Source: Candidatus Absconditicoccus praedator
GTDB taxonomy: Bacteria > Patescibacteriota > Gracilibacteria > Absconditabacterales > Absconditicoccaceae
DNA length: 32,000 nucleotides
Assembly (NCBI RefSeq): GCF_021057185.1
Contig: NZ_CP054059.1
Coordinates: forward strand, 900,001 to 932,000
Reading direction: 5' to 3'
Shown here: positions 1 through 32,000 of the stretch, one piece after another
Position numbering within the stretch: the first letter of the stretch is position 1
How the letters are laid out: every line of letters begins with the position of its first letter
Translations under genes and position numbers: made by a program
Notes under the pieces: generated by a model
What the model was told of the DNA's origin: nothing
Seen by the model: the letters and a program-made list of their open reading frames with translations, nothing else
The model's database searches: none

Positions 1-306
1 CAATGATGAATAATAAATACCAAAATATATTTAAAGTATTTTGAATGAAAAAGATGAGTTTATCTAAGGAATGATAATGTGAAAGAATGTATAAGAATAA
101 GTGATAAAATGTATATTATAGCTCAGCAATACAATTCTATCAAAAACTTTCATAGCTTTTTGTTTAGTATGTATCAGATAAGAAATAATATTTTCGTAGA
201 TCGTGATGAAGATCCTGTAGAAAATTTAGAAGAACTTCTTTCTTATGCAAATCCAGCTATGGAAGAATTCCTTGATATTTTTTATGAAAAAATTTGAGTA
301 AACTAG
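1..306 (+). CDS. hypothetical protein, 5' partial or starting inside the window
   Basis: Frame 1 is open from base 1 when only TAA/TAG are stops (in-frame TGA at 4-9, 46-48, 55-57, 295-297). It ends at TAG 304-306. The standard-code track shows only 79..297. In-frame GTG at 79 and first ATG near 109 are alternative starts. No family recognised. Confidence 0.45.
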
Positions 307-330
307 TGAAGAACTGCATTTTTATTTTCA

Positions 331-356
331 AAATCCCTGGATGGGATTTTTTTGTT
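331..356 (+). terminator. rho-independent terminator
   Basis: Stem aaatccc (331-337) / gggattt (343-349), 5-nt loop, followed by a T-run. Lies directly after the stop at 306. Confidence 0.7.
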
Positions 357-631
357 TTTGTCACTATATATTCTTAATATTTAATCAAAAAAGAATATAT
401 TTTGAATAAAAATCCTTGGTTGTAAAATAAATTTTTAGTCAGTCAAATACTTGGGGATAAGTGATGATGTAGTATTTTGGTTGTCCAATATACAACTACA
501 TATTGTAATTTTTTTTGTGGCTTTGGTATGTTGTTTTGATAAAAAACAAAAAAAATTTAAAAAAAGTCTTGAAATTATTAAAAATCCTGATACAATTGTA
601 ATTGCATTTATATAATAAATTAATAATAAAT

Positions 632-1048
632 ATGAACAAATATACAAACATACAAGCTATGATCAACAAACAAAGATCGTGAGACGAAAATATATGAAGA
701 CTGATAGTGTTTGCTATCACAATTATAATAGCAGTATGAGTACTAGGTTTGCTAGGGTACTTTTATACTCAGTATCAAGAAGAAGCTAGAGTAATGTCAG
801 TGATGAGTAGTTCATCAAGTACACCAACTGATCTTCTAGGTATAGATTACTGTGATGATACTGATGATGGTGCAGGTATAGAATATGATGCAGTACAGTG
901 AGAATATGCAGTAAGTTGTTGAGACAGTGGAACCGAAGGTAGTTTTGAATGGGATGAGTATTGACAATTGAACAATATTGGTGATGATTCAAACTGGAGT
1001 GTAAGTTCTCTTAGTGGTGATGTTCAATTCTATGAGGTACAACAATAA
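632..1048 (+). CDS. small membrane-anchored protein with Cys-containing C-terminal domain (paralog 1)
   Basis: ATG 632, TAA 1046-1048, 138 aa under code 25 (6 in-frame TGA). One hydrophobic helix (LIVFAITIIIAVGVLGLLGYF), a Ser/Thr linker, then GIDYCDD..GAGIEYD..YAVSCGD..W..SW..SSLSGD. Paralogous to 1229..1657. Confidence 0.7.
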
Positions 1049-1070
1049 TAAATCTTAACCAAAATGTCAA

Positions 1071-1102
1071 AACTTCCAGTACTATAGTGCTGGAAGTTTT
1101 TT
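1071..1102 (+). terminator. rho-independent terminator
   Basis: 12-bp stem aacttccagtac / gtgctggaagtt (one G-T pair), loop tata, then a T-run. Confidence 0.75.
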
Positions 1103-1168
1103 GTTGAGCAAAAAATTTTTTGAGTTGACTTTGAAGATTTGTGTAGTCAGTAGTTTAAGATTTTTCTA

Positions 1169-1196
1169 TTGAAACATTAGCAAAAATATATATACT
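1169..1196 (+). promoter_or_regulatory. sigma70-like promoter
   Basis: TTGAAA (1169-1174), 16-nt spacer, TATACT (1191-1196), about 30 nt upstream of ATG 1229. Confidence 0.45.
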
Positions 1197-1228
1197 TGGC
1201 GGATTTTGATTTTTTAAATTTATTAAAG

Positions 1229-1657
1229 ATGGAAGAGCAGTATAAAAATTTTAAACAAATACTGGTCAAAAAAAGATGCTGAGCAACAACTGAAATTTGA
1301 AAATTTATTACTTTTTTTATGACAACTGTTATATGAGTTAGTTTTTTGTCAATTTTGGCTTATTACTACTATTCATACAGGGAGGAAACTACCGTAGTAT
1401 CAGTTCTGTCAGATAGTAGATCTACTCCTCAGCAGCTACAAGGTATTTGACTTTGTGATTCCGTATGATCTGGTGCAGGCATAGAACACGAATGAATACA
1501 CAACTCTTATGCAGTTGCTTGTGGTGACAATTATGAAATTTCAAATTGGGATGATTTTGTAAACAATTATAGAGAAATTTCTAAATTGTGAGAAGATCCT
1601 TCTTGGGCAAGTTCTTTGTCTTGAGACCAGATAGTAGAATATGCAGTTCATAACTAA
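1229..1657 (+). CDS. small membrane-anchored protein with Cys-containing C-terminal domain (paralog 2)
   Basis: ATG 1229, TAA 1655-1657, 142 aa under code 25. Same architecture as 632..1048: TM helix, linker, then GIGLCDS..GAGIEHE..YAVACGD..W..SW..SSLSGD. Confidence 0.7.
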
Positions 1658-1751
1658 TTTTAGCAGAAGTTTGTGCATGATAAATATTTAATTTCTGGAT
1701 TTGTTGAGTTGCTTTTTAAAGTTTGATTTTTTTATTTGAATTTTTTTGTGA

Positions 1752-1779
1752 TTGACAATGTCTCAGAAAAGATTATACT
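1752..1779 (+). promoter_or_regulatory. sigma70-like promoter of the sensor kinase gene
   Basis: TTGACA (1752-1757), 16-nt spacer, TATACT (1774-1779), 25 nt before ATG 1805. Confidence 0.5.
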
Positions 1780-2103
1780 TTGTTTTTAAGATAATAATTC
1801 TTTTATGAAAAATATATCAAACATAGAATCTATCCAAATTGAATTTTTACAAGAGAAGTTTTGATTACCTTCTGGAGTGTGAGTAGATTTTGACTACTTG
1901 AGAAAAGTATATCAAGAAATAATAGATAGAAACCGCAATCCTGTGGTAATTACATCAAATCATGGTGATATAATTTTTATTAATAGTTGGCTTAAAGATT
2001 ATATTGGATGACAAATATCTGATGTGTTGACTATTTCTGATATACAGAATCCCGAAAATCTTAGAAAAGATATAATAAAAAATAAAGACAACGAACAAAT
2101 CTG

Positions 2104-2110
2104 AATAAGA
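2104..2110. repeat. target-site duplication, left copy (aataaga)
   Basis: Identical 7-mer immediately outside both IS ends (2104-2110 and 2999-3005). Confidence 0.85.
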
Positions 2111-2998
2111 TGTAAGAAAAGGTAGCGTTGTTAAAAAATTATCAGTAATAGAACTTTTCAATAACTTCATAAGGAGTTTTATTATCTAGTCATTTATGTG
2201 GCTTTACAGTGTTATATCGATTTACAAATCTTTTTAAAGACATTTTTCTATGTTCTGATGACTTAAAAACTTCCTTACTGTGCCACATATCGATTAATGT
2301 TCTTATAACCCTCTCTGCTTTTCAATTTGTTCTTGGTGTTCTAACTTTTGTAAATTTTTGCTTTATTCAGCTTTTTACACACTCTTTAACAAATTCATGT
2401 TTATCATTTCATTTGTACTCAACTCAATTATCTGAGTACACACACTCAATAGTGTAAGGACATTCATCTATTACCTGTCTAAGAAACATAGACGAAGATA
2501 CTTGTGTCTTATCTTGCATTATAGCTACATAAAGTTCTCTAGAATAGTCGTCTATTCATACAAATAAGTATTCAGACTTTTTGTTTGCTGCTCATCTTAT
2601 AAGAGGTAGTTTTTTTGTGTCAAAATGCATCATTTCTCAAGGGTAGTTTTTATTGTATCTTCTAGCTTCTTTGTTTTTCTTTTCTATTATCTTAGATTCT
2701 ATTTTAGCTAATCTAAGTAATCATCGCCTAATGTTTCTAAATCTATTATTGATAGAATTTCTTGGTAAAAACTCTTGAGTTCTTGCTCTCTTTATTATCT
2801 TGTATATGGTAGGCAATGATACATTGAACTTAATATGTAAATCCTTAGGCTTCATTCATCTTTTATAGTATTCCCAGACCTCTTTTCTCTGGAGTGGTGT
2901 TAGTCTTGTATTTTTATGTATATTCATTACATAGTTTGTTATCAAATAAATAGTATTTTGTATACACATTATTTTTAACAACGCTATATAATCTTACA
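2111..2998 (-). mobile_element. IS481-family insertion sequence (888 bp)
   Basis: Terminal inverted repeats tgtaagaaaaggtagcgttgttaaaaa (2111-2137) and the reverse complement of 2972-2998 (tgtaagattatatagcgttgttaaaaa) agree at 22/27 positions and show TGT..ACA termini. One DDE transposase ORF, flanked by a 7-bp direct duplication. Confidence 0.85.
2139..2927 (-). CDS. IS481-family DDE (rve-type) transposase
   Basis: 262 aa under code 25. N-terminus MNIHKNTRLTPLQRKEV resembles the IS481 HTH signature. Catalytic-core motifs HFDTKKL, VYSDNGVEY and TPRTNGKAERV are present. The Gly of TNGKAE and several others are TGA codons. Confidence 0.85.
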
Positions 2999-3005
2999 AA
3001 TAAGA
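2999..3005. repeat. target-site duplication, right copy (aataaga)
   Basis: See the left copy at 2104-2110. Confidence 0.85.
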
Positions 3006-5332
3006 TATACAATAGATGATATTACAAAATCACAATTTGTAAGTAATAAGATTTCTCAACTGTCCCAAAAAATATTATCTGCAGATTTTGATATAAATGA
3101 ATTTGCAGAAATAATACTAGATGGTGTAATGCAGATAACTCACTGAAAAATTGCTTATATATGACAGGTAGAGGACGGAAAACTCATAATAAATGCATTT
3201 ACCAAAGCGGTTTGGAATGAGTGTGGACTTTGGGATAAAAATACAGATACAAATGTACAGATAGAAAAGCCTTGATGATTGCTGTCTTTGCCATTCAACA
3301 ATAAACAATGATTTTATACAAATGATGCACCAAATCACCCAGATTCTACCGGAGTTCCATGTGGGCATGTCAAGATACAAAATTTCTTGTGTGCTGTTGC
3401 AAAATCCCAGTGAAAAGAAGATGATATTGTATGACAAATAGGTGTAGCAAATACTCCTAATGATTTTGATGAGGCGGATTTGGAACTTATCCAGCAGTTT
3501 GCAAATATTTTTTGACTTGCTATAGAAAAGCATAAAAGAGAAAAACAACAAAAAAAACAGCTAGAATTCCAAAAATATCTTACAGAAATATGAAGCTCTT
3601 TTTTGTATATACAGTCAGAAGCTGAATTTAGAAGCCAACTAGAAAATGCTTTGTTGCTTATGAAAAATTTTTTTCAAACAGATCAGGTTTATCTTTTTGA
3701 GATGAATACTGATGATAGTTGTGTAAACACCTTTAATAGTATTTGACATATTAATATAAATGGCTCAGTACCAGAAAGTTTGTCATTTCATCAATTCAAA
3801 AATTTTTTTGAAAATATAAGAAATTGAAATCATGTTTTGTATTCCAATGTAGATGAGATGGAGGATATACCAGAAAAAAAGGATTTACAGCAAAGAGGTA
3901 TTAAAACATTTATAGCATTTCCTATAATGCAGTGAGATGATTTTTTTGGTTTTTTCTGACTCAATACTACCAATGAGTTCAAGAAATGGACTGATTCAGA
4001 CTTATTAAGATTGAAGACATTTTCTGCATTAATTACCAATGCTTTCCAAAAACATAACTTGGAAAAATCCATGCTTGAGGCAAAAAGACAAGCAGAAGAT
4101 GCCAACCAAGCAAAATCAAAATTTCTTGCTAATATGTCACACGAAATAAGAACACCTATAAATGTAATTTATGGAATTTTAGATGAACTAACTCAATGAA
4201 ATGTTGATGAGCATACATCAAAATTTTATAAAGAACAATTAGAAGAACAAAAAAGAAAACTTTTGTGAATTATAGATGATATTCTGGATATCTCAAAAAT
4301 AGAGGCAAACGAAATTGATTATGAACCCGAGAAGGTAAATATAACATATTTAATCTCTTCTATTGTCTCTTTACAAAAATTTTCAAACAATAAAAATATA
4401 GATATATCTTGTCATATAGATCCTTTGTTGGAAGATGAGTATTTTTGGGGTGACACTCAAAAAATTTCTCAAGTAATAACTAATCTTGTGAATAATGCAG
4501 TAAAATTTACAAGTGAATGATGTGTACAAGTGTCTATAAACCAAATTGAAGAATCTCAAGACTCCAAAAAAATTCAAATAGATGTAGAAGATACTTGAAT
4601 ATGAATCCCAAGTGACCAGCTTGATCAAGTATTTGAAAATTTTGTACAAACAAATCATCCATCAGTTTGATATTGATGAACTTGATTAGGTCTTGCAATC
4701 ACCAAAAATTTAGTAGAAATTATGTGATGAGAAATAACAGTCTCTAGTCAACAATGAAGTTGAAGCTGTTTTAGTGTTGTTTTGCCTTTCCAAAAAACAG
4801 GAGAGTCAGCAGAATCAGCATATTTGCCTGAACCTGTTCAAGAATCAGAAGAAAAAAGTGTTGAGTATTACCAGCAGTTCAAAGTACTAATAGTTGAAGA
4901 TGAGCCTATAAATCAAATGTTGTTGAAAAGTATTTTAGAACAAAGATGATATCAGGTAGTTGCTGCTGATGATGGTGAACAAGCGTTGGATATATATCAA
5001 AAAGGAGACTTTGATATTATAATTACAGATATTCAAATGCCTTGAATGTCTTGAGATGAACTAGTAGAAGAGATCAAACAAAATTCAAATATTCCTGTGA
5101 TAGCTTTGTCAGCATTTGCTACTAGTGAAGAAGTAGAAAAGTTTAAAAGAAAATGATTTAATCACTATCTAACAAAACCAACAGAAAAAGCTGATATTTA
5201 TAGAGTGTTAGATTGGTTTTTGGAGGATAAAGCTTAATTTTTTGAGTTTTTTACTAAAATGTTTTGATAATTTATTTGAATTTCAAGAAAATATTGTTAT
5301 TATGATATAAGTTTAACCTTATTAAACCAAAA

Positions 5333-5887
5333 ATGTTGCACTATATCACTTGAAAAGTACTAGAAACCAATAAGAAAAAAATTATAAAAAACGATTTTTT
5401 TGGAGTAGAGGCTGTGTATTTGTGAGAAAAAACATCTTGAGATTTTTTACTGTATCCTCATTTTGATCAGAATCATTCAACTTACTTTTATTATGCTTTT
5501 GATAATTTTGAACAAAAAGATTTTTTCACACTATCAATGAAGCTACCTTGAGTATGAGCCAAAACAGCATATTTGATAAGTATGCAAAACCAAGAAAATC
5601 TCAAAAATGCAATAGAAAATTATGATCTAAAATTTTTTCAAAATATACCTTGAATCTGAACAAAAACTGCAAGAAGAATAATTGTAGAACTCAAGTCATC
5701 AATAGAGTCAAAAGACCTTTCAAAGCTTGATATAGATGAAAAATTGTACAATGATATAATAAAAACTTTAAAACCTTATTGATTTGATACAGAAAAAGTA
5801 AAAGTATTGCTTTCAGAATGTGATATAAAACTTGAGAAAAGCAAGATTAATGAAATTATTAAGTGGTTGCTTGACAACTACAATTAG
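5333..5887 (+). CDS. ruvA: Holliday junction branch migration protein RuvA
   Basis: 184 aa. N-terminus MLHYITGKV, two helix-hairpin-helix motifs LPGVGAKTAYLI and IPGIGTKTARRIIVEL, and a C-terminal domain III-like tail. Stop TAG 5885-5887. Confidence 0.85.
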
Positions 5888-6004
5888 ATTGACTAAAAAT
5901 ATCCAATCAAATTTCCAATTTACAGGCTTGATTTTTATGTTTTTTTTGATAAAAATAAGTATTTATAATTAAATCTACTGATGTTCAATCATTGAATACT
6001 TGGT

Positions 6005-8422
6005 ATGAATGCAAGAAACCTTTTGTACATAAAAAAATTCAATCCCAAAAAAGCAATCCGTCTTGCAGACAACAAGATAAAAACCAAGAATTTCTTTCAA
6101 GAAAGAGGAATACCTGTGCCAGAAACTTATGCAGTTATCAACAATCGTAATGAATTATACAATTTTGATTTTGCATCTCTTCCAAAGAAAAATTTTGTAG
6201 TAAAACCCAACAAATGAAGTAAATGAAGGTGAATTTTTGTAACAAAGCTTTTGGAAGATTTGCCAGAATGATATTCTGTTCAGCAAAATACAAAATGTTT
6301 TTTTGAAAAATACTTGGGGATCAAAAAATCTAGTGATTACAATTATTATTATAAAACAGGAGGTGAAGTTGTAAATGATGATGTGTATAGAAGATATCTT
6401 GTAGACATATTGGATGGTAAGCATTCTATGACACTTTGAGGAGACAAAATTCTTATAGAAGAAAAACTATCTCCTGGAGATAATTTCAAAAGGTTTTGTC
6501 AGTATTGACTAGCTGATATAAGAGTGATAGTATTCAACCTTATACCAGTTGCTGCAATGGTTAGAGTGCCAACGATAGAATCTTGATGAAAAGCTAATCT
6601 TGCACAGTGATGAATATGATTTTGAGTAGAAGTAGGTTCTGGGAAAATCAAATCTATGTACTACAAATGACAAATTTTCAAGAAAAAATTTCCTTGAGCT
6701 TTTGAAGATTTTCAAAACAAAAAATTGCCATTTTGGAATGATATATTATTATATAGTTCAAAAATTCAGTATTTTGTAAATCTTGGTTATCTTGCTCTTG
6801 ATTGGGTAGCAGTCAAGGACCAACCAAAACTTTTGGAAGTAAATGCTAAAGCTGGTTTGGAAGTACAAACAGCCAGTGTCTTGTGACTTAGAAAAAGGCT
6901 TGAAAAAATTTCTGATGTTAGTGTAAATAGCCCAGAAAAATGAGTAGAAATATCTAAAAGTCTTTTTAACTCTTCAAGATGAAATCTTGTGGCAATGTGA
7001 AAAGTTTTGTATTTGAGTCAAAAAGCTAATATTATCTTGGAGTCAGAAGAATGAGACCAACAAATACCTGTAGTGGTAAGAGTAGATATTAAAAAAGAGA
7101 AAAATTATATATCATCCAATCTTTATGAAACTGTCCAAGAACATAATCTTTGAGATACGGTTTTGGATATATATGAAAGCGAGATTAGGTTAAAAAACCC
7201 AGTTTTTCAGTGTTCGGATAAACTCAAAAAAAATGAGATAGTTTTGTGACATCCTTCTGTAAGTGAATTTTATATCAAACCAATTCACAATGTTATTGAT
7301 GAAATAAATATTATTAGCGACAAAAACATACTAGATGAAGAGAAAGAATATTTGTATACTATAGATCAACAACTCAAAAAAATTCAATCAAAATTGAATA
7401 TTACAAAACTGCTAAAACCAATAAATTATTTGGATGAGCTTGACAATTTTATTACTTGGAATTGAAATTATAATCCAAAATTTGTATACGATTGGCCAAG
7501 TACTGATAGATTGCAAGAAATAGAAGATTGGTTAAAAAAACTAAAGGAAAATTATTTCAATGAAAACTTTTGATTGAAAAGTAATTTTGCTTGATTGTTC
7601 GAAGAAAAAATAAACGAGCTTGAAATTGTTTTGAATCTTATAAATTCTTATAAAAGAGAAAAGTATTCTGATATACTCAAATATAATGAAATGCTATACT
7701 GAAAAATGGAGGATGAAATACTTCAACTTTCCAAACAAAAAATATTTATGGATGAGCCATCAGACGATGAAGTTTTATGAGAGTATCTAACTTTCTCTCA
7801 AACAAAAAAAATAATAAAAAAATATCTAGATGAAAGATGAATTACTGGAGTAAGAATACAAGTTGATCCTTCTTCTTATGCTAGAATTTCAATTGTTAGA
7901 TGAAAAAAAATTACCATAAAACTTTCTGGGCATGCCAAATTTAGGCAAAAAGAGATATACTCAACACTTGCTCATGAGATTGATGTTCATCTTAGAAGAT
8001 ATCTTAACTGACTAAAAACTTGATGGAATATTCTTGCCAATTGAACTTGATTTTATATAAAAGATGAAGAATGACTTGCTGTATATAAAAGTATAGAAAA
8101 TTTACCTGAAGATTATTTTAAAGTTTGAATATACAAAAAGTATTATCTTCTGAATCAAGCTCAGAAACATTCATTTTCTAGACTTGTAGATATGATTAGA
8201 TGATTGGAAAATAGAACTTTGAATTGAGCATTCAAAACTGCATTGAGAGCAAAAAAATGAGTTCAAAATACTTGATTTGTTGACTGATGAGCTATTTTTA
8301 TGAAAGACAAGATATATCTTGATTGATATATGAAAATAAAAGATTGGATAGAAAACTGATGAGATGTAGAGCAGTTCATGAAATGAAAAATAAAAATAGA
8401 TGATATGAGTAAGATTTTTTAG
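6005..8422 (+). CDS. fusion protein: alpha-L-glutamate-ligase-like ATP-grasp domain + DUF1704 (QEGLA-motif / MATCAP-like HExxH carboxypeptidase) domain
   Basis: 805 aa under code 25, about 45 in-frame TGA. The N-terminal third (MNARNLLYIKKFNPKKAIRLADNKIKTKNFF..GIPVPETY .. ADIRVIVFNLIPVAAMVRVPTIESGGKANLAQGGIG .. LEVNAKAGL) matches my memory of the RimK-related alpha-L-glutamate ligase-like ATP-grasp family. The C-terminal part has HEIDVH (7973-7990) and EEGLA (8066-8080), typical of DUF1704. Stop TAG 8420-8422. Confidence 0.75.
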
Positions 8423-8596
8423 AAGTTTGTTTCAAATTTTAAATTGTAAAAAATCTATAGTATAATTTATTTATTTATGATTTTTGTGATATATTTGATT
8501 GGAATTGCTTTAGATTTCTCAAAATATAAATAATATCTTGAAATTAAATCCAAACTCATTATCAAGTTAGTAATAATTTATATTTTTAGTAAATTT

Positions 8597-9004
8597 ATGG
8601 ATAAGTATATAAGTTTGTTTTTGAATATCAATAATTTTGTGCCTAATTCATATCAACTGGATGCAATATCAAATATGGTAGACAATAAAGATAAAAATGT
8701 TTACTTTTTTTGTTCAAACAAATTTATTTTTGAGGGAATACACAAATATTTATCAGACAGAATTTCTCCTGAGGACCTGATATATTATTGAGATGTAAAT
8801 GGTCCAGATTATATATATTCGCAACAATCAAACCTTGAAATAGTTTATTATATACTTGAAAGTATTGATAAAAATCCAAACGATCGAAAAAACTGATTAA
8901 TTTTTGTTGATAAAATCTCTTATGACTTTTTTGCAAAATCCAATAAAGAAAATCAGCTACAAGAAAAACTAACTCACATAAACTCAAAAATTTGTTGTAT
9001 CTAA
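8597..9004 (+). CDS. hypothetical protein
   Basis: 135 aa. ATG 8597, TAA 9002-9004, two in-frame TGA. No recognisable motifs. Confidence 0.55.
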
Positions 9005-9062
9005 CTTGAAATTTTATTAAAAAAACTTATAGTTGAGTAACTTTAAATTTAATATTGACTTG

Positions 9063-10379
9063 ATGTACAAAGTATGATGATTTGGTGAATATTCTTATCA
9101 ACAGCAAGAAGTATTAAATAAAATAATTTCTATTATAGAAAAAAATTATAAAAATTTTGGTTATCAAAATATTGATACTCCTGCAGTAGAAAGAAACTCA
9201 ATACTTTTATCAAAGTGATGAGAAGAAACTTCCAAACAAATTTTTGGTCTTTATTGACTTGCTCAAGGTGGTTCAGACTTAAAAGATTATAGTCTTCGTT
9301 TTGATCTAACTATTCCTTTTGCAAGATATGTACTGGACTGGAAAGATAAAATTCCTTTTCCGTTCAAAAGATATCAAATAGATAAAGTGCGAAGAGGAGA
9401 AAGACAACAAAAAGGTAGATTCAAAGAATTTATTCAAGCAGATGTAGATATCATCTGGGATGATGATAAATTTAATAATGTTCTTTACTATGATGCAGAA
9501 GTTGTATTTCTTTTGTATAAAAATTTATCTGATATTATGCAGTCTTTTTGTTTGGAAAATACTCCAGTATTATTTGTTAATGACAAAAGAATAATAGATT
9601 GATTTTTGGATTCAGTTATTGGAGATGATTCTGATAAAAAACAAAAAATGATTGATTTGATTGATAAGTCTGAAAAAATATCCAAACAAAAATTTTTTGA
9701 GCTTGCAGGGCAATTATGCATATCCGAAGAATATGTTCAAAAAATTTATAATTTTATATCAAGACAGGTTACATACAAAGATTTAGATTATATTAGTACC
9801 GAATTTTCAAATGATGTTTTTGCTGAATGAATAAACTCTCTCAAGCTATTTTTATCAAATTTCAATAATATATGAGAAAAATTTGAAATAGATCCAAAAA
9901 TTGTTATAGATTTTTCTATAGTAAGGTGACTGGATTATTATACTTGAATAGTATTTGAAACATTCTTGGATAAAAATAAGTCCACATCCAGTGTTGCTTC
10001 AGGATGAAGGTATGAAAATCTTACTTATTATCTGGATCCCAAAACCAACTTTTCTTGAGTTTGATGAAGTATATGAGTAAGTAGACTTTTTGATTTTATA
10101 AAAGATAGTATTAATTCACAAGGTCATAATAATATAGATTATTTTTTTATCAATTTTGAAGATACTTTTCCTGATGTTGTATCTCTTGCTTACAAATTTA
10201 TTCAAGATTGATATAAAGTAGAAATATATCCAGTTTGTGATAAACTCAAAAAACAAATGCAGCTAGCCAACAGAAAAAATGCCAAAAATGTTGTTATTAT
10301 GTGAGAAAAAGAAAAATTAAACTGAGTATATACAATAAAAGAAATGAGTTCTTGAGAAGAAAAAATTTATAATATATAA
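9063..10379 (+). CDS. hisS: histidine--tRNA ligase
   Basis: 438 aa. Class II motif 2 region FKRYQIDKVRRGERQQKGRFKEFIQADVDI, motif 3 region SGGRYENL, and an anticodon-binding-like C-terminus. The frame is open from TTG 9033, so the start is uncertain by about 10 codons. Confidence 0.85.
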
Positions 10380-10385
10380 TAAAAA

Positions 10386-11072
10386 ATGGAATTAAAAGAA
10401 TTATATGAGTCATGACTACATGAAATATTGGAAAATATAGACTATTCATGAGCTTATACAGTCAAAAGAGAAATTTCCGAAGGGATAGCTATGGTTTTGG
10501 ATGCTAAAAAACTTTCTAATGTTTATGTAGTAGAAAGAAGTTTGACACTTACCAAAACTGATGAAGAATCTTCTTTATGAAGTTTTTTTATTTTGTATAC
10601 TATACAAGGCGACTCAATTGAATGTCATTATCTAAGTCCAGATAGTATTGCTATGTTTGATGATATTATTGTTTGATTTAGTACATATGAAACATCAAAC
10701 TGAGTTTTTTATGAAAACTTTCTAGTTGATAATCAAGAATGAAAGATATATACTTTTGAAAATATTTTTAGGTTTGATAAAGAGTTTGCCAATTTAGTAT
10801 TAAGGTGAGATGAGGTAGTATCGGAAGTATATAGATTTGATGATTATTTTATTTTGATTTTGAATGATTGAAGATATATTTTTCTTAAGATTGAGGATTG
10901 AAAGCTTTTCCCTTGTTATTACAATGATGAGTTTGAATCTCCAAATAAATTTTCAAAAGTATGAAAAAAACATCCAAAGCCGATTTTATTTTTTGAAGAT
11001 TTTGAAGAGTTGTTTTGAAGAGTTGTTTTGAAAGATTTTGAAAGTATATGACTTGAAGATTTGAGTTATTAG
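10386..11072 (+). CDS. hypothetical protein
   Basis: 228 aa. ATG 10386 lies 6 nt after the hisS stop; TAG 11070-11072. No recognisable family. Contains a 13-bp tandem duplication near the 3' end. Confidence 0.55.
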
Positions 11073-11148
11073 AATATTTAATTTAATTTATTGAAAAGTA
11101 GGTATTGTGGATTATTATATTAATATTTAATTAATAATTTTTTATGTT

Positions 11149-12081
11149 ATGGAAAAAGTAATAATTGTATGATCTTGACCAGCCTGACACACAGCTGCTA
11201 TATATACAGCAAGAGCAATGCTAAATCCTATAATGTTTGAATGATATATGGCTTGAGGTGTTACAGCTGGATGACAACTTACTACAACTACAGATGTAGA
11301 AAACTTTCCAGGTTTCCCTGATTGAATTCAATGAACTGAATTAATGAATAAAATGAGGCAACAATCTATAAACTGTTGAACAAGAATATATACAAATACA
11401 GTTACAAATGTAGATTTATCAAAAAAACCATATACTGTTTATACAGATGATTGAAATTCTTATCAAACACAATGATTGATAATAGCTACATGAGCTATAG
11501 CAAAAAAACTTTGAATTCCTGGAGAAAAAGAATTTTGGCAAAAATGAATATCTGCATGTGCAGTATGTGATGGTGGAATGCCAGTTTTCAGGAATAAAGA
11601 ATTGTGAGTTGTTTGAGGTTGAGATGCTGCTGTAGAAGAAGCTATATATCTTACCAAATTTGCCAGCAAGGTATATTTGTTTGTTAGAAGAGATCAACTT
11701 AGAGCATCAAAAGTTCTTCAAGATAGATTAGCTCAGTCCGATAGCATTGAAGTTGTGTGGAATAGTGAGGTGAAAGAAGCCAAATGAGATATGATACTAA
11801 GAAGTATTGTGGTCTACAACAATAAAAAAGATGAATTTTATGAAATGAATATTTCGTGATTATTTTATGCAATATGACATAATCCAAATATAGAATTTCT
11901 ATGATGACAGTTGGAAACAGATGAAGATGGGTATATAATTACTACTCCTGGTACAACACAAACTAGTGTAGATTGAGTTTTTGCTGCAGGTGATGTCCAA
12001 GATAAAAAATATAGGCAAGCAATTACATCTGCATGAAGTTGATGTATGGCAGCCCTAGAACTTGAACACTATCTTTGATAG
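11149..12081 (+). CDS. trxB: thioredoxin-disulfide reductase
   Basis: 310 aa. FAD motif VIIVGSGPAGHTAAIY, in which all three Gly are TGA (11170-11187). Redox centre CAVCDG, NADPH motif VVGGGDAAVEEA, and C-terminal GVFAAGDV. Confidence 0.92.
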
Positions 12082-12108
12082 TGTTTTATTCTTAATTAAT
12101 AGTTTATT

Positions 12109-12852
12109 ATGATTGAAGTTTCTATATTTATACTATTTTGTTATTTTGTGCTGTATTTTCTATCTATAAAACTAAAAAATAATTGAATTGTTGATGTTTT
12201 TTGGTGATTGTGATTTGTTATTATTGCATGGTATACGCTATTGGTGGATTGAACATTTGATTTTGGGCAGATTTTGTTGACATTGATTATTACTATATGG
12301 TGAGTATGGTTAGCAACTTATGTATTTTCTAAAATAAGAAAATCAAAATGAGAAGATTTTCGTTACAATAATTTTCGTAAATTATGGAAATGGTTTTATA
12401 CAAGAAGTTTTTTTCAAGTATACCTGCTGCAATTTTGTTTGATGATGTTGATAGCATCTCCTATATGGGTAGTGAATTTGTATTGATGAGAAAGTATATA
12501 TTATCTTATATGATGAATTATTGCAATTATCTGATTTGCTTATGAATGAATTGCAAACTATCAGTTATATACCTTCAAATCACAAAAAACTAACTCTAAT
12601 ATAATAACAACATGACTTTATAAATATTCTCGTTTTCCTCAATACTTTGGAGAATTACTTTTTTGGTTTTGATTGTGAGTTATGGGTATAGCTACTAGTT
12701 TTTTGTCTATGTTGGGATTTTTTATACTTTTTTTGTTGTTGAATTTTGTTTCTTGAGTGCCATTAATAGAGAAAAAATATCAAGATAATTTGGAATATCA
12801 AAAATACAAAAAAACTACTAGAACCAAGATTATACCCTGGTTTCCCAAATAA
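12109..12852 (+). CDS. DUF1295 / steroid 5-alpha-reductase-like membrane protein
   Basis: 247 aa, polytopic and hydrophobic. Contains RKSKGEDFRYNNFR and GLYKYSRFPQYFGELLFWFG, characteristic of the DUF1295 family. TAA 12850-12852. Confidence 0.7.
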
Positions 12853-12861
12853 ATTTATGAT

Positions 12862-12892
12862 AAAAATCCCCACCAAGCAAACAAGGTGGGGA
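12862..12892. terminator. terminator hairpin between convergent genes
   Basis: Stem tccccacc (12867-12874) / ggtgggga (12885-12892). There is a T-run on the minus strand (aaaaa at 12862-12866), so it is best placed as the terminator of the minus-strand 41-aa gene. It may also serve the plus-strand gene. Confidence 0.65.
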
Positions 12893-12914
12893 AATATGTT
12901 TTCAATATGTGGGT

Positions 12915-13040
12915 TTAGGTAATGATTCTAGCAATTGGTTGTATGACCAAAAAATGCAAAGGAATGCCAATTATGATTCCACCTATCGCTCCCAAAAAAT
13001 AACTGGGTACCAATATTTTAAGGTCTTCAAACAGACTCAT
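12915..13040 (-). CDS. 41-aa hydrophobic peptide
   Basis: MSLFEDLKILVPSYFLGAIGGIIIGIPLHFLVIQPIARIIT. Preceded on the minus strand by aaagaggtgatat-ATG, the clearest Shine-Dalgarno match I noticed in the window. Followed by the hairpin terminator. Confidence 0.5.
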   Translation of the reverse strand: MSLFEDLKILVPSYFLGAIGGIIIGIPLHFLVIQPIARIIT

Positions 13041-13387
13041 ATATCACCTCTTTTTTTGATGTATGAGTTTAATTAAGATATTTATTTTATTTAGAAAATC
13101 AAGAATTGATGAATATTTGATTAGAAAAAATTGAAATTTACTCAAATAAGTCATCACAAGTTTTATCTATTAATTATAAATAGATAAATATTAGTAATAT
13201 ACAAACATAATTTGAGTATTTGCTATCAAGAACAATTTTATAAAAAATGATTGATATAATGTTACATTTCATTGTGTATAATATTGCTTTCCCTGAAGCA
13301 GTTTTTTAAAAAAGGAGTAAGTATGTCAGTTAAGTCCTTTTTGGTAAACCAACCAGGGGCTTTTTAAATTAATATAAATTTTTTGTG

Positions 13388-13440
13388 ATAAAAAAAATAT
13401 TTTATCGTATAAATAATATACGAATGATTTACATATTAAA
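13388..13440 (+). promoter_or_regulatory. conserved upstream element, copy 1 (serpin)
   Basis: Begins exactly 62 nt before ATG 13450. The first 32 nt (ataaaaaaaatattttatcgtataaataatat) match 14807-14838 at 30/32 by manual alignment. TTGTGA abuts its 5' edge. Confidence 0.55.
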
Positions 13441-13449
13441 TAAATAAAA

Positions 13450-14763
13450 ATGTGACAGAAAAAAATACTATTATCAGCTTTGGTGCTTTTGTCTATAATA
13501 TTCTTTACTGGTTGTGATGAACAAGTAAGCAGTGTTGAACCCAAAGACTCAGATTCTAATGGTTCAGATGTATCAGACTCTAATGCTTCAGATTTAGATT
13601 TTTGAGAACCAGAAGATATTGATATTAGTGAAATAGACACAAGTGTTTTGGATACCAAAAATTTTGATTTTGATATATTTTATGAATTGATATGAGAACA
13701 AGTAGAAAAAGATGAAAATTTATTCATTTCTCCATATAGTATCCATGCTGCCTTTTTGTTGGCATATATGTGAGCAGATGGAGAGACTAAAGAACAAATG
13801 TCAGAAGTTCTGGAAACAAAAGGGGTGGATATTAATGATGTAAAGAAAGCATATTATGCTCAAAAAGAAAAATTACAGGATTATTCTACTGAATGAGAAT
13901 TATCAATAGCTAATGCATTGTTTTTGGATCAGGGTATACCTTTTAGAGAAAATTATGTAAAAGATGGGCAAAGATACTTTGATGCAAAAGTTGAGGATAT
14001 GCCAGATATAGTGGATCCAATAAATGAATGGATAGAAGAACAAACAAACTGAAAGATAGAGGATATGTTAGGTGAACCGGGTGAAAAAATTGATCCTTTA
14101 GTAGTAGCTTATTTGATAAATGCAATATATTTTAAAAATGATTGGGAGACCGAATTTGACTCTATTAGAGATATGGATTTTGAAACTCCAGATGGACAAA
14201 AAGAAGTGGATATGATGTATCTTGAAGATGATCACAGATACGTAAAAGAAGAAGAATATCAGATGGTGTCAAAATGATATGAAGATGAAAGTTTTGCATT
14301 TCATGCAATAATGCCAAAACAGGAAACTTTGCAGGAATTTTATGAAGATTTTGATAGGGAAAAGTTTGAAGAAATAAAAACACAAAGAAGGAAATGAGAA
14401 ATTGAATTGTATTTACCAAAATTCACATTTGGCAGTAGTTTGGGATTGGTAGAAGTTATGCAGGATTTATGAATAAAAGATGCATTTGACTCAAGTTTAG
14501 CAAATTTTGATAATATGGTTGATTTAGAAGAATTAGGACAAAATGTATATATAAGCGATGCTTTACACGATACATTCATAGAAGTTAACAAGGAATGAAC
14601 TGAAGCAGCAGCGGCTACAGTTATAGAAATAAGAGCTGAATCAGCTCAACCACCATCTCCAGTATTGAAGTTTGATGAACCTTTTATGTTTATCATAGAA
14701 GAGGAAGAAACCTGACAAATTCTATTTATGTGACAGATGATGGAGCCAGTGATAGAAGAATAA
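13450..14763 (+). CDS. serpin-family protease inhibitor, predicted lipoprotein
   Basis: 437 aa. Signal peptide with lipobox (LSIIFFTGC), an acidic Ser/Asp linker, then a serpin core (NLFISPYSIHAAFLLAY, INAIYFKNDWETEF, LPKFTF). Inhibitory-type hinge EGTEAAAATVIEIRAES, then KFDEPFMFII. Confidence 0.9.
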
Positions 14764-14806
14764 AAATTTGCTTGAATAATCATTTAAAAAGTATAAAATC
14801 ATTGAA

Positions 14807-14860
14807 ATAAAAAAAATATTTTATCGTGTAAATGATATTAGGAATGTTTAATTATTAAAA
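14807..14860 (+). promoter_or_regulatory. conserved upstream element, copy 2 (A2M-like gene)
   Basis: Begins exactly 62 nt before ATG 14869. Near-identical to 13388-13419, with TTGAAA abutting its 5' edge at the same relative position. Confidence 0.55.
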
Positions 14861-14868
14861 CTACAGTC

Positions 14869-17800
14869 ATGTGAACTAAAACAAAGATTAGCTTAATAAG
14901 CACAGCAATAACAGCAATTATAATCACAGCAGGATACCATCTTTTTACCTATGCCAATCTTCATCACATACAAACAGATGAAGAATTCTTGAAATCCCTG
15001 GACTGGATGTATGAAAACGAGCTTACCCAATACAATCAAGTAGAATCTTTTAGACCGGAATTTAATCTTAGAAGAGATGAAGCAGCACATTTCTTTGTAA
15101 ATTTTGTAGAGGAAGGGCTGGAGCAAACTCCAGAGCAAGAAGAGGAAATTCCTGATTTTGCTGATTTAGGTGAAGCACATCAGGACCTAATACCTTCTAT
15201 AGAAAAAGCAGCAGAATATTGACTGATAAGGTGAGATGGTGGCAGCAATAACTTTAGACCAGCAGATCCTATTTCCAGAGCAGAGTTTTTTGCTGTAGCA
15301 GTTAGAGCAGTAGATGGAGAGTATTCAGAAGATACAAACCCTTGGTGGGAGAATTATTTTGAAGCTGCTCAGGAGCTTGATTTAACCAAAGAGTCAGATG
15401 TTATGGCTCAAGACAGAAACATTTTAAGGTATGAAGCAGGACTTGTGCTTTTTAGATCAGTTCATGATGAATGAGAGTATGAATTCCAGCCAAAAGCCCA
15501 AACTATGGAAATTGCATTTGATGAAGAAATGGATCAAGAATCAGTACTTGCAAATATGAAAACTTATCCCAAGGTAGAATATGATGCAAGTTGGGAGGAT
15601 GACAAAACTTTGAAACTTGAAATTTTGGATGATTTTAGCACAGAAGAAACTTTATTGGTAAATATTACCCAAGATGCTAAAACTGCAGCCTGAGAAAACC
15701 TTCCGGAAACATTATCAAGAGAGTTCAAGATAGATGCTACTCCAGAAATTGATTTTGTGTCTCCTAAATGAGATATTCAAGACCCAAATCAGAATATAAC
15801 TGTGAGATTTAGTTCTCCAATGGTTCCTTTGACGGCTCTTGATGACCAGCCAGAATGTCCTATAAGTTTTGATCCCAAGATAGACTGAGAATGTACATGG
15901 ATAACTACTAGTACATTTCAGTTTAGACCAGAAAAAACACTACCATTTGGATGAGAGTATGAGGTGGTTATTCCTTCTTGATTCCAAAATCAAGCTTGAA
16001 ATCCAATAACTGAATCCAAAAATTTCCAGATAAGAACCCCTGATTTTGAAGTTGTAAATACAAATAATAGAATAAACAAAGATGAGCCACTGAAGTTGGT
16101 TTTCAACGATGATGTTGATATGCAAGATGTGATGGATAATTTTGAAATGAGAGGTTATGAAACACATCAGTTAGATTTTGAATTTTGACAAGAAGAAACA
16201 AGTATTGAATGAGAATACAAAACACAAGAAAATATAATAGAAATTTTCCCTGCAGAGTGAGACCGAGGATACGATACTAGTTTAGATTTTAGGATATCTG
16301 ATCAGCTAACTTCTAAAAGATGAAATGTTCCTTTACAAACTGATTATGAAAGTACACTTAGTACAGATGGTTTGGTATTAGAGTATGGCTCTTTTATTTA
16401 TCAGGATCCTGAGCAAGAAGACAAAAACTTAGTTTCAAATCTTCAGCAAGCTGATAATAATAGGATAGTTCTCCCAGAAGATCCAAATATTCTAATAGAA
16501 TTTAATGAAGAAATTGAGTTGGATTATGATCTTTTTGATATAGATTATGATTTTGAACTTTCTTATATCAAAGAACAAGAAAATGAAACTATCCAAGAAA
16601 ATCAAAAATGAGTAATTATTGATATACAGGGGCAGATATCAGACGAATTAAATATAGAAATACTTGCTTCCAATATTAGTTCAAGTGATGATATAACTCT
16701 GGATTTTGGAACCAAGGATTATAATCAAATACAAGACTATGAGATGATAAACTATAAAAAACATTGCTTAACTACATCTCATCATATACCCAGAACTTCC
16801 AGGAACGAAGAAGCTTTTGAGTTTGATGGTTATTGAGAGGTGGAAAGAATACAAATAGTAAGATCACGGATGGATGACAAAGACGAATATGACTGTTACT
16901 ATGAAGAATGAAAAAATAAATATATTCTTGAAACTAATCTTGATCCTGATACTCAATATAATCTTAACATAAGCAGTGATTTGTTGGACAAAGATAACTA
17001 TCCTTTGGATCAGGATTATGAATATCAGTTTACTACTCCAGAAGTCAAAAACGAAGACAAACATGTTGATATTATTGACCAGGAATGACTTGTAATGATT
17101 CCAAGTAGTATCAAACCTTTGACTTTGCCAATCAAATCAGTGAACATAGACACTGTAAATATTAGAGTTTGTGAATGAGAAGTAAATCCTTCCAGGCATA
17201 ATTACATAGACAACAAAGACTGTCAAACTGCCAGAGTAGATGTTGAAAACAAATGATTTCAGCCAAGTTTGAATACTGTTGATCTAGAACAAGTTTTTGA
17301 ACAAGAGTTTGATTCAAATATAGTAAAAGCCAAGGTCTACAAACTTGAAGAAGATATGACAGAATCCCAAAAAGAAAGTTACCAAGAGGATGAATTAACT
17401 CATTCTACCAGAGTTTATAATATAAGTGATGTTACTGCTACCTTGAAAGAGGGTAAAGAAGATATTTTATGGCTCAGAGATTACAACCAATGAGAAAATC
17501 TTGCCAACAATATAGATAATATTACAGCTTATGAAATAAATAGACATCATCGCTGAACACATCCTTCTGTTGTTGGTAGGCATGATATAGATTTTGAACC
17601 AAAACAAAACTGACTTTATGAGTTGGAAAGTATTCCATCAAATTCAGACCTTGTAATAACTTTGGAAAATCAGGATAAAGTACTTGTAACTAATTCCGGT
17701 AATGAACTGTCTGAATGAGATGCCAAAACTTATATTTTTACAGATAGACCTTTGTACAAACCAGGTGATGAAGTAAATATCAAATGAACTGTTAGAAATT

Positions 17801-20800
17801 TTTATTCTGAAGCTTATCAGATACAGGAAGATAGTATACCTTTGAGAGTTAGAGATAGTAGGTGAGAGACTATGATAAGTGAAACTCTTAAGCTGGATGA
17901 GTATTGAAGTTTTCAGGCAGGATTTGATCTTCCTGATGATGCAAATCTTGGTGAATACACTGTAAGAGCTGGTAATGATAATTTGAATTTCAGTGTAGAA
18001 GAGTTTGAAACTCCTGATTTTGAAGTAGAAGCCACTGCCAGAGAGGATGATTATCTTCTGTGAGAAACTGCTCAGGTAGATATTGCCGCAAATTATTATA
18101 TGTGACTTCCTGTAGCCGAGGGTGAGGTAAGCTATGAATTAACAAGTGAAGATTATTATTTTGATTGATGAGGGGTACAAGGTTACCAGTTTGGTGAAAG
18201 AAGAAGTTTTTGGTGGCAACCAGATTCTGGAAGCAGACGTGAAGATAGGTGAGAACTTATATTGGATAATAACTGACAAGCAGTTTTGGATCTTGATCTA
18301 GAAGAACAGGATCAAGAAGACAAGATCTATAATCTATCTTTAAATGTACAGGATCCAGAAAGCTGACAAAATATAGCTCAAAATCTTTCTTTCAAATGAC
18401 TTAGAACTGAAAAGTTTGTAGGTGTGAATTTTGATGATTTTAGTTATGATTATCTGGATACCGCCAATATAGATCTTATAGCAGTTGATATTGATTGAAA
18501 TAGACTATCTCAAAAACAAATAGATTTAGAAGTGAAAAAAGTAGAACATCAACACGATGAAGTTGGTCAACAAAGAGAAACCACCAAAGATACGGTTATG
18601 AGCCAAACTTTGACAACTACTCAAGATGGTACAGTAAATACTGATTTTACTTTTGATGAGCCTTGAGAGTATGAGTTTGTGATAAGCACTCCTGATGGAA
18701 GTTATAAAACCACAAAAACATTTTATGTAGGATGAGCAGATGTATTGTCTCCTGGTCAGGAAGACAATGAAATTAATGTAATTCCTGAACAGCAAACTTA
18801 TGATGTGTGAGACACAATGAGAGCAACAATACAATCTCCTCATACTTGAGTACAAGCTATGCTAACAGTAGAAAAAAACAACAAAATAATGGATTCTAGA
18901 ATAATTGATATTGATGAGTACAATCAGGAAGTACAATTAGAGATCAAAGAAGAGTATATTCCAAATTTTGATATATCAGCATTTATAATAAAAGATGTTA
19001 CAACCATACAAGATGACTTCCAAGACTTAGAAGAAGTAAGAAACGAAATGTCTCAGATAGAACAAGATTTACAAGAAAGATTGGACATCCCAAGAATACC
19101 TGGTCCTCCAATAGTTCCATATTATGATGTAATAATACCACCATTGCCACCAGAAGTTGATGATATGGACGAAGAAGAACAAAATCTTTATGAAGAGTGG
19201 GTGGAACTAAGAGCTCAAGAACAAGAACTTTTATCAAATCTTTTGCCAAGTTATTATGGATGATTAGAAACCATAAAAGTAAATACAGATTATGTGAAAC
19301 TTGATGGACAGGTAAGTTTGGACAAAGAAATGTATGAACCAGGAGATGGTCAAACAATTGATCTTGAAATTACAGACAATGAGTGAAATCCGGTTGATTG
19401 ACAGGCAACAATCAGAGTGATAGACCAGGCTTTGTTGGATATGATGGACAACAAACAGGATATACTTGAGTTTTTCTACTCAAAACAATCAAACAACATC
19501 TCAACATCAAGTAATCTCCAAAATATTATCCAAAGAATTCATTTCCCTGATCAGTTAGATGTTCAGGTGGAAGAAGACTTTGAAACCCAACAAGATGATG
19601 CTCAGTTTTATGGTGAAATTATGGAAGAATCTGCAGATATGCAAGCAGATACCAGATCTGCAACAGAAGATGCTGCTGCTCCTGGGGATGATGAAGCAGA
19701 AGTTAGAGAAGATTTTGAAGATTTGGCATATTATCAGTCAGTAGTAGATGTACAAAACTGACAAGCTCAAATACAAGTAGACCAACTTCCTGATAATCTA
19801 ACTACTTGGGTAGTAGATGGTTTTGTGCATACTCAAGATACCAAAGTAGGGGAGTTTGAAACTGACTTCCAGGTACAAAAACCTATTGGTATATTAGAAC
19901 AAATACCTAGATTCCTGATCTCTGGAGATGAGCTGATAATAGCAGCTCAAATTGCTAACAATACCAATACTGCTCAAAATGTGCAAACCAATCTTGAGAT
20001 TAGCAATGCAACAAATACCAATCCTACTCAGGAAGTAGAAGTTGGACCTTGAGAGACAGAGCCAGTAAGATTTCCTGTAGAAATTGATAGTTTGTGAACT
20101 CAGGATATCAAGAATTTTGAGTCAGAAATTACTATATCTGCAAATGCAGGAGAGTATCAGGATGCAGTAAGACATACAAGAAACATCCAGCAACCAAGTA
20201 CTGCAGAATATGTGTTTACCAATGGTTCTACAGAGGATATAAGTTATGAAGAACAAGTTAAGATCTCAGAGATAATGGAAGAAAACTGATATTTGGAAAT
20301 TACTATGTGAGCAACTATTCTTACCAACCTAATGCACAATCTGGATGATTATTTTAGTTATCCTGGTGAGAGTCTTAGAAGTAGATTGGGATTCCTGGAT
20401 ATAGCTGAAAGTATGAGAAGTTTGTATCAGGGTGTAAACAAACTAGATGAATTTGAAGAAATTACAGTTTATGATAGAGATAATAATGAATATACTACTA
20501 TCCAAGAAGTAGAATCCAAAATCAAAGATGAAATGGATATATATCAAGAAGATGATGGATGACTTAGAAACTTCCAGGATAGTTGTTGGCATACTCGCCA
20601 ATCTTGTAGTAGTTTTGCTTTGTCAAAATCATATCTAGAAATGGATTTGGATATTGATGGAGTAGACAATGAACAGCTACTGGATTATTACAAATCAGAA
20701 CTTGAAGAAAAAATTGAAAGAAGTAGTTCTAACAAGAGAAACATTTCTTATTTTATGCCTTTGGCTGTGCAGTGAGAGTATGATTTTGTAAATGAACACT

Positions 20801-21912
20801 TTGAACCAAGAGATGACCTAAGCAACAAAAGAAAAATACAATATATCAATCTTTATGAGTTGATGCCCGAAGATTGAGAAAGAGCTGATGAGTTTTATGA
20901 AGATCTGAAAAACTCTATATTGATAGAAGCAAGAGGTAGTTTGTTACCGGCAGATTTGGATTATTCAAATAACATTATCTCTACTGCCAAAATGCTACAG
21001 TTGATGCTTGATTATGGAGAAGAAGAAAGACTACAGGTAGAGAATATGGCAAGGTGGCTTTTGGCAAACAGGGACGAAGAATGAGCTTTTCATGCCAGAA
21101 ATATTGTGCCTATCATAGATGCTTTGGACAAATACGTTGATCAAACAGGTGAGCTTGATAATGTTGATTTTGATGCAGCAGCTTATTTTGAAGAAAATAA
21201 TATAATGGAAGCAAACTTTGATATGGACAACAGATTTGGATTAGCTCACGATAAGTTTGATTTCCAAGATTATGTGAATTTTGGGGAAACTCATAGTCTG
21301 TGATTTGAAAAAGATGGAGAGGGTAGGCTTTATTATGATGTAGGATTAAGATACCATATACCAAACGATCAGATTACTCCAAGAGATGAATGAATGATAG
21401 TAAGCAGGAATTATTATGATTATGATGAATACCAAGATGCTCATGAAAGACAGTGTTTTACTCCAATATGGAGATGAAGATGGTGATGATCAAATTGTAG
21501 AAATGTAAGGGTAGAAAATATTGATTCTGTCAGTGAAGCCAATCATGGTGATTTCGTAGTGTGAGAGGTAGAGTTGACTGTTCCTTATGAAAGAAATGAT
21601 GTGGTTTTGAGGGATTATATCCCTTCTGGTGCAGAGGTTTTGAATGTGGATTTTGATACAGTGTGAGATGATGTGGCTGAGGTAGTAGGGCAAACTAGTG
21701 ATAGGCGATGATGATTTGATCATATAGAGCAAAGGAATGATATGGTATATTTGTATGCTGAGCATCTTAGGTCTGGGACATATACTTATACTTATGTAAT
21801 GCAGGCTAGTTATGAAGGTAGCTTCAATGTTCGTCCTGCTAGGGCTGAGGTTTTGGACAGACCAGAGGTTTTTGGTAGGAGTAGTGGTAAGGTTTTTGAG
21901 ATTAGTAGGTAA
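14869..21912 (+). CDS. alpha-2-macroglobulin-family giant surface protein with N-terminal SLH-like repeats and no thioester motif
   Basis: 2347 aa, a single frame-1 ORF under code 25; all nine frame-1 plus-strand track ORFs between 14989 and 21303 are pieces of it. N-terminal signal anchor and SLH-like segments (FADLG..GLIRGDGGSNNFRPADPISRAEFFAVAVRAV). MG-domain signature YIFTDRPLYKPGDEVNIKGTVR. Bait-like acidic stretch followed by REDFEDLAYYQS..LPDNLTTWVVDGF. TED-like helical region, and C-terminal receptor-binding-like end (GTYTYTYVMQASYEGSFNVRPARAE). TAA 21910-21912. Confidence 0.8.
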
Positions 21913-21947
21913 GAGAGGGGAAAAGTTGAAAGTTGAAAGATTAAAAG

Positions 21948-21977
21948 ACCAGCTTCTTGGATGGAGCTGGTTTTTTT
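21948..21977 (+). terminator. rho-independent terminator
   Basis: accagct (21948-21954) / agctggt (21965-21971) followed by ttttttt. Confidence 0.75.
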
Positions 21978-21979
21978 GG

Positions 21980-22008
21980 TTGATAAATTAACAAATTTGT
22001 TTATAAAT
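21980..22008 (+). promoter_or_regulatory. sigma70-like promoter
   Basis: TTGATA (21980-21985), 16/17-nt spacer, TATAAA/ATAAAT (22002-22008). This favours ATG 22046 over the in-frame ATG 22007 as the start. Confidence 0.45.
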
Positions 22009-22045
22009 GCTTAAAAGGCTTTTATTTAGATTATCAAAAGTGCAT

Positions 22046-24010
22046 ATGATCATAATTTTTAATAAAAACGATATATTGCTAGATTTGCTAATTGACTGAA
22101 ATCCAAGAGATATTACGGATGAATATCTAAAAAATATATTAGAAGAACTATATAAATACTGACCAATTGTTCCCCATATAGAAATAAAATGAGAAGAAGT
22201 GAGAATAGAATTAGATATACCATCTATTGAAGAATATGAAAACAAACTACAAGAAGCTACAGAATTTGCTACTCGCTGATCATATCACAAAGCAAGAGTC
22301 TTGATTGATGACTTGTTAGAAAAGTATCCAACTGTATCTGATTTTTATAGAATAAAATGACAAATTTTTTATGAAACTTGAAAACTAGATCAAGCAGAAA
22401 AAAATATAATTGAATGATTAAAGCTAGAACCTGATAACAAATGGTGTTTGGTAGTCTTAGGAAATATTTATCAAAATAAAGGAAAAATTGAATTTGCAAA
22501 AAACTTGTACCTAAAAGCAATCCAAAAAGATCCAAATGATATATATGCACTAACAAATTATTGAGCTGTGAATTTGCAAGAATGAGATTATGAAGAAGCA
22601 GAAGCTTCTCTTGATCAATCTTATAAAAATGATCCTGATTATAATATTACAAACTACAATTTGGCAGTACTTTATAATTATAAAGATCAGTTTTATAAAA
22701 GTTTTTATCATTGAATAAAGGCAATTGAACAATCTCAAAATGATGAGAATATGAAAAATTCTATTATGAAAGTAGTTTTTGATTCTGCAAAGAAATATTC
22801 ATATTATTATTCTGTACAAGAGCTTTATGATAAATACAAACAAGAATTAGAACAAAGATCACAGAAATCAATCCAAGTTAACGAAGACAAAAATTTGCAG
22901 GTATGAGCAATCATAAAAATTGCAGAATATCATTGAAACAATGAACATAAGATTTTTTATAATCCACAAAATCAATACTACAAACATTCTATAATGCATG
23001 AATTAACTCATCTCAAATTGATTGAAGATGCAAGAGACCAAAAAAATAATAAAATATTTGCACAAACCAAAGAAAATCAAGCAAAATTCATAAAAGATCT
23101 AATATGAGAAAGTATGGATTTTTCAAAATCAGCTTATACAAAAGATCAAATTGATTACTTTTCTCAAAATATAAATCTTCAGTTGTACAATCAACCAATT
23201 GATCTAATAATAGAAGAATATCTTTTTGAAAACTATGAAGATATAAGACCAATACAGTTTTTGAATATTGTGAATATGGTAAAACAGTGAGTGGAAATAT
23301 CTAATAATAAAGATATAGAAAAAAGTACTCCCAAGGTGGTATATGAAGCAAATGTAATAATGAATATTGTCCAAGCATATTTTTTGGAAGATTTGTTTAG
23401 TGTAAGTTTCATCAATGAATTCAAGAAAAATAAGCTTATCAGAAAAGCATGGAACATTTATCAGGATTATAAATCAAAAAAGGATAGCTTAGAACCATGA
23501 GATGAATACGAACTTATTAACTATCGAGCAGAAGAGTTGTGATTATCTTGATATTTTAGTTTGATTGATGAAGAAGAGTTTAGTAGTAATGATTTTGAAG
23601 TTACAGACAAGAAAGATGAAGAACCAATAGAGTATGAAAATGTTGATAATTTCAAAAGTGATTATTTTGATATCATCAAAGACTATAAAGATAAATGAAA
23701 AATTGATGAATCTGAGATAAATATGGCTATTGTGATGTATTGTGTATGAGCAATACAATATTTGGAAAATTTAGATTTTGAAAAAATCAAAGAAATTGCA
23801 TTTGAGATATGAATGAAGTGAGCTGGTGGAATATCTTATTGAGATGATACTCAGTATGAACTAAAATCAATTCCTTGAAAAAAGTTTACCTGATATCAGC
23901 TGTTGGCATATATGTATGTTTCTTGGAAAATCATAGAGCCAACTATGGATGTTGGATTGGATTATTCTCAAGAGTATGAGTTAGCAAAAAAGATATTATG
24001 AAAAGCTTAA
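22046..24010 (+). CDS. TPR-repeat protein with an HExxH motif
   Basis: 654 aa. The N-terminal third has TPR-like repeats (..GNIYQNKGKIEFAKNLYLKAIQKDPND..ALTNYGAVNLQEGDYEEAEASLDQSYKNDPD..). SIMHELTHL lies at 22997-23011. The C-terminal half is unrecognised. TAA 24008-24010. Confidence 0.6.
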
Positions 24011-24016
24011 AAAAAA

Positions 24017-24044
24017 TTGACAATATTTTTTCAAAGATTAAAAT
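24017..24044 (+). promoter_or_regulatory. sigma70-like promoter of the KAP / MazG / DUF2075 operon
   Basis: TTGACA (24017-24022), 16-nt spacer, TAAAAT (24039-24044), 30 nt before ATG 24075. Confidence 0.5.
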
Positions 24045-24074
24045 TAGCTTAATTTTACCTCAAATTGAAATGAA

Positions 24075-27000
24075 ATGGTAGATGAGTCAAAAAAACTATA
24101 CAAAATTAATGGTGAAGAAATACAATGAGTTGATACAAAGTTTGGAAATGCGTGAGAATTATCCTCAGAAAAAGCAAAGATTAGATGAGTTATTAAGTGG
24201 ATAATAGATAGAGCTTATGAAAAATGATTTTCAAAAGATTGGATTCAAGAGGCTCTTGATAATTATATAAATTATGGATCTTGAAAAAATAAAGAAAAAA
24301 ATGAAAATACATATAGAGAAATCAAGGTGTCTATATATAACAACTTGGAAAATAATAAAAATAATTTAAAAAAGTTTTTTAGAGGTGAGAATAATACAAA
24401 AAAATTATGAATTCGAAGTGTAATAATAGATTGAGAAGAACTGTTAAATTCTTCTATACTAGATAAATTAAATATAGTTATTTTTGAGCTATCAAATAGT
24501 AGTAGAAAAAATGCTAAGACACTATATAATACAAGGAAAAACGAGAATAATGAGGTTTTAAATTTCTTTGCATGGGATGATAAATTTTGAAAAAATACTA
24601 AAGAATGAGATTTAGTATTTTTTGTTAATAAATCTGCAAAAGAAGAAAATGATGAGTTTTCTATTCTGGTAACAAGAATATATGATAGATGATATGAACT
24701 AAAAAATAAAAATAATGACCAGAATCAAAAATTTTACTATTTAGAAAAAGATGGAAATCAAAAAAAATTATATTATATATGAAATGAAGAAGATGCTCCT
24801 GAATGAGTTGATAATAGTAATAATTTATCAAAATGGGAATGGTCAGAAAATAATCAAAAAACTTTTGTTGTTTTTGAAGTTTTATATGAAATCAGAAATA
24901 TTACTGATTGGAGCTGATATAGAAACTTAGGTGCTGCTCAGTTTACTTATATAAAAAGTCTATATGATGATAGACTTCAATTTATTATAGAGACATTAAG
25001 AAATAATTTATCTGAAAATTTAAAAGATAAAAATTTTTTAAACGTTTATATTAACTCTTTAGATGTTCCTTTATGAGATGTTGATATTTATTATGAAGAT
25101 AGTAATGATAATAAGTCTATAAATATTTGGTGAAGATTCTTTGATAAGGTTAATAAAGATAAAACTTCAACAATTATTTTTGATGTTATAAATCGATATA
25201 ACATTTGATTTGAATCAGATATTAGTTATAGAAAACAATTATTATTATGATTGATTATATCATTCAATAAAGATTATGAGGATTTTATTAAACTATTACT
25301 AGCAGATATATACATTAGATATCTTAGAGGAAAGTCAGTATGACAGAAATATCCTTGAAATTTTAACTTTAATTGATGATGTATAAATATAAATTGATTT
25401 AAAGAATTATTAACTTTAAATATTAAAGAAAAATTATGAGAAAACGACTTATCATTACATGACAATGAAAATGAAAATTATTATACTATAGAAAAAAATG
25501 AAGAAAATAAAGAAATTGTTCAAATATTTGAATCCGATGATATAACAGAAGGTTTTAAAAGTTTTCTTGATTCAATATCAATAAAATTTGATTATATATA
25601 TCTTGCTAAATCTTACCAACAAATTAAGAATATTGTTGAAAAATATAAAACTTGAGAAAACAAAGAAGAGGATCAGAAATCATTTAGTGTATGAATTATC
25701 TGAAAATGGTGAGAATGAAAAACGAAACTTGTAAGTCTTTTGAAAGAGTATTATTTAGAAAATGAGAATTATAGTGTCTATGAGGTAGATGTATGGAAAT
25801 GATACTCCATAAACTGAGTAGAAACAGAAAAAAAGTGATTTATAAAATATATTTACAGAAAGTTAATAGAAAAAGAATTATGATATGAAGAATATAAATA
25901 TTGAAAATCCATAACTGATAAAATAAAAAACTCTTATATTTGAATATTGATAACATTTTTAACTAAAACTATATTCTTTTTATTTTTCTTCATAATTGAG
26001 AGTTTTTTAAAAACTTTTTATAATAAAACTTATTTTGGTAACTATTATACTTCTTCATCATTAAAACAATTAAATTTGAAATACTATTATGATAAGTTGT
26101 ACAATAATATCTTCTTGTATCAAAGATTTTCTTATGCGAAGTTTTTCTTTATATTTTATGTTTTTGGTTTGATATTTTTCATTTTCACTTATAATTTAGA
26201 ATGTCTTATATACTTTGAGTGTCTAGAAAAAGAATCTTTAGAACAGGCTGAATATATTCCTGAGTATATAAAAGAAAATGAGTATATAATTACTTTTTTA
26301 TTATTAATTCCTTTTTTTATTTTGTTTTTGTATAAGTATTGATTTAAGACTAATATTTATGACAAGCAAATACAGGATTCTAATTTGGCAGATAAATTTG
26401 GTAATGAATTATTTAATATTATTTGAGATAACAATAAAAAAATAATAATTCTTGAAAATATTGATAGACTAAATCCAGATCAAATAATTGATGTGATAGA
26501 TCTCACAAAAACAGTTTTGGACTTCCCAGATACTGTATATATAATTCCAATAGATCCAAATTTAGTTAAATGTTGACTAGAAAATAAGTATAAGGACTTC
26601 AACGGACAATCAAAAGAAGCATTTAATCCAGATTTATATTTGGATAAAATAATACAATTCCCCTACTATTTAGTTAACCCTTATCTTTTAAATATAAAAA
26701 AAATAACGAAAAAAGAAATTGAAAAATTTAATTTAAAGTTATATTGATTTTTGTCAACTATATCACAAGATAATGATGATTTTAAAAGATTTGAGAGTTA
26801 TTTTGATCATCTTGACTTTAAAAGAAGAGTACTTTGTAATTATAATCCTAGAAAAGAACAAATATTTAATCAAATAAAAAAAGTGTATTCAGAAATATAT
26901 AATAATGCTATTGATTATTATAATGTTAAAAATAATAATAATGAATTCTATCAAAGATTGTTTTATAATGAATTCTATCAAAGATTGTTTTATAATGAAT

Positions 27001-27419
27001 TCTATCAAAGATTATTTTTGGTTTTCTTTGCTATAAGATTTGCTGACATTAGTCTATTTATGAAAATTGAAAAAAAACCTTATATTTTACTAAAATTATT
27101 TTGATATATATCAAGTGATATTGAAAAAATTAATAATGACAATAATTTAGAAAAAAATCTATTTACTCTTGAAGTATCCAATATTTCAATTGAAATTTTG
27201 GAACAACATAATTTAGAATGTATAAACTCCAAAAATTATATAATAGAAAACAATTTATTAGAAAAAGAGGAAATCGTGTTGCTATTAGAAATTTTAGGTA
27301 ATTTTTATCCATTATCTGATAAAAACTATAATAACTATGACTATTTAAAAGAATTAACTGTTGATCATTTACAAAAGTACATGAGAAGGGCATATGTCCC
27401 TCTTAGAAAAGATAACTAA
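24075..27419 (+). CDS. KAP-family P-loop NTPase with a long unknown N-terminal region
   Basis: 1114 aa. I checked frame 0 codon by codon from 24075 to 25952 with no TAA/TAG; the track ORFs 25947, 26751 and 27198 are all in that frame. Walker A is SVGIIGKWGEGKT (25692-25724), with all four Gly encoded by TGA. Hydrophobic helices are inserted after it (25947-26340), then IIILENIDRLNPDQIIDVIDLTKTVLDFPDTVYIIPIDPNLV..YLDKIIQFPYYL, the KAP Walker B and downstream signature. Confidence 0.75.
26940..27020 (+). repeat. 27-bp in-frame tandem repeat x3 inside the KAP gene
   Basis: aatgaattctatcaaagattgttttat at 26940, 26967 and 26994 (third copy diverged at its end). Encodes NEFYQRLFY x3. Confidence 0.9.
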
Positions 27420-27447
27420 TTTATTTTAATAATAATTAATAGTTACA

Positions 27448-27783
27448 ATGGAAGAAATAATCAAACAACTTAGAGAATTTAGAGATCAAAGAGACTGGAA
27501 ACAATTTCATAACCCCAAAGATTTAGCTAATGCTATAAGTATTGAAACGGCTGAATTAATGGAACATTTCTTATGGAAAACTCAGGAAGAATCTTATGAG
27601 AAAGTAAAAAATAATCCCAAAATTGCAGAGGAGGTTGCTGATATTATGATATTTTTGATATATTTTGCTGAAACTTCATGAATTGATATTGAAAAAGCAG
27701 TCAAAGATAAAATAGAAAAAAATAATAAAAAATATTCTGTTGAAAAATCAAAATGAAAAAGTAATAAATATACAGAACTTTAA
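27448..27783 (+). CDS. MazG-like nucleoside triphosphate pyrophosphohydrolase
   Basis: 111 aa. REFRDQRDWKQFHNPKDLANAISIETAELMEHFLWK .. EEVADIMIFLIYFAE is the all-alpha MazG/dCTPase-type signature, with ExxE and E..D metal ligands. Starts 28 nt after the KAP stop. Confidence 0.8.
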
Positions 27784-27800
27784 TACTTATATTTTGTGCA

Positions 27801-29660
27801 ATGATAGTTTATAGTGAAACAAAACAAACATTTCTTGATGATGTTTCAAAAAGAAATATAGAAGACATTATAGAAACTTGTGTAGAAAATAAACTCAAAA
27901 GAAAAACATCAAAAAATGAAAAGCTATCATGGAAAAACTCATTGAGAGAGATGTTTTTCATAATGAGCGATAATGAAATACCTGATGATATATGAGTAAG
28001 TATAGAATACAATATTCCTTGATCATGAAAGAGAATAGATTTTATAATAACATGACTTGATGATTCCAACAAAGAAAATGTTATAATAATTGAATTGAAA
28101 CAATGGGAAAAAGTTCAACTTACTGATAAAGATTGAATAGTAACTACTCGATTTTCTCATGGAGAAAGTGAAGAAAATCATCCATCATATCAAGCTTGGT
28201 CTTATGCTACTTTGCTATATTCTTTTAACGAAACTGTTGAAGAAAATGATATTCAACTTAATCCTTGTGCTTATTTGCATAATTACAAGGATAATAGCTG
28301 AGATATTGTGCATGATTTCTATTCAGAATATATTACCAAATCACCTGTATTTTTGCAAGATGATAAGGAAAAACTTCAAAATTTCATAAAAAAATATATC
28401 AAGCACTGAGACAAAAATAAAACAATGTATGAAATTGATCAATGAAAAATTAGACCATCCAAATCATTAGCAGATAGTTTAGTATCTATGATTAAGTGAA
28501 ATCAAGAGTTTGTAATGATAGATGATCAAAAGCTTTTGTATGAACAAGCTTTAAAACTTGCAAGAAACTCCTCACAATCAAACAAAAAAGTTTTAATAGT
28601 TAGAGGTTGACCTTGAACTTGAAAATCTGTTGTTGCAATAAATTTATTGGTAACCCTTAATCAAGAAAGACTGGTAACTCAATATGTAAGTAAAAACTCA
28701 GCACCAAGAGCAGTTTATGCAGCAAAACTAACTTGAGAGTTGAAGAAAACACACATTGATAATTTATTTGTTTGATCCTGATCTTTTACTAATTCACAAG
28801 AATCAGAGTTTGACTGTCTTATAGTAGATGAAGCACATAGGCTTAATGAAAAATCTTGAATGTTTTGAAACTTATGAGAGAATCAAATAAAGGAAATTAT
28901 ATATGCTTCTAATTTTTCAATATTTTTTATTGATGAAGATCAAAAAGTAACCTTTAATGATATAGGAGAAGTTGATGAAATCAAAAAACGAGCAACAAAC
29001 CAAGGAGCAGAAATTTATGAGATGGAACTTTCTTCTCAATTTCGTTGTAGTGGGTCAGATTGATACTTAGCATGGCTTGATAATACTTTACAAATAAAAG
29101 AAACAGCAAATCCAACTTTGGAATGAATAAACTATGATTTCAAGGTTTTTGATTCTCCTGCTGATCTTAGAGATGCCATTTTTGAAAAAAATAAAATAAA
29201 TAATAGAGCAAGACTTCTTGCTGGATACTGTCGAAATTGGGTTAGTAAAAAAGACTCATCAGCTTATGATATTGTATTTGAAGAATACGATTTTCAGATG
29301 AAATGGAATCTCAGCAAAGATGGAATGTTGCGAATAATGAAACCAGAATCTGTAAATGAAGTTGGTTGTATCCATACTTGTCAATGATTGGAAGTAGATT
29401 ATGTATGAGTTATTATATGACCAGATTTAATAGTAAGGAATTGAGAAGTCTTGGTAGATCCATCACAAAGAGCAACTACTGATGCATCATTAAAATGATA
29501 CAAAAAGGCTTTAAAAGAAAATCCAGAGGAAACTAAGGATTTTATAAAGTCTCTGATAAAAAATACTTATCGTACTTTGATGACAAGAGGTATGAAAGGT
29601 TGTTATATTTATTGTACTGATGAGGAAACAAGAGAGTATTTTAAGAAATTAATTTGATAA
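27801..29660 (+). CDS. DUF2075-type protein: N-terminal PD-(D/E)xK-like nuclease module + SF1-like P-loop ATPase/helicase
   Basis: 619 aa. Candidate nuclease motif RIDFIITG..(11 aa)..IIELKQW (28038-28100). Walker A RGGPGTGKS (28605-28628, three of the four Gly are TGA). Walker B LIVDEAHRL. C-terminal CIHTCQGLEVDYVGVIIGPDL and NTYRTLMTRGMKGCYIY resemble DUF2075. Starts 17 nt after the MazG stop. Confidence 0.75.
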
Positions 29661-29666
29661 ATTTCC

Positions 29667-29695
29667 TTGAAATCAAAAAAATTATATGCTATAAT
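29667..29695 (+). promoter_or_regulatory. near-consensus sigma70 promoter with extended -10
   Basis: TTGAAA (29667-29672), 17-nt spacer ending in TGC, TATAAT (29690-29695). Confidence 0.55.
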
Positions 29696-29773
29696 ATTTA
29701 TAGCTACCAACTCTAGAGCCGGCTTTGTGTTGTGTAGCTCCTTAATTTTATTTACATCCTAAACATAAACAAA

Positions 29774-30382
29774 ATGGCAGAAATCCCAAATAGACTACAA
29801 ACCAAAAAAGAGGATGCAGAAACTCTGATAAACCTTCTGCAAGATCAAAAAGATAAACTGGGAGAGGATCATTTAATGTTTAGGAACCAGCCGGATATTA
29901 TCAGCCAATTCCAGTCTATGAAAGACGAAATTTTGGAATGAGCTGAGGAGTTGGATGTCAGAGACGAACAAATTGATGATGACAGAGAGGGGCTTTGGAA
30001 TAATTTGACTGATTTTGTTGCTAGACTCAAACAATACTATCAATTTACCAAAGAAGACGGAGATCTGCCAGATTGGATGTACTACAAACCACAAACAAAT
30101 CAAACCGGACTAGAATTTTTGGAAGAACTTTTTGATAAAATTGATGAAGAATTATCCGAAGATTTCAAAACTTGATTTGATCAAGCTTCACCAATTACTA
30201 TTTCACAAGCAAAAGATGATTTTGAAGAATGGAAACAATGACTTAGATGAGAAGATTGGGAAGTATATATGGAAAAAAGAAGAAATATGTCTAGATTGAT
30301 CAATTATATGAAAAAGTCGTTGATGATGACAGGAATGACCGGCTTTGAAGTAAGAGTTAATCTGCACGAGGACGAAGACTAA
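29774..30382 (+). CDS. hypothetical acidic protein
   Basis: 202 aa. ATG 29774, TAA 30380-30382, five in-frame TGA. Visibly more G+C than the adjacent KAP gene. No family recognised. Confidence 0.6.
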
Positions 30383-30404
30383 AAATTTCATCTATCAACT
30401 CAAA

Positions 30405-30437
30405 AACCAGCTTCTATAAACAGGAGCTGGTTTTTTT
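30405..30437 (+). terminator. rho-independent terminator
   Basis: aaccagct (30405-30412) / agctggtt (30425-30432), then a T-run. The arms are nearly identical to those of the terminator at 21948-21977. Confidence 0.75.
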
Positions 30438-30474
30438 GATTCCCCAAAAAATTAATAAGTAATTGATAATGTCT

Positions 30475-30583
30475 ACCCCTCCAAAAGATTGTAACAAAGT
30501 TGAAGAGGGATACCCCTCCAAAAGATTGTAACAAAGTTGAAGAGGGTCACCCCTCCAAAAGATTGTAACAAAGTTGAAGAGGG
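30475..30583. repeat. tandem 37-bp-period hairpin repeat array, left part (3 identical units)
   Basis: acccctccaaaagattgtaacaaagttgaagaggg at 30475, 30512 and 30549. The 35-bp cores are identical and separated by 2 nt (at, tc). Each core carries the complementary ends ccctc / gaggg. Confidence 0.9.
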
Positions 30584-30586
30584 TAG

Positions 30587-31872
30587 CCCTAGTCTTGTCC
30601 GAAACATTGATTTTATTATAAAAAAAGCTATAAGTATAGCATTTAAAATAATAAAATATATTTAAATATGGAAGGAATTAATGTAAAACAGATATTAGAA
30701 ATAATACCTGATGAATTTATAGAAAAATTAGAAAAAAACTGTAATATAAATCATCAAGTTAAAAAAATGAGTTGAAAGGTAATGTTTAAACTGTTATTAA
30801 TGTGAATATTAGATTGAGATAATTTAACACAAAGAACATTAGCATCAATATATAACAGTCCTGAATTTACTCAATATGCAGATAAATGAGAACAACAAAC
30901 AAGACATACAACTATAAGTGATAGACTTATAAACATGGATTATAAATTCTTTGAGAAATTGTTTGAAGAAATAAGTAAAAAGTTTGAAAAAGTATTAAAA
31001 ATATGAGCAACAAAAATGAAGGTGGTGCTAAAGAGATTTGATTCTACATTAGTTTGAATATCAGAAAAACTACTTAAGTTTTGAATAAAAGCATGAAGTC
31101 CAGATGAAAGACATATAAAATTTACAGTCTGATTAAAGTGATTGTTGCCAAATAAAGTTTCAGTTTATGAAGAGCAAAAAGCAAGTAGTGAAGATGTAGC
31201 ATTATGAGAAACTATTTTACAAGAGACAACATCTAAAAATCAAATATTATTATTTGATAGATGAGTTCAAAAAAGAGAAACTTATTCAAAGCTAATAGAT
31301 AAAAATACAAATTTTGTAAGTAGATTAAGACAAAATACTAAGTATCAAGTTATAAGACAAAATAAAGAAGTAGAATGAATAAAAGTATGAAATTTAGTGT
31401 TAGAATGTGATGAAATAGTAAAATTATATTGAAAATGATGAGATATATTAGAAAAAGAATTAAGATTAATAAAAGCAATAAATCAAAAAAATGAAGTATT
31501 TTTATTTATAACAAATATGTATAATTTCACAGCAGAAGAAATAACAGAATTTTATGCAAGGAGATGGGATATAGAAGTATTTTTTAGATTTATAAAACAA
31601 GAATTTTGATTTAGTCATTTTGTATCAAGATCAAAGAATTGAATAATGAATATGCTATATATGACACTAATAACATCAATACTTGTAATAGTATATAAAT
31701 CAAAAAACAGTATAAAATCCTACAAAGAAGCTAAAAGAAGATTTATTGCTGAATTAGATGAATTAATTTTAATTGAGCTAGCAATAGCAATCTGAGGAGA
31801 TGTTGATCTTCTTAAAAAGAAATATTTAAATTATTATAAATACTCTTAATAAGGTTTCGGACAAGACTGGGG
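30587..31872 (+). mobile_element. IS4/IS5-superfamily insertion sequence (about 1.29 kb)
   Basis: Inverted ends ccctagtcttgtccgaaac (30587-30605) and gtttcggacaagactgggg (31854-31872) agree at 18/19 positions. One DDE_Tnp_1-type ORF. Sits between repeat units 3 and 4. Exact ends and target duplication are ambiguous because the target is itself palindromic. Confidence 0.8.
30668..31849 (+). CDS. IS4-family DDE transposase
   Basis: 393 aa under code 25. KRFDST, ILLFDRG and the Y-x2-R-x3-E-x6-K signature (YARRWDIEVFFRFIK). Many TGA Gly codons. Confidence 0.85.
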
Positions 31873-31874
31873 TC

Positions 31875-31982
31875 ACCCCTCCAAAAGATTGTAACAAACT
31901 TGAAGAGTACCCCCACTCCTAAATATTGTAACAAAAGGGATGGAGTACCCCACTCCAAAAGTTAGTAACAAAAAGGATGGAG
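31875..31982. repeat. continuation of the hairpin repeat array, right part (1 close + 2 diverged units)
   Basis: 31875-31907 is acccctccaaaagattgtaacaaacttgaagag. Two diverged units follow (31908-31945 and 31946-31982), keeping the ..ttgtaacaaaa.. / ..tagtaacaaaa.. core. The array may continue past the window end. Confidence 0.8.
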
Positions 31983-32000
31983 TATTCCATTATTATGGTT

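What the first reader, a model, noticed from the sequence alone, without database searches (positions are those of the whole stretch)
6005..8422. Single polypeptide fusing an amino-acid ligase (ATP-grasp) to a DUF1704/MATCAP-like metallocarboxypeptidase
**Seen in sequence.**
- An 805-aa ORF has an N-terminal alpha-L-glutamate-ligase-like ATP-grasp domain (MNARNLLYI.., ADIRVIVF, SGGKANLAQGGIG).
- A linker of roughly 200 aa follows.
- The C-terminal domain carries HEIDVH (7973-7990) and EEGLA (8066-8080).

**Established knowledge.**
- DUF1704 is the bacterial counterpart of the eukaryotic tubulin tyrosine carboxypeptidase MATCAP.
- ATP-grasp enzymes of the RimK/TTL type add residues to protein C-termini.
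- In other bacteria these activities are usually separate neighbouring genes.

**Inference.**
- The fusion acts as a Rosetta-stone link for a write-and-erase cycle of C-terminal amino-acid tails on an unknown substrate.
- It sits among housekeeping genes (ruvA, hisS) in a minimal genome, which suggests importance.
Basis: partly seen in the sequence, partly recalled or inferred. Interest (0 to 1): 0.62.

Follow-up and report, generated by a model that had tools for sequence, protein, structure and literature searches.

The report
Fused tail ligase and MATCAP-like trimmer
A tiny recoded bacterium makes one protein that joins an amino-acid-adding ligase, a dead retroviral-type protease domain and a relative of the human tubulin-trimming enzyme MATCAP, and it probably lengthens and trims an acidic peptide tail, perhaps that of a partner membrane protein ending in three glutamates.

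Summary
Under genetic code 25 (TGA=Gly; 45 in-frame TGA), window 5981-8422 is one 813-aa ORF. Its N-terminus is a RimK/RloC-related ATP-grasp ligase and its C-terminus a MATCAP-type Zn carboxypeptidase, with HEIDVH and EEGLA at the stated coordinates and both active sites invariant.

Two corrections:
- The start is 5981, not 6005.
- The "200-aa linker" holds a third folded domain, a degenerate RimB/RloA-type retropepsin (K-I-D-T-G-A decayed to R-V-D-I-K-K).

The fusion is not rare. About 190 full-length clusters exist in Absconditabacteria and other Patescibacteria, and a split operon form also exists. It is accessory, present in 55 of 79 good genomes of the order.

Its conserved partner is a 7TM_transglut membrane protein. 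That gene is usually adjacent, but here it lies 750 kb away. In this class the partner ends in 2-7 glutamates (70 of 71 homologs), and here it is the only sizeable protein ending in EEE.

That tail is a candidate acceptor. It is not universal: 120 partners from other classes have no EE end, and one neighbouring genus has a basic tail.

Earlier follow-ups of this scan reached the same reading on other genomes. Nothing has been tested biochemically.

The parts
5981..8422 (+). Whole CDS, 813 aa under code 25 (TGA=Gly): ATP-grasp ligase, degenerate retropepsin-like domain, MATCAP-like carboxypeptidase
   Evidence: Searches show a single ORF with 45 TGA. One search shows TGA=Gly. Searches show the full-length architecture is conserved. 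One search shows the N-terminal extension from 5981 is conserved.
6014..6913 (+). ATP-grasp amino-acid ligase domain (residues 12-311), related to RloC and RimK
   Evidence: PF14397 at E 6e-43. TIGR02291 scores 190.9 bits, below its equivalog cut-off. Invariant residues are K75, E160, E161, D274 and E286-x-N288. Foldseek hits ArgX, LysX and RimK at E 1e-6 to 1e-5.
6998..7315 (+). Degenerate, probably non-catalytic retropepsin-like (RimB/RloA/DUF785-type) domain, residues about 340-445.
   Evidence: Relatives carry PF05618 at this position. The alignment bridges K-I-D-T-G-A to R-V-D-I-K-K and conserves the last strand. 172 of 194 fused proteins have lost D[TS]. The AF2 domain model has pLDDT 84, and its Foldseek top 50 hits are almost all retropepsin or pepsin folds, including the DUF785 structure 2pma, at TM 0.36-0.49. 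Pfam gives no direct hit.
7079..7096 (+). R367-V-D369-I-K-K372, the remnant of the retropepsin catalytic motif K-I-D-T-G-A
   Evidence: At residue 369 the 48 family members have D in 40 and N in 6. The T-G-A part is replaced by [LI]-[NK]-K.
7361..8416 (+). MATCAP-like (DUF1704/QEGLA) metallocarboxypeptidase domain, residues 461-812
   Evidence: PF08014 at 76.3 bits against a cut-off of 27. TIGR02421 matches residues 461-812 at 84.5 bits, below its equivalog cut-off. 7z5g is hit by sequence at E 3e-10 and by fold at E 1e-11 with TM 0.67.
7973..7990 (+). HEIDVH zinc-binding and catalytic motif (H665, E666, H670)
   Evidence: Aligns with HEIGTH of human MATCAP. Invariant in 48 family members and in distant members.
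8066..8080 (+). EEGLA motif. E697 is the probable third zinc ligand, and G698 is encoded by TGA.
   Evidence: Aligns with EEGLA of human MATCAP. E697 is invariant.

Best explanation
The gene encodes a cytoplasmic three-domain enzyme:
1. An active ATP-grasp amino-acid ligase of the RimK/RloC kind.
2. A catalytically dead RimB/RloA-type retropepsin domain, kept as a binding or scaffold module.
3. An active MATCAP-type zinc carboxypeptidase.

It belongs to a module found widely in Patescibacteria whose constant partner is a 7TM_transglut-type membrane protein. In this genome the partner gene is at G000:C1:156282-157823, 750 kb away.

Proposed mechanism:
- The ligase uses ATP to add amino acids, most likely glutamate, to a C-terminal carboxylate.
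- The carboxypeptidase removes them one at a time.
- One polypeptide therefore sets the length of an acidic C-terminal tail.
- In this lineage the best candidate acceptor is the partner's cytoplasmic C-terminus (...RFRPLMKNSGEEE). The dead retropepsin domain may dock onto it.

What is shown: the domain identities, intact catalytic residues, decay of the retropepsin motif, co-occurrence and adjacency with the partner, and the conserved oligo-Glu tail within this class.

What is inferred: the amino acid added, the identity of the acceptor, and the physiological role.
For: **Domains and active sites**
- establish the two enzymatic domains and their invariant catalytic residues.
- The ligase's closest structural matches (ArgX, LysX, RimK) all modify the C-terminal Glu of a protein.
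- MATCAP acts on the acidic tubulin tail (established knowledge).
- Related RimB and RloA retropepsins cleave poly-Glu (PMC12239564).

**Middle domain**
- Relatives carry PF05618 at this position.
- The catalytic motif decays gradually across the family: 3 of 194 fused proteins keep D[TS]GA, 19 keep D[TS], and 172 have neither.
- The domain model has a retropepsin fold.

**Partner**
- The 7TM_transglut gene lies directly beside the ligase gene in L005, L006, L025, L029, L030, L031, L046 and G001. It lies within three genes in L004 and L008.
- In 141 genomes of the order, 74 have both genes, 23 have MATCAP only, 5 have 7TM only and 39 have neither. In 33 of 73 genomes the two genes lie within 10 kb.

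**Tail**
- 70 of 71 partner homologs end in 2-7 Glu.
- Four further same-class loci have partners ending in EE.
- In this genome only 7 of 992 ORFs of 150 aa or more end in EE, and only the partner ends in EEE.
- By the positive-inside rule the tail is cytoplasmic, and the enzyme has no signal peptide.

**Rival acceptor excluded**
- Ribosomal protein S6, the RimK target, ends ...KMNKAK.
Against: - The Glu tail is not a general feature of the module. None of 120 PKD-7TM partners from other Patescibacteria classes ends in EE, and 104 of 120 have net-basic tails.
- Partners in the split operon of G153 (...IKTRK), in L030 (...LRRS), in L031 (...VDAD) and in family f46 (...HDKSA) also lack the Glu tail.
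- In the neighbouring genus g2, the fusion keeps every catalytic residue, yet its adjacent partner ends ...KKYNKK.
- 23 genomes of the order have MATCAP without a detected 7TM gene. At least one of these is a sensitivity miss. Others are stand-alone MATCAP genes that have lost both the ligase part and the 7TM gene.
- The direct profile comparison between the middle domain and retropepsin domains is weak: hhalign probability 7% and Foldseek TM only 0.36-0.49.
- No biochemical or expression data exist.
- The amino-acid specificity of the ligase cannot be read from sequence.
- The inter-domain geometry of the model is uncertain (pTM 0.54).
Confidence: 0.5

Rival explanations
1. The enzyme makes and turns over a free or exported peptide or polymer, for example poly-alpha-glutamate or another short acidic peptide. 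The 7TM protein would act as exporter, anchor or regulator rather than substrate. Its Glu tail, where present, would only be a docking motif or primer mimic recognised by the dead retropepsin domain.
For: - RimK also makes free poly-alpha-Glu, and the RloABC authors consider free polyglutamate as the RloA substrate.
- Most partners outside this class have basic tails, yet they keep tight gene coupling with the ligase.
- Larger versions of the module add further ATP-grasp ligases, a GNAT and an FGase-like amidohydrolase, which looks like a peptide-building pathway.
- Genus g2 keeps active sites without a Glu tail.
Against: - Within this class the extreme C-terminus is conserved as Glu2-7 in 70 of 71 homologs while the residues before it vary. 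That fits an enzyme that needs a free C-terminal Glu carboxylate.
- No exporter-type motifs are known for 7TM_transglut.
- The peptidase is cytoplasmic and fused to the ligase, which would be a futile cycle for a product meant for export.
Confidence: 0.27
2. The two active domains act on a small-molecule or cell-envelope precursor rather than on a protein tail, for example an amino-acid amide on a sugar nucleotide or a peptidoglycan stem peptide. This would fit the Pfam name 'sugar-transfer associated ATP-grasp' and the nearby Mur-ligase genes.
For: - PF14397 is described as associated with surface polysaccharide synthesis.
- A Mur_ligase_M/C gene lies within a few genes of the fusion in L004 and L008.
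- Rlo mutants in Pseudomonas have cell-shape and cell-wall-antibiotic phenotypes.
Against: - The Mur-ligase gene stays in place in L023 and L024, where the ligase part and the 7TM gene are gone. It is therefore synteny, not a functional link.
- It is absent near the gene in this window.
- The best structural matches are protein-tail ligases and a protein carboxypeptidase.
Confidence: 0.1
3. The fusion is not a real single protein. It would be two genes joined by an assembly error, a wrong genetic code call or a decayed stop.
For: Under the standard code the frame is broken 45 times. Raw reads could not be checked.
Against: - TGA=Gly is demonstrated.
- The full-length fused frame is conserved in about 190 clusters, including organisms that use the standard code.
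- The genome is a complete single contig.
Confidence: 0.01

Closest known systems
RloABC operon of Pseudomonas aeruginosa (Lormand et al., mBio 2025, PMC12239564)
   Same: - An ATP-grasp of the TIGR02291/PF14397 kind (RloC) works with a 7TM_transglut-type membrane protein (RloB) and a peptidase that handles Glu-rich substrates (RloA, a retropepsin).
- The present protein carries the ligase and a relic of the retropepsin in one chain, and the genome encodes the 7TM partner.
   Different: - Here the retropepsin is fused, cytoplasmic and catalytically dead. RloA is secreted and active.
- A MATCAP-type metallocarboxypeptidase is added.
- The 7TM partner lacks the inactive transglutaminase ectodomain (only PF14402 is detected) and ends in Glu3.
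- The genes are unlinked in this genome.
- The ligase scores below the TIGR02291 equivalog cut-off.
RimK / RimB (ribosomal protein S6 polyglutamylation and its reversal; PMC4741518, PMC11957791)
   Same: - An ATP-grasp alpha-L-glutamate ligase extends a protein that ends in Glu-Glu, and a retropepsin-like peptidase removes the added Glu.
- RimK is among the best structural matches for the N-terminal domain.
   Different: - The protein is not a RimK family member: TIGR00768 scores 46.5 bits against a cut-off of 143.4.
- S6 of this genome ends ...KMNKAK and cannot be the acceptor.
- The eraser here is a metallocarboxypeptidase, not the aspartic domain.
Human MATCAP / KIAA0895L (PDB 7z5g, 7z6s) and the tubulin tyrosination and glutamylation cycle with TTL/TTLL ligases
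   Same: - Same peptidase family and fold, with the same HExxxH and EEGLA catalytic motifs.
- The same logic of an ATP-grasp writer and a carboxypeptidase eraser acting on an acidic C-terminal tail.
   Different: - There is no tubulin or microtubule-binding context.
- Writer and eraser sit in one polypeptide.
- The ligase is of the RimK/RloC kind, not the TTL kind (TTL hit E 5e-4, below its cut-off).
- Identity to MATCAP is only about 20%.
[quoted passage not shown]
   Same: A stand-alone bacterial member of the DUF1704/MATCAP family with the same motifs. The C-terminal domain aligns over the whole model (residues 461-812).
   Different: - The score of 84.5 bits is far below the equivalog cut-off of 338.65.
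- Those proteins are single-domain, and their function is also unknown.
- The only functional hint found is a 27-fold induction at low salinity in Photobacterium (PMC10308900).

Membership tests
Pfam PF08014 MATCAP (DUF1704) | HMM score at or above the gathering threshold (27 bits) | tested here: met
   76.3 bits, E 2.8e-21, residues 490-811
Pfam PF08014 MATCAP (DUF1704) | HExxxH zinc motif plus a downstream Glu in the [QE]EGLA motif | tested here: met
   H665, E666, H670 and E697 are invariant in 48 family members and in distant members. They align with the human MATCAP motifs.
Pfam PF08014 MATCAP (DUF1704) | MATCAP fold | tested here: met
   Foldseek against 7z5g gives E 1e-11 and a target-normalised TM of 0.67
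Pfam PF08014 MATCAP (DUF1704) | Carboxypeptidase activity on an acidic C-terminal tail | not testable with these tools
   Needs an enzyme assay
NCBIfam TIGR02421 (QEGLA motif protein, equivalog) | Score at or above the curated cut-off (338.65 bits) | tested here: not met
   84.5 bits. It is a relative, not an equivalog.
Pfam PF14397 ATPgrasp_ST | HMM score at or above the gathering threshold (31.4 bits), with ATP-grasp catalytic residues | tested here: met
   147.5 bits. K75, E160/E161, D274, E286 and N288 are invariant.
NCBIfam TIGR02291 (alpha-L-glutamate ligase-like, RloC type) | Score at or above the curated cut-off (314.2 bits) | tested here: not met
   190.9 bits. This is the best-scoring NCBIfam model, but the score is below the equivalog level.
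RimK family (TIGR00768 / PF08443) | Family HMM above its cut-off, and an S6 acceptor ending in Glu-Glu | tested here: not met
   TIGR00768 scores 46.5 bits against a cut-off of 143.4. PF08443 finds nothing in the genome. S6 ends ...KMNKAK.
Pfam PF05618 Zn_protease / RimB-like retropepsin (middle domain) | HMM hit | tested here: not met
   No Pfam hit for residues 316-480 even at E 10, and no PF05618 anywhere in the genome. Homologous proteins have the hit at the same position.
Pfam PF05618 Zn_protease / RimB-like retropepsin (middle domain) | Catalytic D-[TS]-G-A motif | tested here: not met
   The sequence R-V-D-I-K-K occupies its place. The motif is lost in 172 of 194 fused proteins.
Pfam PF05618 Zn_protease / RimB-like retropepsin (middle domain) | Retropepsin fold | tested here: inconclusive
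   Nearly all of the Foldseek top 50 hits are retropepsin or pepsin folds, including the DUF785 structure 2pma. The scores are modest, though: E 2e-3 to 0.1 and TM 0.36-0.49. hhalign probability is only 7%.
RloABC-type system | A 7TM_transglut membrane partner is encoded | tested here: met
   PF14402 scores 48.5 bits on a 513-aa protein at G000:C1:156282-157823
RloABC-type system | The partner carries the inactive transglutaminase ectodomain | tested here: not met
   Only PF14402 is detected, and the N-terminal 300 aa have no Pfam hit. Relatives carry PKD or Y_Y_Y domains instead.
RloABC-type system | A secreted, active retropepsin (RloA) | tested here: not met
   No PF05618 in the genome. Only the dead, fused, cytoplasmic relic is present.
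RloABC-type system | Operon linkage of the ligase and the 7TM genes | tested here: not met
   The genes are 750 kb apart in this genome. They are linked in 33 of 73 related genomes and in all more distant relatives examined.

The most novel reading that the evidence does not exclude
Bacteria of this class may run a 'tail code' on a membrane protein. Tail length would tune the activity of the 7TM protein. If so, this is a prokaryotic counterpart, and possibly an evolutionary source, of the writer-eraser logic of the tubulin code, and it would give MATCAP-family enzymes their first bacterial substrate.
Probability: 0.3. Interest if true: 0.8.

Novelty: new variant of a known kind. Interest (0 to 1): 0.55.

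Why it matters
**Open questions it touches**
- MATCAP was described only in 2022 as a tubulin detyrosinase, and its bacterial relatives (DUF1704/QEGLA) have no known function or substrate.
- The Pseudomonas Rlo system affects osmotic tolerance, biofilm formation and antibiotic sensitivity, but its substrate is unknown.

**What this protein offers**
- It physically joins an Rlo-type ligase, a relic of the Rlo/RimB protease and a MATCAP-type peptidase.
- Its lineage offers a concrete, cheap-to-test candidate substrate: a peptide ending ...GEEE.

**If the candidate substrate holds**
- It would be the first reversible polyglutamylation-type cycle on a bacterial membrane protein.
- It would provide a biochemical handle on two orphan families.

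**If it fails**
- The family still shows a clear case of one peptidase domain decaying after another was recruited into the same chain.

**Practical point**
- Many database entries of this family were translated with the wrong code (W at Gly positions). That lowers apparent conservation and can mislead modelling.

Tried and rejected
- **Code 4 (TGA=Trp).** Rejected. There are 45 TGA in 813 codons, and they sit in Gly-rich motifs and Gly columns.
- **Housekeeping or essential role.** Rejected on distribution.
- **S6 as acceptor.** Rejected.
- **Mur-ligase neighbour as a functional partner.** Rejected as synteny.
- **Acidic orphan proteins around the 7TM gene as substrates.** None ends in a Glu run.
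- **Second MATCAP gene in G001.** This was a regex false positive with no Pfam support.
- **Direct profile comparison of the SR1 middle domain with retropepsin domains.** Weak, hhalign probability 7%. Homology rests on intermediates and fold.
- **The search for related loci on genome contigs with a broad MATCAP alignment.** It failed because no stretch was conserved enough. A narrower alignment returned only 12 SR1-type loci, so proteobacterial QEGLA neighbourhoods and RloB C-termini could not be examined.
- **Iyer et al. 2009 (PMC3268129).** The paper is not held.
- **Literature searches** for DUF1704, QEGLA and MATCAP plus prokaryote. They found no functional study of bacterial members.
- **Promoter and terminator scan.** No better than shuffles.
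- **Simple rule 'Glu tail goes with the fused, dead-retropepsin architecture'.** Not upheld. Fused genes of family f46 and genus g2 have non-Glu tails, while some active-retropepsin loci have EE tails.
Full report
**1. The observation**

Under the standard code the region breaks into short ORFs. With TGA read as sense it is one ORF, 5981..8422 on the + strand, 813 aa, containing 45 TGA codons. That number is far too high for Trp.

- The TGA codons fall in classic Gly-rich motifs (KGSKGRG, SGGKANLAQGGIG).
- In eight distant homologs, Gly occupies 158 of the 316 aligned residues at those columns, and Trp is not among the eight commonest residues there.
- Genome-wide, TGA is the main Gly codon: 46 per 1000 codons against 19 for all GGN.

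The organism therefore uses code 25. It has a complete 1.13 Mb single-contig genome. Its nearest named relative is Candidatus Vampirococcus lugosii (Absconditabacteria/SR1), at 61% identity for this protein.

The start should move from 6005 to 5981, because the eight extra residues are conserved in the family.

**2. The two enzymatic domains**

- Pfam gives ATPgrasp_ST (residues 12-311, E 6e-43) and MATCAP (residues 490-811, E 2.8e-21).
- NCBIfam's best models are TIGR02291 (alpha-L-glutamate ligase-like, the RloC type) and TIGR02421 (QEGLA motif protein). Both score well below their equivalog cut-offs.
- Human MATCAP (7z5g) is found by sequence alone at E 3e-10, with its HExxxH and EEGLA motifs aligned.
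- An AlphaFold model built on 48 family members has mean pLDDT 82.9.
- The C-terminal domain of that model matches MATCAP at Foldseek E 1e-11 and TM 0.67. The N-terminal domain matches ArgX, LysX and RimK at E 1e-6 to 1e-5. Those three enzymes all ligate onto the C-terminal glutamate of a protein.
- Catalytic residues of both domains are invariant in the family: K75, E160/E161, D274, E286-x-N288, and H665, E666, H670, E697.

**3. The 'linker' is a third domain**

Residues about 340-445 are predicted as a compact beta domain. Several lines identify it as a degenerate retropepsin-like domain.

- The closest relatives of the ligase domain that lack MATCAP carry PF05618 at exactly this position. 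This is the 'Zn_protease' family, the RimB/RloA retropepsin-like fold. One relative (P0240, 916 aa) has all three domains.
- In alignment, their catalytic K-I-D-T-G-A lines up with R-V-D-I-K-K of this protein. The final strand is also shared: VIIGR..L..FLVDP against IVLGH..SEFYIKP. This protein lacks an insert of about 55 residues.
- Across 194 fused proteins the motif decays in steps. Three keep D[TS]GA, 19 keep D[TS], and 172 have neither.
- A model of the isolated domain (pLDDT 84) hits retropepsin and pepsin folds almost exclusively. The hits include the DUF785 structure 2pma, with modest scores of TM 0.36-0.49.
- Against this, Pfam does not detect the domain directly, and a profile-profile comparison is weak.

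I read it as a catalytically dead retropepsin relic. The assignment rests on intermediates and fold, not on a direct hit.

**4. How common, and where**

- Full-length fused proteins form more than 120 clusters at 90% identity. They reach down to 26-30% identity, including organisms that use the standard code.
- In the organism's order, 97 of 141 genomes have a MATCAP match, and 55 of 79 high-quality genomes do. Some complete genomes have none. The gene is therefore accessory, not housekeeping.
- In a phylum-wide sample, 58 of 301 genomes have it, either fused (frames of about 770-860 aa) or stand-alone (about 370-450 aa).
- The split form exists. In G153 an ATP-grasp::retropepsin gene with intact DTGA overlaps the start of a separate MATCAP gene, preceded by a PKD-7TM gene.
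- Other stand-alone MATCAP genes had no ligase neighbour.

**5. The partner**

This genome has one PF14402 7TM_transglut gene, 750 kb from the fusion. Elsewhere the two genes are tightly linked.

- The 7TM gene lies directly upstream of the ligase gene, with gaps or overlaps of a few bases, in L005, L006, L025, L029, L030, L031, L046 and G001. It lies within three genes in L004 and L008.
- In the order, 74 genomes have both genes, 23 have MATCAP only, 5 have 7TM only and 39 have neither. In 33 of 73 genomes the two genes lie within 10 kb. Related genomes are not independent, so the odds ratio of 25 is only descriptive.
- At least one 'MATCAP only' genome was a sensitivity miss.

The combination of an ATP-grasp, a 7TM_transglut protein and a retropepsin defines the rloABC operon of Pseudomonas. 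There, loss of the secreted RloA proteases is rescued by loss of RloB or RloC, and RloA cleaves polyglutamate in vitro. The substrate in vivo is unknown (PMC12239564).

**6. A candidate acceptor, and its limits**

The partner protein of this genome ends ...RFRPLMKNSGEEE.

Points in favour:
- Of 71 homologs (28-100% identity), 70 end in 2-7 consecutive Glu.
- Partners next to fused genes in four other families of the same class end ...EE, as do those in L004, L005, L006 and L008.
- In this genome only 7 of 992 ORFs of 150 aa or more end in EE, and only the partner ends in EEE. The others include EF-G, RF1, an RluA-like enzyme and a serpin-like lipoprotein.
- The positive-inside rule puts the tail in the cytoplasm, where the signal-less enzyme is.
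- Ribosomal protein S6, the acceptor of RimK, ends ...KMNKAK here.

These points make the tail a natural acceptor for a RimK-like ligase and a substrate for a MATCAP-like carboxypeptidase.

Points against:
- None of 120 PKD-7TM partners from other Patescibacteria classes ends in EE, and 104 of them have net-basic tails.
- The partners in G153, L030, L031 and family f46 also lack the Glu tail.
- In the neighbouring genus g2, the adjacent partner is short and ends ...KKYNKK, although the fusion keeps every catalytic residue.

The tail therefore cannot be the general substrate of the module. In this class it may be the acceptor, a docking motif for the dead retropepsin domain, or both.

**7. Verdict**

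- The domain-level mechanism (ATP-dependent addition and Zn-dependent removal of C-terminal residues, in partnership with the 7TM protein) is well supported by homology, conserved active sites and genome context.
- The identity of the acceptor and of the added amino acid is inferred. I give the full statement about 0.5 and the tail-as-substrate step about 0.35-0.4.
- Rivals are a free or exported acidic peptide (0.27), an envelope precursor (0.1) and an artefact (0.01).

**8. Novelty**

- The sequences are already public and are annotated by domain, for example as 'tyrosine/phenylalanine carboxypeptidase domain-containing protein'.
- I found no paper on the function of bacterial MATCAP/DUF1704 proteins or on this fusion.
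- Earlier follow-ups of this scan reached the same reading on at least 15 other genomes. A first-stage note on this genome flagged the 7TM gene as lacking its usual partners.
- I reached the reading before consulting those notes.
  - the link between the two unlinked genes of this genome;
  - the proteome-wide uniqueness of the EEE end;
  - the stepwise decay of the DTGA motif;
  - the calibration that the Glu tail is confined to one class, with exceptions.
- I class it as a new variant of a known kind (RimK/RimB and RloABC ligase-peptidase systems, plus a MATCAP-family peptidase).

Noticed in passing
window 2105-3003 (integrase ORF 2139-2981, - strand): An IS element with an rve-type integrase has about 11 copies at 99.8-100% identity across the genome. 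One copy lies 3 kb upstream of the fusion gene, and another (G000:C1:153453-154343) lies 2 kb upstream of the 7TM partner. IS-mediated rearrangement may have separated the pair. However, Vampirococcus also has the two genes on different contigs, so the split may be older than these copies.
   Followed up: partly
family alignment of fused proteins, columns of P0001 W252, W275, W682, W789: At conserved Trp (TGG) columns, roughly a quarter to a third of database homologs show Arg (for example W 119, R 68). This looks like the CGA/CGG-to-Trp reassignment reported for some Absconditabacterales (recalled from the literature, not checked). The target gene has no CGA or CGG codons, and both are rare in this genome (0.95 and 0.34 per 1000 codons).
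   Followed up: partly
database homologs of P0001 and P0278: Many public entries of both families were translated with code 4, so they show W where Gly belongs (for example EEWLA...NSSWTEEEEE). This lowers apparent identity and would mislead modelling.
   Followed up: yes
window 3129-5237 (+): A hybrid histidine kinase (GAF-GAF-HisKA-HATPase-REC) lies two genes upstream of the fusion. A GAF/PAS histidine kinase and a response regulator also precede the 7TM-fusion pair in the distant locus L006. This may be coincidence or a regulatory link.
   Followed up: no
window 5264-5887 (+); L005 and L030: A RuvA-like HhH gene sits directly upstream of the fusion here and in Vampirococcus (L007). In distant relatives the 7TM-ligase pair follows yebC-ruvC (L005, L030, L046). 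The module seems anciently lodged in the ruv region.
   Followed up: partly
window 13450-14763 (+): A 437-aa serpin-like lipoprotein (signal peptide plus Cys) is one of the few proteins of this genome that end in Glu-Glu (...MMEPVIEE). It is predicted to be extracytoplasmic, so it is unlikely to be a substrate.
   Followed up: partly
window 14869-21912 (+), 22007-24010 (+), 24075-27419 (+): A very large ORF (2347 aa) is followed by ORFs of 667 aa and 1114 aa on the same strand. They were not examined.
   Followed up: no
G000:C1:154600-164400 (L009 6607-16387): The 7TM partner gene sits in a co-directional run of very acidic orphan proteins (391, 721 and 856 aa; 22-27% D+E) with no Pfam hits. 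None of them ends in a Glu run.
   Followed up: partly
L024 7107-7529 and G000:C1:530485-530727: Small hyper-acidic ORFs: a 140-aa D/E-rich protein just downstream of a stand-alone MATCAP gene in L024, and an 80-aa ORF in this genome ending ...DEDEDEDEEDEE. They could be real acidic carrier-like proteins or spurious frames.
   Followed up: no
L004 10446-12596; L008 10604-11047; L029 7436-7978; L046 8104-11420: Larger versions of the module add a RimK-type ATP-grasp, a Mur-ligase-type gene, a GNAT acetyltransferase, an FGase-like amidohydrolase or further ATP-grasp genes. None of these is present beside the fusion in this window.
   Followed up: partly

What the first reader, a model, noticed from the sequence alone, without database searches (positions are those of the whole stretch)
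13388..21912. Tandem protease-inhibitor pair (lipoprotein serpin + giant A2M-like protein) driven by a duplicated upstream element
**Seen in sequence.**
- A serpin with an inhibitory-type hinge (GTEAAAAT) and a lipobox is immediately followed by a 2347-aa alpha-2-macroglobulin-family protein with SLH-like wall anchors.
- Both ATGs are preceded at exactly 62 nt by the same element: 30/32 identical bases, then looser similarity. A TTGNNA hexamer sits at the same relative position in each.

**Established knowledge.** Bacterial A2M genes are classically paired with pbpC, not with serpins. Bacterial serpins are sporadic.

**Inference.**
- The shared element implies co-regulation of two mechanistically different surface protease traps.
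- For an episymbiotic or predatory CPR cell, this could protect against host or prey proteases, or against the cell's own secreted ones.
Basis: partly seen in the sequence, partly recalled or inferred. Interest (0 to 1): 0.65.

Follow-up and report, generated by a model that had tools for sequence, protein, structure and literature searches.

The report
Serpin borrowed neighbouring macroglobulin gene's promoter
In a tiny predatory-type bacterium that reads UGA as glycine, a membrane-tethered serpin sits directly upstream of a giant wall-anchored macroglobulin-like protein, and each gene has its own copy of one unusual promoter; this makes co-regulation of two surface protease inhibitors likely, but both protein families are known and the pairing occurs in only one narrow lineage.

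Summary
Under genetic code 25 the window encodes a 437-aa lipoprotein serpin (13450..14763) and a 2347-aa SLH-anchored alpha-2-macroglobulin-family protein (14869..21912). A 32-nt element (30/32 identical) starts 62 nt before each ATG; chance expects 0 copies.

The element is the core of a ~80-nt direct repeat, ~120 nt in the close relative L002, where it begins inside the serpin's last codons. Inside it lies a two-block skeleton, TG[AT][AG]AT-N16-CGT[AG]. The same skeleton occurs once, just upstream of the A2M orthologue, in serpin-less relatives including Vampirococcus lugosii (P≈5e-4 and 9e-4), with an unconserved spacer. It is unlike the genome's ordinary TTGAMA-N16-TAnnnT promoters and resembles ECF sigma-W promoters (TGAAAC/CGTA).

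Best reading: an ancestral specialised A2M promoter was duplicated to drive the serpin.

Caveats:
- The pairing exists in only two independent genomes.
- The A2M clade has lost the thioester.
- No further element copies could be sought in the rest of the genome.
- The sigma factor is unidentified.

The A2M orthologue was already described in Vampirococcus. Interest is moderate.

The parts
13363..13440 (+). Direct-repeat copy 1 (promoter plus most of the leader) upstream of the serpin
   Evidence: BLAST of the serpin upstream spacer against the window: 13363-13440 vs 14783-14859, 81% over 79 nt, E=7.6e-13. The repeat ends 9 nt before the ATG.
13384..13409 (+). Two-block promoter-like skeleton, copy 1: TGTGAT-N16-CGTA
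   Evidence: Pattern search. Homology between the window and L002 begins exactly at 13384. No sigma70-type -35/-10 pair lies upstream of this copy.
13388..13419 (+).
   Evidence: exact match to the degenerate 32-mer, with 0 expected by chance. It starts 62 nt before the ATG at 13450.
13450..14763 (+). Serpin gene (437 aa, code 25) with N-terminal lipoprotein signal (Cys22) and an acidic linker of about 45 aa
   Evidence: Pfam Serpin E=7.9e-90, full length. Lipobox FTGC. Closest solved structures: conserpin, antithrombin, bacterial serpins, miropin, tengpin.
14596..14661 (+). Serpin hinge and reactive-centre loop (GTEAAAATVIEIRAESAQPPSP, residues 383-404)
   Evidence: Inhibitory-type hinge. The loop is rewritten in L002 (GTEAAAVTTVETSGFYSADPPSP) within a high-dS recombinant segment.
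14772..14799 (+). Ordinary sigma70-like promoter candidate (TTGAAT-N16-TAAAAT) immediately upstream of skeleton copy 2
   Evidence: L015 has an analogous TTGTTT-N16-TATAAT. No equivalent exists upstream of the window's serpin copy or in Vampirococcus.
14783..14859 (+). Direct-repeat copy 2 (promoter plus most of the leader) upstream of the A2M gene
   Evidence: In L002 the repeat is about 120 nt at 114/120 identity and starts at the serpin's last five codons plus stop.
14803..14828 (+). Two-block promoter-like skeleton, copy 2: TGAAAT-N16-CGTG
   Evidence: Matching skeletons occur at L015 5934-5959 (TGAAAT-N16-CGTA) and Vampirococcus L016 5923-5948 (TGTAAT-N16-CGTA), each the only hit in its locus.
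14807..14838 (+). 32-nt core element, copy 2
   Evidence: It starts 62 nt before the ATG at 14869.
14869..21912 (+). Giant alpha-2-macroglobulin-family gene (2347 aa, code 25): signal/TM, SLH region, Big_5, MG2, bMG5, bMG6, bait-region domain, A2M, diverged TED-like region, bMG10
   Evidence: Pfam. Clade P0121-P0142 includes Vampirococcus lugosii alpha-2-macroglobulin at 45% identity and full length. Profile hits to human A2M, C3/C4/C5 and YfhM.
14971..15408 (+). SLH wall-anchor region of the A2M protein (about aa 35-180)
   Evidence: Pfam SLH at aa 97-140, E=7.9e-7, above the cutoff. Clade profile positions 35-179 match the SLH domains of SpaA (6cwr) and positions 54-155 match Sap (3pyw, E=4e-8).
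20359..20382 (+). Site homologous to the thioester motif: YPGESLRS (aa 1831-1838) where canonical A2Ms have YPYGCxEQ; no thioester
   Evidence: Alignment of the clade with distant homologues. No CxEQ anywhere in P0121-P0142, while 13 of 14 distant homologues have it.
21939..21981 (+). Intrinsic terminator after the A2M gene (GACCAGCUUC/GGAGCUGGU hairpin plus U7)
   Evidence: Fold of 21913-22006: -22.7 kcal/mol, z=-3.26, 0 of 200 shuffles as stable. The serpin-A2M spacer has no such structure (z=-0.61).

Best explanation
The locus is one transcription unit: P1, serpin, P2, A2M-family gene, terminator. P1 and P2 are paralogous copies of a single promoter-plus-leader module.

Shown:
- The functional core of the module is a two-block element, TG[AT][AG]AT, 16 nt, CGT[AG].
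- The element is ancestral to the giant A2M gene in this branch of Absconditabacteria.
- A segmental duplication, still about 120 nt long and nearly identical in the relative L002, placed a copy in front of the serpin.

Inferred:
- Both genes answer to the same RNA polymerase holoenzyme or regulator and are co-expressed.
- The skeleton differs from the genome's housekeeping promoters and matches the architecture of ECF (sigma-W-type) promoters. The most likely controller is therefore an alternative, envelope-stress-type sigma factor.

Products (anchoring read from sequence, function inferred):
- The serpin is a lipoprotein with an inhibitory-type hinge, held on an acidic tether at the outer face of the membrane.
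- The A2M-family protein is a 2347-aa thioester-less protein held on the wall by SLH domains.
- Together they would shield the envelope of an epibiotic or predatory cell from proteases. The serpin would act by covalent suicide inhibition. The A2M protein would act, if at all, by non-covalent entrapment or as a sacrificial coat.
For: Repeat:
- 2 copies of the 32-mer against 0 expected.
- The repeat is about 80 nt in the window and about 120 nt at 114/120 identity in L002. There it includes the serpin's terminal codons, so the serpin-proximal copy derives from the A2M-proximal one.

Skeleton:
- The pattern was defined from the window's two copies only.
- It occurs exactly once in L015 (A2M 64% identity, no serpin) and once in Vampirococcus L016 (45%, no serpin), each 41-52 nt before the A2M ATG.
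- Chance of a match in those 120 nt is 5e-4 and 9e-4. The CG of the CGTA block is the only CG dinucleotide in each stretch.
- The two blocks are invariant in the six-way alignment while the spacer is not, as expected for -35/-10 recognition.
- Window/L002 homology upstream of the serpin starts exactly at the first block. That copy has no other promoter candidate.

Contrast with ordinary promoters:
- Eight other window genes carry TTGAMA-N16-TAnnnT. A sigma70 reading of the skeleton needs a 19-nt spacer and a defective -10.
- ECF sigma-W promoters are TGAAAC and CGTA, with ECF spacers of 14-17 bp (PMC5758882).

Transcription unit: no terminator or stable structure between the genes, a strong terminator after the A2M gene, and unstructured leaders.

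Proteins. A defensive anti-protease role was already proposed for the Vampirococcus orthologue (PMC8080830).
Against: - No transcription data exist, and no transcription start site is mapped.
- The -35 block ends in AAT, not the AAC that is the most conserved feature of ECF promoters.
- No ECF sigma gene was seen in about 130 kb of related DNA fetched, and none is reported for Vampirococcus.
- The A2M copies in the window, L002 and L015 have a sigma70-like promoter immediately upstream. The skeleton could therefore lie at +1 to +26 and act as an operator or leader element.
- The same loose pattern also hit an unrelated 52%-GC genome, overlapping an A2M start codon, so chance hits do occur.
- Orthologues at 37-38% identity use ordinary promoters.
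- With no terminator between the genes, P1 alone could express both.
- The A2M protein lacks the thioester and may not inhibit proteases at all.
Confidence: 0.55

Rival explanations
1. The conserved skeleton is not the promoter. It is an operator or 5'-leader site for a DNA-binding regulator, lying just downstream of an ordinary sigma70 promoter, or within a 19-nt MerR-type spacer between TTGNNA and TATAAA. Co-regulation would still follow, but through a repressor or activator and not a sigma factor.
For: - Sigma70-like promoters lie directly upstream of the skeleton in the window's A2M copy (14772-14799, TTGAAT-N16-TAAAAT), in both L002 copies and in L015 (TTGTTT-N16-TATAAT).
- TTGNNA plus 19 nt plus TATAAA/TATATA/TATTAT can be read in the window's serpin copy, both L002 copies, L015 and L016. 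MerR-type promoters have 19-bp spacers (discussed in PMC5758882).
- The window spacer contains a 10-bp palindrome, AAAATATTTT (read directly from the sequence).
Against: - The window's serpin copy and Vampirococcus have no usable upstream sigma70 promoter.
- The spacer and its palindrome are not conserved in L015 or L016; only the two outer blocks are. That is the opposite of what a spacer-bound dyad operator predicts.
- The window's A2M copy has TGTAAA at the 19-nt position, which lacks the critical A2 and T6 of a -10 hexamer.
Confidence: 0.2
2. The repeat is a neutral by-product of a recent tandem duplication or gene conversion around the serpin and has no regulatory meaning of its own. Serpin and A2M are simply co-transcribed as an operon, or each uses other signals.
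For: - The repeat in L002 includes non-regulatory sequence (the serpin's last codons), and its two copies are 95% identical, as expected for recent conversion.
- Divergence across the locus is mosaic (dS 0.04-0.56), showing frequent recombination.
- There is no terminator between the genes.
- Window/L002 background divergence is too low for conservation between them to be informative.
Against: - The skeleton inside the repeat is conserved upstream of A2M orthologues at 64% and 45% protein identity, where the surrounding noncoding DNA is essentially unalignable.
- In the window the flanks of the repeat have decayed to about 80% or less, while the 32-nt core stays at 30/32.
Confidence: 0.15
3. 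The direct repeats are attachment-site-like scars of a mobile serpin cassette, inserted or excisable by recombination between the repeats.
For: - Direct repeats of about 120 nt flank exactly one gene in L002.
- Synteny upstream of the serpin breaks exactly at the repeat between the window and L002.
- The serpin is absent at this locus in L015 and Vampirococcus.
- Recombination between the repeats would excise the serpin cleanly (inference).
- Transposases occur elsewhere in the window.
Against: - No integrase or recombinase is adjacent to the pair.
- The repeat is the A2M gene's own ancestral promoter region, not foreign sequence.
- The nearest serpin relatives outside this lineage are below 50% identity and not on mobile elements.
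Confidence: 0.05
4. The element is a generic promoter or dispersed repeat of this genome, present upstream of many unrelated genes.
For: Only 32 kb of a 1.13 Mb genome could be examined. AT-rich promoters look alike.
Against: - There is no third copy of the 32-mer in the window at up to 3 mismatches. Even the 8-mer TTTATCGT occurs only in the two copies.
- The other window promoters are of a different type.
- The one extra skeleton hit (30390..30365, minus strand, inside a gene) is compatible with the chance expectation of 0.13.
- Scans of public genomes and metagenomes returned only chance hits with unrelated flanks.
Confidence: 0.05

Closest known systems
Vampirococcus lugosii Vamp_6_203 (2368-aa alpha-2-macroglobulin; Moreira et al. 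2021, PMC8080830)
   Same: Full-length orthologue at 45% identity. It has the same SLH, Big_5, MG2, BRD, A2M and bMG10 architecture, also lacks CxEQ, and carries the same TGNAAT-N16-CGTA skeleton upstream. The paper proposes a defensive role against host proteases.
   Different: No serpin is adjacent; secA and a class-A PBP lie upstream. The paper and its held supplement do not mention a serpin.
E. coli YfhM (ECAM) / Salmonella A2M with PbpC
   Same: A2M-family multi-MG-domain envelope protein, homologous at the profile level, thought to protect the envelope from proteases (own knowledge).
   Different: - Those are inner-membrane lipoproteins of about 1650 aa with a CLEQ thioester, genetically paired with pbpC.
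- Here the protein has 2347 aa, an SLH anchor, no thioester and no PBP in the window; the partner is a serpin.
- An unrelated control locus, L034, shows the classical thioester A2M next to a PBP.
Thioester-less bacterial A2Ms (E. coli YfaS, Pseudomonas aeruginosa MagD of the mag operon)
   Same: A2M-family protein without the CxEQ thioester, so any inhibition must be non-covalent (for this protein; own knowledge for MagD and YfaS).
   Different: No mag/yfaPQAT-type partner genes are present. This is a different clade, SLH-anchored, in a cell without an outer membrane (inferred). The sequence relationship to MagD was not tested.
Miropin of Tannerella forsythia and other bacterial serpins (tengpin, thermopin, Bifidobacterium serpin)
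   Same: Bacterial inhibitory-type serpin. Miropin is likewise a surface lipoprotein thought to protect the cell from host and neighbour proteases (own knowledge). Miropin (5ncs) and tengpin are among the closest solved bacterial structures.
   Different: Only family-level similarity. This serpin carries a 45-aa acidic tether, is paired with an A2M gene under a duplicated promoter, and its reactive-centre loop differs sharply between two close strains.
Bacillus subtilis sigma-W-type ECF promoters (TGAAAC-N16-CGTA)
   Same: Two short blocks, a 16-nt spacer, a CGTA/CGTG -10 block and a TGAAA/TGTAA -35 block, driving envelope-protective genes (PMC5758882).
   Different: The -35 block ends in T, not the near-invariant C of AAC. 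No cognate ECF sigma or anti-sigma gene was identified. The organism is a CPR bacterium with 29% GC.

Membership tests
Serpin superfamily, inhibitory class | Full-length serpin fold by sequence | tested here: met
   Pfam PF00079 E=7.9e-90, profile 4-370/370. 163 PDB serpins at E<1e-20.
Serpin superfamily, inhibitory class | Hinge consensus P15-P8 (G-T/S-E-A-A-A-A-T, small residues at P12-P9, no Pro) | tested here: met
   GTEAAAAT at residues 383-390. The P15 Gly is TGA-encoded.
Serpin superfamily, inhibitory class | Forms a covalent complex with a target protease; identity of P1 | not testable with these tools
   By spacing from P15, P1 would be Glu in the window and Phe in L002. This is a prediction only.
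Bacterial lipoprotein | Signal peptide ending in a lipobox with an invariant Cys | tested here: met
   MGQKKILLSALVLLSIIFFTGC: hydrophobic core followed by F-T-G-C22. Identical in L002.
Bacterial lipoprotein | Lgt and LspA processing enzymes encoded in the genome | not testable with these tools
   Only 32 kb of the 1.13 Mb genome is available.
Alpha-2-macroglobulin / thioester-containing protein family | MG-domain array with MG2, bait-region domain, A2M domain and C-terminal MG10 | tested here: met
   Pfam MG2 3e-20, bMG5, bMG6 4e-9, A2M_BRD 5.5e-11, A2M 9.8e-14, bMG10 9e-17. Profile hits to human A2M, C3-C5 and YfhM.
Alpha-2-macroglobulin / thioester-containing protein family | CxEQ thioester in the TED | tested here: not met
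   No CxEQ in the window protein or in any of P0121-P0142. The homologous site reads GESLRS. 13 of 14 distant homologues keep YPYGCxEQ. Pfam TED is not detected.
Alpha-2-macroglobulin / thioester-containing protein family | Protease-sensitive bait region and conformational trapping | tested here: inconclusive
   The bait-region domain is detected and carries a long insert (aa 1303-1525 for a 140-position profile). An acidic low-complexity stretch follows. No cleavage data exist.
Classical bacterial A2M-PbpC module | Adjacent pbpC-type penicillin-binding protein gene | tested here: not met
   No PBP in the window. Vampirococcus and L015 have PBP genes 2-3 genes upstream.
MagD/YfaS-type thioester-less A2M operon | Thioester absent | tested here: met
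MagD/YfaS-type thioester-less A2M operon | Co-operonic magA/B/C/E/F (yfaP/Q/A/T) partner genes | tested here: not met
   The neighbours are DUF1295, the serpin and a TPR protein.
SLH-anchored cell-wall protein | SLH domain(s) at a terminus | tested here: met
   Pfam SLH 29.4 bits against a 20.8 cutoff at aa 97-140. Clade profile positions 35-179 match the SLH regions of SpaA (6cwr) and Sap (3pyw, E=4e-8).
SLH-anchored cell-wall protein | Pyruvylated secondary cell-wall polymer (CsaB) in the organism | not testable with these tools
   The whole genome is not available.
ECF sigma-factor-dependent promoter | -10 block CGT[A/C/G] and a 14-17 nt spacer | tested here: met
   CGTA or CGTG after exactly 16 nt in all six instances (window x2, L002 x2, L015, L016). 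Consensus from PMC5758882.
ECF sigma-factor-dependent promoter | -35 block containing AAC | tested here: not met
   The blocks are TGAAAT, TGTAAT and TGTGAT: AAT or GAT, never AAC.
ECF sigma-factor-dependent promoter | Cognate ECF sigma (and usually anti-sigma) gene in the genome, often autoregulated from the same motif | not testable with these tools
   None in the window or in the fetched related loci. L033 shows only an RpoD-type sigma. The source genome could not be retrieved.
Regulon defined by the 32-nt element | Further copies upstream of other genes | tested here: inconclusive
   None in the 32-kb window. Collection scans found only chance hits. About 97% of the genome was not examined.

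The most novel reading that the evidence does not exclude
Absconditabacteria possess a dedicated, ECF-like envelope-defence regulon. Its ancestral target is the giant SLH-anchored, thioester-less A2M surface protein. One lineage enlarged the regulon by duplicating the promoter onto a newly juxtaposed lipoprotein serpin. The serpin's reactive-centre loop is then exchanged between strains by recombination, in an arms race with host or prey proteases. This would be the first described stress-type promoter class and regulon in a code-25 CPR predator, and a natural example of regulon growth by promoter duplication.
Probability: 0.2. Interest if true: 0.6.

Novelty: new variant of a known kind. Interest (0 to 1): 0.4.

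Why it matters
- **Co-option through the promoter.** If correct, a reduced episymbiotic or predatory bacterium expanded its surface anti-protease defence by copying the promoter of an existing defence gene onto a second, mechanistically different inhibitor. That is a compact, datable case of regulon growth by promoter duplication.
- **Support for the A2M role.** A canonical protease inhibitor was wired to the same control as the giant thioester-less A2M-like surface protein of Absconditabacteria. This gives independent guilt-by-association support for the A2M protein being protease-related, which so far has only been assumed.
- **A testable promoter class.** The two-block TGNAAT-N16-CGTR motif is a concrete candidate for a non-housekeeping promoter class in CPR bacteria, whose transcriptional regulation is almost unknown.
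- **Limits.** Both proteins belong to well-known families, the A2M orthologue is already published, and the pairing is confined to a very narrow lineage.

Tried and rejected
1. **Further copies in the source genome.** A genome-contig scan with the 21-mer core gave 11 single hits in unrelated taxa. The metagenome-contig scan gave 11 hits with unrelated flanks, several inside a conserved coding region. The source genome is in neither collection.
2. **Sampling more of the source genome through its IS transposases.**
   - Every window gene contains in-frame TGA.
   - The last homology search returned only a TGA-as-Trp version on a collapsed 1.3-kb contig.
3. **L001 as independent evidence.** Rejected: it is base-for-base identical to the window over 20.7 kb.
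4. **"Noncoding more conserved than coding" between the window and L002.**
   - Rejected once the A2M gene proved 95% identical at nucleotide level and dS proved mosaic.
   - The database identities of 97% and 77% are deflated by TGA read as Trp.
5. **Positive selection on the serpin.** Not supported: omega is 0.34-0.38. The excess divergence comes with high dS, indicating a recombinant segment.
6. **RNA element in the leaders.** No Rfam hit, and the leaders fold no better than shuffles.
7. **Duplication reaching into the signal-peptide coding region.** Rejected (P=0.98).
8. **Spacer homology to L015 and Vampirococcus, to decide between serpin gain and loss.** Only marginal (P=0.012 and 0.021), so left open.
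9. **Other checks.** NCBIfam gave no hits for either protein. The Vampirococcus supplement has no sigma or serpin entries. The literature search found no bacterial serpin-A2M operon.

Full report
**1. Reading frame and organism**

Under the standard bacterial code the region is shredded into short ORFs. Under code 25 (UGA=Gly) the window resolves into long, mostly + strand genes. They include a 437-aa ORF at 13450..14763 and a 2347-aa ORF at 14869..21912.

Evidence for UGA=Gly over UGA=Trp:
- Three of the most conserved serpin glycines are TGA-encoded.
- At the 61 TGA codons of the large gene, standard-code homologues have Gly 42% and Trp 1.3% of the time.
- Of the 13 TGA sites in strongly conserved columns, 12 are Gly. 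TGG aligns with Trp.

The window has 28.6% GC. The large protein's named orthologue is the alpha-2-macroglobulin of Candidatus Vampirococcus lugosii (45% identity, full length). The source is therefore an Absconditabacteria (SR1) relative. Its serpin is on record on a 1.13 Mb contig.

**2. The observation**

All stated features are present.
- **Serpin.** The protein matches Pfam Serpin end to end (E=7.9e-90). It has the inhibitory hinge GTEAAAAT, a signal peptide ending in the lipobox FTGC22, and an acidic linker of about 45 aa.
- **Large protein.** Pfam finds SLH, Big_5, MG2, bMG5, bMG6, A2M_BRD, A2M and bMG10. A profile of its clade matches the SLH domains of the S-layer proteins Sap and SpaA over positions 35-179, and also human A2M, complement C3-C5 and E. 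coli YfhM.
- **Element.** The 32-nt element lies at 13388..13419 and 14807..14838 and is 30/32 identical. Each copy starts 62 nt before its ATG and is preceded by TTGTGA or TTGAAA at the same offset. It has no other copy in the window at up to 3 mismatches, with 0 expected by chance. Even the 8-mer TTTATCGT is confined to the two copies.

**3. What the element is part of**

The 32-mer is the best-preserved core of a longer direct repeat. In the window the repeat spans 13363-13440 and 14783-14859 (81% over 79 nt). It stops 9 nt before each ATG. The coding regions share nothing beyond ATGTGA (P=0.98).

Two other assemblies carry the pair.
- **L001** is identical to the window over 20.7 kb. It is the same genome and not independent evidence.
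- **L002** is a close relative: A2M protein 92% identical, serpin 79%. Its repeat is about 120 nt at 114/120 identity, and it begins at the serpin's last five codons and stop codon. The copy upstream of the serpin must therefore have been copied from the region upstream of the A2M gene after the serpin was in place. A tandem duplication with loss of the upstream serpin copy, or gene conversion, would do this.
- Homology between the window and L002 upstream of the serpin starts exactly at the TGTGAT that opens the element. Further upstream the two genomes are unrelated.

**4. The conserved functional core**

A2M orthologues without an adjacent serpin were fetched: L015 (64%), Vampirococcus L016 (45%), L017/L018 and L019 (37-38%) and L033 (38%).

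A pattern defined only from the window's two copies, TG[AT][AG]AT-N16-CGT[AG], behaves as follows.
- It occurs exactly once in L015 (TGAAAT-N16-CGTA) and once in L016 (TGTAAT-N16-CGTA). In both it lies 41-52 nt upstream of the A2M ATG.
- Dinucleotide-preserving shuffles of the 120 nt upstream give a match with P=5e-4 and 9e-4.
- The CG of the CGTA block is the only CG dinucleotide in each of those stretches.
- In the six-way alignment the two blocks are invariant, while the 16-nt spacer is conserved only within the window/L002 lineage.

That is the signature of a two-block promoter, not of a dyad operator or an RNA motif. Most of the 30/32 identity therefore reflects how recent the duplication is. 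The selected part is shorter.

The more distant orthologues use ordinary TTGATT-N16-TATAAT promoters.

One caution: the same loose pattern also hit an unrelated 52%-GC genome (L034), overlapping an A2M start codon where it cannot be a promoter. Chance hits do occur.

**5. Promoter type**

Eight other window genes have TTGAAA/TTGACA-type -35 boxes, a 16-nt spacer and TAnnnT -10 boxes ending 13-35 nt before the ATG.

The skeleton does not fit that type. A sigma70 reading needs a 19-nt spacer and a -10 that lacks the final T (TATAAA) in the serpin copy, or both critical positions, A2 and the final T (TGTAAA), in the A2M copy.

Its architecture matches ECF promoters of the B. subtilis sigma-W type: -35 TGAAAC, -10 CGTA, with ECF spacers of 14-17 bp (PMC5758882). 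The exception is the final C of the AAC motif, which is T here.

I could not identify any alternative sigma factor.
- The window has none.
- Only an RpoD-type sigma was seen in related loci.
- The Vampirococcus paper and its held supplement do not mention sigma factors.

The ECF assignment is therefore a resemblance, not a membership.

A rival reading places the skeleton just downstream of an ordinary promoter, as an operator. Such a promoter exists in the window's A2M copy (14772-14799), in L002 and in L015. It is absent from the window's serpin copy and from Vampirococcus.

**6. Transcription unit**

- The serpin-A2M spacer has no terminator or stable structure (z=-0.6).
- Both leaders fold no better than shuffles, and Rfam finds nothing.
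- A strong hairpin plus U-tract follows the A2M gene (21939-21981, z=-3.3).

The layout is thus P1-serpin-P2-A2M-terminator. Read-through from P1 is likely.

**7. The proteins**

The whole Absconditabacteria/Gracilibacteria A2M clade (P0121-P0142) lacks the CxEQ thioester. The homologous site reads GESLRS (aa 1833-1838), whereas 13 of 14 more distant homologues keep YPYGCxEQ. Pfam does not detect a TED. Any inhibition must be non-covalent, as in thioester-less bacterial A2Ms (own knowledge), or the protein may serve mainly as a surface coat. The Vampirococcus authors proposed a defensive anti-protease role for the orthologue Vamp_6_203 (PMC8080830).

The serpin is canonical. Its reactive-centre loop differs sharply between the two strains: TVIEIRA-ES in the window and VTTVETSGFYS in L002. 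By spacing from the hinge, P1 would be Glu and Phe respectively.

Divergence along the locus is mosaic.
- dS is 0.07 in serpin codons 1-160 and 0.56 in codons 161-400.
- dS ranges from 0.04 to 0.35 across the A2M gene.
- Omega is about 0.3-0.4 throughout.

This indicates exchange of divergent alleles by recombination, not simple positive selection.

**8. Distribution**

The pairing is confined to the window/L002 lineage.
- Serpins at 46-49% identity come from a non-recoded, 39%-GC lineage. They sit in a conserved murB/secA neighbourhood, or elsewhere, with no A2M gene.
- No paper describing a bacterial serpin-A2M operon was found.
- It remains open whether the serpin was gained in this lineage or lost from L015 by recombination between the repeats. 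Spacer similarity to the outgroups is only marginal (P=0.012 and 0.021).

**9. Verdict**

- The co-regulation inference is plausible. It gains support from the finding that the serpin carries a copy of the A2M gene's ancestral, non-housekeeping promoter.
- Still unproven: a wider regulon, the identity of the regulator, and the protease-trapping activity of the thioester-less A2M protein.
- The pair is not co-conserved beyond one narrow lineage.
- This is a new arrangement of known components, of moderate interest.

Noticed in passing
window 1..32000: The whole window uses genetic code 25 (UGA=Gly). Every one of the 20 genes has 2-61 in-frame TGA codons, and all 20 genes end in TAA or TAG. Public protein databases hold some of these proteins translated with TGA as Trp, which deflates reported identities by about 2.7%.
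   Followed up: yes
window 13930..14650 (serpin codons 161-400) and 16669..17868 (A2M codons 601-1000), compared with L002: Divergence between the two close strains is mosaic. dS is 0.56 in the serpin body including the reactive-centre loop, against 0.07 in its first 160 codons. dS is 0.22-0.35 in A2M codons 601-1000, against 0.04-0.10 elsewhere. Omega is about 0.3-0.5. This points to recombinational exchange of divergent alleles of both surface proteins.
   Followed up: partly
window 632..1048 and 1229..1657 (+): Two tandem paralogous small membrane-anchored proteins (138 and 142 aa, 41% identical, E=5e-34). Each has its own sigma70-like promoter. Neither has a Pfam match, and their function is unknown.
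   Followed up: partly
window 24075..29660 (+), with 2139..2969 (-) and 30668..31849 (+): A defence-like cluster lies downstream of the pair. It contains a 1114-aa KAP-family P-loop NTPase with PADLOC PifA/QatA-like hits and a 619-aa Schlafen-type/DUF2075 helicase with PDC-S41/AbiO/Nhi-like hits. The window also carries an rve-family integrase and an IS4-family transposase.
   Followed up: partly
A2M clade alignment A1; window about 20560..20610 (DSCWHTRQSC, from about aa 1900): The TED-like region that lost the thioester carries a conserved cysteine pair: C1913 is invariant and C1905 nearly invariant (P0122 numbering). Further invariant cysteine pairs occur elsewhere (C326/C338, C629/C669, C761/C778, C2196/C2209). 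This suggests structural disulfides in an extracellular protein.
   Followed up: no
L016 1..2408 and L015 672..3107; L034 11678..13840: The Vampirococcus A2M orthologue lies two genes downstream of a class-A PBP, with secA between them. In L015 the A2M gene lies three genes downstream of a transpeptidase. This may be a loosened remnant of the classical A2M-PBP linkage. L034, an unrelated thioester-bearing A2M, shows that linkage intact.
   Followed up: no
window 30365..30390 (-) and L034 4976..5001 (+): Two extra matches to the promoter skeleton appear to be chance. One lies on the antisense strand over the 3' end of a gene in the window (0.13 expected). The other overlaps the start codon of an unrelated A2M gene in a 52%-GC genome.
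   Followed up: yes
window 12853..13383: The 600-nt spacer upstream of the serpin contains hairpins followed by T-runs, at about 12866-12890 and about 13287-13310. It also holds a possible small hydrophobic ORF on the minus strand (…MSLFEDLKILVPSYFLGAIGGIIIGIPLHF…). None of this is shared with L002.
   Followed up: no
L033 4880..4930: A 38% A2M orthologue with an ordinary TTGATT-N16-TATAAT promoter also has TGTCAC-N15-CGTT just upstream. This may be a decayed relic of the two-block skeleton, or it may be chance.
   Followed up: no

Follow-up and report, generated by a model that had tools for sequence, protein, structure and literature searches.

A widespread MazG–DUF2075 gene pair and its accessory modules at a putative defence locus of Candidatus Absconditicoccus praedator

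Organization of the locus

The window, i.e. the whole stretch of 32,000 nucleotides analysed here, comes from Candidatus Absconditicoccus praedator (SR1), which uses genetic code 25, with TGA read as glycine. With TGA as a sense codon the window contains 28 long ORFs (11,462 aa), compared with three under table 11. Walker A glycines are encoded by TGA codons in genes of the window, and the NCBI proteins of this organism are 100% identical to the table-25 translations.

Three genes follow each other on the + strand: g1, encoding a KAP P-loop NTPase of 1114 aa (24075..27419), g2, encoding a MazG-like protein of 111 aa (27448..27783), and g3, encoding a nuclease-helicase of 619 aa (27801..29660). 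They are separated by 28 nt (g1–g2) and 17 nt (g2–g3), and no + strand terminator-like hairpin was found between them. The coordinates, the gaps and the lack of an intergenic hairpin agree with an earlier note on this DNA, whose family assignments (KAP, MazG-like and DUF2075) are also correct, the Pfam profile matches lying above the cut-off for g1 and g2. The two promoters that it proposed are present as candidate sites, each matching at 11/12 positions: a sigma-70-like match (TTGACA-16-TAAAAT; 24017..24044, + strand) inside the 64-nt spacer upstream of g1, and a promoter-like match with a TG element (TTGAAA-17-TATAAT; 29667..29695, + strand) 5′ of the next gene. However, this DNA is AT-rich and shows no excess of such sites (76 in the window, versus 66.3 ± 7.5 expected from shuffled sequence), so these matches carry little weight. 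On the downstream side, the locus probably ends at the match at 29667–29695.

The AT-richness that had been noticed for the locus is real, but is chiefly a property of the KAP gene, which at 21–22% GC is the lowest of the window genes measured (25.9% for the MazG-like gene, 28.8% for the DUF2075 gene and 28.6% for the whole window). The mobile and repeat DNA reported nearby was found as an IS4-type DDE transposase (30668–31849) and a 37-nt tandem array (30474–30590). The acidic protein encoded downstream (29774–30382) has no Pfam or PADLOC match and is absent from every related locus.

Directly upstream of g1, on the same strand, lies a gene that the earlier note had left out of the locus, encoding a 654-aa protein with TPR repeats and a zincin-like HExxH motif (22046..24010), as judged by Pfam, homologs and an AF2 model. 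Pfam detects the TPR repeats only (array at approximately 22268–22735). The HExxH motif (H318-E-L-x-H322; 22997–23011) is unchanged across 15 homologs, and in the AF2 model (pLDDT 84) a small β-sheet is followed by the HExxH helix. The protein is a full-length homolog of the product of a MazG-abutting gene in Adhaeribacter (32% identity, E = 1e-115), and its homologs abut MazG and/or DUF2075 in 10/10 contexts outside the window. This partnership is seen in Bacteroidota, in a cyanobacterial mobile element and in CPR; the TPR–MazG junction measures 0–30 nt elsewhere, and is interrupted by the KAP gene in the window. By these comparisons the TPR-HExxH gene, with its predicted metallopeptidase-like product, is an accessory that recurs as a partner of MazG and DUF2075, and the locus thus starts about 2 kb earlier than had been stated.

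The MazG-like enzyme and the nuclease-helicase

The g2 product matches the MazG-like profile PF12643 with 66.3 bits (cut-off 27). Its closest solved structures are an archaeal pyrophosphatase (PDB entry 4QGP; E = 5e-23) and DCTPP1 (E = 6e-18), with alignment over the full length and a common ExxE...ExxD metal-binding tetrad. In g2 this tetrad consists of E33, E36, E62 and D65 (27544–27642), which are 100% conserved across 70 homologs. We therefore predict that g2 is an all-α NTP pyrophosphohydrolase of the DCTPP1/RS21-C6 type, with dNTPs as presumptive substrates. DCTPP1/RS21-C6 and 4QGP are stand-alone house-cleaning enzymes, whereas g2 is coupled to a nuclease-helicase.

The g3 product matches PF09848 (formerly DUF2075, now SLFN-g3_helicase) with 349.7 bits. 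Its SF1B helicase region of the DUF2075/SLFN-g3 type (28584–29621), with a Walker A motif at residues 269–276 and a DEAH motif at 343–346, has a fold resembling those of RecD2, Dda, Pif1, Upf1, Dna2 and SLFN14. The N-terminal domain contains a PD-(D/E)xK/NERD-like core (D80, E98 and K100; approximately 27912–28280) of α-β-β-β-α-β topology, with the motifs on strands β2 and β3; matches to NERD itself are weak. D80, E98, K100 and the DEAH Walker B (D343–H346) are invariant in homologs, no position of the Walker A loop is conserved in fewer than 90% of the sequences, and identity across phyla reaches 57–68%. A LexA/UmuD-like S24 autopeptidase is fused to the C-terminus in 23/80 homologs. The protein is thus probably a PD-(D/E)xK/NERD-like nuclease, acting on putative substrates, fused to an SF1B DUF2075 helicase.

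The two genes behave as a unit, as the earlier note had supposed. MazG adjoins DUF2075 in 77/80 reference-genome loci, and at least two of the other three lie at contig ends. The gap has a median of 2 nt and is at most 30 nt in 59 of 66 cases; the linkage extends to a DUF2075 subfamily that is just 29–32% identical. The pair occurs in at least 525 loci from CPR, Bacteroidota, Proteobacteria, Cyanobacteria and Archaea, with a patchy distribution over a small fraction of species, and the cassette is present in well under 1% of genomes. It was found on plasmids and on a 22-kb ParA-bearing element, most loci being chromosomal, and its flanking genes differ between related recoded CPR genomes. The neighbourhoods are variable and rich in restriction, toxin–antitoxin and Fic genes: PDDEXK, HNH, HNH-HIT, PLD-helicase-DUF3427, Fic/RhuM or Panacea-antitoxin neighbours recur at 42/80 loci (as raw counts at these loci alone). 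In single cases DpnI overlaps the stop of the g3 homolog, BREX and McrBC adjoin the pair, or a plasmid-borne pair stands next to a restriction-modification system. Y-family polymerase neighbours occur at four loci (2/23 of the S24-fused ones), and the closest relative locus, L092, lies among housekeeping genes. This genomic context makes the defence role that had been proposed plausible. PADLOC has no dedicated model for the pair, its PDC-S41, AbiO and Nhi matches being weak and partial, and no paper was found that describes the pair or contains both terms. From conservation and gene neighbourhood, the MazG-like and DUF2075 genes are a widespread, tightly coupled and undescribed pair.

The KAP NTPase

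The g1 product matches KAP_NTPase PF07693 with 80.9 bits (cut-off 20) over residues 533–885 (25671–26729). Its Walker A (GKWGEGKT, residues 543–550; 25701–25724) and its Walker B-like segment (IIILENIDRL) are separated by three to four hydrophobic segments (residues 620–757; 25932–26345), in line with the membrane helices described earlier within the NTPase domain. The N-terminal domain (24075 to approximately 25544) deserves its description as unrecognisable: Pfam gives no match to it even at E ≤ 10, and among the matches listed by an exhaustive search none starts before residue 506. The gene also carries an in-frame 27-nt repeat in three copies (26938–27018).

Of 1.84 billion proteins, two are known to belong to this KAP subfamily. 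The one besides g1 is found in another recoded genome (L099), also within a MazG–DUF2075 operon, but split in two genes, one for the N-domain (437 aa) and one for the NTPase (570 aa), which lie between MazG and DUF2075, a different position from that in the window, with ORFs overlapping both neighbours. The earlier note had expected its trio to be refuted if the three families never co-localised elsewhere, and L099 is the sole genome in which they do. KAP is found in 0/80 reference MazG–DUF2075 loci and in none of about ten further contexts, and the two KAP-bearing loci each pair with a KAP-less sister in the g3 tree. The trio does not hold as a general system; judged by this distribution over a sample of two genomes, KAP is a rare, lineage-restricted accessory and no defining third component.

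Comparison with known systems

dCTP deaminases and dGTPases are nucleotide-depletion defences that remove dNTPs. They are similar in concept to g2, in that dNTPs would be removed in a putative defence context, but belong to other enzyme families, and g2, whose depleting activity is putative, always has a DNA-degrading motor as its partner. Like g1, PifA, QatA and other membrane-inserted KAP NTPases have a KAP P-loop domain in which hydrophobic helices separate Walker A from Walker B. Yet their PADLOC and NCBIfam matches to g1 are weak and confined to some 90–120 residues around Walker B (QatA scores 42.5 bits where the cut-off is 600), none of the genes of the locus can be recognised as a QatBCD partner, and the N-domain of about 500 aa has no homolog except in L099.

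For g3, the best PADLOC match, shared by its homologs from three phyla, is PDC-S41, a single-gene candidate, unlike the MazG-paired g3. The match covers the N-terminal nuclease region, and also the C-terminal region in P0006, but its 52–62 bits on a 657-position profile indicate a distant relative of a different family. Proteins combining a nuclease with DUF2075 do protect against phage, which bears out the link between DUF2075 and Nhi given in the earlier note: both Nhi (SERP2475 of S. epidermidis; bioRxiv 10.1101/776245) and Nhi-like (B. cereus FSL H8-0482; Millman et al., 2022; bioRxiv 10.1101/2022.05.11.491447) are single-gene anti-phage systems. They share with g3 an architecture in which a PD-(D/E)xK-type nuclease forms the N-terminal part and a DUF2075/SF1B helicase comes after it; the collinear alignment of Nhi-like with g3 takes in both the nuclease motif and Walker A, and the Nhi and AbiO PADLOC models match the helicase core of g3. 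However, Nhi-like is only 21% identical to g3 (E = 5e-4), the match of the Nhi model is partial (31–44 bits), and the g3 subfamily is separate from Nhi and far more conserved. Unlike Nhi and Nhi-like, its members nearly always follow a dedicated MazG-like gene, with variable S24, TPR-HExxH and KAP add-ons; neither paper mentions a MazG-like gene, and the word ‘MazG’ is absent from the text of Millman et al.

Discussion

We may wonder how KAP relates to the pair. KAP, MazG and DUF2075 could form a single obligate system in which KAP is a membrane sensor that activates dNTP hydrolysis and DNA degradation, as the co-directional, closely spaced genes without a terminator could suggest, together with the operon of L099, where the overlapping ORFs and the different gene order speak against simple inherited synteny. 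We nonetheless find this improbable, as KAP is missing from all 80 reference loci and all other contexts examined, each of its two loci has a KAP-less sister, the sample comprises two genomes and the pair is evidently complete without it in hundreds of species. KAP might instead act on its own in defence or abortive infection, as a one-gene module like PifA and other stand-alone membrane KAP NTPases, and have entered the cassette simply by insertion, in the way that genes become nested in defence islands. Its low GC, its weak PifA and QatA matches, the promoter-like site immediately upstream, the broken TPR–MazG junction and the internal repeat expansion all fit this picture, which we regard as somewhat unlikely yet a serious possibility. 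Against it, and in favour of an accessory KAP, both known members are embedded in the same rare cassette at different positions, with overlapping neighbour ORFs in L099, and two chance nestings are unlikely; shared ancestry and rearrangement inside one CPR clade could explain both.

The pair itself could be a DNA-repair and nucleotide-pool house-cleaning module under SOS-type control. MazG would clear non-canonical dNTPs, leaving damaged or stalled replication intermediates to be processed by the nuclease-helicase. The kinship of g2 with DCTPP1/RS21-C6 agrees with this, and several observations count at the same time against defence: defence genes seldom show such high identity across phyla, which would fit conserved repair too, the S24 fusions and occasional Y-family polymerases point to the SOS response, and L092 has housekeeping surroundings. 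The low identity to Nhi-like and the weak, partial PADLOC matches likewise speak against defence. Human SLFN11, which also has this helicase domain, acts on replication under stress (as stated in PMC6765204). Such a role is unlikely in our view, given the patchy spread, the carriage by plasmids and mobile elements, the shifting genomic position among relatives, the predominance of restriction, toxin–antitoxin and Fic neighbours (again by raw count) and the scarcity of polymerases beside S24-fused loci. A selfish addiction, element-maintenance or counter-defence cassette, with the nuclease-helicase as toxin and MazG as its modulator, seems very improbable: plasmid and ParA-element carriage, the tightly coupled small-then-large gene order and an identity suggestive of rapid spread would suit it, but the strictly conserved MazG catalytic tetrad is not expected of a mere antitoxin, and the majority of loci are chromosomal.

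With moderate confidence, we read the locus (22046–29660) as a two-gene defence cassette, widespread and horizontally mobile, that has been elaborated in this lineage: MazG plus an Nhi-like nuclease-helicase, with swappable accessory modules. The role that we infer for the pair is most likely interference at the DNA level, aimed at foreign DNA as it invades or replicates. The helicase-nuclease would load on foreign DNA or replication intermediates and then degrade them, while the pyrophosphatase would strip the pool of dNTPs, possibly modified ones of the phage type. To this core, lineages would attach differing modules, probably sensing or regulatory: the S24 autopeptidase, the upstream TPR-HExxH metallopeptidase-like gene of several phyla and the window, and, in two recoded CPR genomes only, the membrane-inserted KAP NTPase with its orphan N-domain. 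The KAP or TPR protein may be coupled to the pair physically or through regulation.

The locus comprises four genes read in genetic code 25

Reading TGA as a sense codon gives 28 long ORFs in the window (11,462 aa), compared with three under table 11; table-11 ORF calling fragmented every gene, and table 25 was adopted. TGA codons coincide with glycines of Walker A motifs, and the NCBI proteins of Candidatus Absconditicoccus praedator are 100% identical to our table-25 translations. The three genes that the earlier note had grouped as a defence operon lie exactly where it placed them, namely a KAP P-loop NTPase (24075–27419, 1114 aa), a MazG-like pyrophosphohydrolase (27448–27783, 111 aa) and a DUF2075 nuclease-helicase (27801–29660, 619 aa), with gaps of 28 and 17 nt and, as it had noticed, no terminator-like hairpin on the + strand between them. 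Its family assignments hold as well: the Pfam scores are 80.9 bits for KAP_NTPase (PF07693; cut-off 20; residues 533–885), 66.3 bits for MazG-like (PF12643; cut-off 27) and 349.7 bits for PF09848, the former DUF2075 and current SLFN-g3_helicase, over profile positions 1–354 of 354. A further gene (22046–24010), missed in the note, is located directly upstream of the KAP gene and encodes a 654-aa TPR-HExxH protein.

Two other features of the note stand only in part. Both of its promoter-like sites are present (11/12 matches each), but promoter matches were rejected as evidence because they are no more frequent than in shuffled sequence (76 sites found in the window versus 66.3 ± 7.5 expected). 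The AT-richness ascribed to the locus is true of the KAP gene (21–22% GC) but is mainly a property of that gene: the MazG gene has 25.9% GC and the DUF2075 gene 28.8%, compared with 28.6% for the whole window.

Database copies of proteins from recoded genomes (P0125–P0134 and P0152) carry W at TGA codons, in the style of code 4, and other gene callers break up code-25 genes, so that protein-level searches under-sample the code-25 lineages. One database locus, L091 (P0002), was discarded as an independent relative, its DNA being 100% identical to the window and thus from the same organism.

A predicted pyrophosphohydrolase and a predicted nuclease-helicase

The MazG-like protein aligns over its length with an archaeal pyrophosphatase (PDB entry 4QGP; E = 5e-23) and with DCTPP1/RS21-C6 (E = 6e-18), and its ExxE...ExxD metal-binding tetrad (E33, E36, E62 and D65) is retained in every one of 70 homologs. 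Given the family score and the presence of the tetrad, it is predicted to be a MazG-like all-alpha NTP pyrophosphohydrolase of the DCTPP1 type.

In the nuclease-helicase family the Walker B motif DEAH (D343–H346) and the nuclease-motif residues D80, E98 and K100 are invariant, and the Walker A motif GGPGTGKS (269–276) is conserved in at least 90% of sequences. The structural model of the window protein has a pLDDT of 71.6 overall and of about 90 over residues 1–100. Its N-terminal domain is modelled as an alpha-beta-beta-beta-alpha-beta core, with D80 in strand 79–86 (β2), E98 and K100 in strand 92–100 (β3), and flanking helices at 38–55 and 130–148; the model thus places D...(D/E)xK on β2/β3, as in PD-(D/E)xK nucleases. 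The rest of the model matches SF1B helicases and human SLFN14 in a whole-protein Foldseek search, which is dominated by the helicase. Profile searches with the N-terminal domain gave no match in the PDB and only sub-threshold family matches, to NERD in two of eight members (E = 6e-4) and to Endonuc_Holl (E = 0.19). At the metagenomic locus L108 (2588–7433) the DUF2075 helicase has no N-terminal nuclease, and a NERD nuclease is encoded by a gene of its own, upstream and in divergent orientation. That the two parts are split in this way favours a NERD-like identity of the N-terminal domain of the window protein.

The conserved unit is the MazG–DUF2075 pair

Homologs of the nuclease-helicase number in the thousands, full length and 57–68% identical, across CPR bacteria, Bacteroidota, Proteobacteria, Elusimicrobiota and Cyanobacteria/Melainabacteria; archaeal homologs from Methanobacterium and Methanosphaera fall in the same identity range. 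Plasmid-borne members occur in Hymenobacter, Marivirga, Halomonas, Methanosphaera and Halalkalicoccus. At least 525 relatives were confirmed in species-representative genomes, and we tested gene linkage at the loci of the best 80. In 77 of these the DUF2075 homolog has a MazG-like gene as its neighbour, and contig ends account for two of the three exceptions. Between the MazG stop codon and the DUF2075 start codon the median distance is 2 nt, and 59 of 66 gaps do not exceed 30 nt. The same pair is found in seven further independent contexts; the loci with this adjacency outside the 80 include L001–L010, L092, L095, L099, L101, L105 and L106. The conserved unit is the pair and not the trio. Carriage by phages was rejected: IMG/VR contains no close relative and only divergent ones, 29–32% identical to the window protein, two contigs of this DUF2075 subfamily bearing the pair, and the single record named as a phage resembles a ParA-bearing plasmid-like element.

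The third exception, L074 (8308–9980), is the sole internal locus without MazG; an HNH gene and an HNH–HIT fusion occupy its place. HIT proteins are nucleotide hydrolases or transferases, and the nucleotide-acting partner may here have been replaced by an analogous one.

A C-terminal S24 (LexA/UmuD-like) domain is fused to 23 of the 80 DUF2075 homologs (L014, L021, L025 and L026 among them) and is absent from the window protein. These domains carry GDSMN/GESMN motifs and fall into two sequence classes. A Y-family polymerase is found nearby in only two of the 23 fused loci; an origin as umuD fused beside umuC was rejected for this reason, and self-cleavage control of the fused homologs is suggested.

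The KAP NTPase is a rare and facultative accessory

The earlier note took the KAP, MazG and DUF2075 genes as a unit. Searching with the window's KAP by tblastn recovered it at none of the 80 reference loci, and blastp against 149 KAP proteins placed none near the pair except at L099/L100 and in the window itself. A word-indexed search found essentially no KAP homolog, and exhaustive HMMER over 1.84 billion representatives gave one real relative, P0152 (E = 2.6e-50); the other matches listed have their best stretch in the Walker A/Walker B region, and none starts before residue 506.

P0152 is encoded on L099, a code-25 metagenome contig with 28% GC, in the order PIN_8 – MazG-like – 437-aa ORF – KAP (570 aa) – DUF2075, where the MazG-like and DUF2075 proteins are respectively 58% and 63% identical to those of the window and the KAP ORF overlaps both of its neighbours. 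Co-localization of the trio outside this genome, which the note had proposed as a check, is thus observed in one genome, in a different order; the other loci examined do not show it. The 437-aa ORF and the N-terminal domain of the window's KAP protein are homologous (pairwise phmmer E = 9e-12, collinear segments) and the two KAP proteins align end to end, which indicates that the window gene corresponds to a fusion of the two L099 genes. DNA-level metagenome scans did not find a third member of this subfamily: automatic patterns returned none, and a hand-built IILENIDRLxPDQ pattern matched only the contig of L099.

In the window protein, the Walker A motif GKWGEGKT (residues 543–550) is followed by three to four hydrophobic segments (620–757; predicted from Kyte–Doolittle hydropathy at 620–644, 685–714 and 735–757) and then by the Walker B-like block IIILENIDRL; by this hydropathy the P-loop domain is predicted to contain inserted membrane helices. 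The protein has no full-length match to QatA (NCBIfam score of 42.5 bits, cut-off 600) or to PifA (PADLOC score of 55.8 bits, the best stretch covering 89 of 720 profile positions). Its N-terminal approximately 500 residues match nothing credible in Pfam, even at E ≤ 10, or in PADLOC 2.0, and kinship with the HNH, HNH–HIT and PDDEXK families found near the pair was rejected (HHalign probabilities below 1%). The KAP gene contains a 27-nt tandem repeat (26938–27018; three copies, 98% matches), translated as three NEFYQRLFY units; the motif occurs singly in the L099 homolog (NETYQKLF), which points to a recent in-frame expansion.

In a crude neighbour-joining tree without bootstrap support, the four DUF2075 proteins of recoded CPR genomes form one clade, within which the window pairs with the KAP-less L092 and L099 with the KAP-less L001. 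These KAP-less sisters imply that KAP is facultative, having been repeatedly gained or lost, or rearranged. It is therefore an accessory and not a defining component, rare yet not random: both known members of the subfamily are embedded in a MazG–DUF2075 cassette.

The TPR-HExxH gene is a recurrent accessory

Homologs of the TPR-HExxH protein are full length and 27–38% identical, their HExxH motif is invariant, and they adjoin MazG or DUF2075 in all ten contexts outside the window. An AlphaFold2 model (pLDDT 84) of this possible zincin-type metallopeptidase places HExxH on helix 312–331, after a small beta-sheet (strands 275–305); the C-terminal domain has no Pfam, PDB or Foldseek match. The order TPR – MazG – DUF2075 is found in Adhaeribacter (L006), Rufibacter (L023), Mucilaginibacter (L065), Bacteroidales (L068), Bacteroidetes (L079), in divergent form on a code-25-like contig (L095), and on the 22-kb ParA-bearing element deposited as 'Microcystis phage' Mwe-JY31 (L101). 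The TPR–MazG junction, which holds the KAP gene in the window, is 0–30 nt wide elsewhere. At L108 a divergent TPR gene overlaps the start of the nuclease-less helicase. The TPR-HExxH gene is a recurrent accessory of the pair.

TPR-HExxH and MazG also recur with another nuclease or with none. On the metagenomic L097 (6001–9752) they stand with a nuclease of the NmeDI_C type, and on a mobilizable element of Aquiflexum (L093, 6001–8569) TPR-HExxH and a longer MazG (190 aa) lie without a nuclease beside BREX (BrxL, PglZ) and McrBC genes. Within the network of modules, MazG thus appears to be the hub. In the Mwe-JY31 record (PP438423.1), where a ParA-like gene is present, the three cassette genes are all annotated as hypothetical proteins; the record resembles a typical phage less than it does a plasmid-like element or a phage bearing a defence cassette.

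Genomic neighbourhood

The recoded relatives have different flanking genes, so the locus does not belong to a syntenic backbone. Recurrent neighbours within 6 kb of the 80 loci are PDDEXK_1, Fic and HTH-Panacea (eight loci each), RhuM-Fic (seven), HNH, HNH–HIT, HNH_2 and, directly downstream, PLD-helicase-DUF3427 (five each), Y-family polymerase (four), and HD_4 and a second DUF2075 paralog (three each). As a raw count, at least one conflict-type neighbour is present in 42 of the 80 loci. In single cases, a DpnI gene overlaps the stop codon of the DUF2075 homolog and a restriction-modification system lies beside a family member on a Hymenobacter plasmid. On the Hymenobacter canadensis plasmid NZ_CP114769.1 (L103), a tandem pair of DUF2075 paralogs, which share 58% and 32% identity with the window protein, lacks MazG; genes for a restriction endonuclease, a methyltransferase and DUF4747 lie beside it. 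The three reference loci counted above with a second paralog likewise have tandem copies.

The window, 32 kb of a 1.1-Mb genome, contains two different IS transposases: an rve-type integrase (2139–2993, − strand) and an IS4-type DDE_Tnp_1 transposase (30668–31849, + strand). Between the latter and the acidic-protein gene is a 37-nt tandem array (30474–30590; 3.2 copies, 95% matches), whose units form G+C-rich hairpins and were caught on the − strand by the terminator scan. Further upstream, a serpin gene (437 aa, PF00079, E = 8e-90) directly precedes a 2356-aa gene (13444–21912 for both); if the latter is A2M, as labelled in the note, they would make a protease-inhibitor pair in a predatory epibiont. 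An 813-aa fusion of ATP-grasp (ATPgrasp_ST) and a MATCAP-like metallocarboxypeptidase (5969–8422) has a counterpart, 43% identical, at positions 257–2677 of L099, the other recoded genome with KAP.

Defence or house-cleaning

The locus is best read as a four-gene composite, consisting of a MazG and nuclease-helicase core, a recurrent TPR-HExxH accessory and a very rare KAP accessory. The observations behind the proposed defence operon are confirmed, and its interpretation is supported in part. The helicase of Nhi overlaps DUF2075 (bioRxiv 10.1101/776245), in agreement with the note, and the verified 'Nhi-like' protein of Millman combines a nuclease with PF09848 (bioRxiv 10.1101/2022.05.11.491447). 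The window protein shares with these the architecture of an N-terminal nuclease and a DUF2075 helicase, but is only 21% identical to the B. cereus Nhi-like protein (E = 5e-4) and matches the PADLOC Nhi model partially, at 31 bits, which places it outside Nhi by sequence. The PADLOC comparison suggested in the note otherwise yields weak, partial matches of the nuclease-helicase to AbiO and PDC-S41, and none in PADLOC 2.0 for the MazG-like or TPR proteins. The literature searched contains no paper naming both DUF2075 and MazG, and none with MazG-like proteins as components of defence islands; the core pair is apparently undescribed as well as widespread.

Architecture, linkage and context suggest that the core pair probably combines Nhi-type defence at the DNA level with a dNTP pyrophosphatase. 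A repair or house-cleaning module is a serious rival, favoured by the very high conservation, by the similarity of the MazG-like protein to DCTPP1 and by the S24 fusions. Within the defence reading, we may wonder whether the pair is a new and very widespread anti-phage system of bacteria and archaea specialized against hypermodified phages, a proposal that we regard as rather unlikely. The specific task of the DCTPP1-like enzyme would be to destroy modified dNTPs of the phage type, for example 5-substituted analogues of dCTP or dUTP, and the Nhi-like nuclease-helicase would break down the replicating phage genome. Interchangeable triggers, depending on the lineage, would arm the pair: the S24 autopeptidase, the TPR-HExxH protease or the membrane KAP NTPase. 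A shared specialization would explain why modification-dependent restriction modules (DpnI, NmeDI_C, PLD-helicase-DUF3427, McrBC and HNH proteins) are repeatedly found next to it.

As a defence system, the pair would bring a two-enzyme logic, an attack on the nucleotide pool together with a DNA-degrading motor, that is new to the PADLOC release and the literature searched. It is broadly distributed, with at least 525 loci in genomes representative of their species, which range from CPR bacteria to methanogens. Many homologs belong to cultured hosts with the standard code (Polynucleobacter, Pedobacter, Flavobacterium, Mucilaginibacter and Rufibacter), which makes the system testable. The human Schlafen proteins carry the same helicase domain, and bacterial mechanisms may therefore inform SLFN biology. 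Finally, the family illustrates modular evolution, with at least three unrelated accessory modules on one conserved effector core, and the locus would offer a rare view of the genome defence retained by an SR1 bacterium that is an obligate predator and has a recoded genome of 1.1 Mb.

Follow-up and report, generated by a model that had tools for sequence, protein, structure and literature searches.

At the end of the window, which here means the whole 32,000-nt stretch of Candidatus Absconditicoccus praedator DNA that was analysed (NZ_CP054059.1, positions 900,001 to 932,000), two blocks of 37-nt units lie on either side of an insertion sequence (IS). The region is probably (about 70%) one copy of a lineage-specific, non-coding, modular hairpin repeat of the REP/BOX kind that serves as a landing pad for IS elements. 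An earlier note on this DNA had proposed a lineage-specific REP-like array with that role; the proposal gains support from about nine dispersed loci, from the restriction of the repeat to three genomes and from IS ends located at GGGNNNCCC hairpin tops. The term REP-like holds for the behaviour of the repeat and not in the strict sense, as another palindrome, GCGCCCGGGCGC, flanks the gene for the REP-associated tyrosine transposase (RAYT).

Architecture of the composite and folding of its units

The features of the region are listed in Table 1. The 34-nt core of the left array occurs exactly at 30476, 30513 and 30550 (0 expected in 100 shuffles), and Tandem Repeats Finder (TRF) places the array at 30474-30590 with a period of 37, 3.2 copies and 95% matches, in agreement with the three identical cores at a 37-bp period described earlier. 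To the right of the IS, the same program delimits 31879-31984 (period 37, 2.9 copies, 81% matches). The one close and two diverged units previously counted on this side are in fact four, A', B, B and C; beyond position 32,000, where the earlier note advised looking, unit C continues past the window edge and is followed by a GTGCCCGGGCGC palindrome at genome position 932027. The gap between units is merely 2-3 nt. Upstream of the units, the leader contains a terminator-like hairpin with A- and T-tracts (30402-30435, by inverted-repeat search) and the conserved motif TTGATAAT at 30463-30470, 5 nt before the first unit. A distance of 5-10 nt separates TTGATAAT or TTGATAAG from the first unit that follows it, in the window as well as at 803.3k in the genome, in three arrays of genome G221 and in genome G011. 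A coding repeat was rejected because the 37-nt period is not divisible by 3 and, under code 25, ORFs that cross the arrays do not exceed 59 aa, which matches the earlier remark that no long open frame spans the units.

Table 1. Positions of the features in the window (start of window, 1)
Feature	Position	Strand	Basis or remark
Leader of composite	30375..30475	+	95% identity to G221:C104, 85% to G221:C97
Left array, three identical A-type 37-nt units, CCCCTCCAAAAGATTGTAACAAAGTTGAAGAGGG + 3-nt linker (ATA, TCA, TAG)	30476..30586	+	exact matches, TRF
Left copy of putative 9-bp target, GGGTAGCCC, top of junction hairpin	30581..30589		flanks IS
IS4-family insertion sequence, 1280 bp	30590..31869	+	NCBIfam NF033592, Pfam DDE_Tnp_1
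IS inverted repeats, 16 nt, (T/C)AGTCTTGTCCGAAAC	30590-30605 and 31854-31869		15/16 matching
Transposase ORF, 393 aa, code 25	30668-31849	+	requires TGA as sense, 20 TGA codons
Right copy of putative 9-bp target, GGGTCACCC	31870..31878		flanks IS
Right-array unit A'	31876-31909	+	direct reading of sequence
Right-array unit B (first)	31910-31947	+	direct reading of sequence
Right-array unit B (second)	31948-31984	+	direct reading of sequence
Right-array unit C	31985-32021 (21 nt beyond window edge)	+	read in genome past window end

Each 37-nt unit is best read as a single imperfect hairpin of ~36 nt, closed at its base by ACAA/TTGT and GC-rich at its top (for example GAGGG-TCA-CCCTC), and the units in every array are oriented head to tail. 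Because abutting units each have this base and this top, AT-rich and GC-rich palindromes would alternate along the array, and either strand could fold into a string of hairpins. Pairing of ccctc with gaggg is possible both within a unit and across every junction, as the earlier note described. In eight arrays, both strands fold better than dinucleotide shuffles (z -1.9 to -6.0). Folding of the - strand equals or surpasses that of the + strand, and A-unit-rich arrays favour the - strand (e.g. -93 vs -72 kcal/mol). Where the arms vary from unit to unit, each 3' arm is complementary to the 5' arm of the unit that follows. The hairpin register shifts between unit types, so that one structure mask misfits the alignment, and arm-to-arm duplex energies were used instead of column-wise covariation. 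By this measure, complementarity at the junction equals or exceeds that within the unit in 22 of 24 comparisons, with summed energies of -178 and -152 kcal/mol, respectively. The pairing is kept in different stems (GAGGG/CCCTC, GGAGT/ACTCC, ATGGA/TCCAT, AGGTATG/CATACCT and AAGGG/CCCTT), and in sister families the TTGT-A-ACAA joint is replaced by other palindromes, CGCGCG or AACAT..ATGTT. The TTGT-A-ACAA joint also occurs in analogous arrays of Lachnospiraceae, a likeness that may reflect how the arrays were found.

Distribution within the genome and among relatives

The same composite, with identical units followed by diverged units and a tail, is present at ~9 intergenic loci of the host genome (1.13 Mb, 28% GC, TGA=Gly). 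Searching the whole genome for the core, as had been suggested, returned 16 matches at these loci and 0 for a reversed-pattern control; the motif is therefore not unique to this spot. A search with nhmmer mapped 11 regions (~1.4 kb in total), all intergenic, and the nine loci hold ~35 units altogether. With ~36-nt hairpins outside genes in all 11 regions, the units have the size and location by which REPs are defined (imperfect palindromes of 20-40 nt outside genes). The full order comprises a ~100-nt leader, 1-3 near-identical A units, A', B, C and a tail in which the start of the unit recurs in inverted orientation. The A', B, C order of the window recurs at 173.4k, 315.3k, 476.4k, 1024.4k and 1085.8k and in G221:C104, while the number and types of units differ among copies, some of which are truncated or consist of single units. 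In most copies the element has the orientation of the preceding gene. The genes beside the copies (WecG transferase, D-Tyr-tRNA deacylase and others) are unrelated to each other, and the idea of a conserved neighbouring gene was dropped on this ground.

The searches, which took in ~125 genomes from the family and ~400 from the class, found the repeat outside the host only in G221 and G011, and the three carriers come one from each of three genera. In metagenomes, which the earlier note had also proposed to search, two exact-pattern scans yielded no array. The unit was likewise not found in phage or viral contigs of a viral collection; a phage origin was dropped, the viral matches being chance matches inside coding sequence. 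At the site corresponding to the 173.4k copy, G019 and G011 are empty. The leader in G221:C104 is 95% identical to that of the window despite different upstream genes, and it is followed by one A unit instead of three; the leader in G221:C97 (85%) shows a compensatory C-G to T-A change in its hairpin. Between genomes, the elements are 90-99% identical, compared with 64-75% for flanking coding DNA. This high identity points to either recent horizontal spread or strong constraint, and strong constraint, if so, would favour a functional RNA or a binding site. The whole composite has reached unrelated intergenic sites and three genera, and the number of A units would change by slippage or unequal exchange between identical units. 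The dispersal is observed, whereas the slippage and any effect on transcripts are inferred.

The insertion sequence and its target

The assignment of the inserted element to the IS4 family, made earlier, is upheld by transposase scores of 166 bits for NCBIfam NF033592 (cut-off 115) and 74 bits for Pfam DDE_Tnp_1 (PF01609; cut-off 23). The DDE transposase above both cut-offs, the single ORF and the terminal inverted repeats all agree with this family, for which a target duplication of about 9-12 bp is expected. Four complete copies of the element, 99.9-100% identical, and two fragments are present in the genome; the only counterpart found in the relatives is a 27%-identical homologue in G221.

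An exact GGGNNNCCC 9-mer adjoins nine of the ten IS ends in the genome, and the tenth has this 9-mer without one C. Six of the ten ends lie in the 37-nt family and four in a sister unit type, so that other copies of the IS do sit in the same motif, a point on which the earlier note had wanted evidence. Only 29 GGGNNNCCC sites are present in the whole genome. The 9-mer is the hairpin top, and from flanks matched between IS copies, which set its length, we infer that it represents a 9-bp target duplication. An exact 9-bp repeat at both sides is found in none of the single IS copies, and the flanks match solely across copies. In the window the flanks are unequal, with TCA at the right and TAG at the left. 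Over all IS copies, the left-flank trinucleotides are TCA (twice), TAG (once) and TGA (twice), and the right-flank trinucleotides are TCA (twice), TAG, TGA and GGA (once each). The left flank, GGGTAGCCC, has a single other occurrence in the genome, on the right side of the IS at 1024.4k. The unique TAG connects the flank that follows a 202-aa gene with the one that precedes a paralogue 59% identical to it. The right flank, GGGTCACCC, matches the sequences on the left of the IS copies at 653.9k and 605.3k.

Judged from these sequences, the mismatch between the two flanks and their match to the flanks of other copies point to recombination between IS copies after insertion. The IS4-family element would insert into a 9-bp palindrome, GGG-N3-CCC, and duplicate it, and later recombination between identical IS copies would have shuffled the flanks. 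The earlier note considered that the IS ends resemble the junction and that a duplication could not be defined. The resemblance stands, because the target 9-mer is the top of the junction hairpin, which is also why the two could not be separated at first reading; a putative duplication of 9 bp can be deduced from the GGGTAGCCC and GGGTCACCC flanks.

A close parallel is IS231A of Bacillus thuringiensis, likewise of the IS4 family, whose palindromic GGG...CCC target (GGGNNNNNCCC; GGG(N)5CCC) lies inside another repeated element and is duplicated on insertion over 11 bp (PMC2577343, Table 1; PMC2266710). IS4-family duplications measure ~10 bp (PMC2266710). The present element differs in a spacer of 3 nt rather than 5, and hence in a putative duplication of 9 bp rather than 11, which is deduced from flanks matched across copies and not from one intact insertion. 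Insertion of this kind agrees with the staggered cutting of palindromic targets known from IS231A. Targeting would need no recognition of structure, and an IS231A-type preference for a palindromic 9-bp sequence would explain it. Since the 9-mer is rare in a 28% GC genome and the sites used are all in repeats, the arrays may serve as landing pads where insertion is safe. Another copy of the repeat carries an IS of a second family, IS256. IS elements that target REPs include IS1397, ISKpn1, IS621, ISPpu9/10 and ISRm22 (Tobes & Pareja 2006, PMC1525189), and both families are represented among such cases, with all ten copies of ISRm22 (IS4 family) and five of the seven of ISRm5 (IS256 family) in REPs (PMC1525189).

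Relation to known repeats, other explanations and implications

The repeat shares with the REP/BIME elements of enterobacteria and pseudomonads the short imperfect palindromes of 35-40 nt, the extragenic location, the clustering in arrays and the role of preferred insertion site for particular IS elements, here of the IS4 and IS256 families. It differs in the head-to-tail arrangement with 0-1 nt between hairpins, instead of alternation with linkers; in tens rather than hundreds of copies; in the absence of a GTAG or CGTC tag; in the fixed leader, graded unit series and tail; and in a RAYT gene with a palindrome of its own. Classical REPs usually exceed 100 copies per genome, and BIMEs alternate in orientation; the ~35 head-to-tail units at nine loci fall far below that number. 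In architecture only, the composite resembles the BOX elements of Streptococcus pneumoniae (boxA-(boxB)n-boxC), which have variable internal units between distinct end modules, are dispersed, intergenic, extensively structured and narrow in lineage, and have been regarded as parasites or as neutral, any influence on co-transcribed genes being a side effect (Croucher et al. 2011, PMC3049150). The leader, 1-3 A units, A', B, C and tail of a family found in only three genomes form such a modular series. The units here are 37 nt, compared with 45-59 nt in BOX; the diverged units form a fixed graded series and not a single boxB type; and the host is a TGA-recoded CPR bacterium.

Several observations weigh against a REP/BOX-like repeat. 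There is no mobilising enzyme, as the RAYT-like gene is flanked by another palindrome, and the IS and the composite share no terminal repeat; an origin as a MITE of this IS was rejected because the composite ends are unlike the IS inverted repeats. The cross-genome identity is unusual for junk DNA, and TTGATAAT just upstream of the first unit, together with the terminator-like hairpin of the leader, resembles an independent transcription unit. A protein binding TTGTAACAA, if one exists, would also tell against this reading.

These features could instead mark a multicopy structured sRNA gene, read on the + strand from the -10-like TTGATAAT, insulated by the leader terminator and acting, for example, as a protein or RNA sponge, with the IS insertions incidental. 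The second reading of the earlier note, a structured ncRNA or protein-binding scaffold, may also hold. The recurrent position of TTGATAAT/TTGATAAG in the window, at 803.3k, in three G221 arrays and in G011, the compensatory change that preserves the leader hairpin, the excess of element identity over adjacent coding DNA and the mostly shared orientation with the preceding gene all agree with such a gene. We nevertheless consider it unlikely, because a promoter scan of the leader finds no sigma-70-type promoter, the number and types of units vary down to single-unit or truncated copies, two different IS families have inserted into copies without apparent counter-selection, and folding is at least as strong on the - strand as on the + strand. 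It also matches no Rfam family: Rfam 15 gives nothing at the gathering score in the window (best 27.9 bits vs 120) and no match in the 1024k copy, and a known RNA family was dropped accordingly.

A broader version, in which terminator, TTGATAAT, hairpin array and tail constitute a self-contained, horizontally moving non-coding module, appears rather improbable. The module would be either a transcribed RNA made of arrayed hairpins, with a role in the cell or in predation, or a member of an undescribed class of head-to-tail 37-nt arrays joined at TTGT-A-ACAA and common to mouse-gut Lachnospiraceae.

That the array is a stack of - strand intrinsic terminators or insulators, in which each unit hairpin is followed by CTTTGTT and stops convergent or antisense transcription, seems quite doubtful. 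A terminator scan calls six - strand sites inside arrays (0.5 expected) with stems of up to 9 pairs, e.g. TTGGAGGGGTGACCCTCTTCAA then CTTTGTTACA, the 1024k copy behaves likewise, and the A-unit-rich arrays have the stronger - strand folds given above. However, just two of seven full copies (173.4k and 315.3k) face a convergent gene from which transcription would run into the array on the - strand, the T-tracts are interrupted and short, and the fixed A-A'-B-C order, leader and tail are left unexplained.

Spread of the units as true REPs by RAYT, that is, a classical REPtron, is very improbable. A RAYT-like protein is encoded at 392278-392799 and scores 28.6 bits for Pfam Y1_Tnp (cut-off 23), and 67.9 bits, below the cut-off of 80, for NCBIfam REP_Tyr_transpos. 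One degenerate 37-nt unit in the host genome and three in G221 lie between palindromes upstream of the RAYT gene, GCGCCCGGGCGC palindromes adjoin two arrays (932.0k and 1085.7k), and the unit joint reads GTAA, which we take to be close to the classical GTAG tag. The RAYT-like gene is, however, flanked on both sides by GCGCCCGGGCGC or CCCGGG-type palindromes and not by the 37-nt unit in the host genome, G019, G221 and G420, and the RAYT locus of G420 lacks the unit altogether. Co-occurrence is inconsistent as well: G019 has an 87%-identical RAYT and no array was found there, and G011 has an array and no RAYT was found in it (83% completeness). In Lachnospiraceae with analogous arrays, the motif does not flank Y1 transposase genes. 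The RAYT link was dropped on these grounds.

Descent from CRISPR, as a spacerless decoy for Cas proteins or a decayed locus, is hardly credible despite the typical repeat length of 37 nt and the passage from identical to degenerate units, as none of the ~9 loci has spacers, the repeats of the three CRISPR arrays of the genome (146.9k, 189.7k and 808.3k) are unrelated to the unit, no cas genes are among the neighbours looked up and the unit is on no phage or viral contig.

To our knowledge, small interspersed repeats have hardly been described in CPR bacteria. As a REP/BOX-like repeat, the composite would be of an ordinary kind, of which no case had been reported from the bacterial group of Absconditicoccus. 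The array family explains contig breaks in related MAGs, and the number of units offers a marker for strain typing. If function and not recent spread explains why the elements keep 90-99% identity between genera with only ~70% in their genes, they would deserve study at the transcript level. The analysis also brings out an IS whose 9-bp palindromic target is sharply defined; copies of this IS, lying in repeats, have probably rearranged this 1.1-Mb genome.

The array and its dispersed copies

The window has a GC content of 28%, and its long frames open only with TGA as sense. The sequence CCCCTCCAAAAGATTGTAACAAAGTTGAAGAGGG was found in three exact copies at 30476, 30513 and 30550, with a spacing of 37 nt and an expectation of 0 copies in shuffles, which agrees with the three identical units described in the earlier note to the left of the inserted element. 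Past this element, the array resumes at 31876. The continuation is diverged as proposed, but instead of one close and two diverged units, four progressively diverged units were read (here termed A', B, B and C), and the last of these ends at 32021, outside the window. The reported absence of a long open frame holds, with no ORF of more than 59 aa across the arrays under code 25.

The genome (G000) is a single contig of 1,129,696 bp, in which the window spans 900001-932000. A 24-nt core has 16 matches in G000 at ≤3 mismatches and 0 in the reversed control, showing that the motif is dispersed. The same composite was read at seven loci. Its unit order is constant: 1-3 A units come first, then a transitional A' unit, 1-2 B units and finally a C unit. 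In three copies, a tail of ~60 nt follows, which contains TTTGTAACAATCTTTGAGAGG, the unit start inverted. The 11 regions detected in G000 by nhmmer total ~1.4 kb and are all intergenic. No common feature links the genes beside the arrays, among which are a WecG-type transferase, a D-Tyr-tRNA deacylase, several unknowns and a long protein whose PBP likeness was judged by eye. Sister arrays carry a CGCGCG palindrome in place of the AT-rich joint, and 'X-type' sister units have the centre AACAT...ATGTT. A repeated terminator-like hairpin, AAAATGTGGATAGCT...AGCTTCCACATTTTT, adjoins several arrays (~229.9k, 229.65k and 605.2k); its arm TGTGGATAG is presumably one mismatch from a DnaA box.

Arrays, genes and inserted elements in G000 (genome positions unless stated)
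Feature	Position	Strand	Description
Composite copy	173.4k
Composite copy	228.2-229.8k	minus
Composite copy	315.3k
Composite copy	476.4k
Composite copy, window locus	930.4-932.0k
Composite copy	1024.4k
Composite copy	1085.8k
Single units	605.3k, 653.9k, 392.9k
Sister 37-nt arrays, CGCGCG joint	107.0-107.2k, 128.7k, 803.3k		arms homologous (CCCT...GAGGG)
Gene, 202 aa	window 29774-30382		no Pfam match; just before the left half of an array
Paralogue, 203 aa	1024635-1025246		no Pfam match; just after the right half of an array
IS256-family element	228372-229738	minus	394-aa transposase, NF033543 335 bits
RAYT-like gene	392278-392799 (region 392150-393060)		173 aa, Pfam Y1_Tnp

Hairpin structure of the units

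The arms ccctc and gaggg had been proposed to form pairs inside a unit and, alternatively, across each junction. Arrays with arms that change along their length, namely C97 and C108 in G221 (a genome from another genus of the family) and the 476k array of G000, allow a choice between the two. There, the 3' arm of one unit is matched by the 5' arm of the unit that follows; for example, AGGTATG-tct-CATACCT follows a unit with its own 5' arm ACCACTCCTC. Within-unit pairing beat junction pairing in only 2 of 24 comparisons, and the summed duplex energies are -178 kcal/mol for the junction and -152 kcal/mol within the unit. The AT-rich joint TTGT-A-ACAA is also a palindrome. Given the junction pairing and the palindromic joints, which are replaced by other palindromes in the sister types, the simplest description is a head-to-tail row of imperfect ~36-nt hairpins with 1 nt between neighbours, in each of which the base is ACAA/TTGT and the top is GC-rich. 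The position of the hairpin centre differs from one unit type to another. Relative to dinucleotide shuffles, folding is more stable on both strands (z -1.9 to -6.0). In A-rich arrays, meaning those with many A units, the minus strand has a modest advantage, as its G-U pairs take the place of A-C mismatches. On this strand, CTTTGTT follows each hairpin and is terminator-like by consensus scan.

Arrays without spacers and with a period of exactly 37 nt were also observed at dozens of loci per genome in Lachnospiraceae (Parablautia intestinalis NZ_RAYQ01, P. muri, Lachnospiraceae strain 1XD21-87 and mouse-gut MAGs; loci L066-L185, e.g. L078, L093, L117 and L128). The unit consists of ACAAAC, a GC-rich hairpin, TTATTGT and A. 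The TTGT-A-ACAA joint and the architecture are like those of the Absconditicoccus arrays, a likeness that is partly an effect of detection because only arrays with the 10-mer and a period between 36 and 39 could match the search pattern. Comparison of 52 distinct units shows covariation at one stem pair (C-G 21, T-A 18 and T-G 8) and persistent mismatches at two positions. These units have no Rfam match, and the array motif was not found flanking Lachnospiraceae Y1 transposase genes.

The IS4-family element and its target

The insert encodes a 393-aa IS4-family DDE transposase (NCBIfam NF033592, 166 bits with a cut-off of 115; Pfam DDE_Tnp_1, 74 bits), confirming its earlier assignment. G000 holds four full copies (99.9-100% identity) and two fragments. 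The 9-mer GGGNNNCCC abuts all 10 IS ends, in one case minus a C. Such 9-mers number 29 in G000 compared with 8.4 expected from base composition; 13 lie in or beside the 37-nt repeat family and 9 abut IS ends. The four IS flanks outside this family are all located in the X-type hairpin GGGGG-TGA-CCCCC.

In the window, the IS was taken as 30590-31869, with termini (T/C)AG...CTG and flanks GGGTAGCCC and GGGTCACCC. Identical left and right flanks occur in no IS copy of G000, whereas the left and right flank sets match across copies: the trinucleotides are TCA (two), TAG (one) and TGA (two) on the left, and TCA (two), TAG, TGA and GGA (one each) on the right. We infer that insertion duplicated a 9-bp target and that identical IS copies later recombined, which explains why the IS ends had seemed to resemble the junction. 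The TAG form is absent from uninterrupted junctions; its single left occurrence is at the window locus, after the 202-aa gene, and its single right occurrence is at 1024.4k, before the paralogue of that gene. The paralogues are 59% identical, lie 94 kb apart and border two array halves that share the unique GGGTAGCCC flank, suggesting that recombination between IS copies broke up an ancestral gene-array-gene order.

Use of the hairpin tops as targets by the IS4-family element has precedents. IS231A, a member of the same family, has the target GGGNNNNNCCC and an 11-bp duplication (PMC2577343, Table 1), compared with the 9 bp inferred here; duplications in the IS4 family span roughly one turn of the helix (PMC2266710). 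REPs host ISRm22 (IS4 family) and ISRm5 (IS256 family) (PMC1525189). Within the 228.2-229.8k copy, an array unit is interrupted by an IS256-family element with the 8-bp duplication AACAAAGT at its flanks.

Distribution in relatives and nature of the repeat

G011, from a further genus of the family, was the sole match among 40 relatives (B-C-tail, 91% identity). G221, a MAG (record CAYMVT01) deposited as 'Ca. Peribacteria', was the only convincing match among 400 genomes of the class; it contains at least four arrays, with some units much more diverged. Exact-pattern scans, two of the metagenome collection and two of the viral collection, yielded nothing real. G221:C104 shares a 100-nt leader with the window, followed by A, A', B and C without the IS. 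Upstream of this array is a restriction-modification methylase gene with no equivalent at the window locus, so the module contexts differ between the two genomes. The site corresponding to the 173.4k copy lacks the array in both G011 and the relative G019. The elements are 90-99% identical between G000 and G221/G011 (loci L058, L060 and L012), whereas the flanking coding DNA is only 64-75% identical and the RAYT (REP-associated tyrosine transposase) proteins are 69% identical; this difference would follow from recent horizontal spread or from strong constraint.

The conservation of composites across genera would also fit an independent RNA gene, as would TTGATAAT, conserved in six arrays including the 803.3k sister array at 5-10 nt upstream of the first unit, and the leader's terminator-like hairpin, whose pairing is kept via compensatory change; we consider this reading unlikely. 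No described RNA family matched. The array is not a unit of the REPtron of G000 (a RAYT gene flanked by its REP), as the RAYT-like gene is flanked by a different palindrome, GCGCCCGGGCGC. This palindrome has 12 copies in G000, and the copies at the RAYT flanks form a REPtron of the classical kind with the gene between them; the RAYT orthologues in G019, G221 and a further relative, G420, have flanking palindromes of the same type. The palindrome adjoins two arrays, with one copy at genome position 932027, which is 27 nt beyond the window, and in both G000 and G221 37-nt units lie within the region upstream of RAYT. We take this proximity to mean co-location in permissive DNA. Another RAYT-like gene (38% identical) is located at 402902-403306. 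A CRISPR origin was rejected, since the three real arrays (146.9k, 189.7k and 808.3k) have unrelated repeats.

The proposal of a lineage-specific REP-like array acting as an IS landing pad is supported by the dispersed copies, the few relatives that carry them and the hairpin 9-mers at all IS ends. The array adds a new, lineage-specific member to the small interspersed hairpin repeats of the REP/BOX kind and is accompanied by an IS4-family element targeting the hairpin tops.
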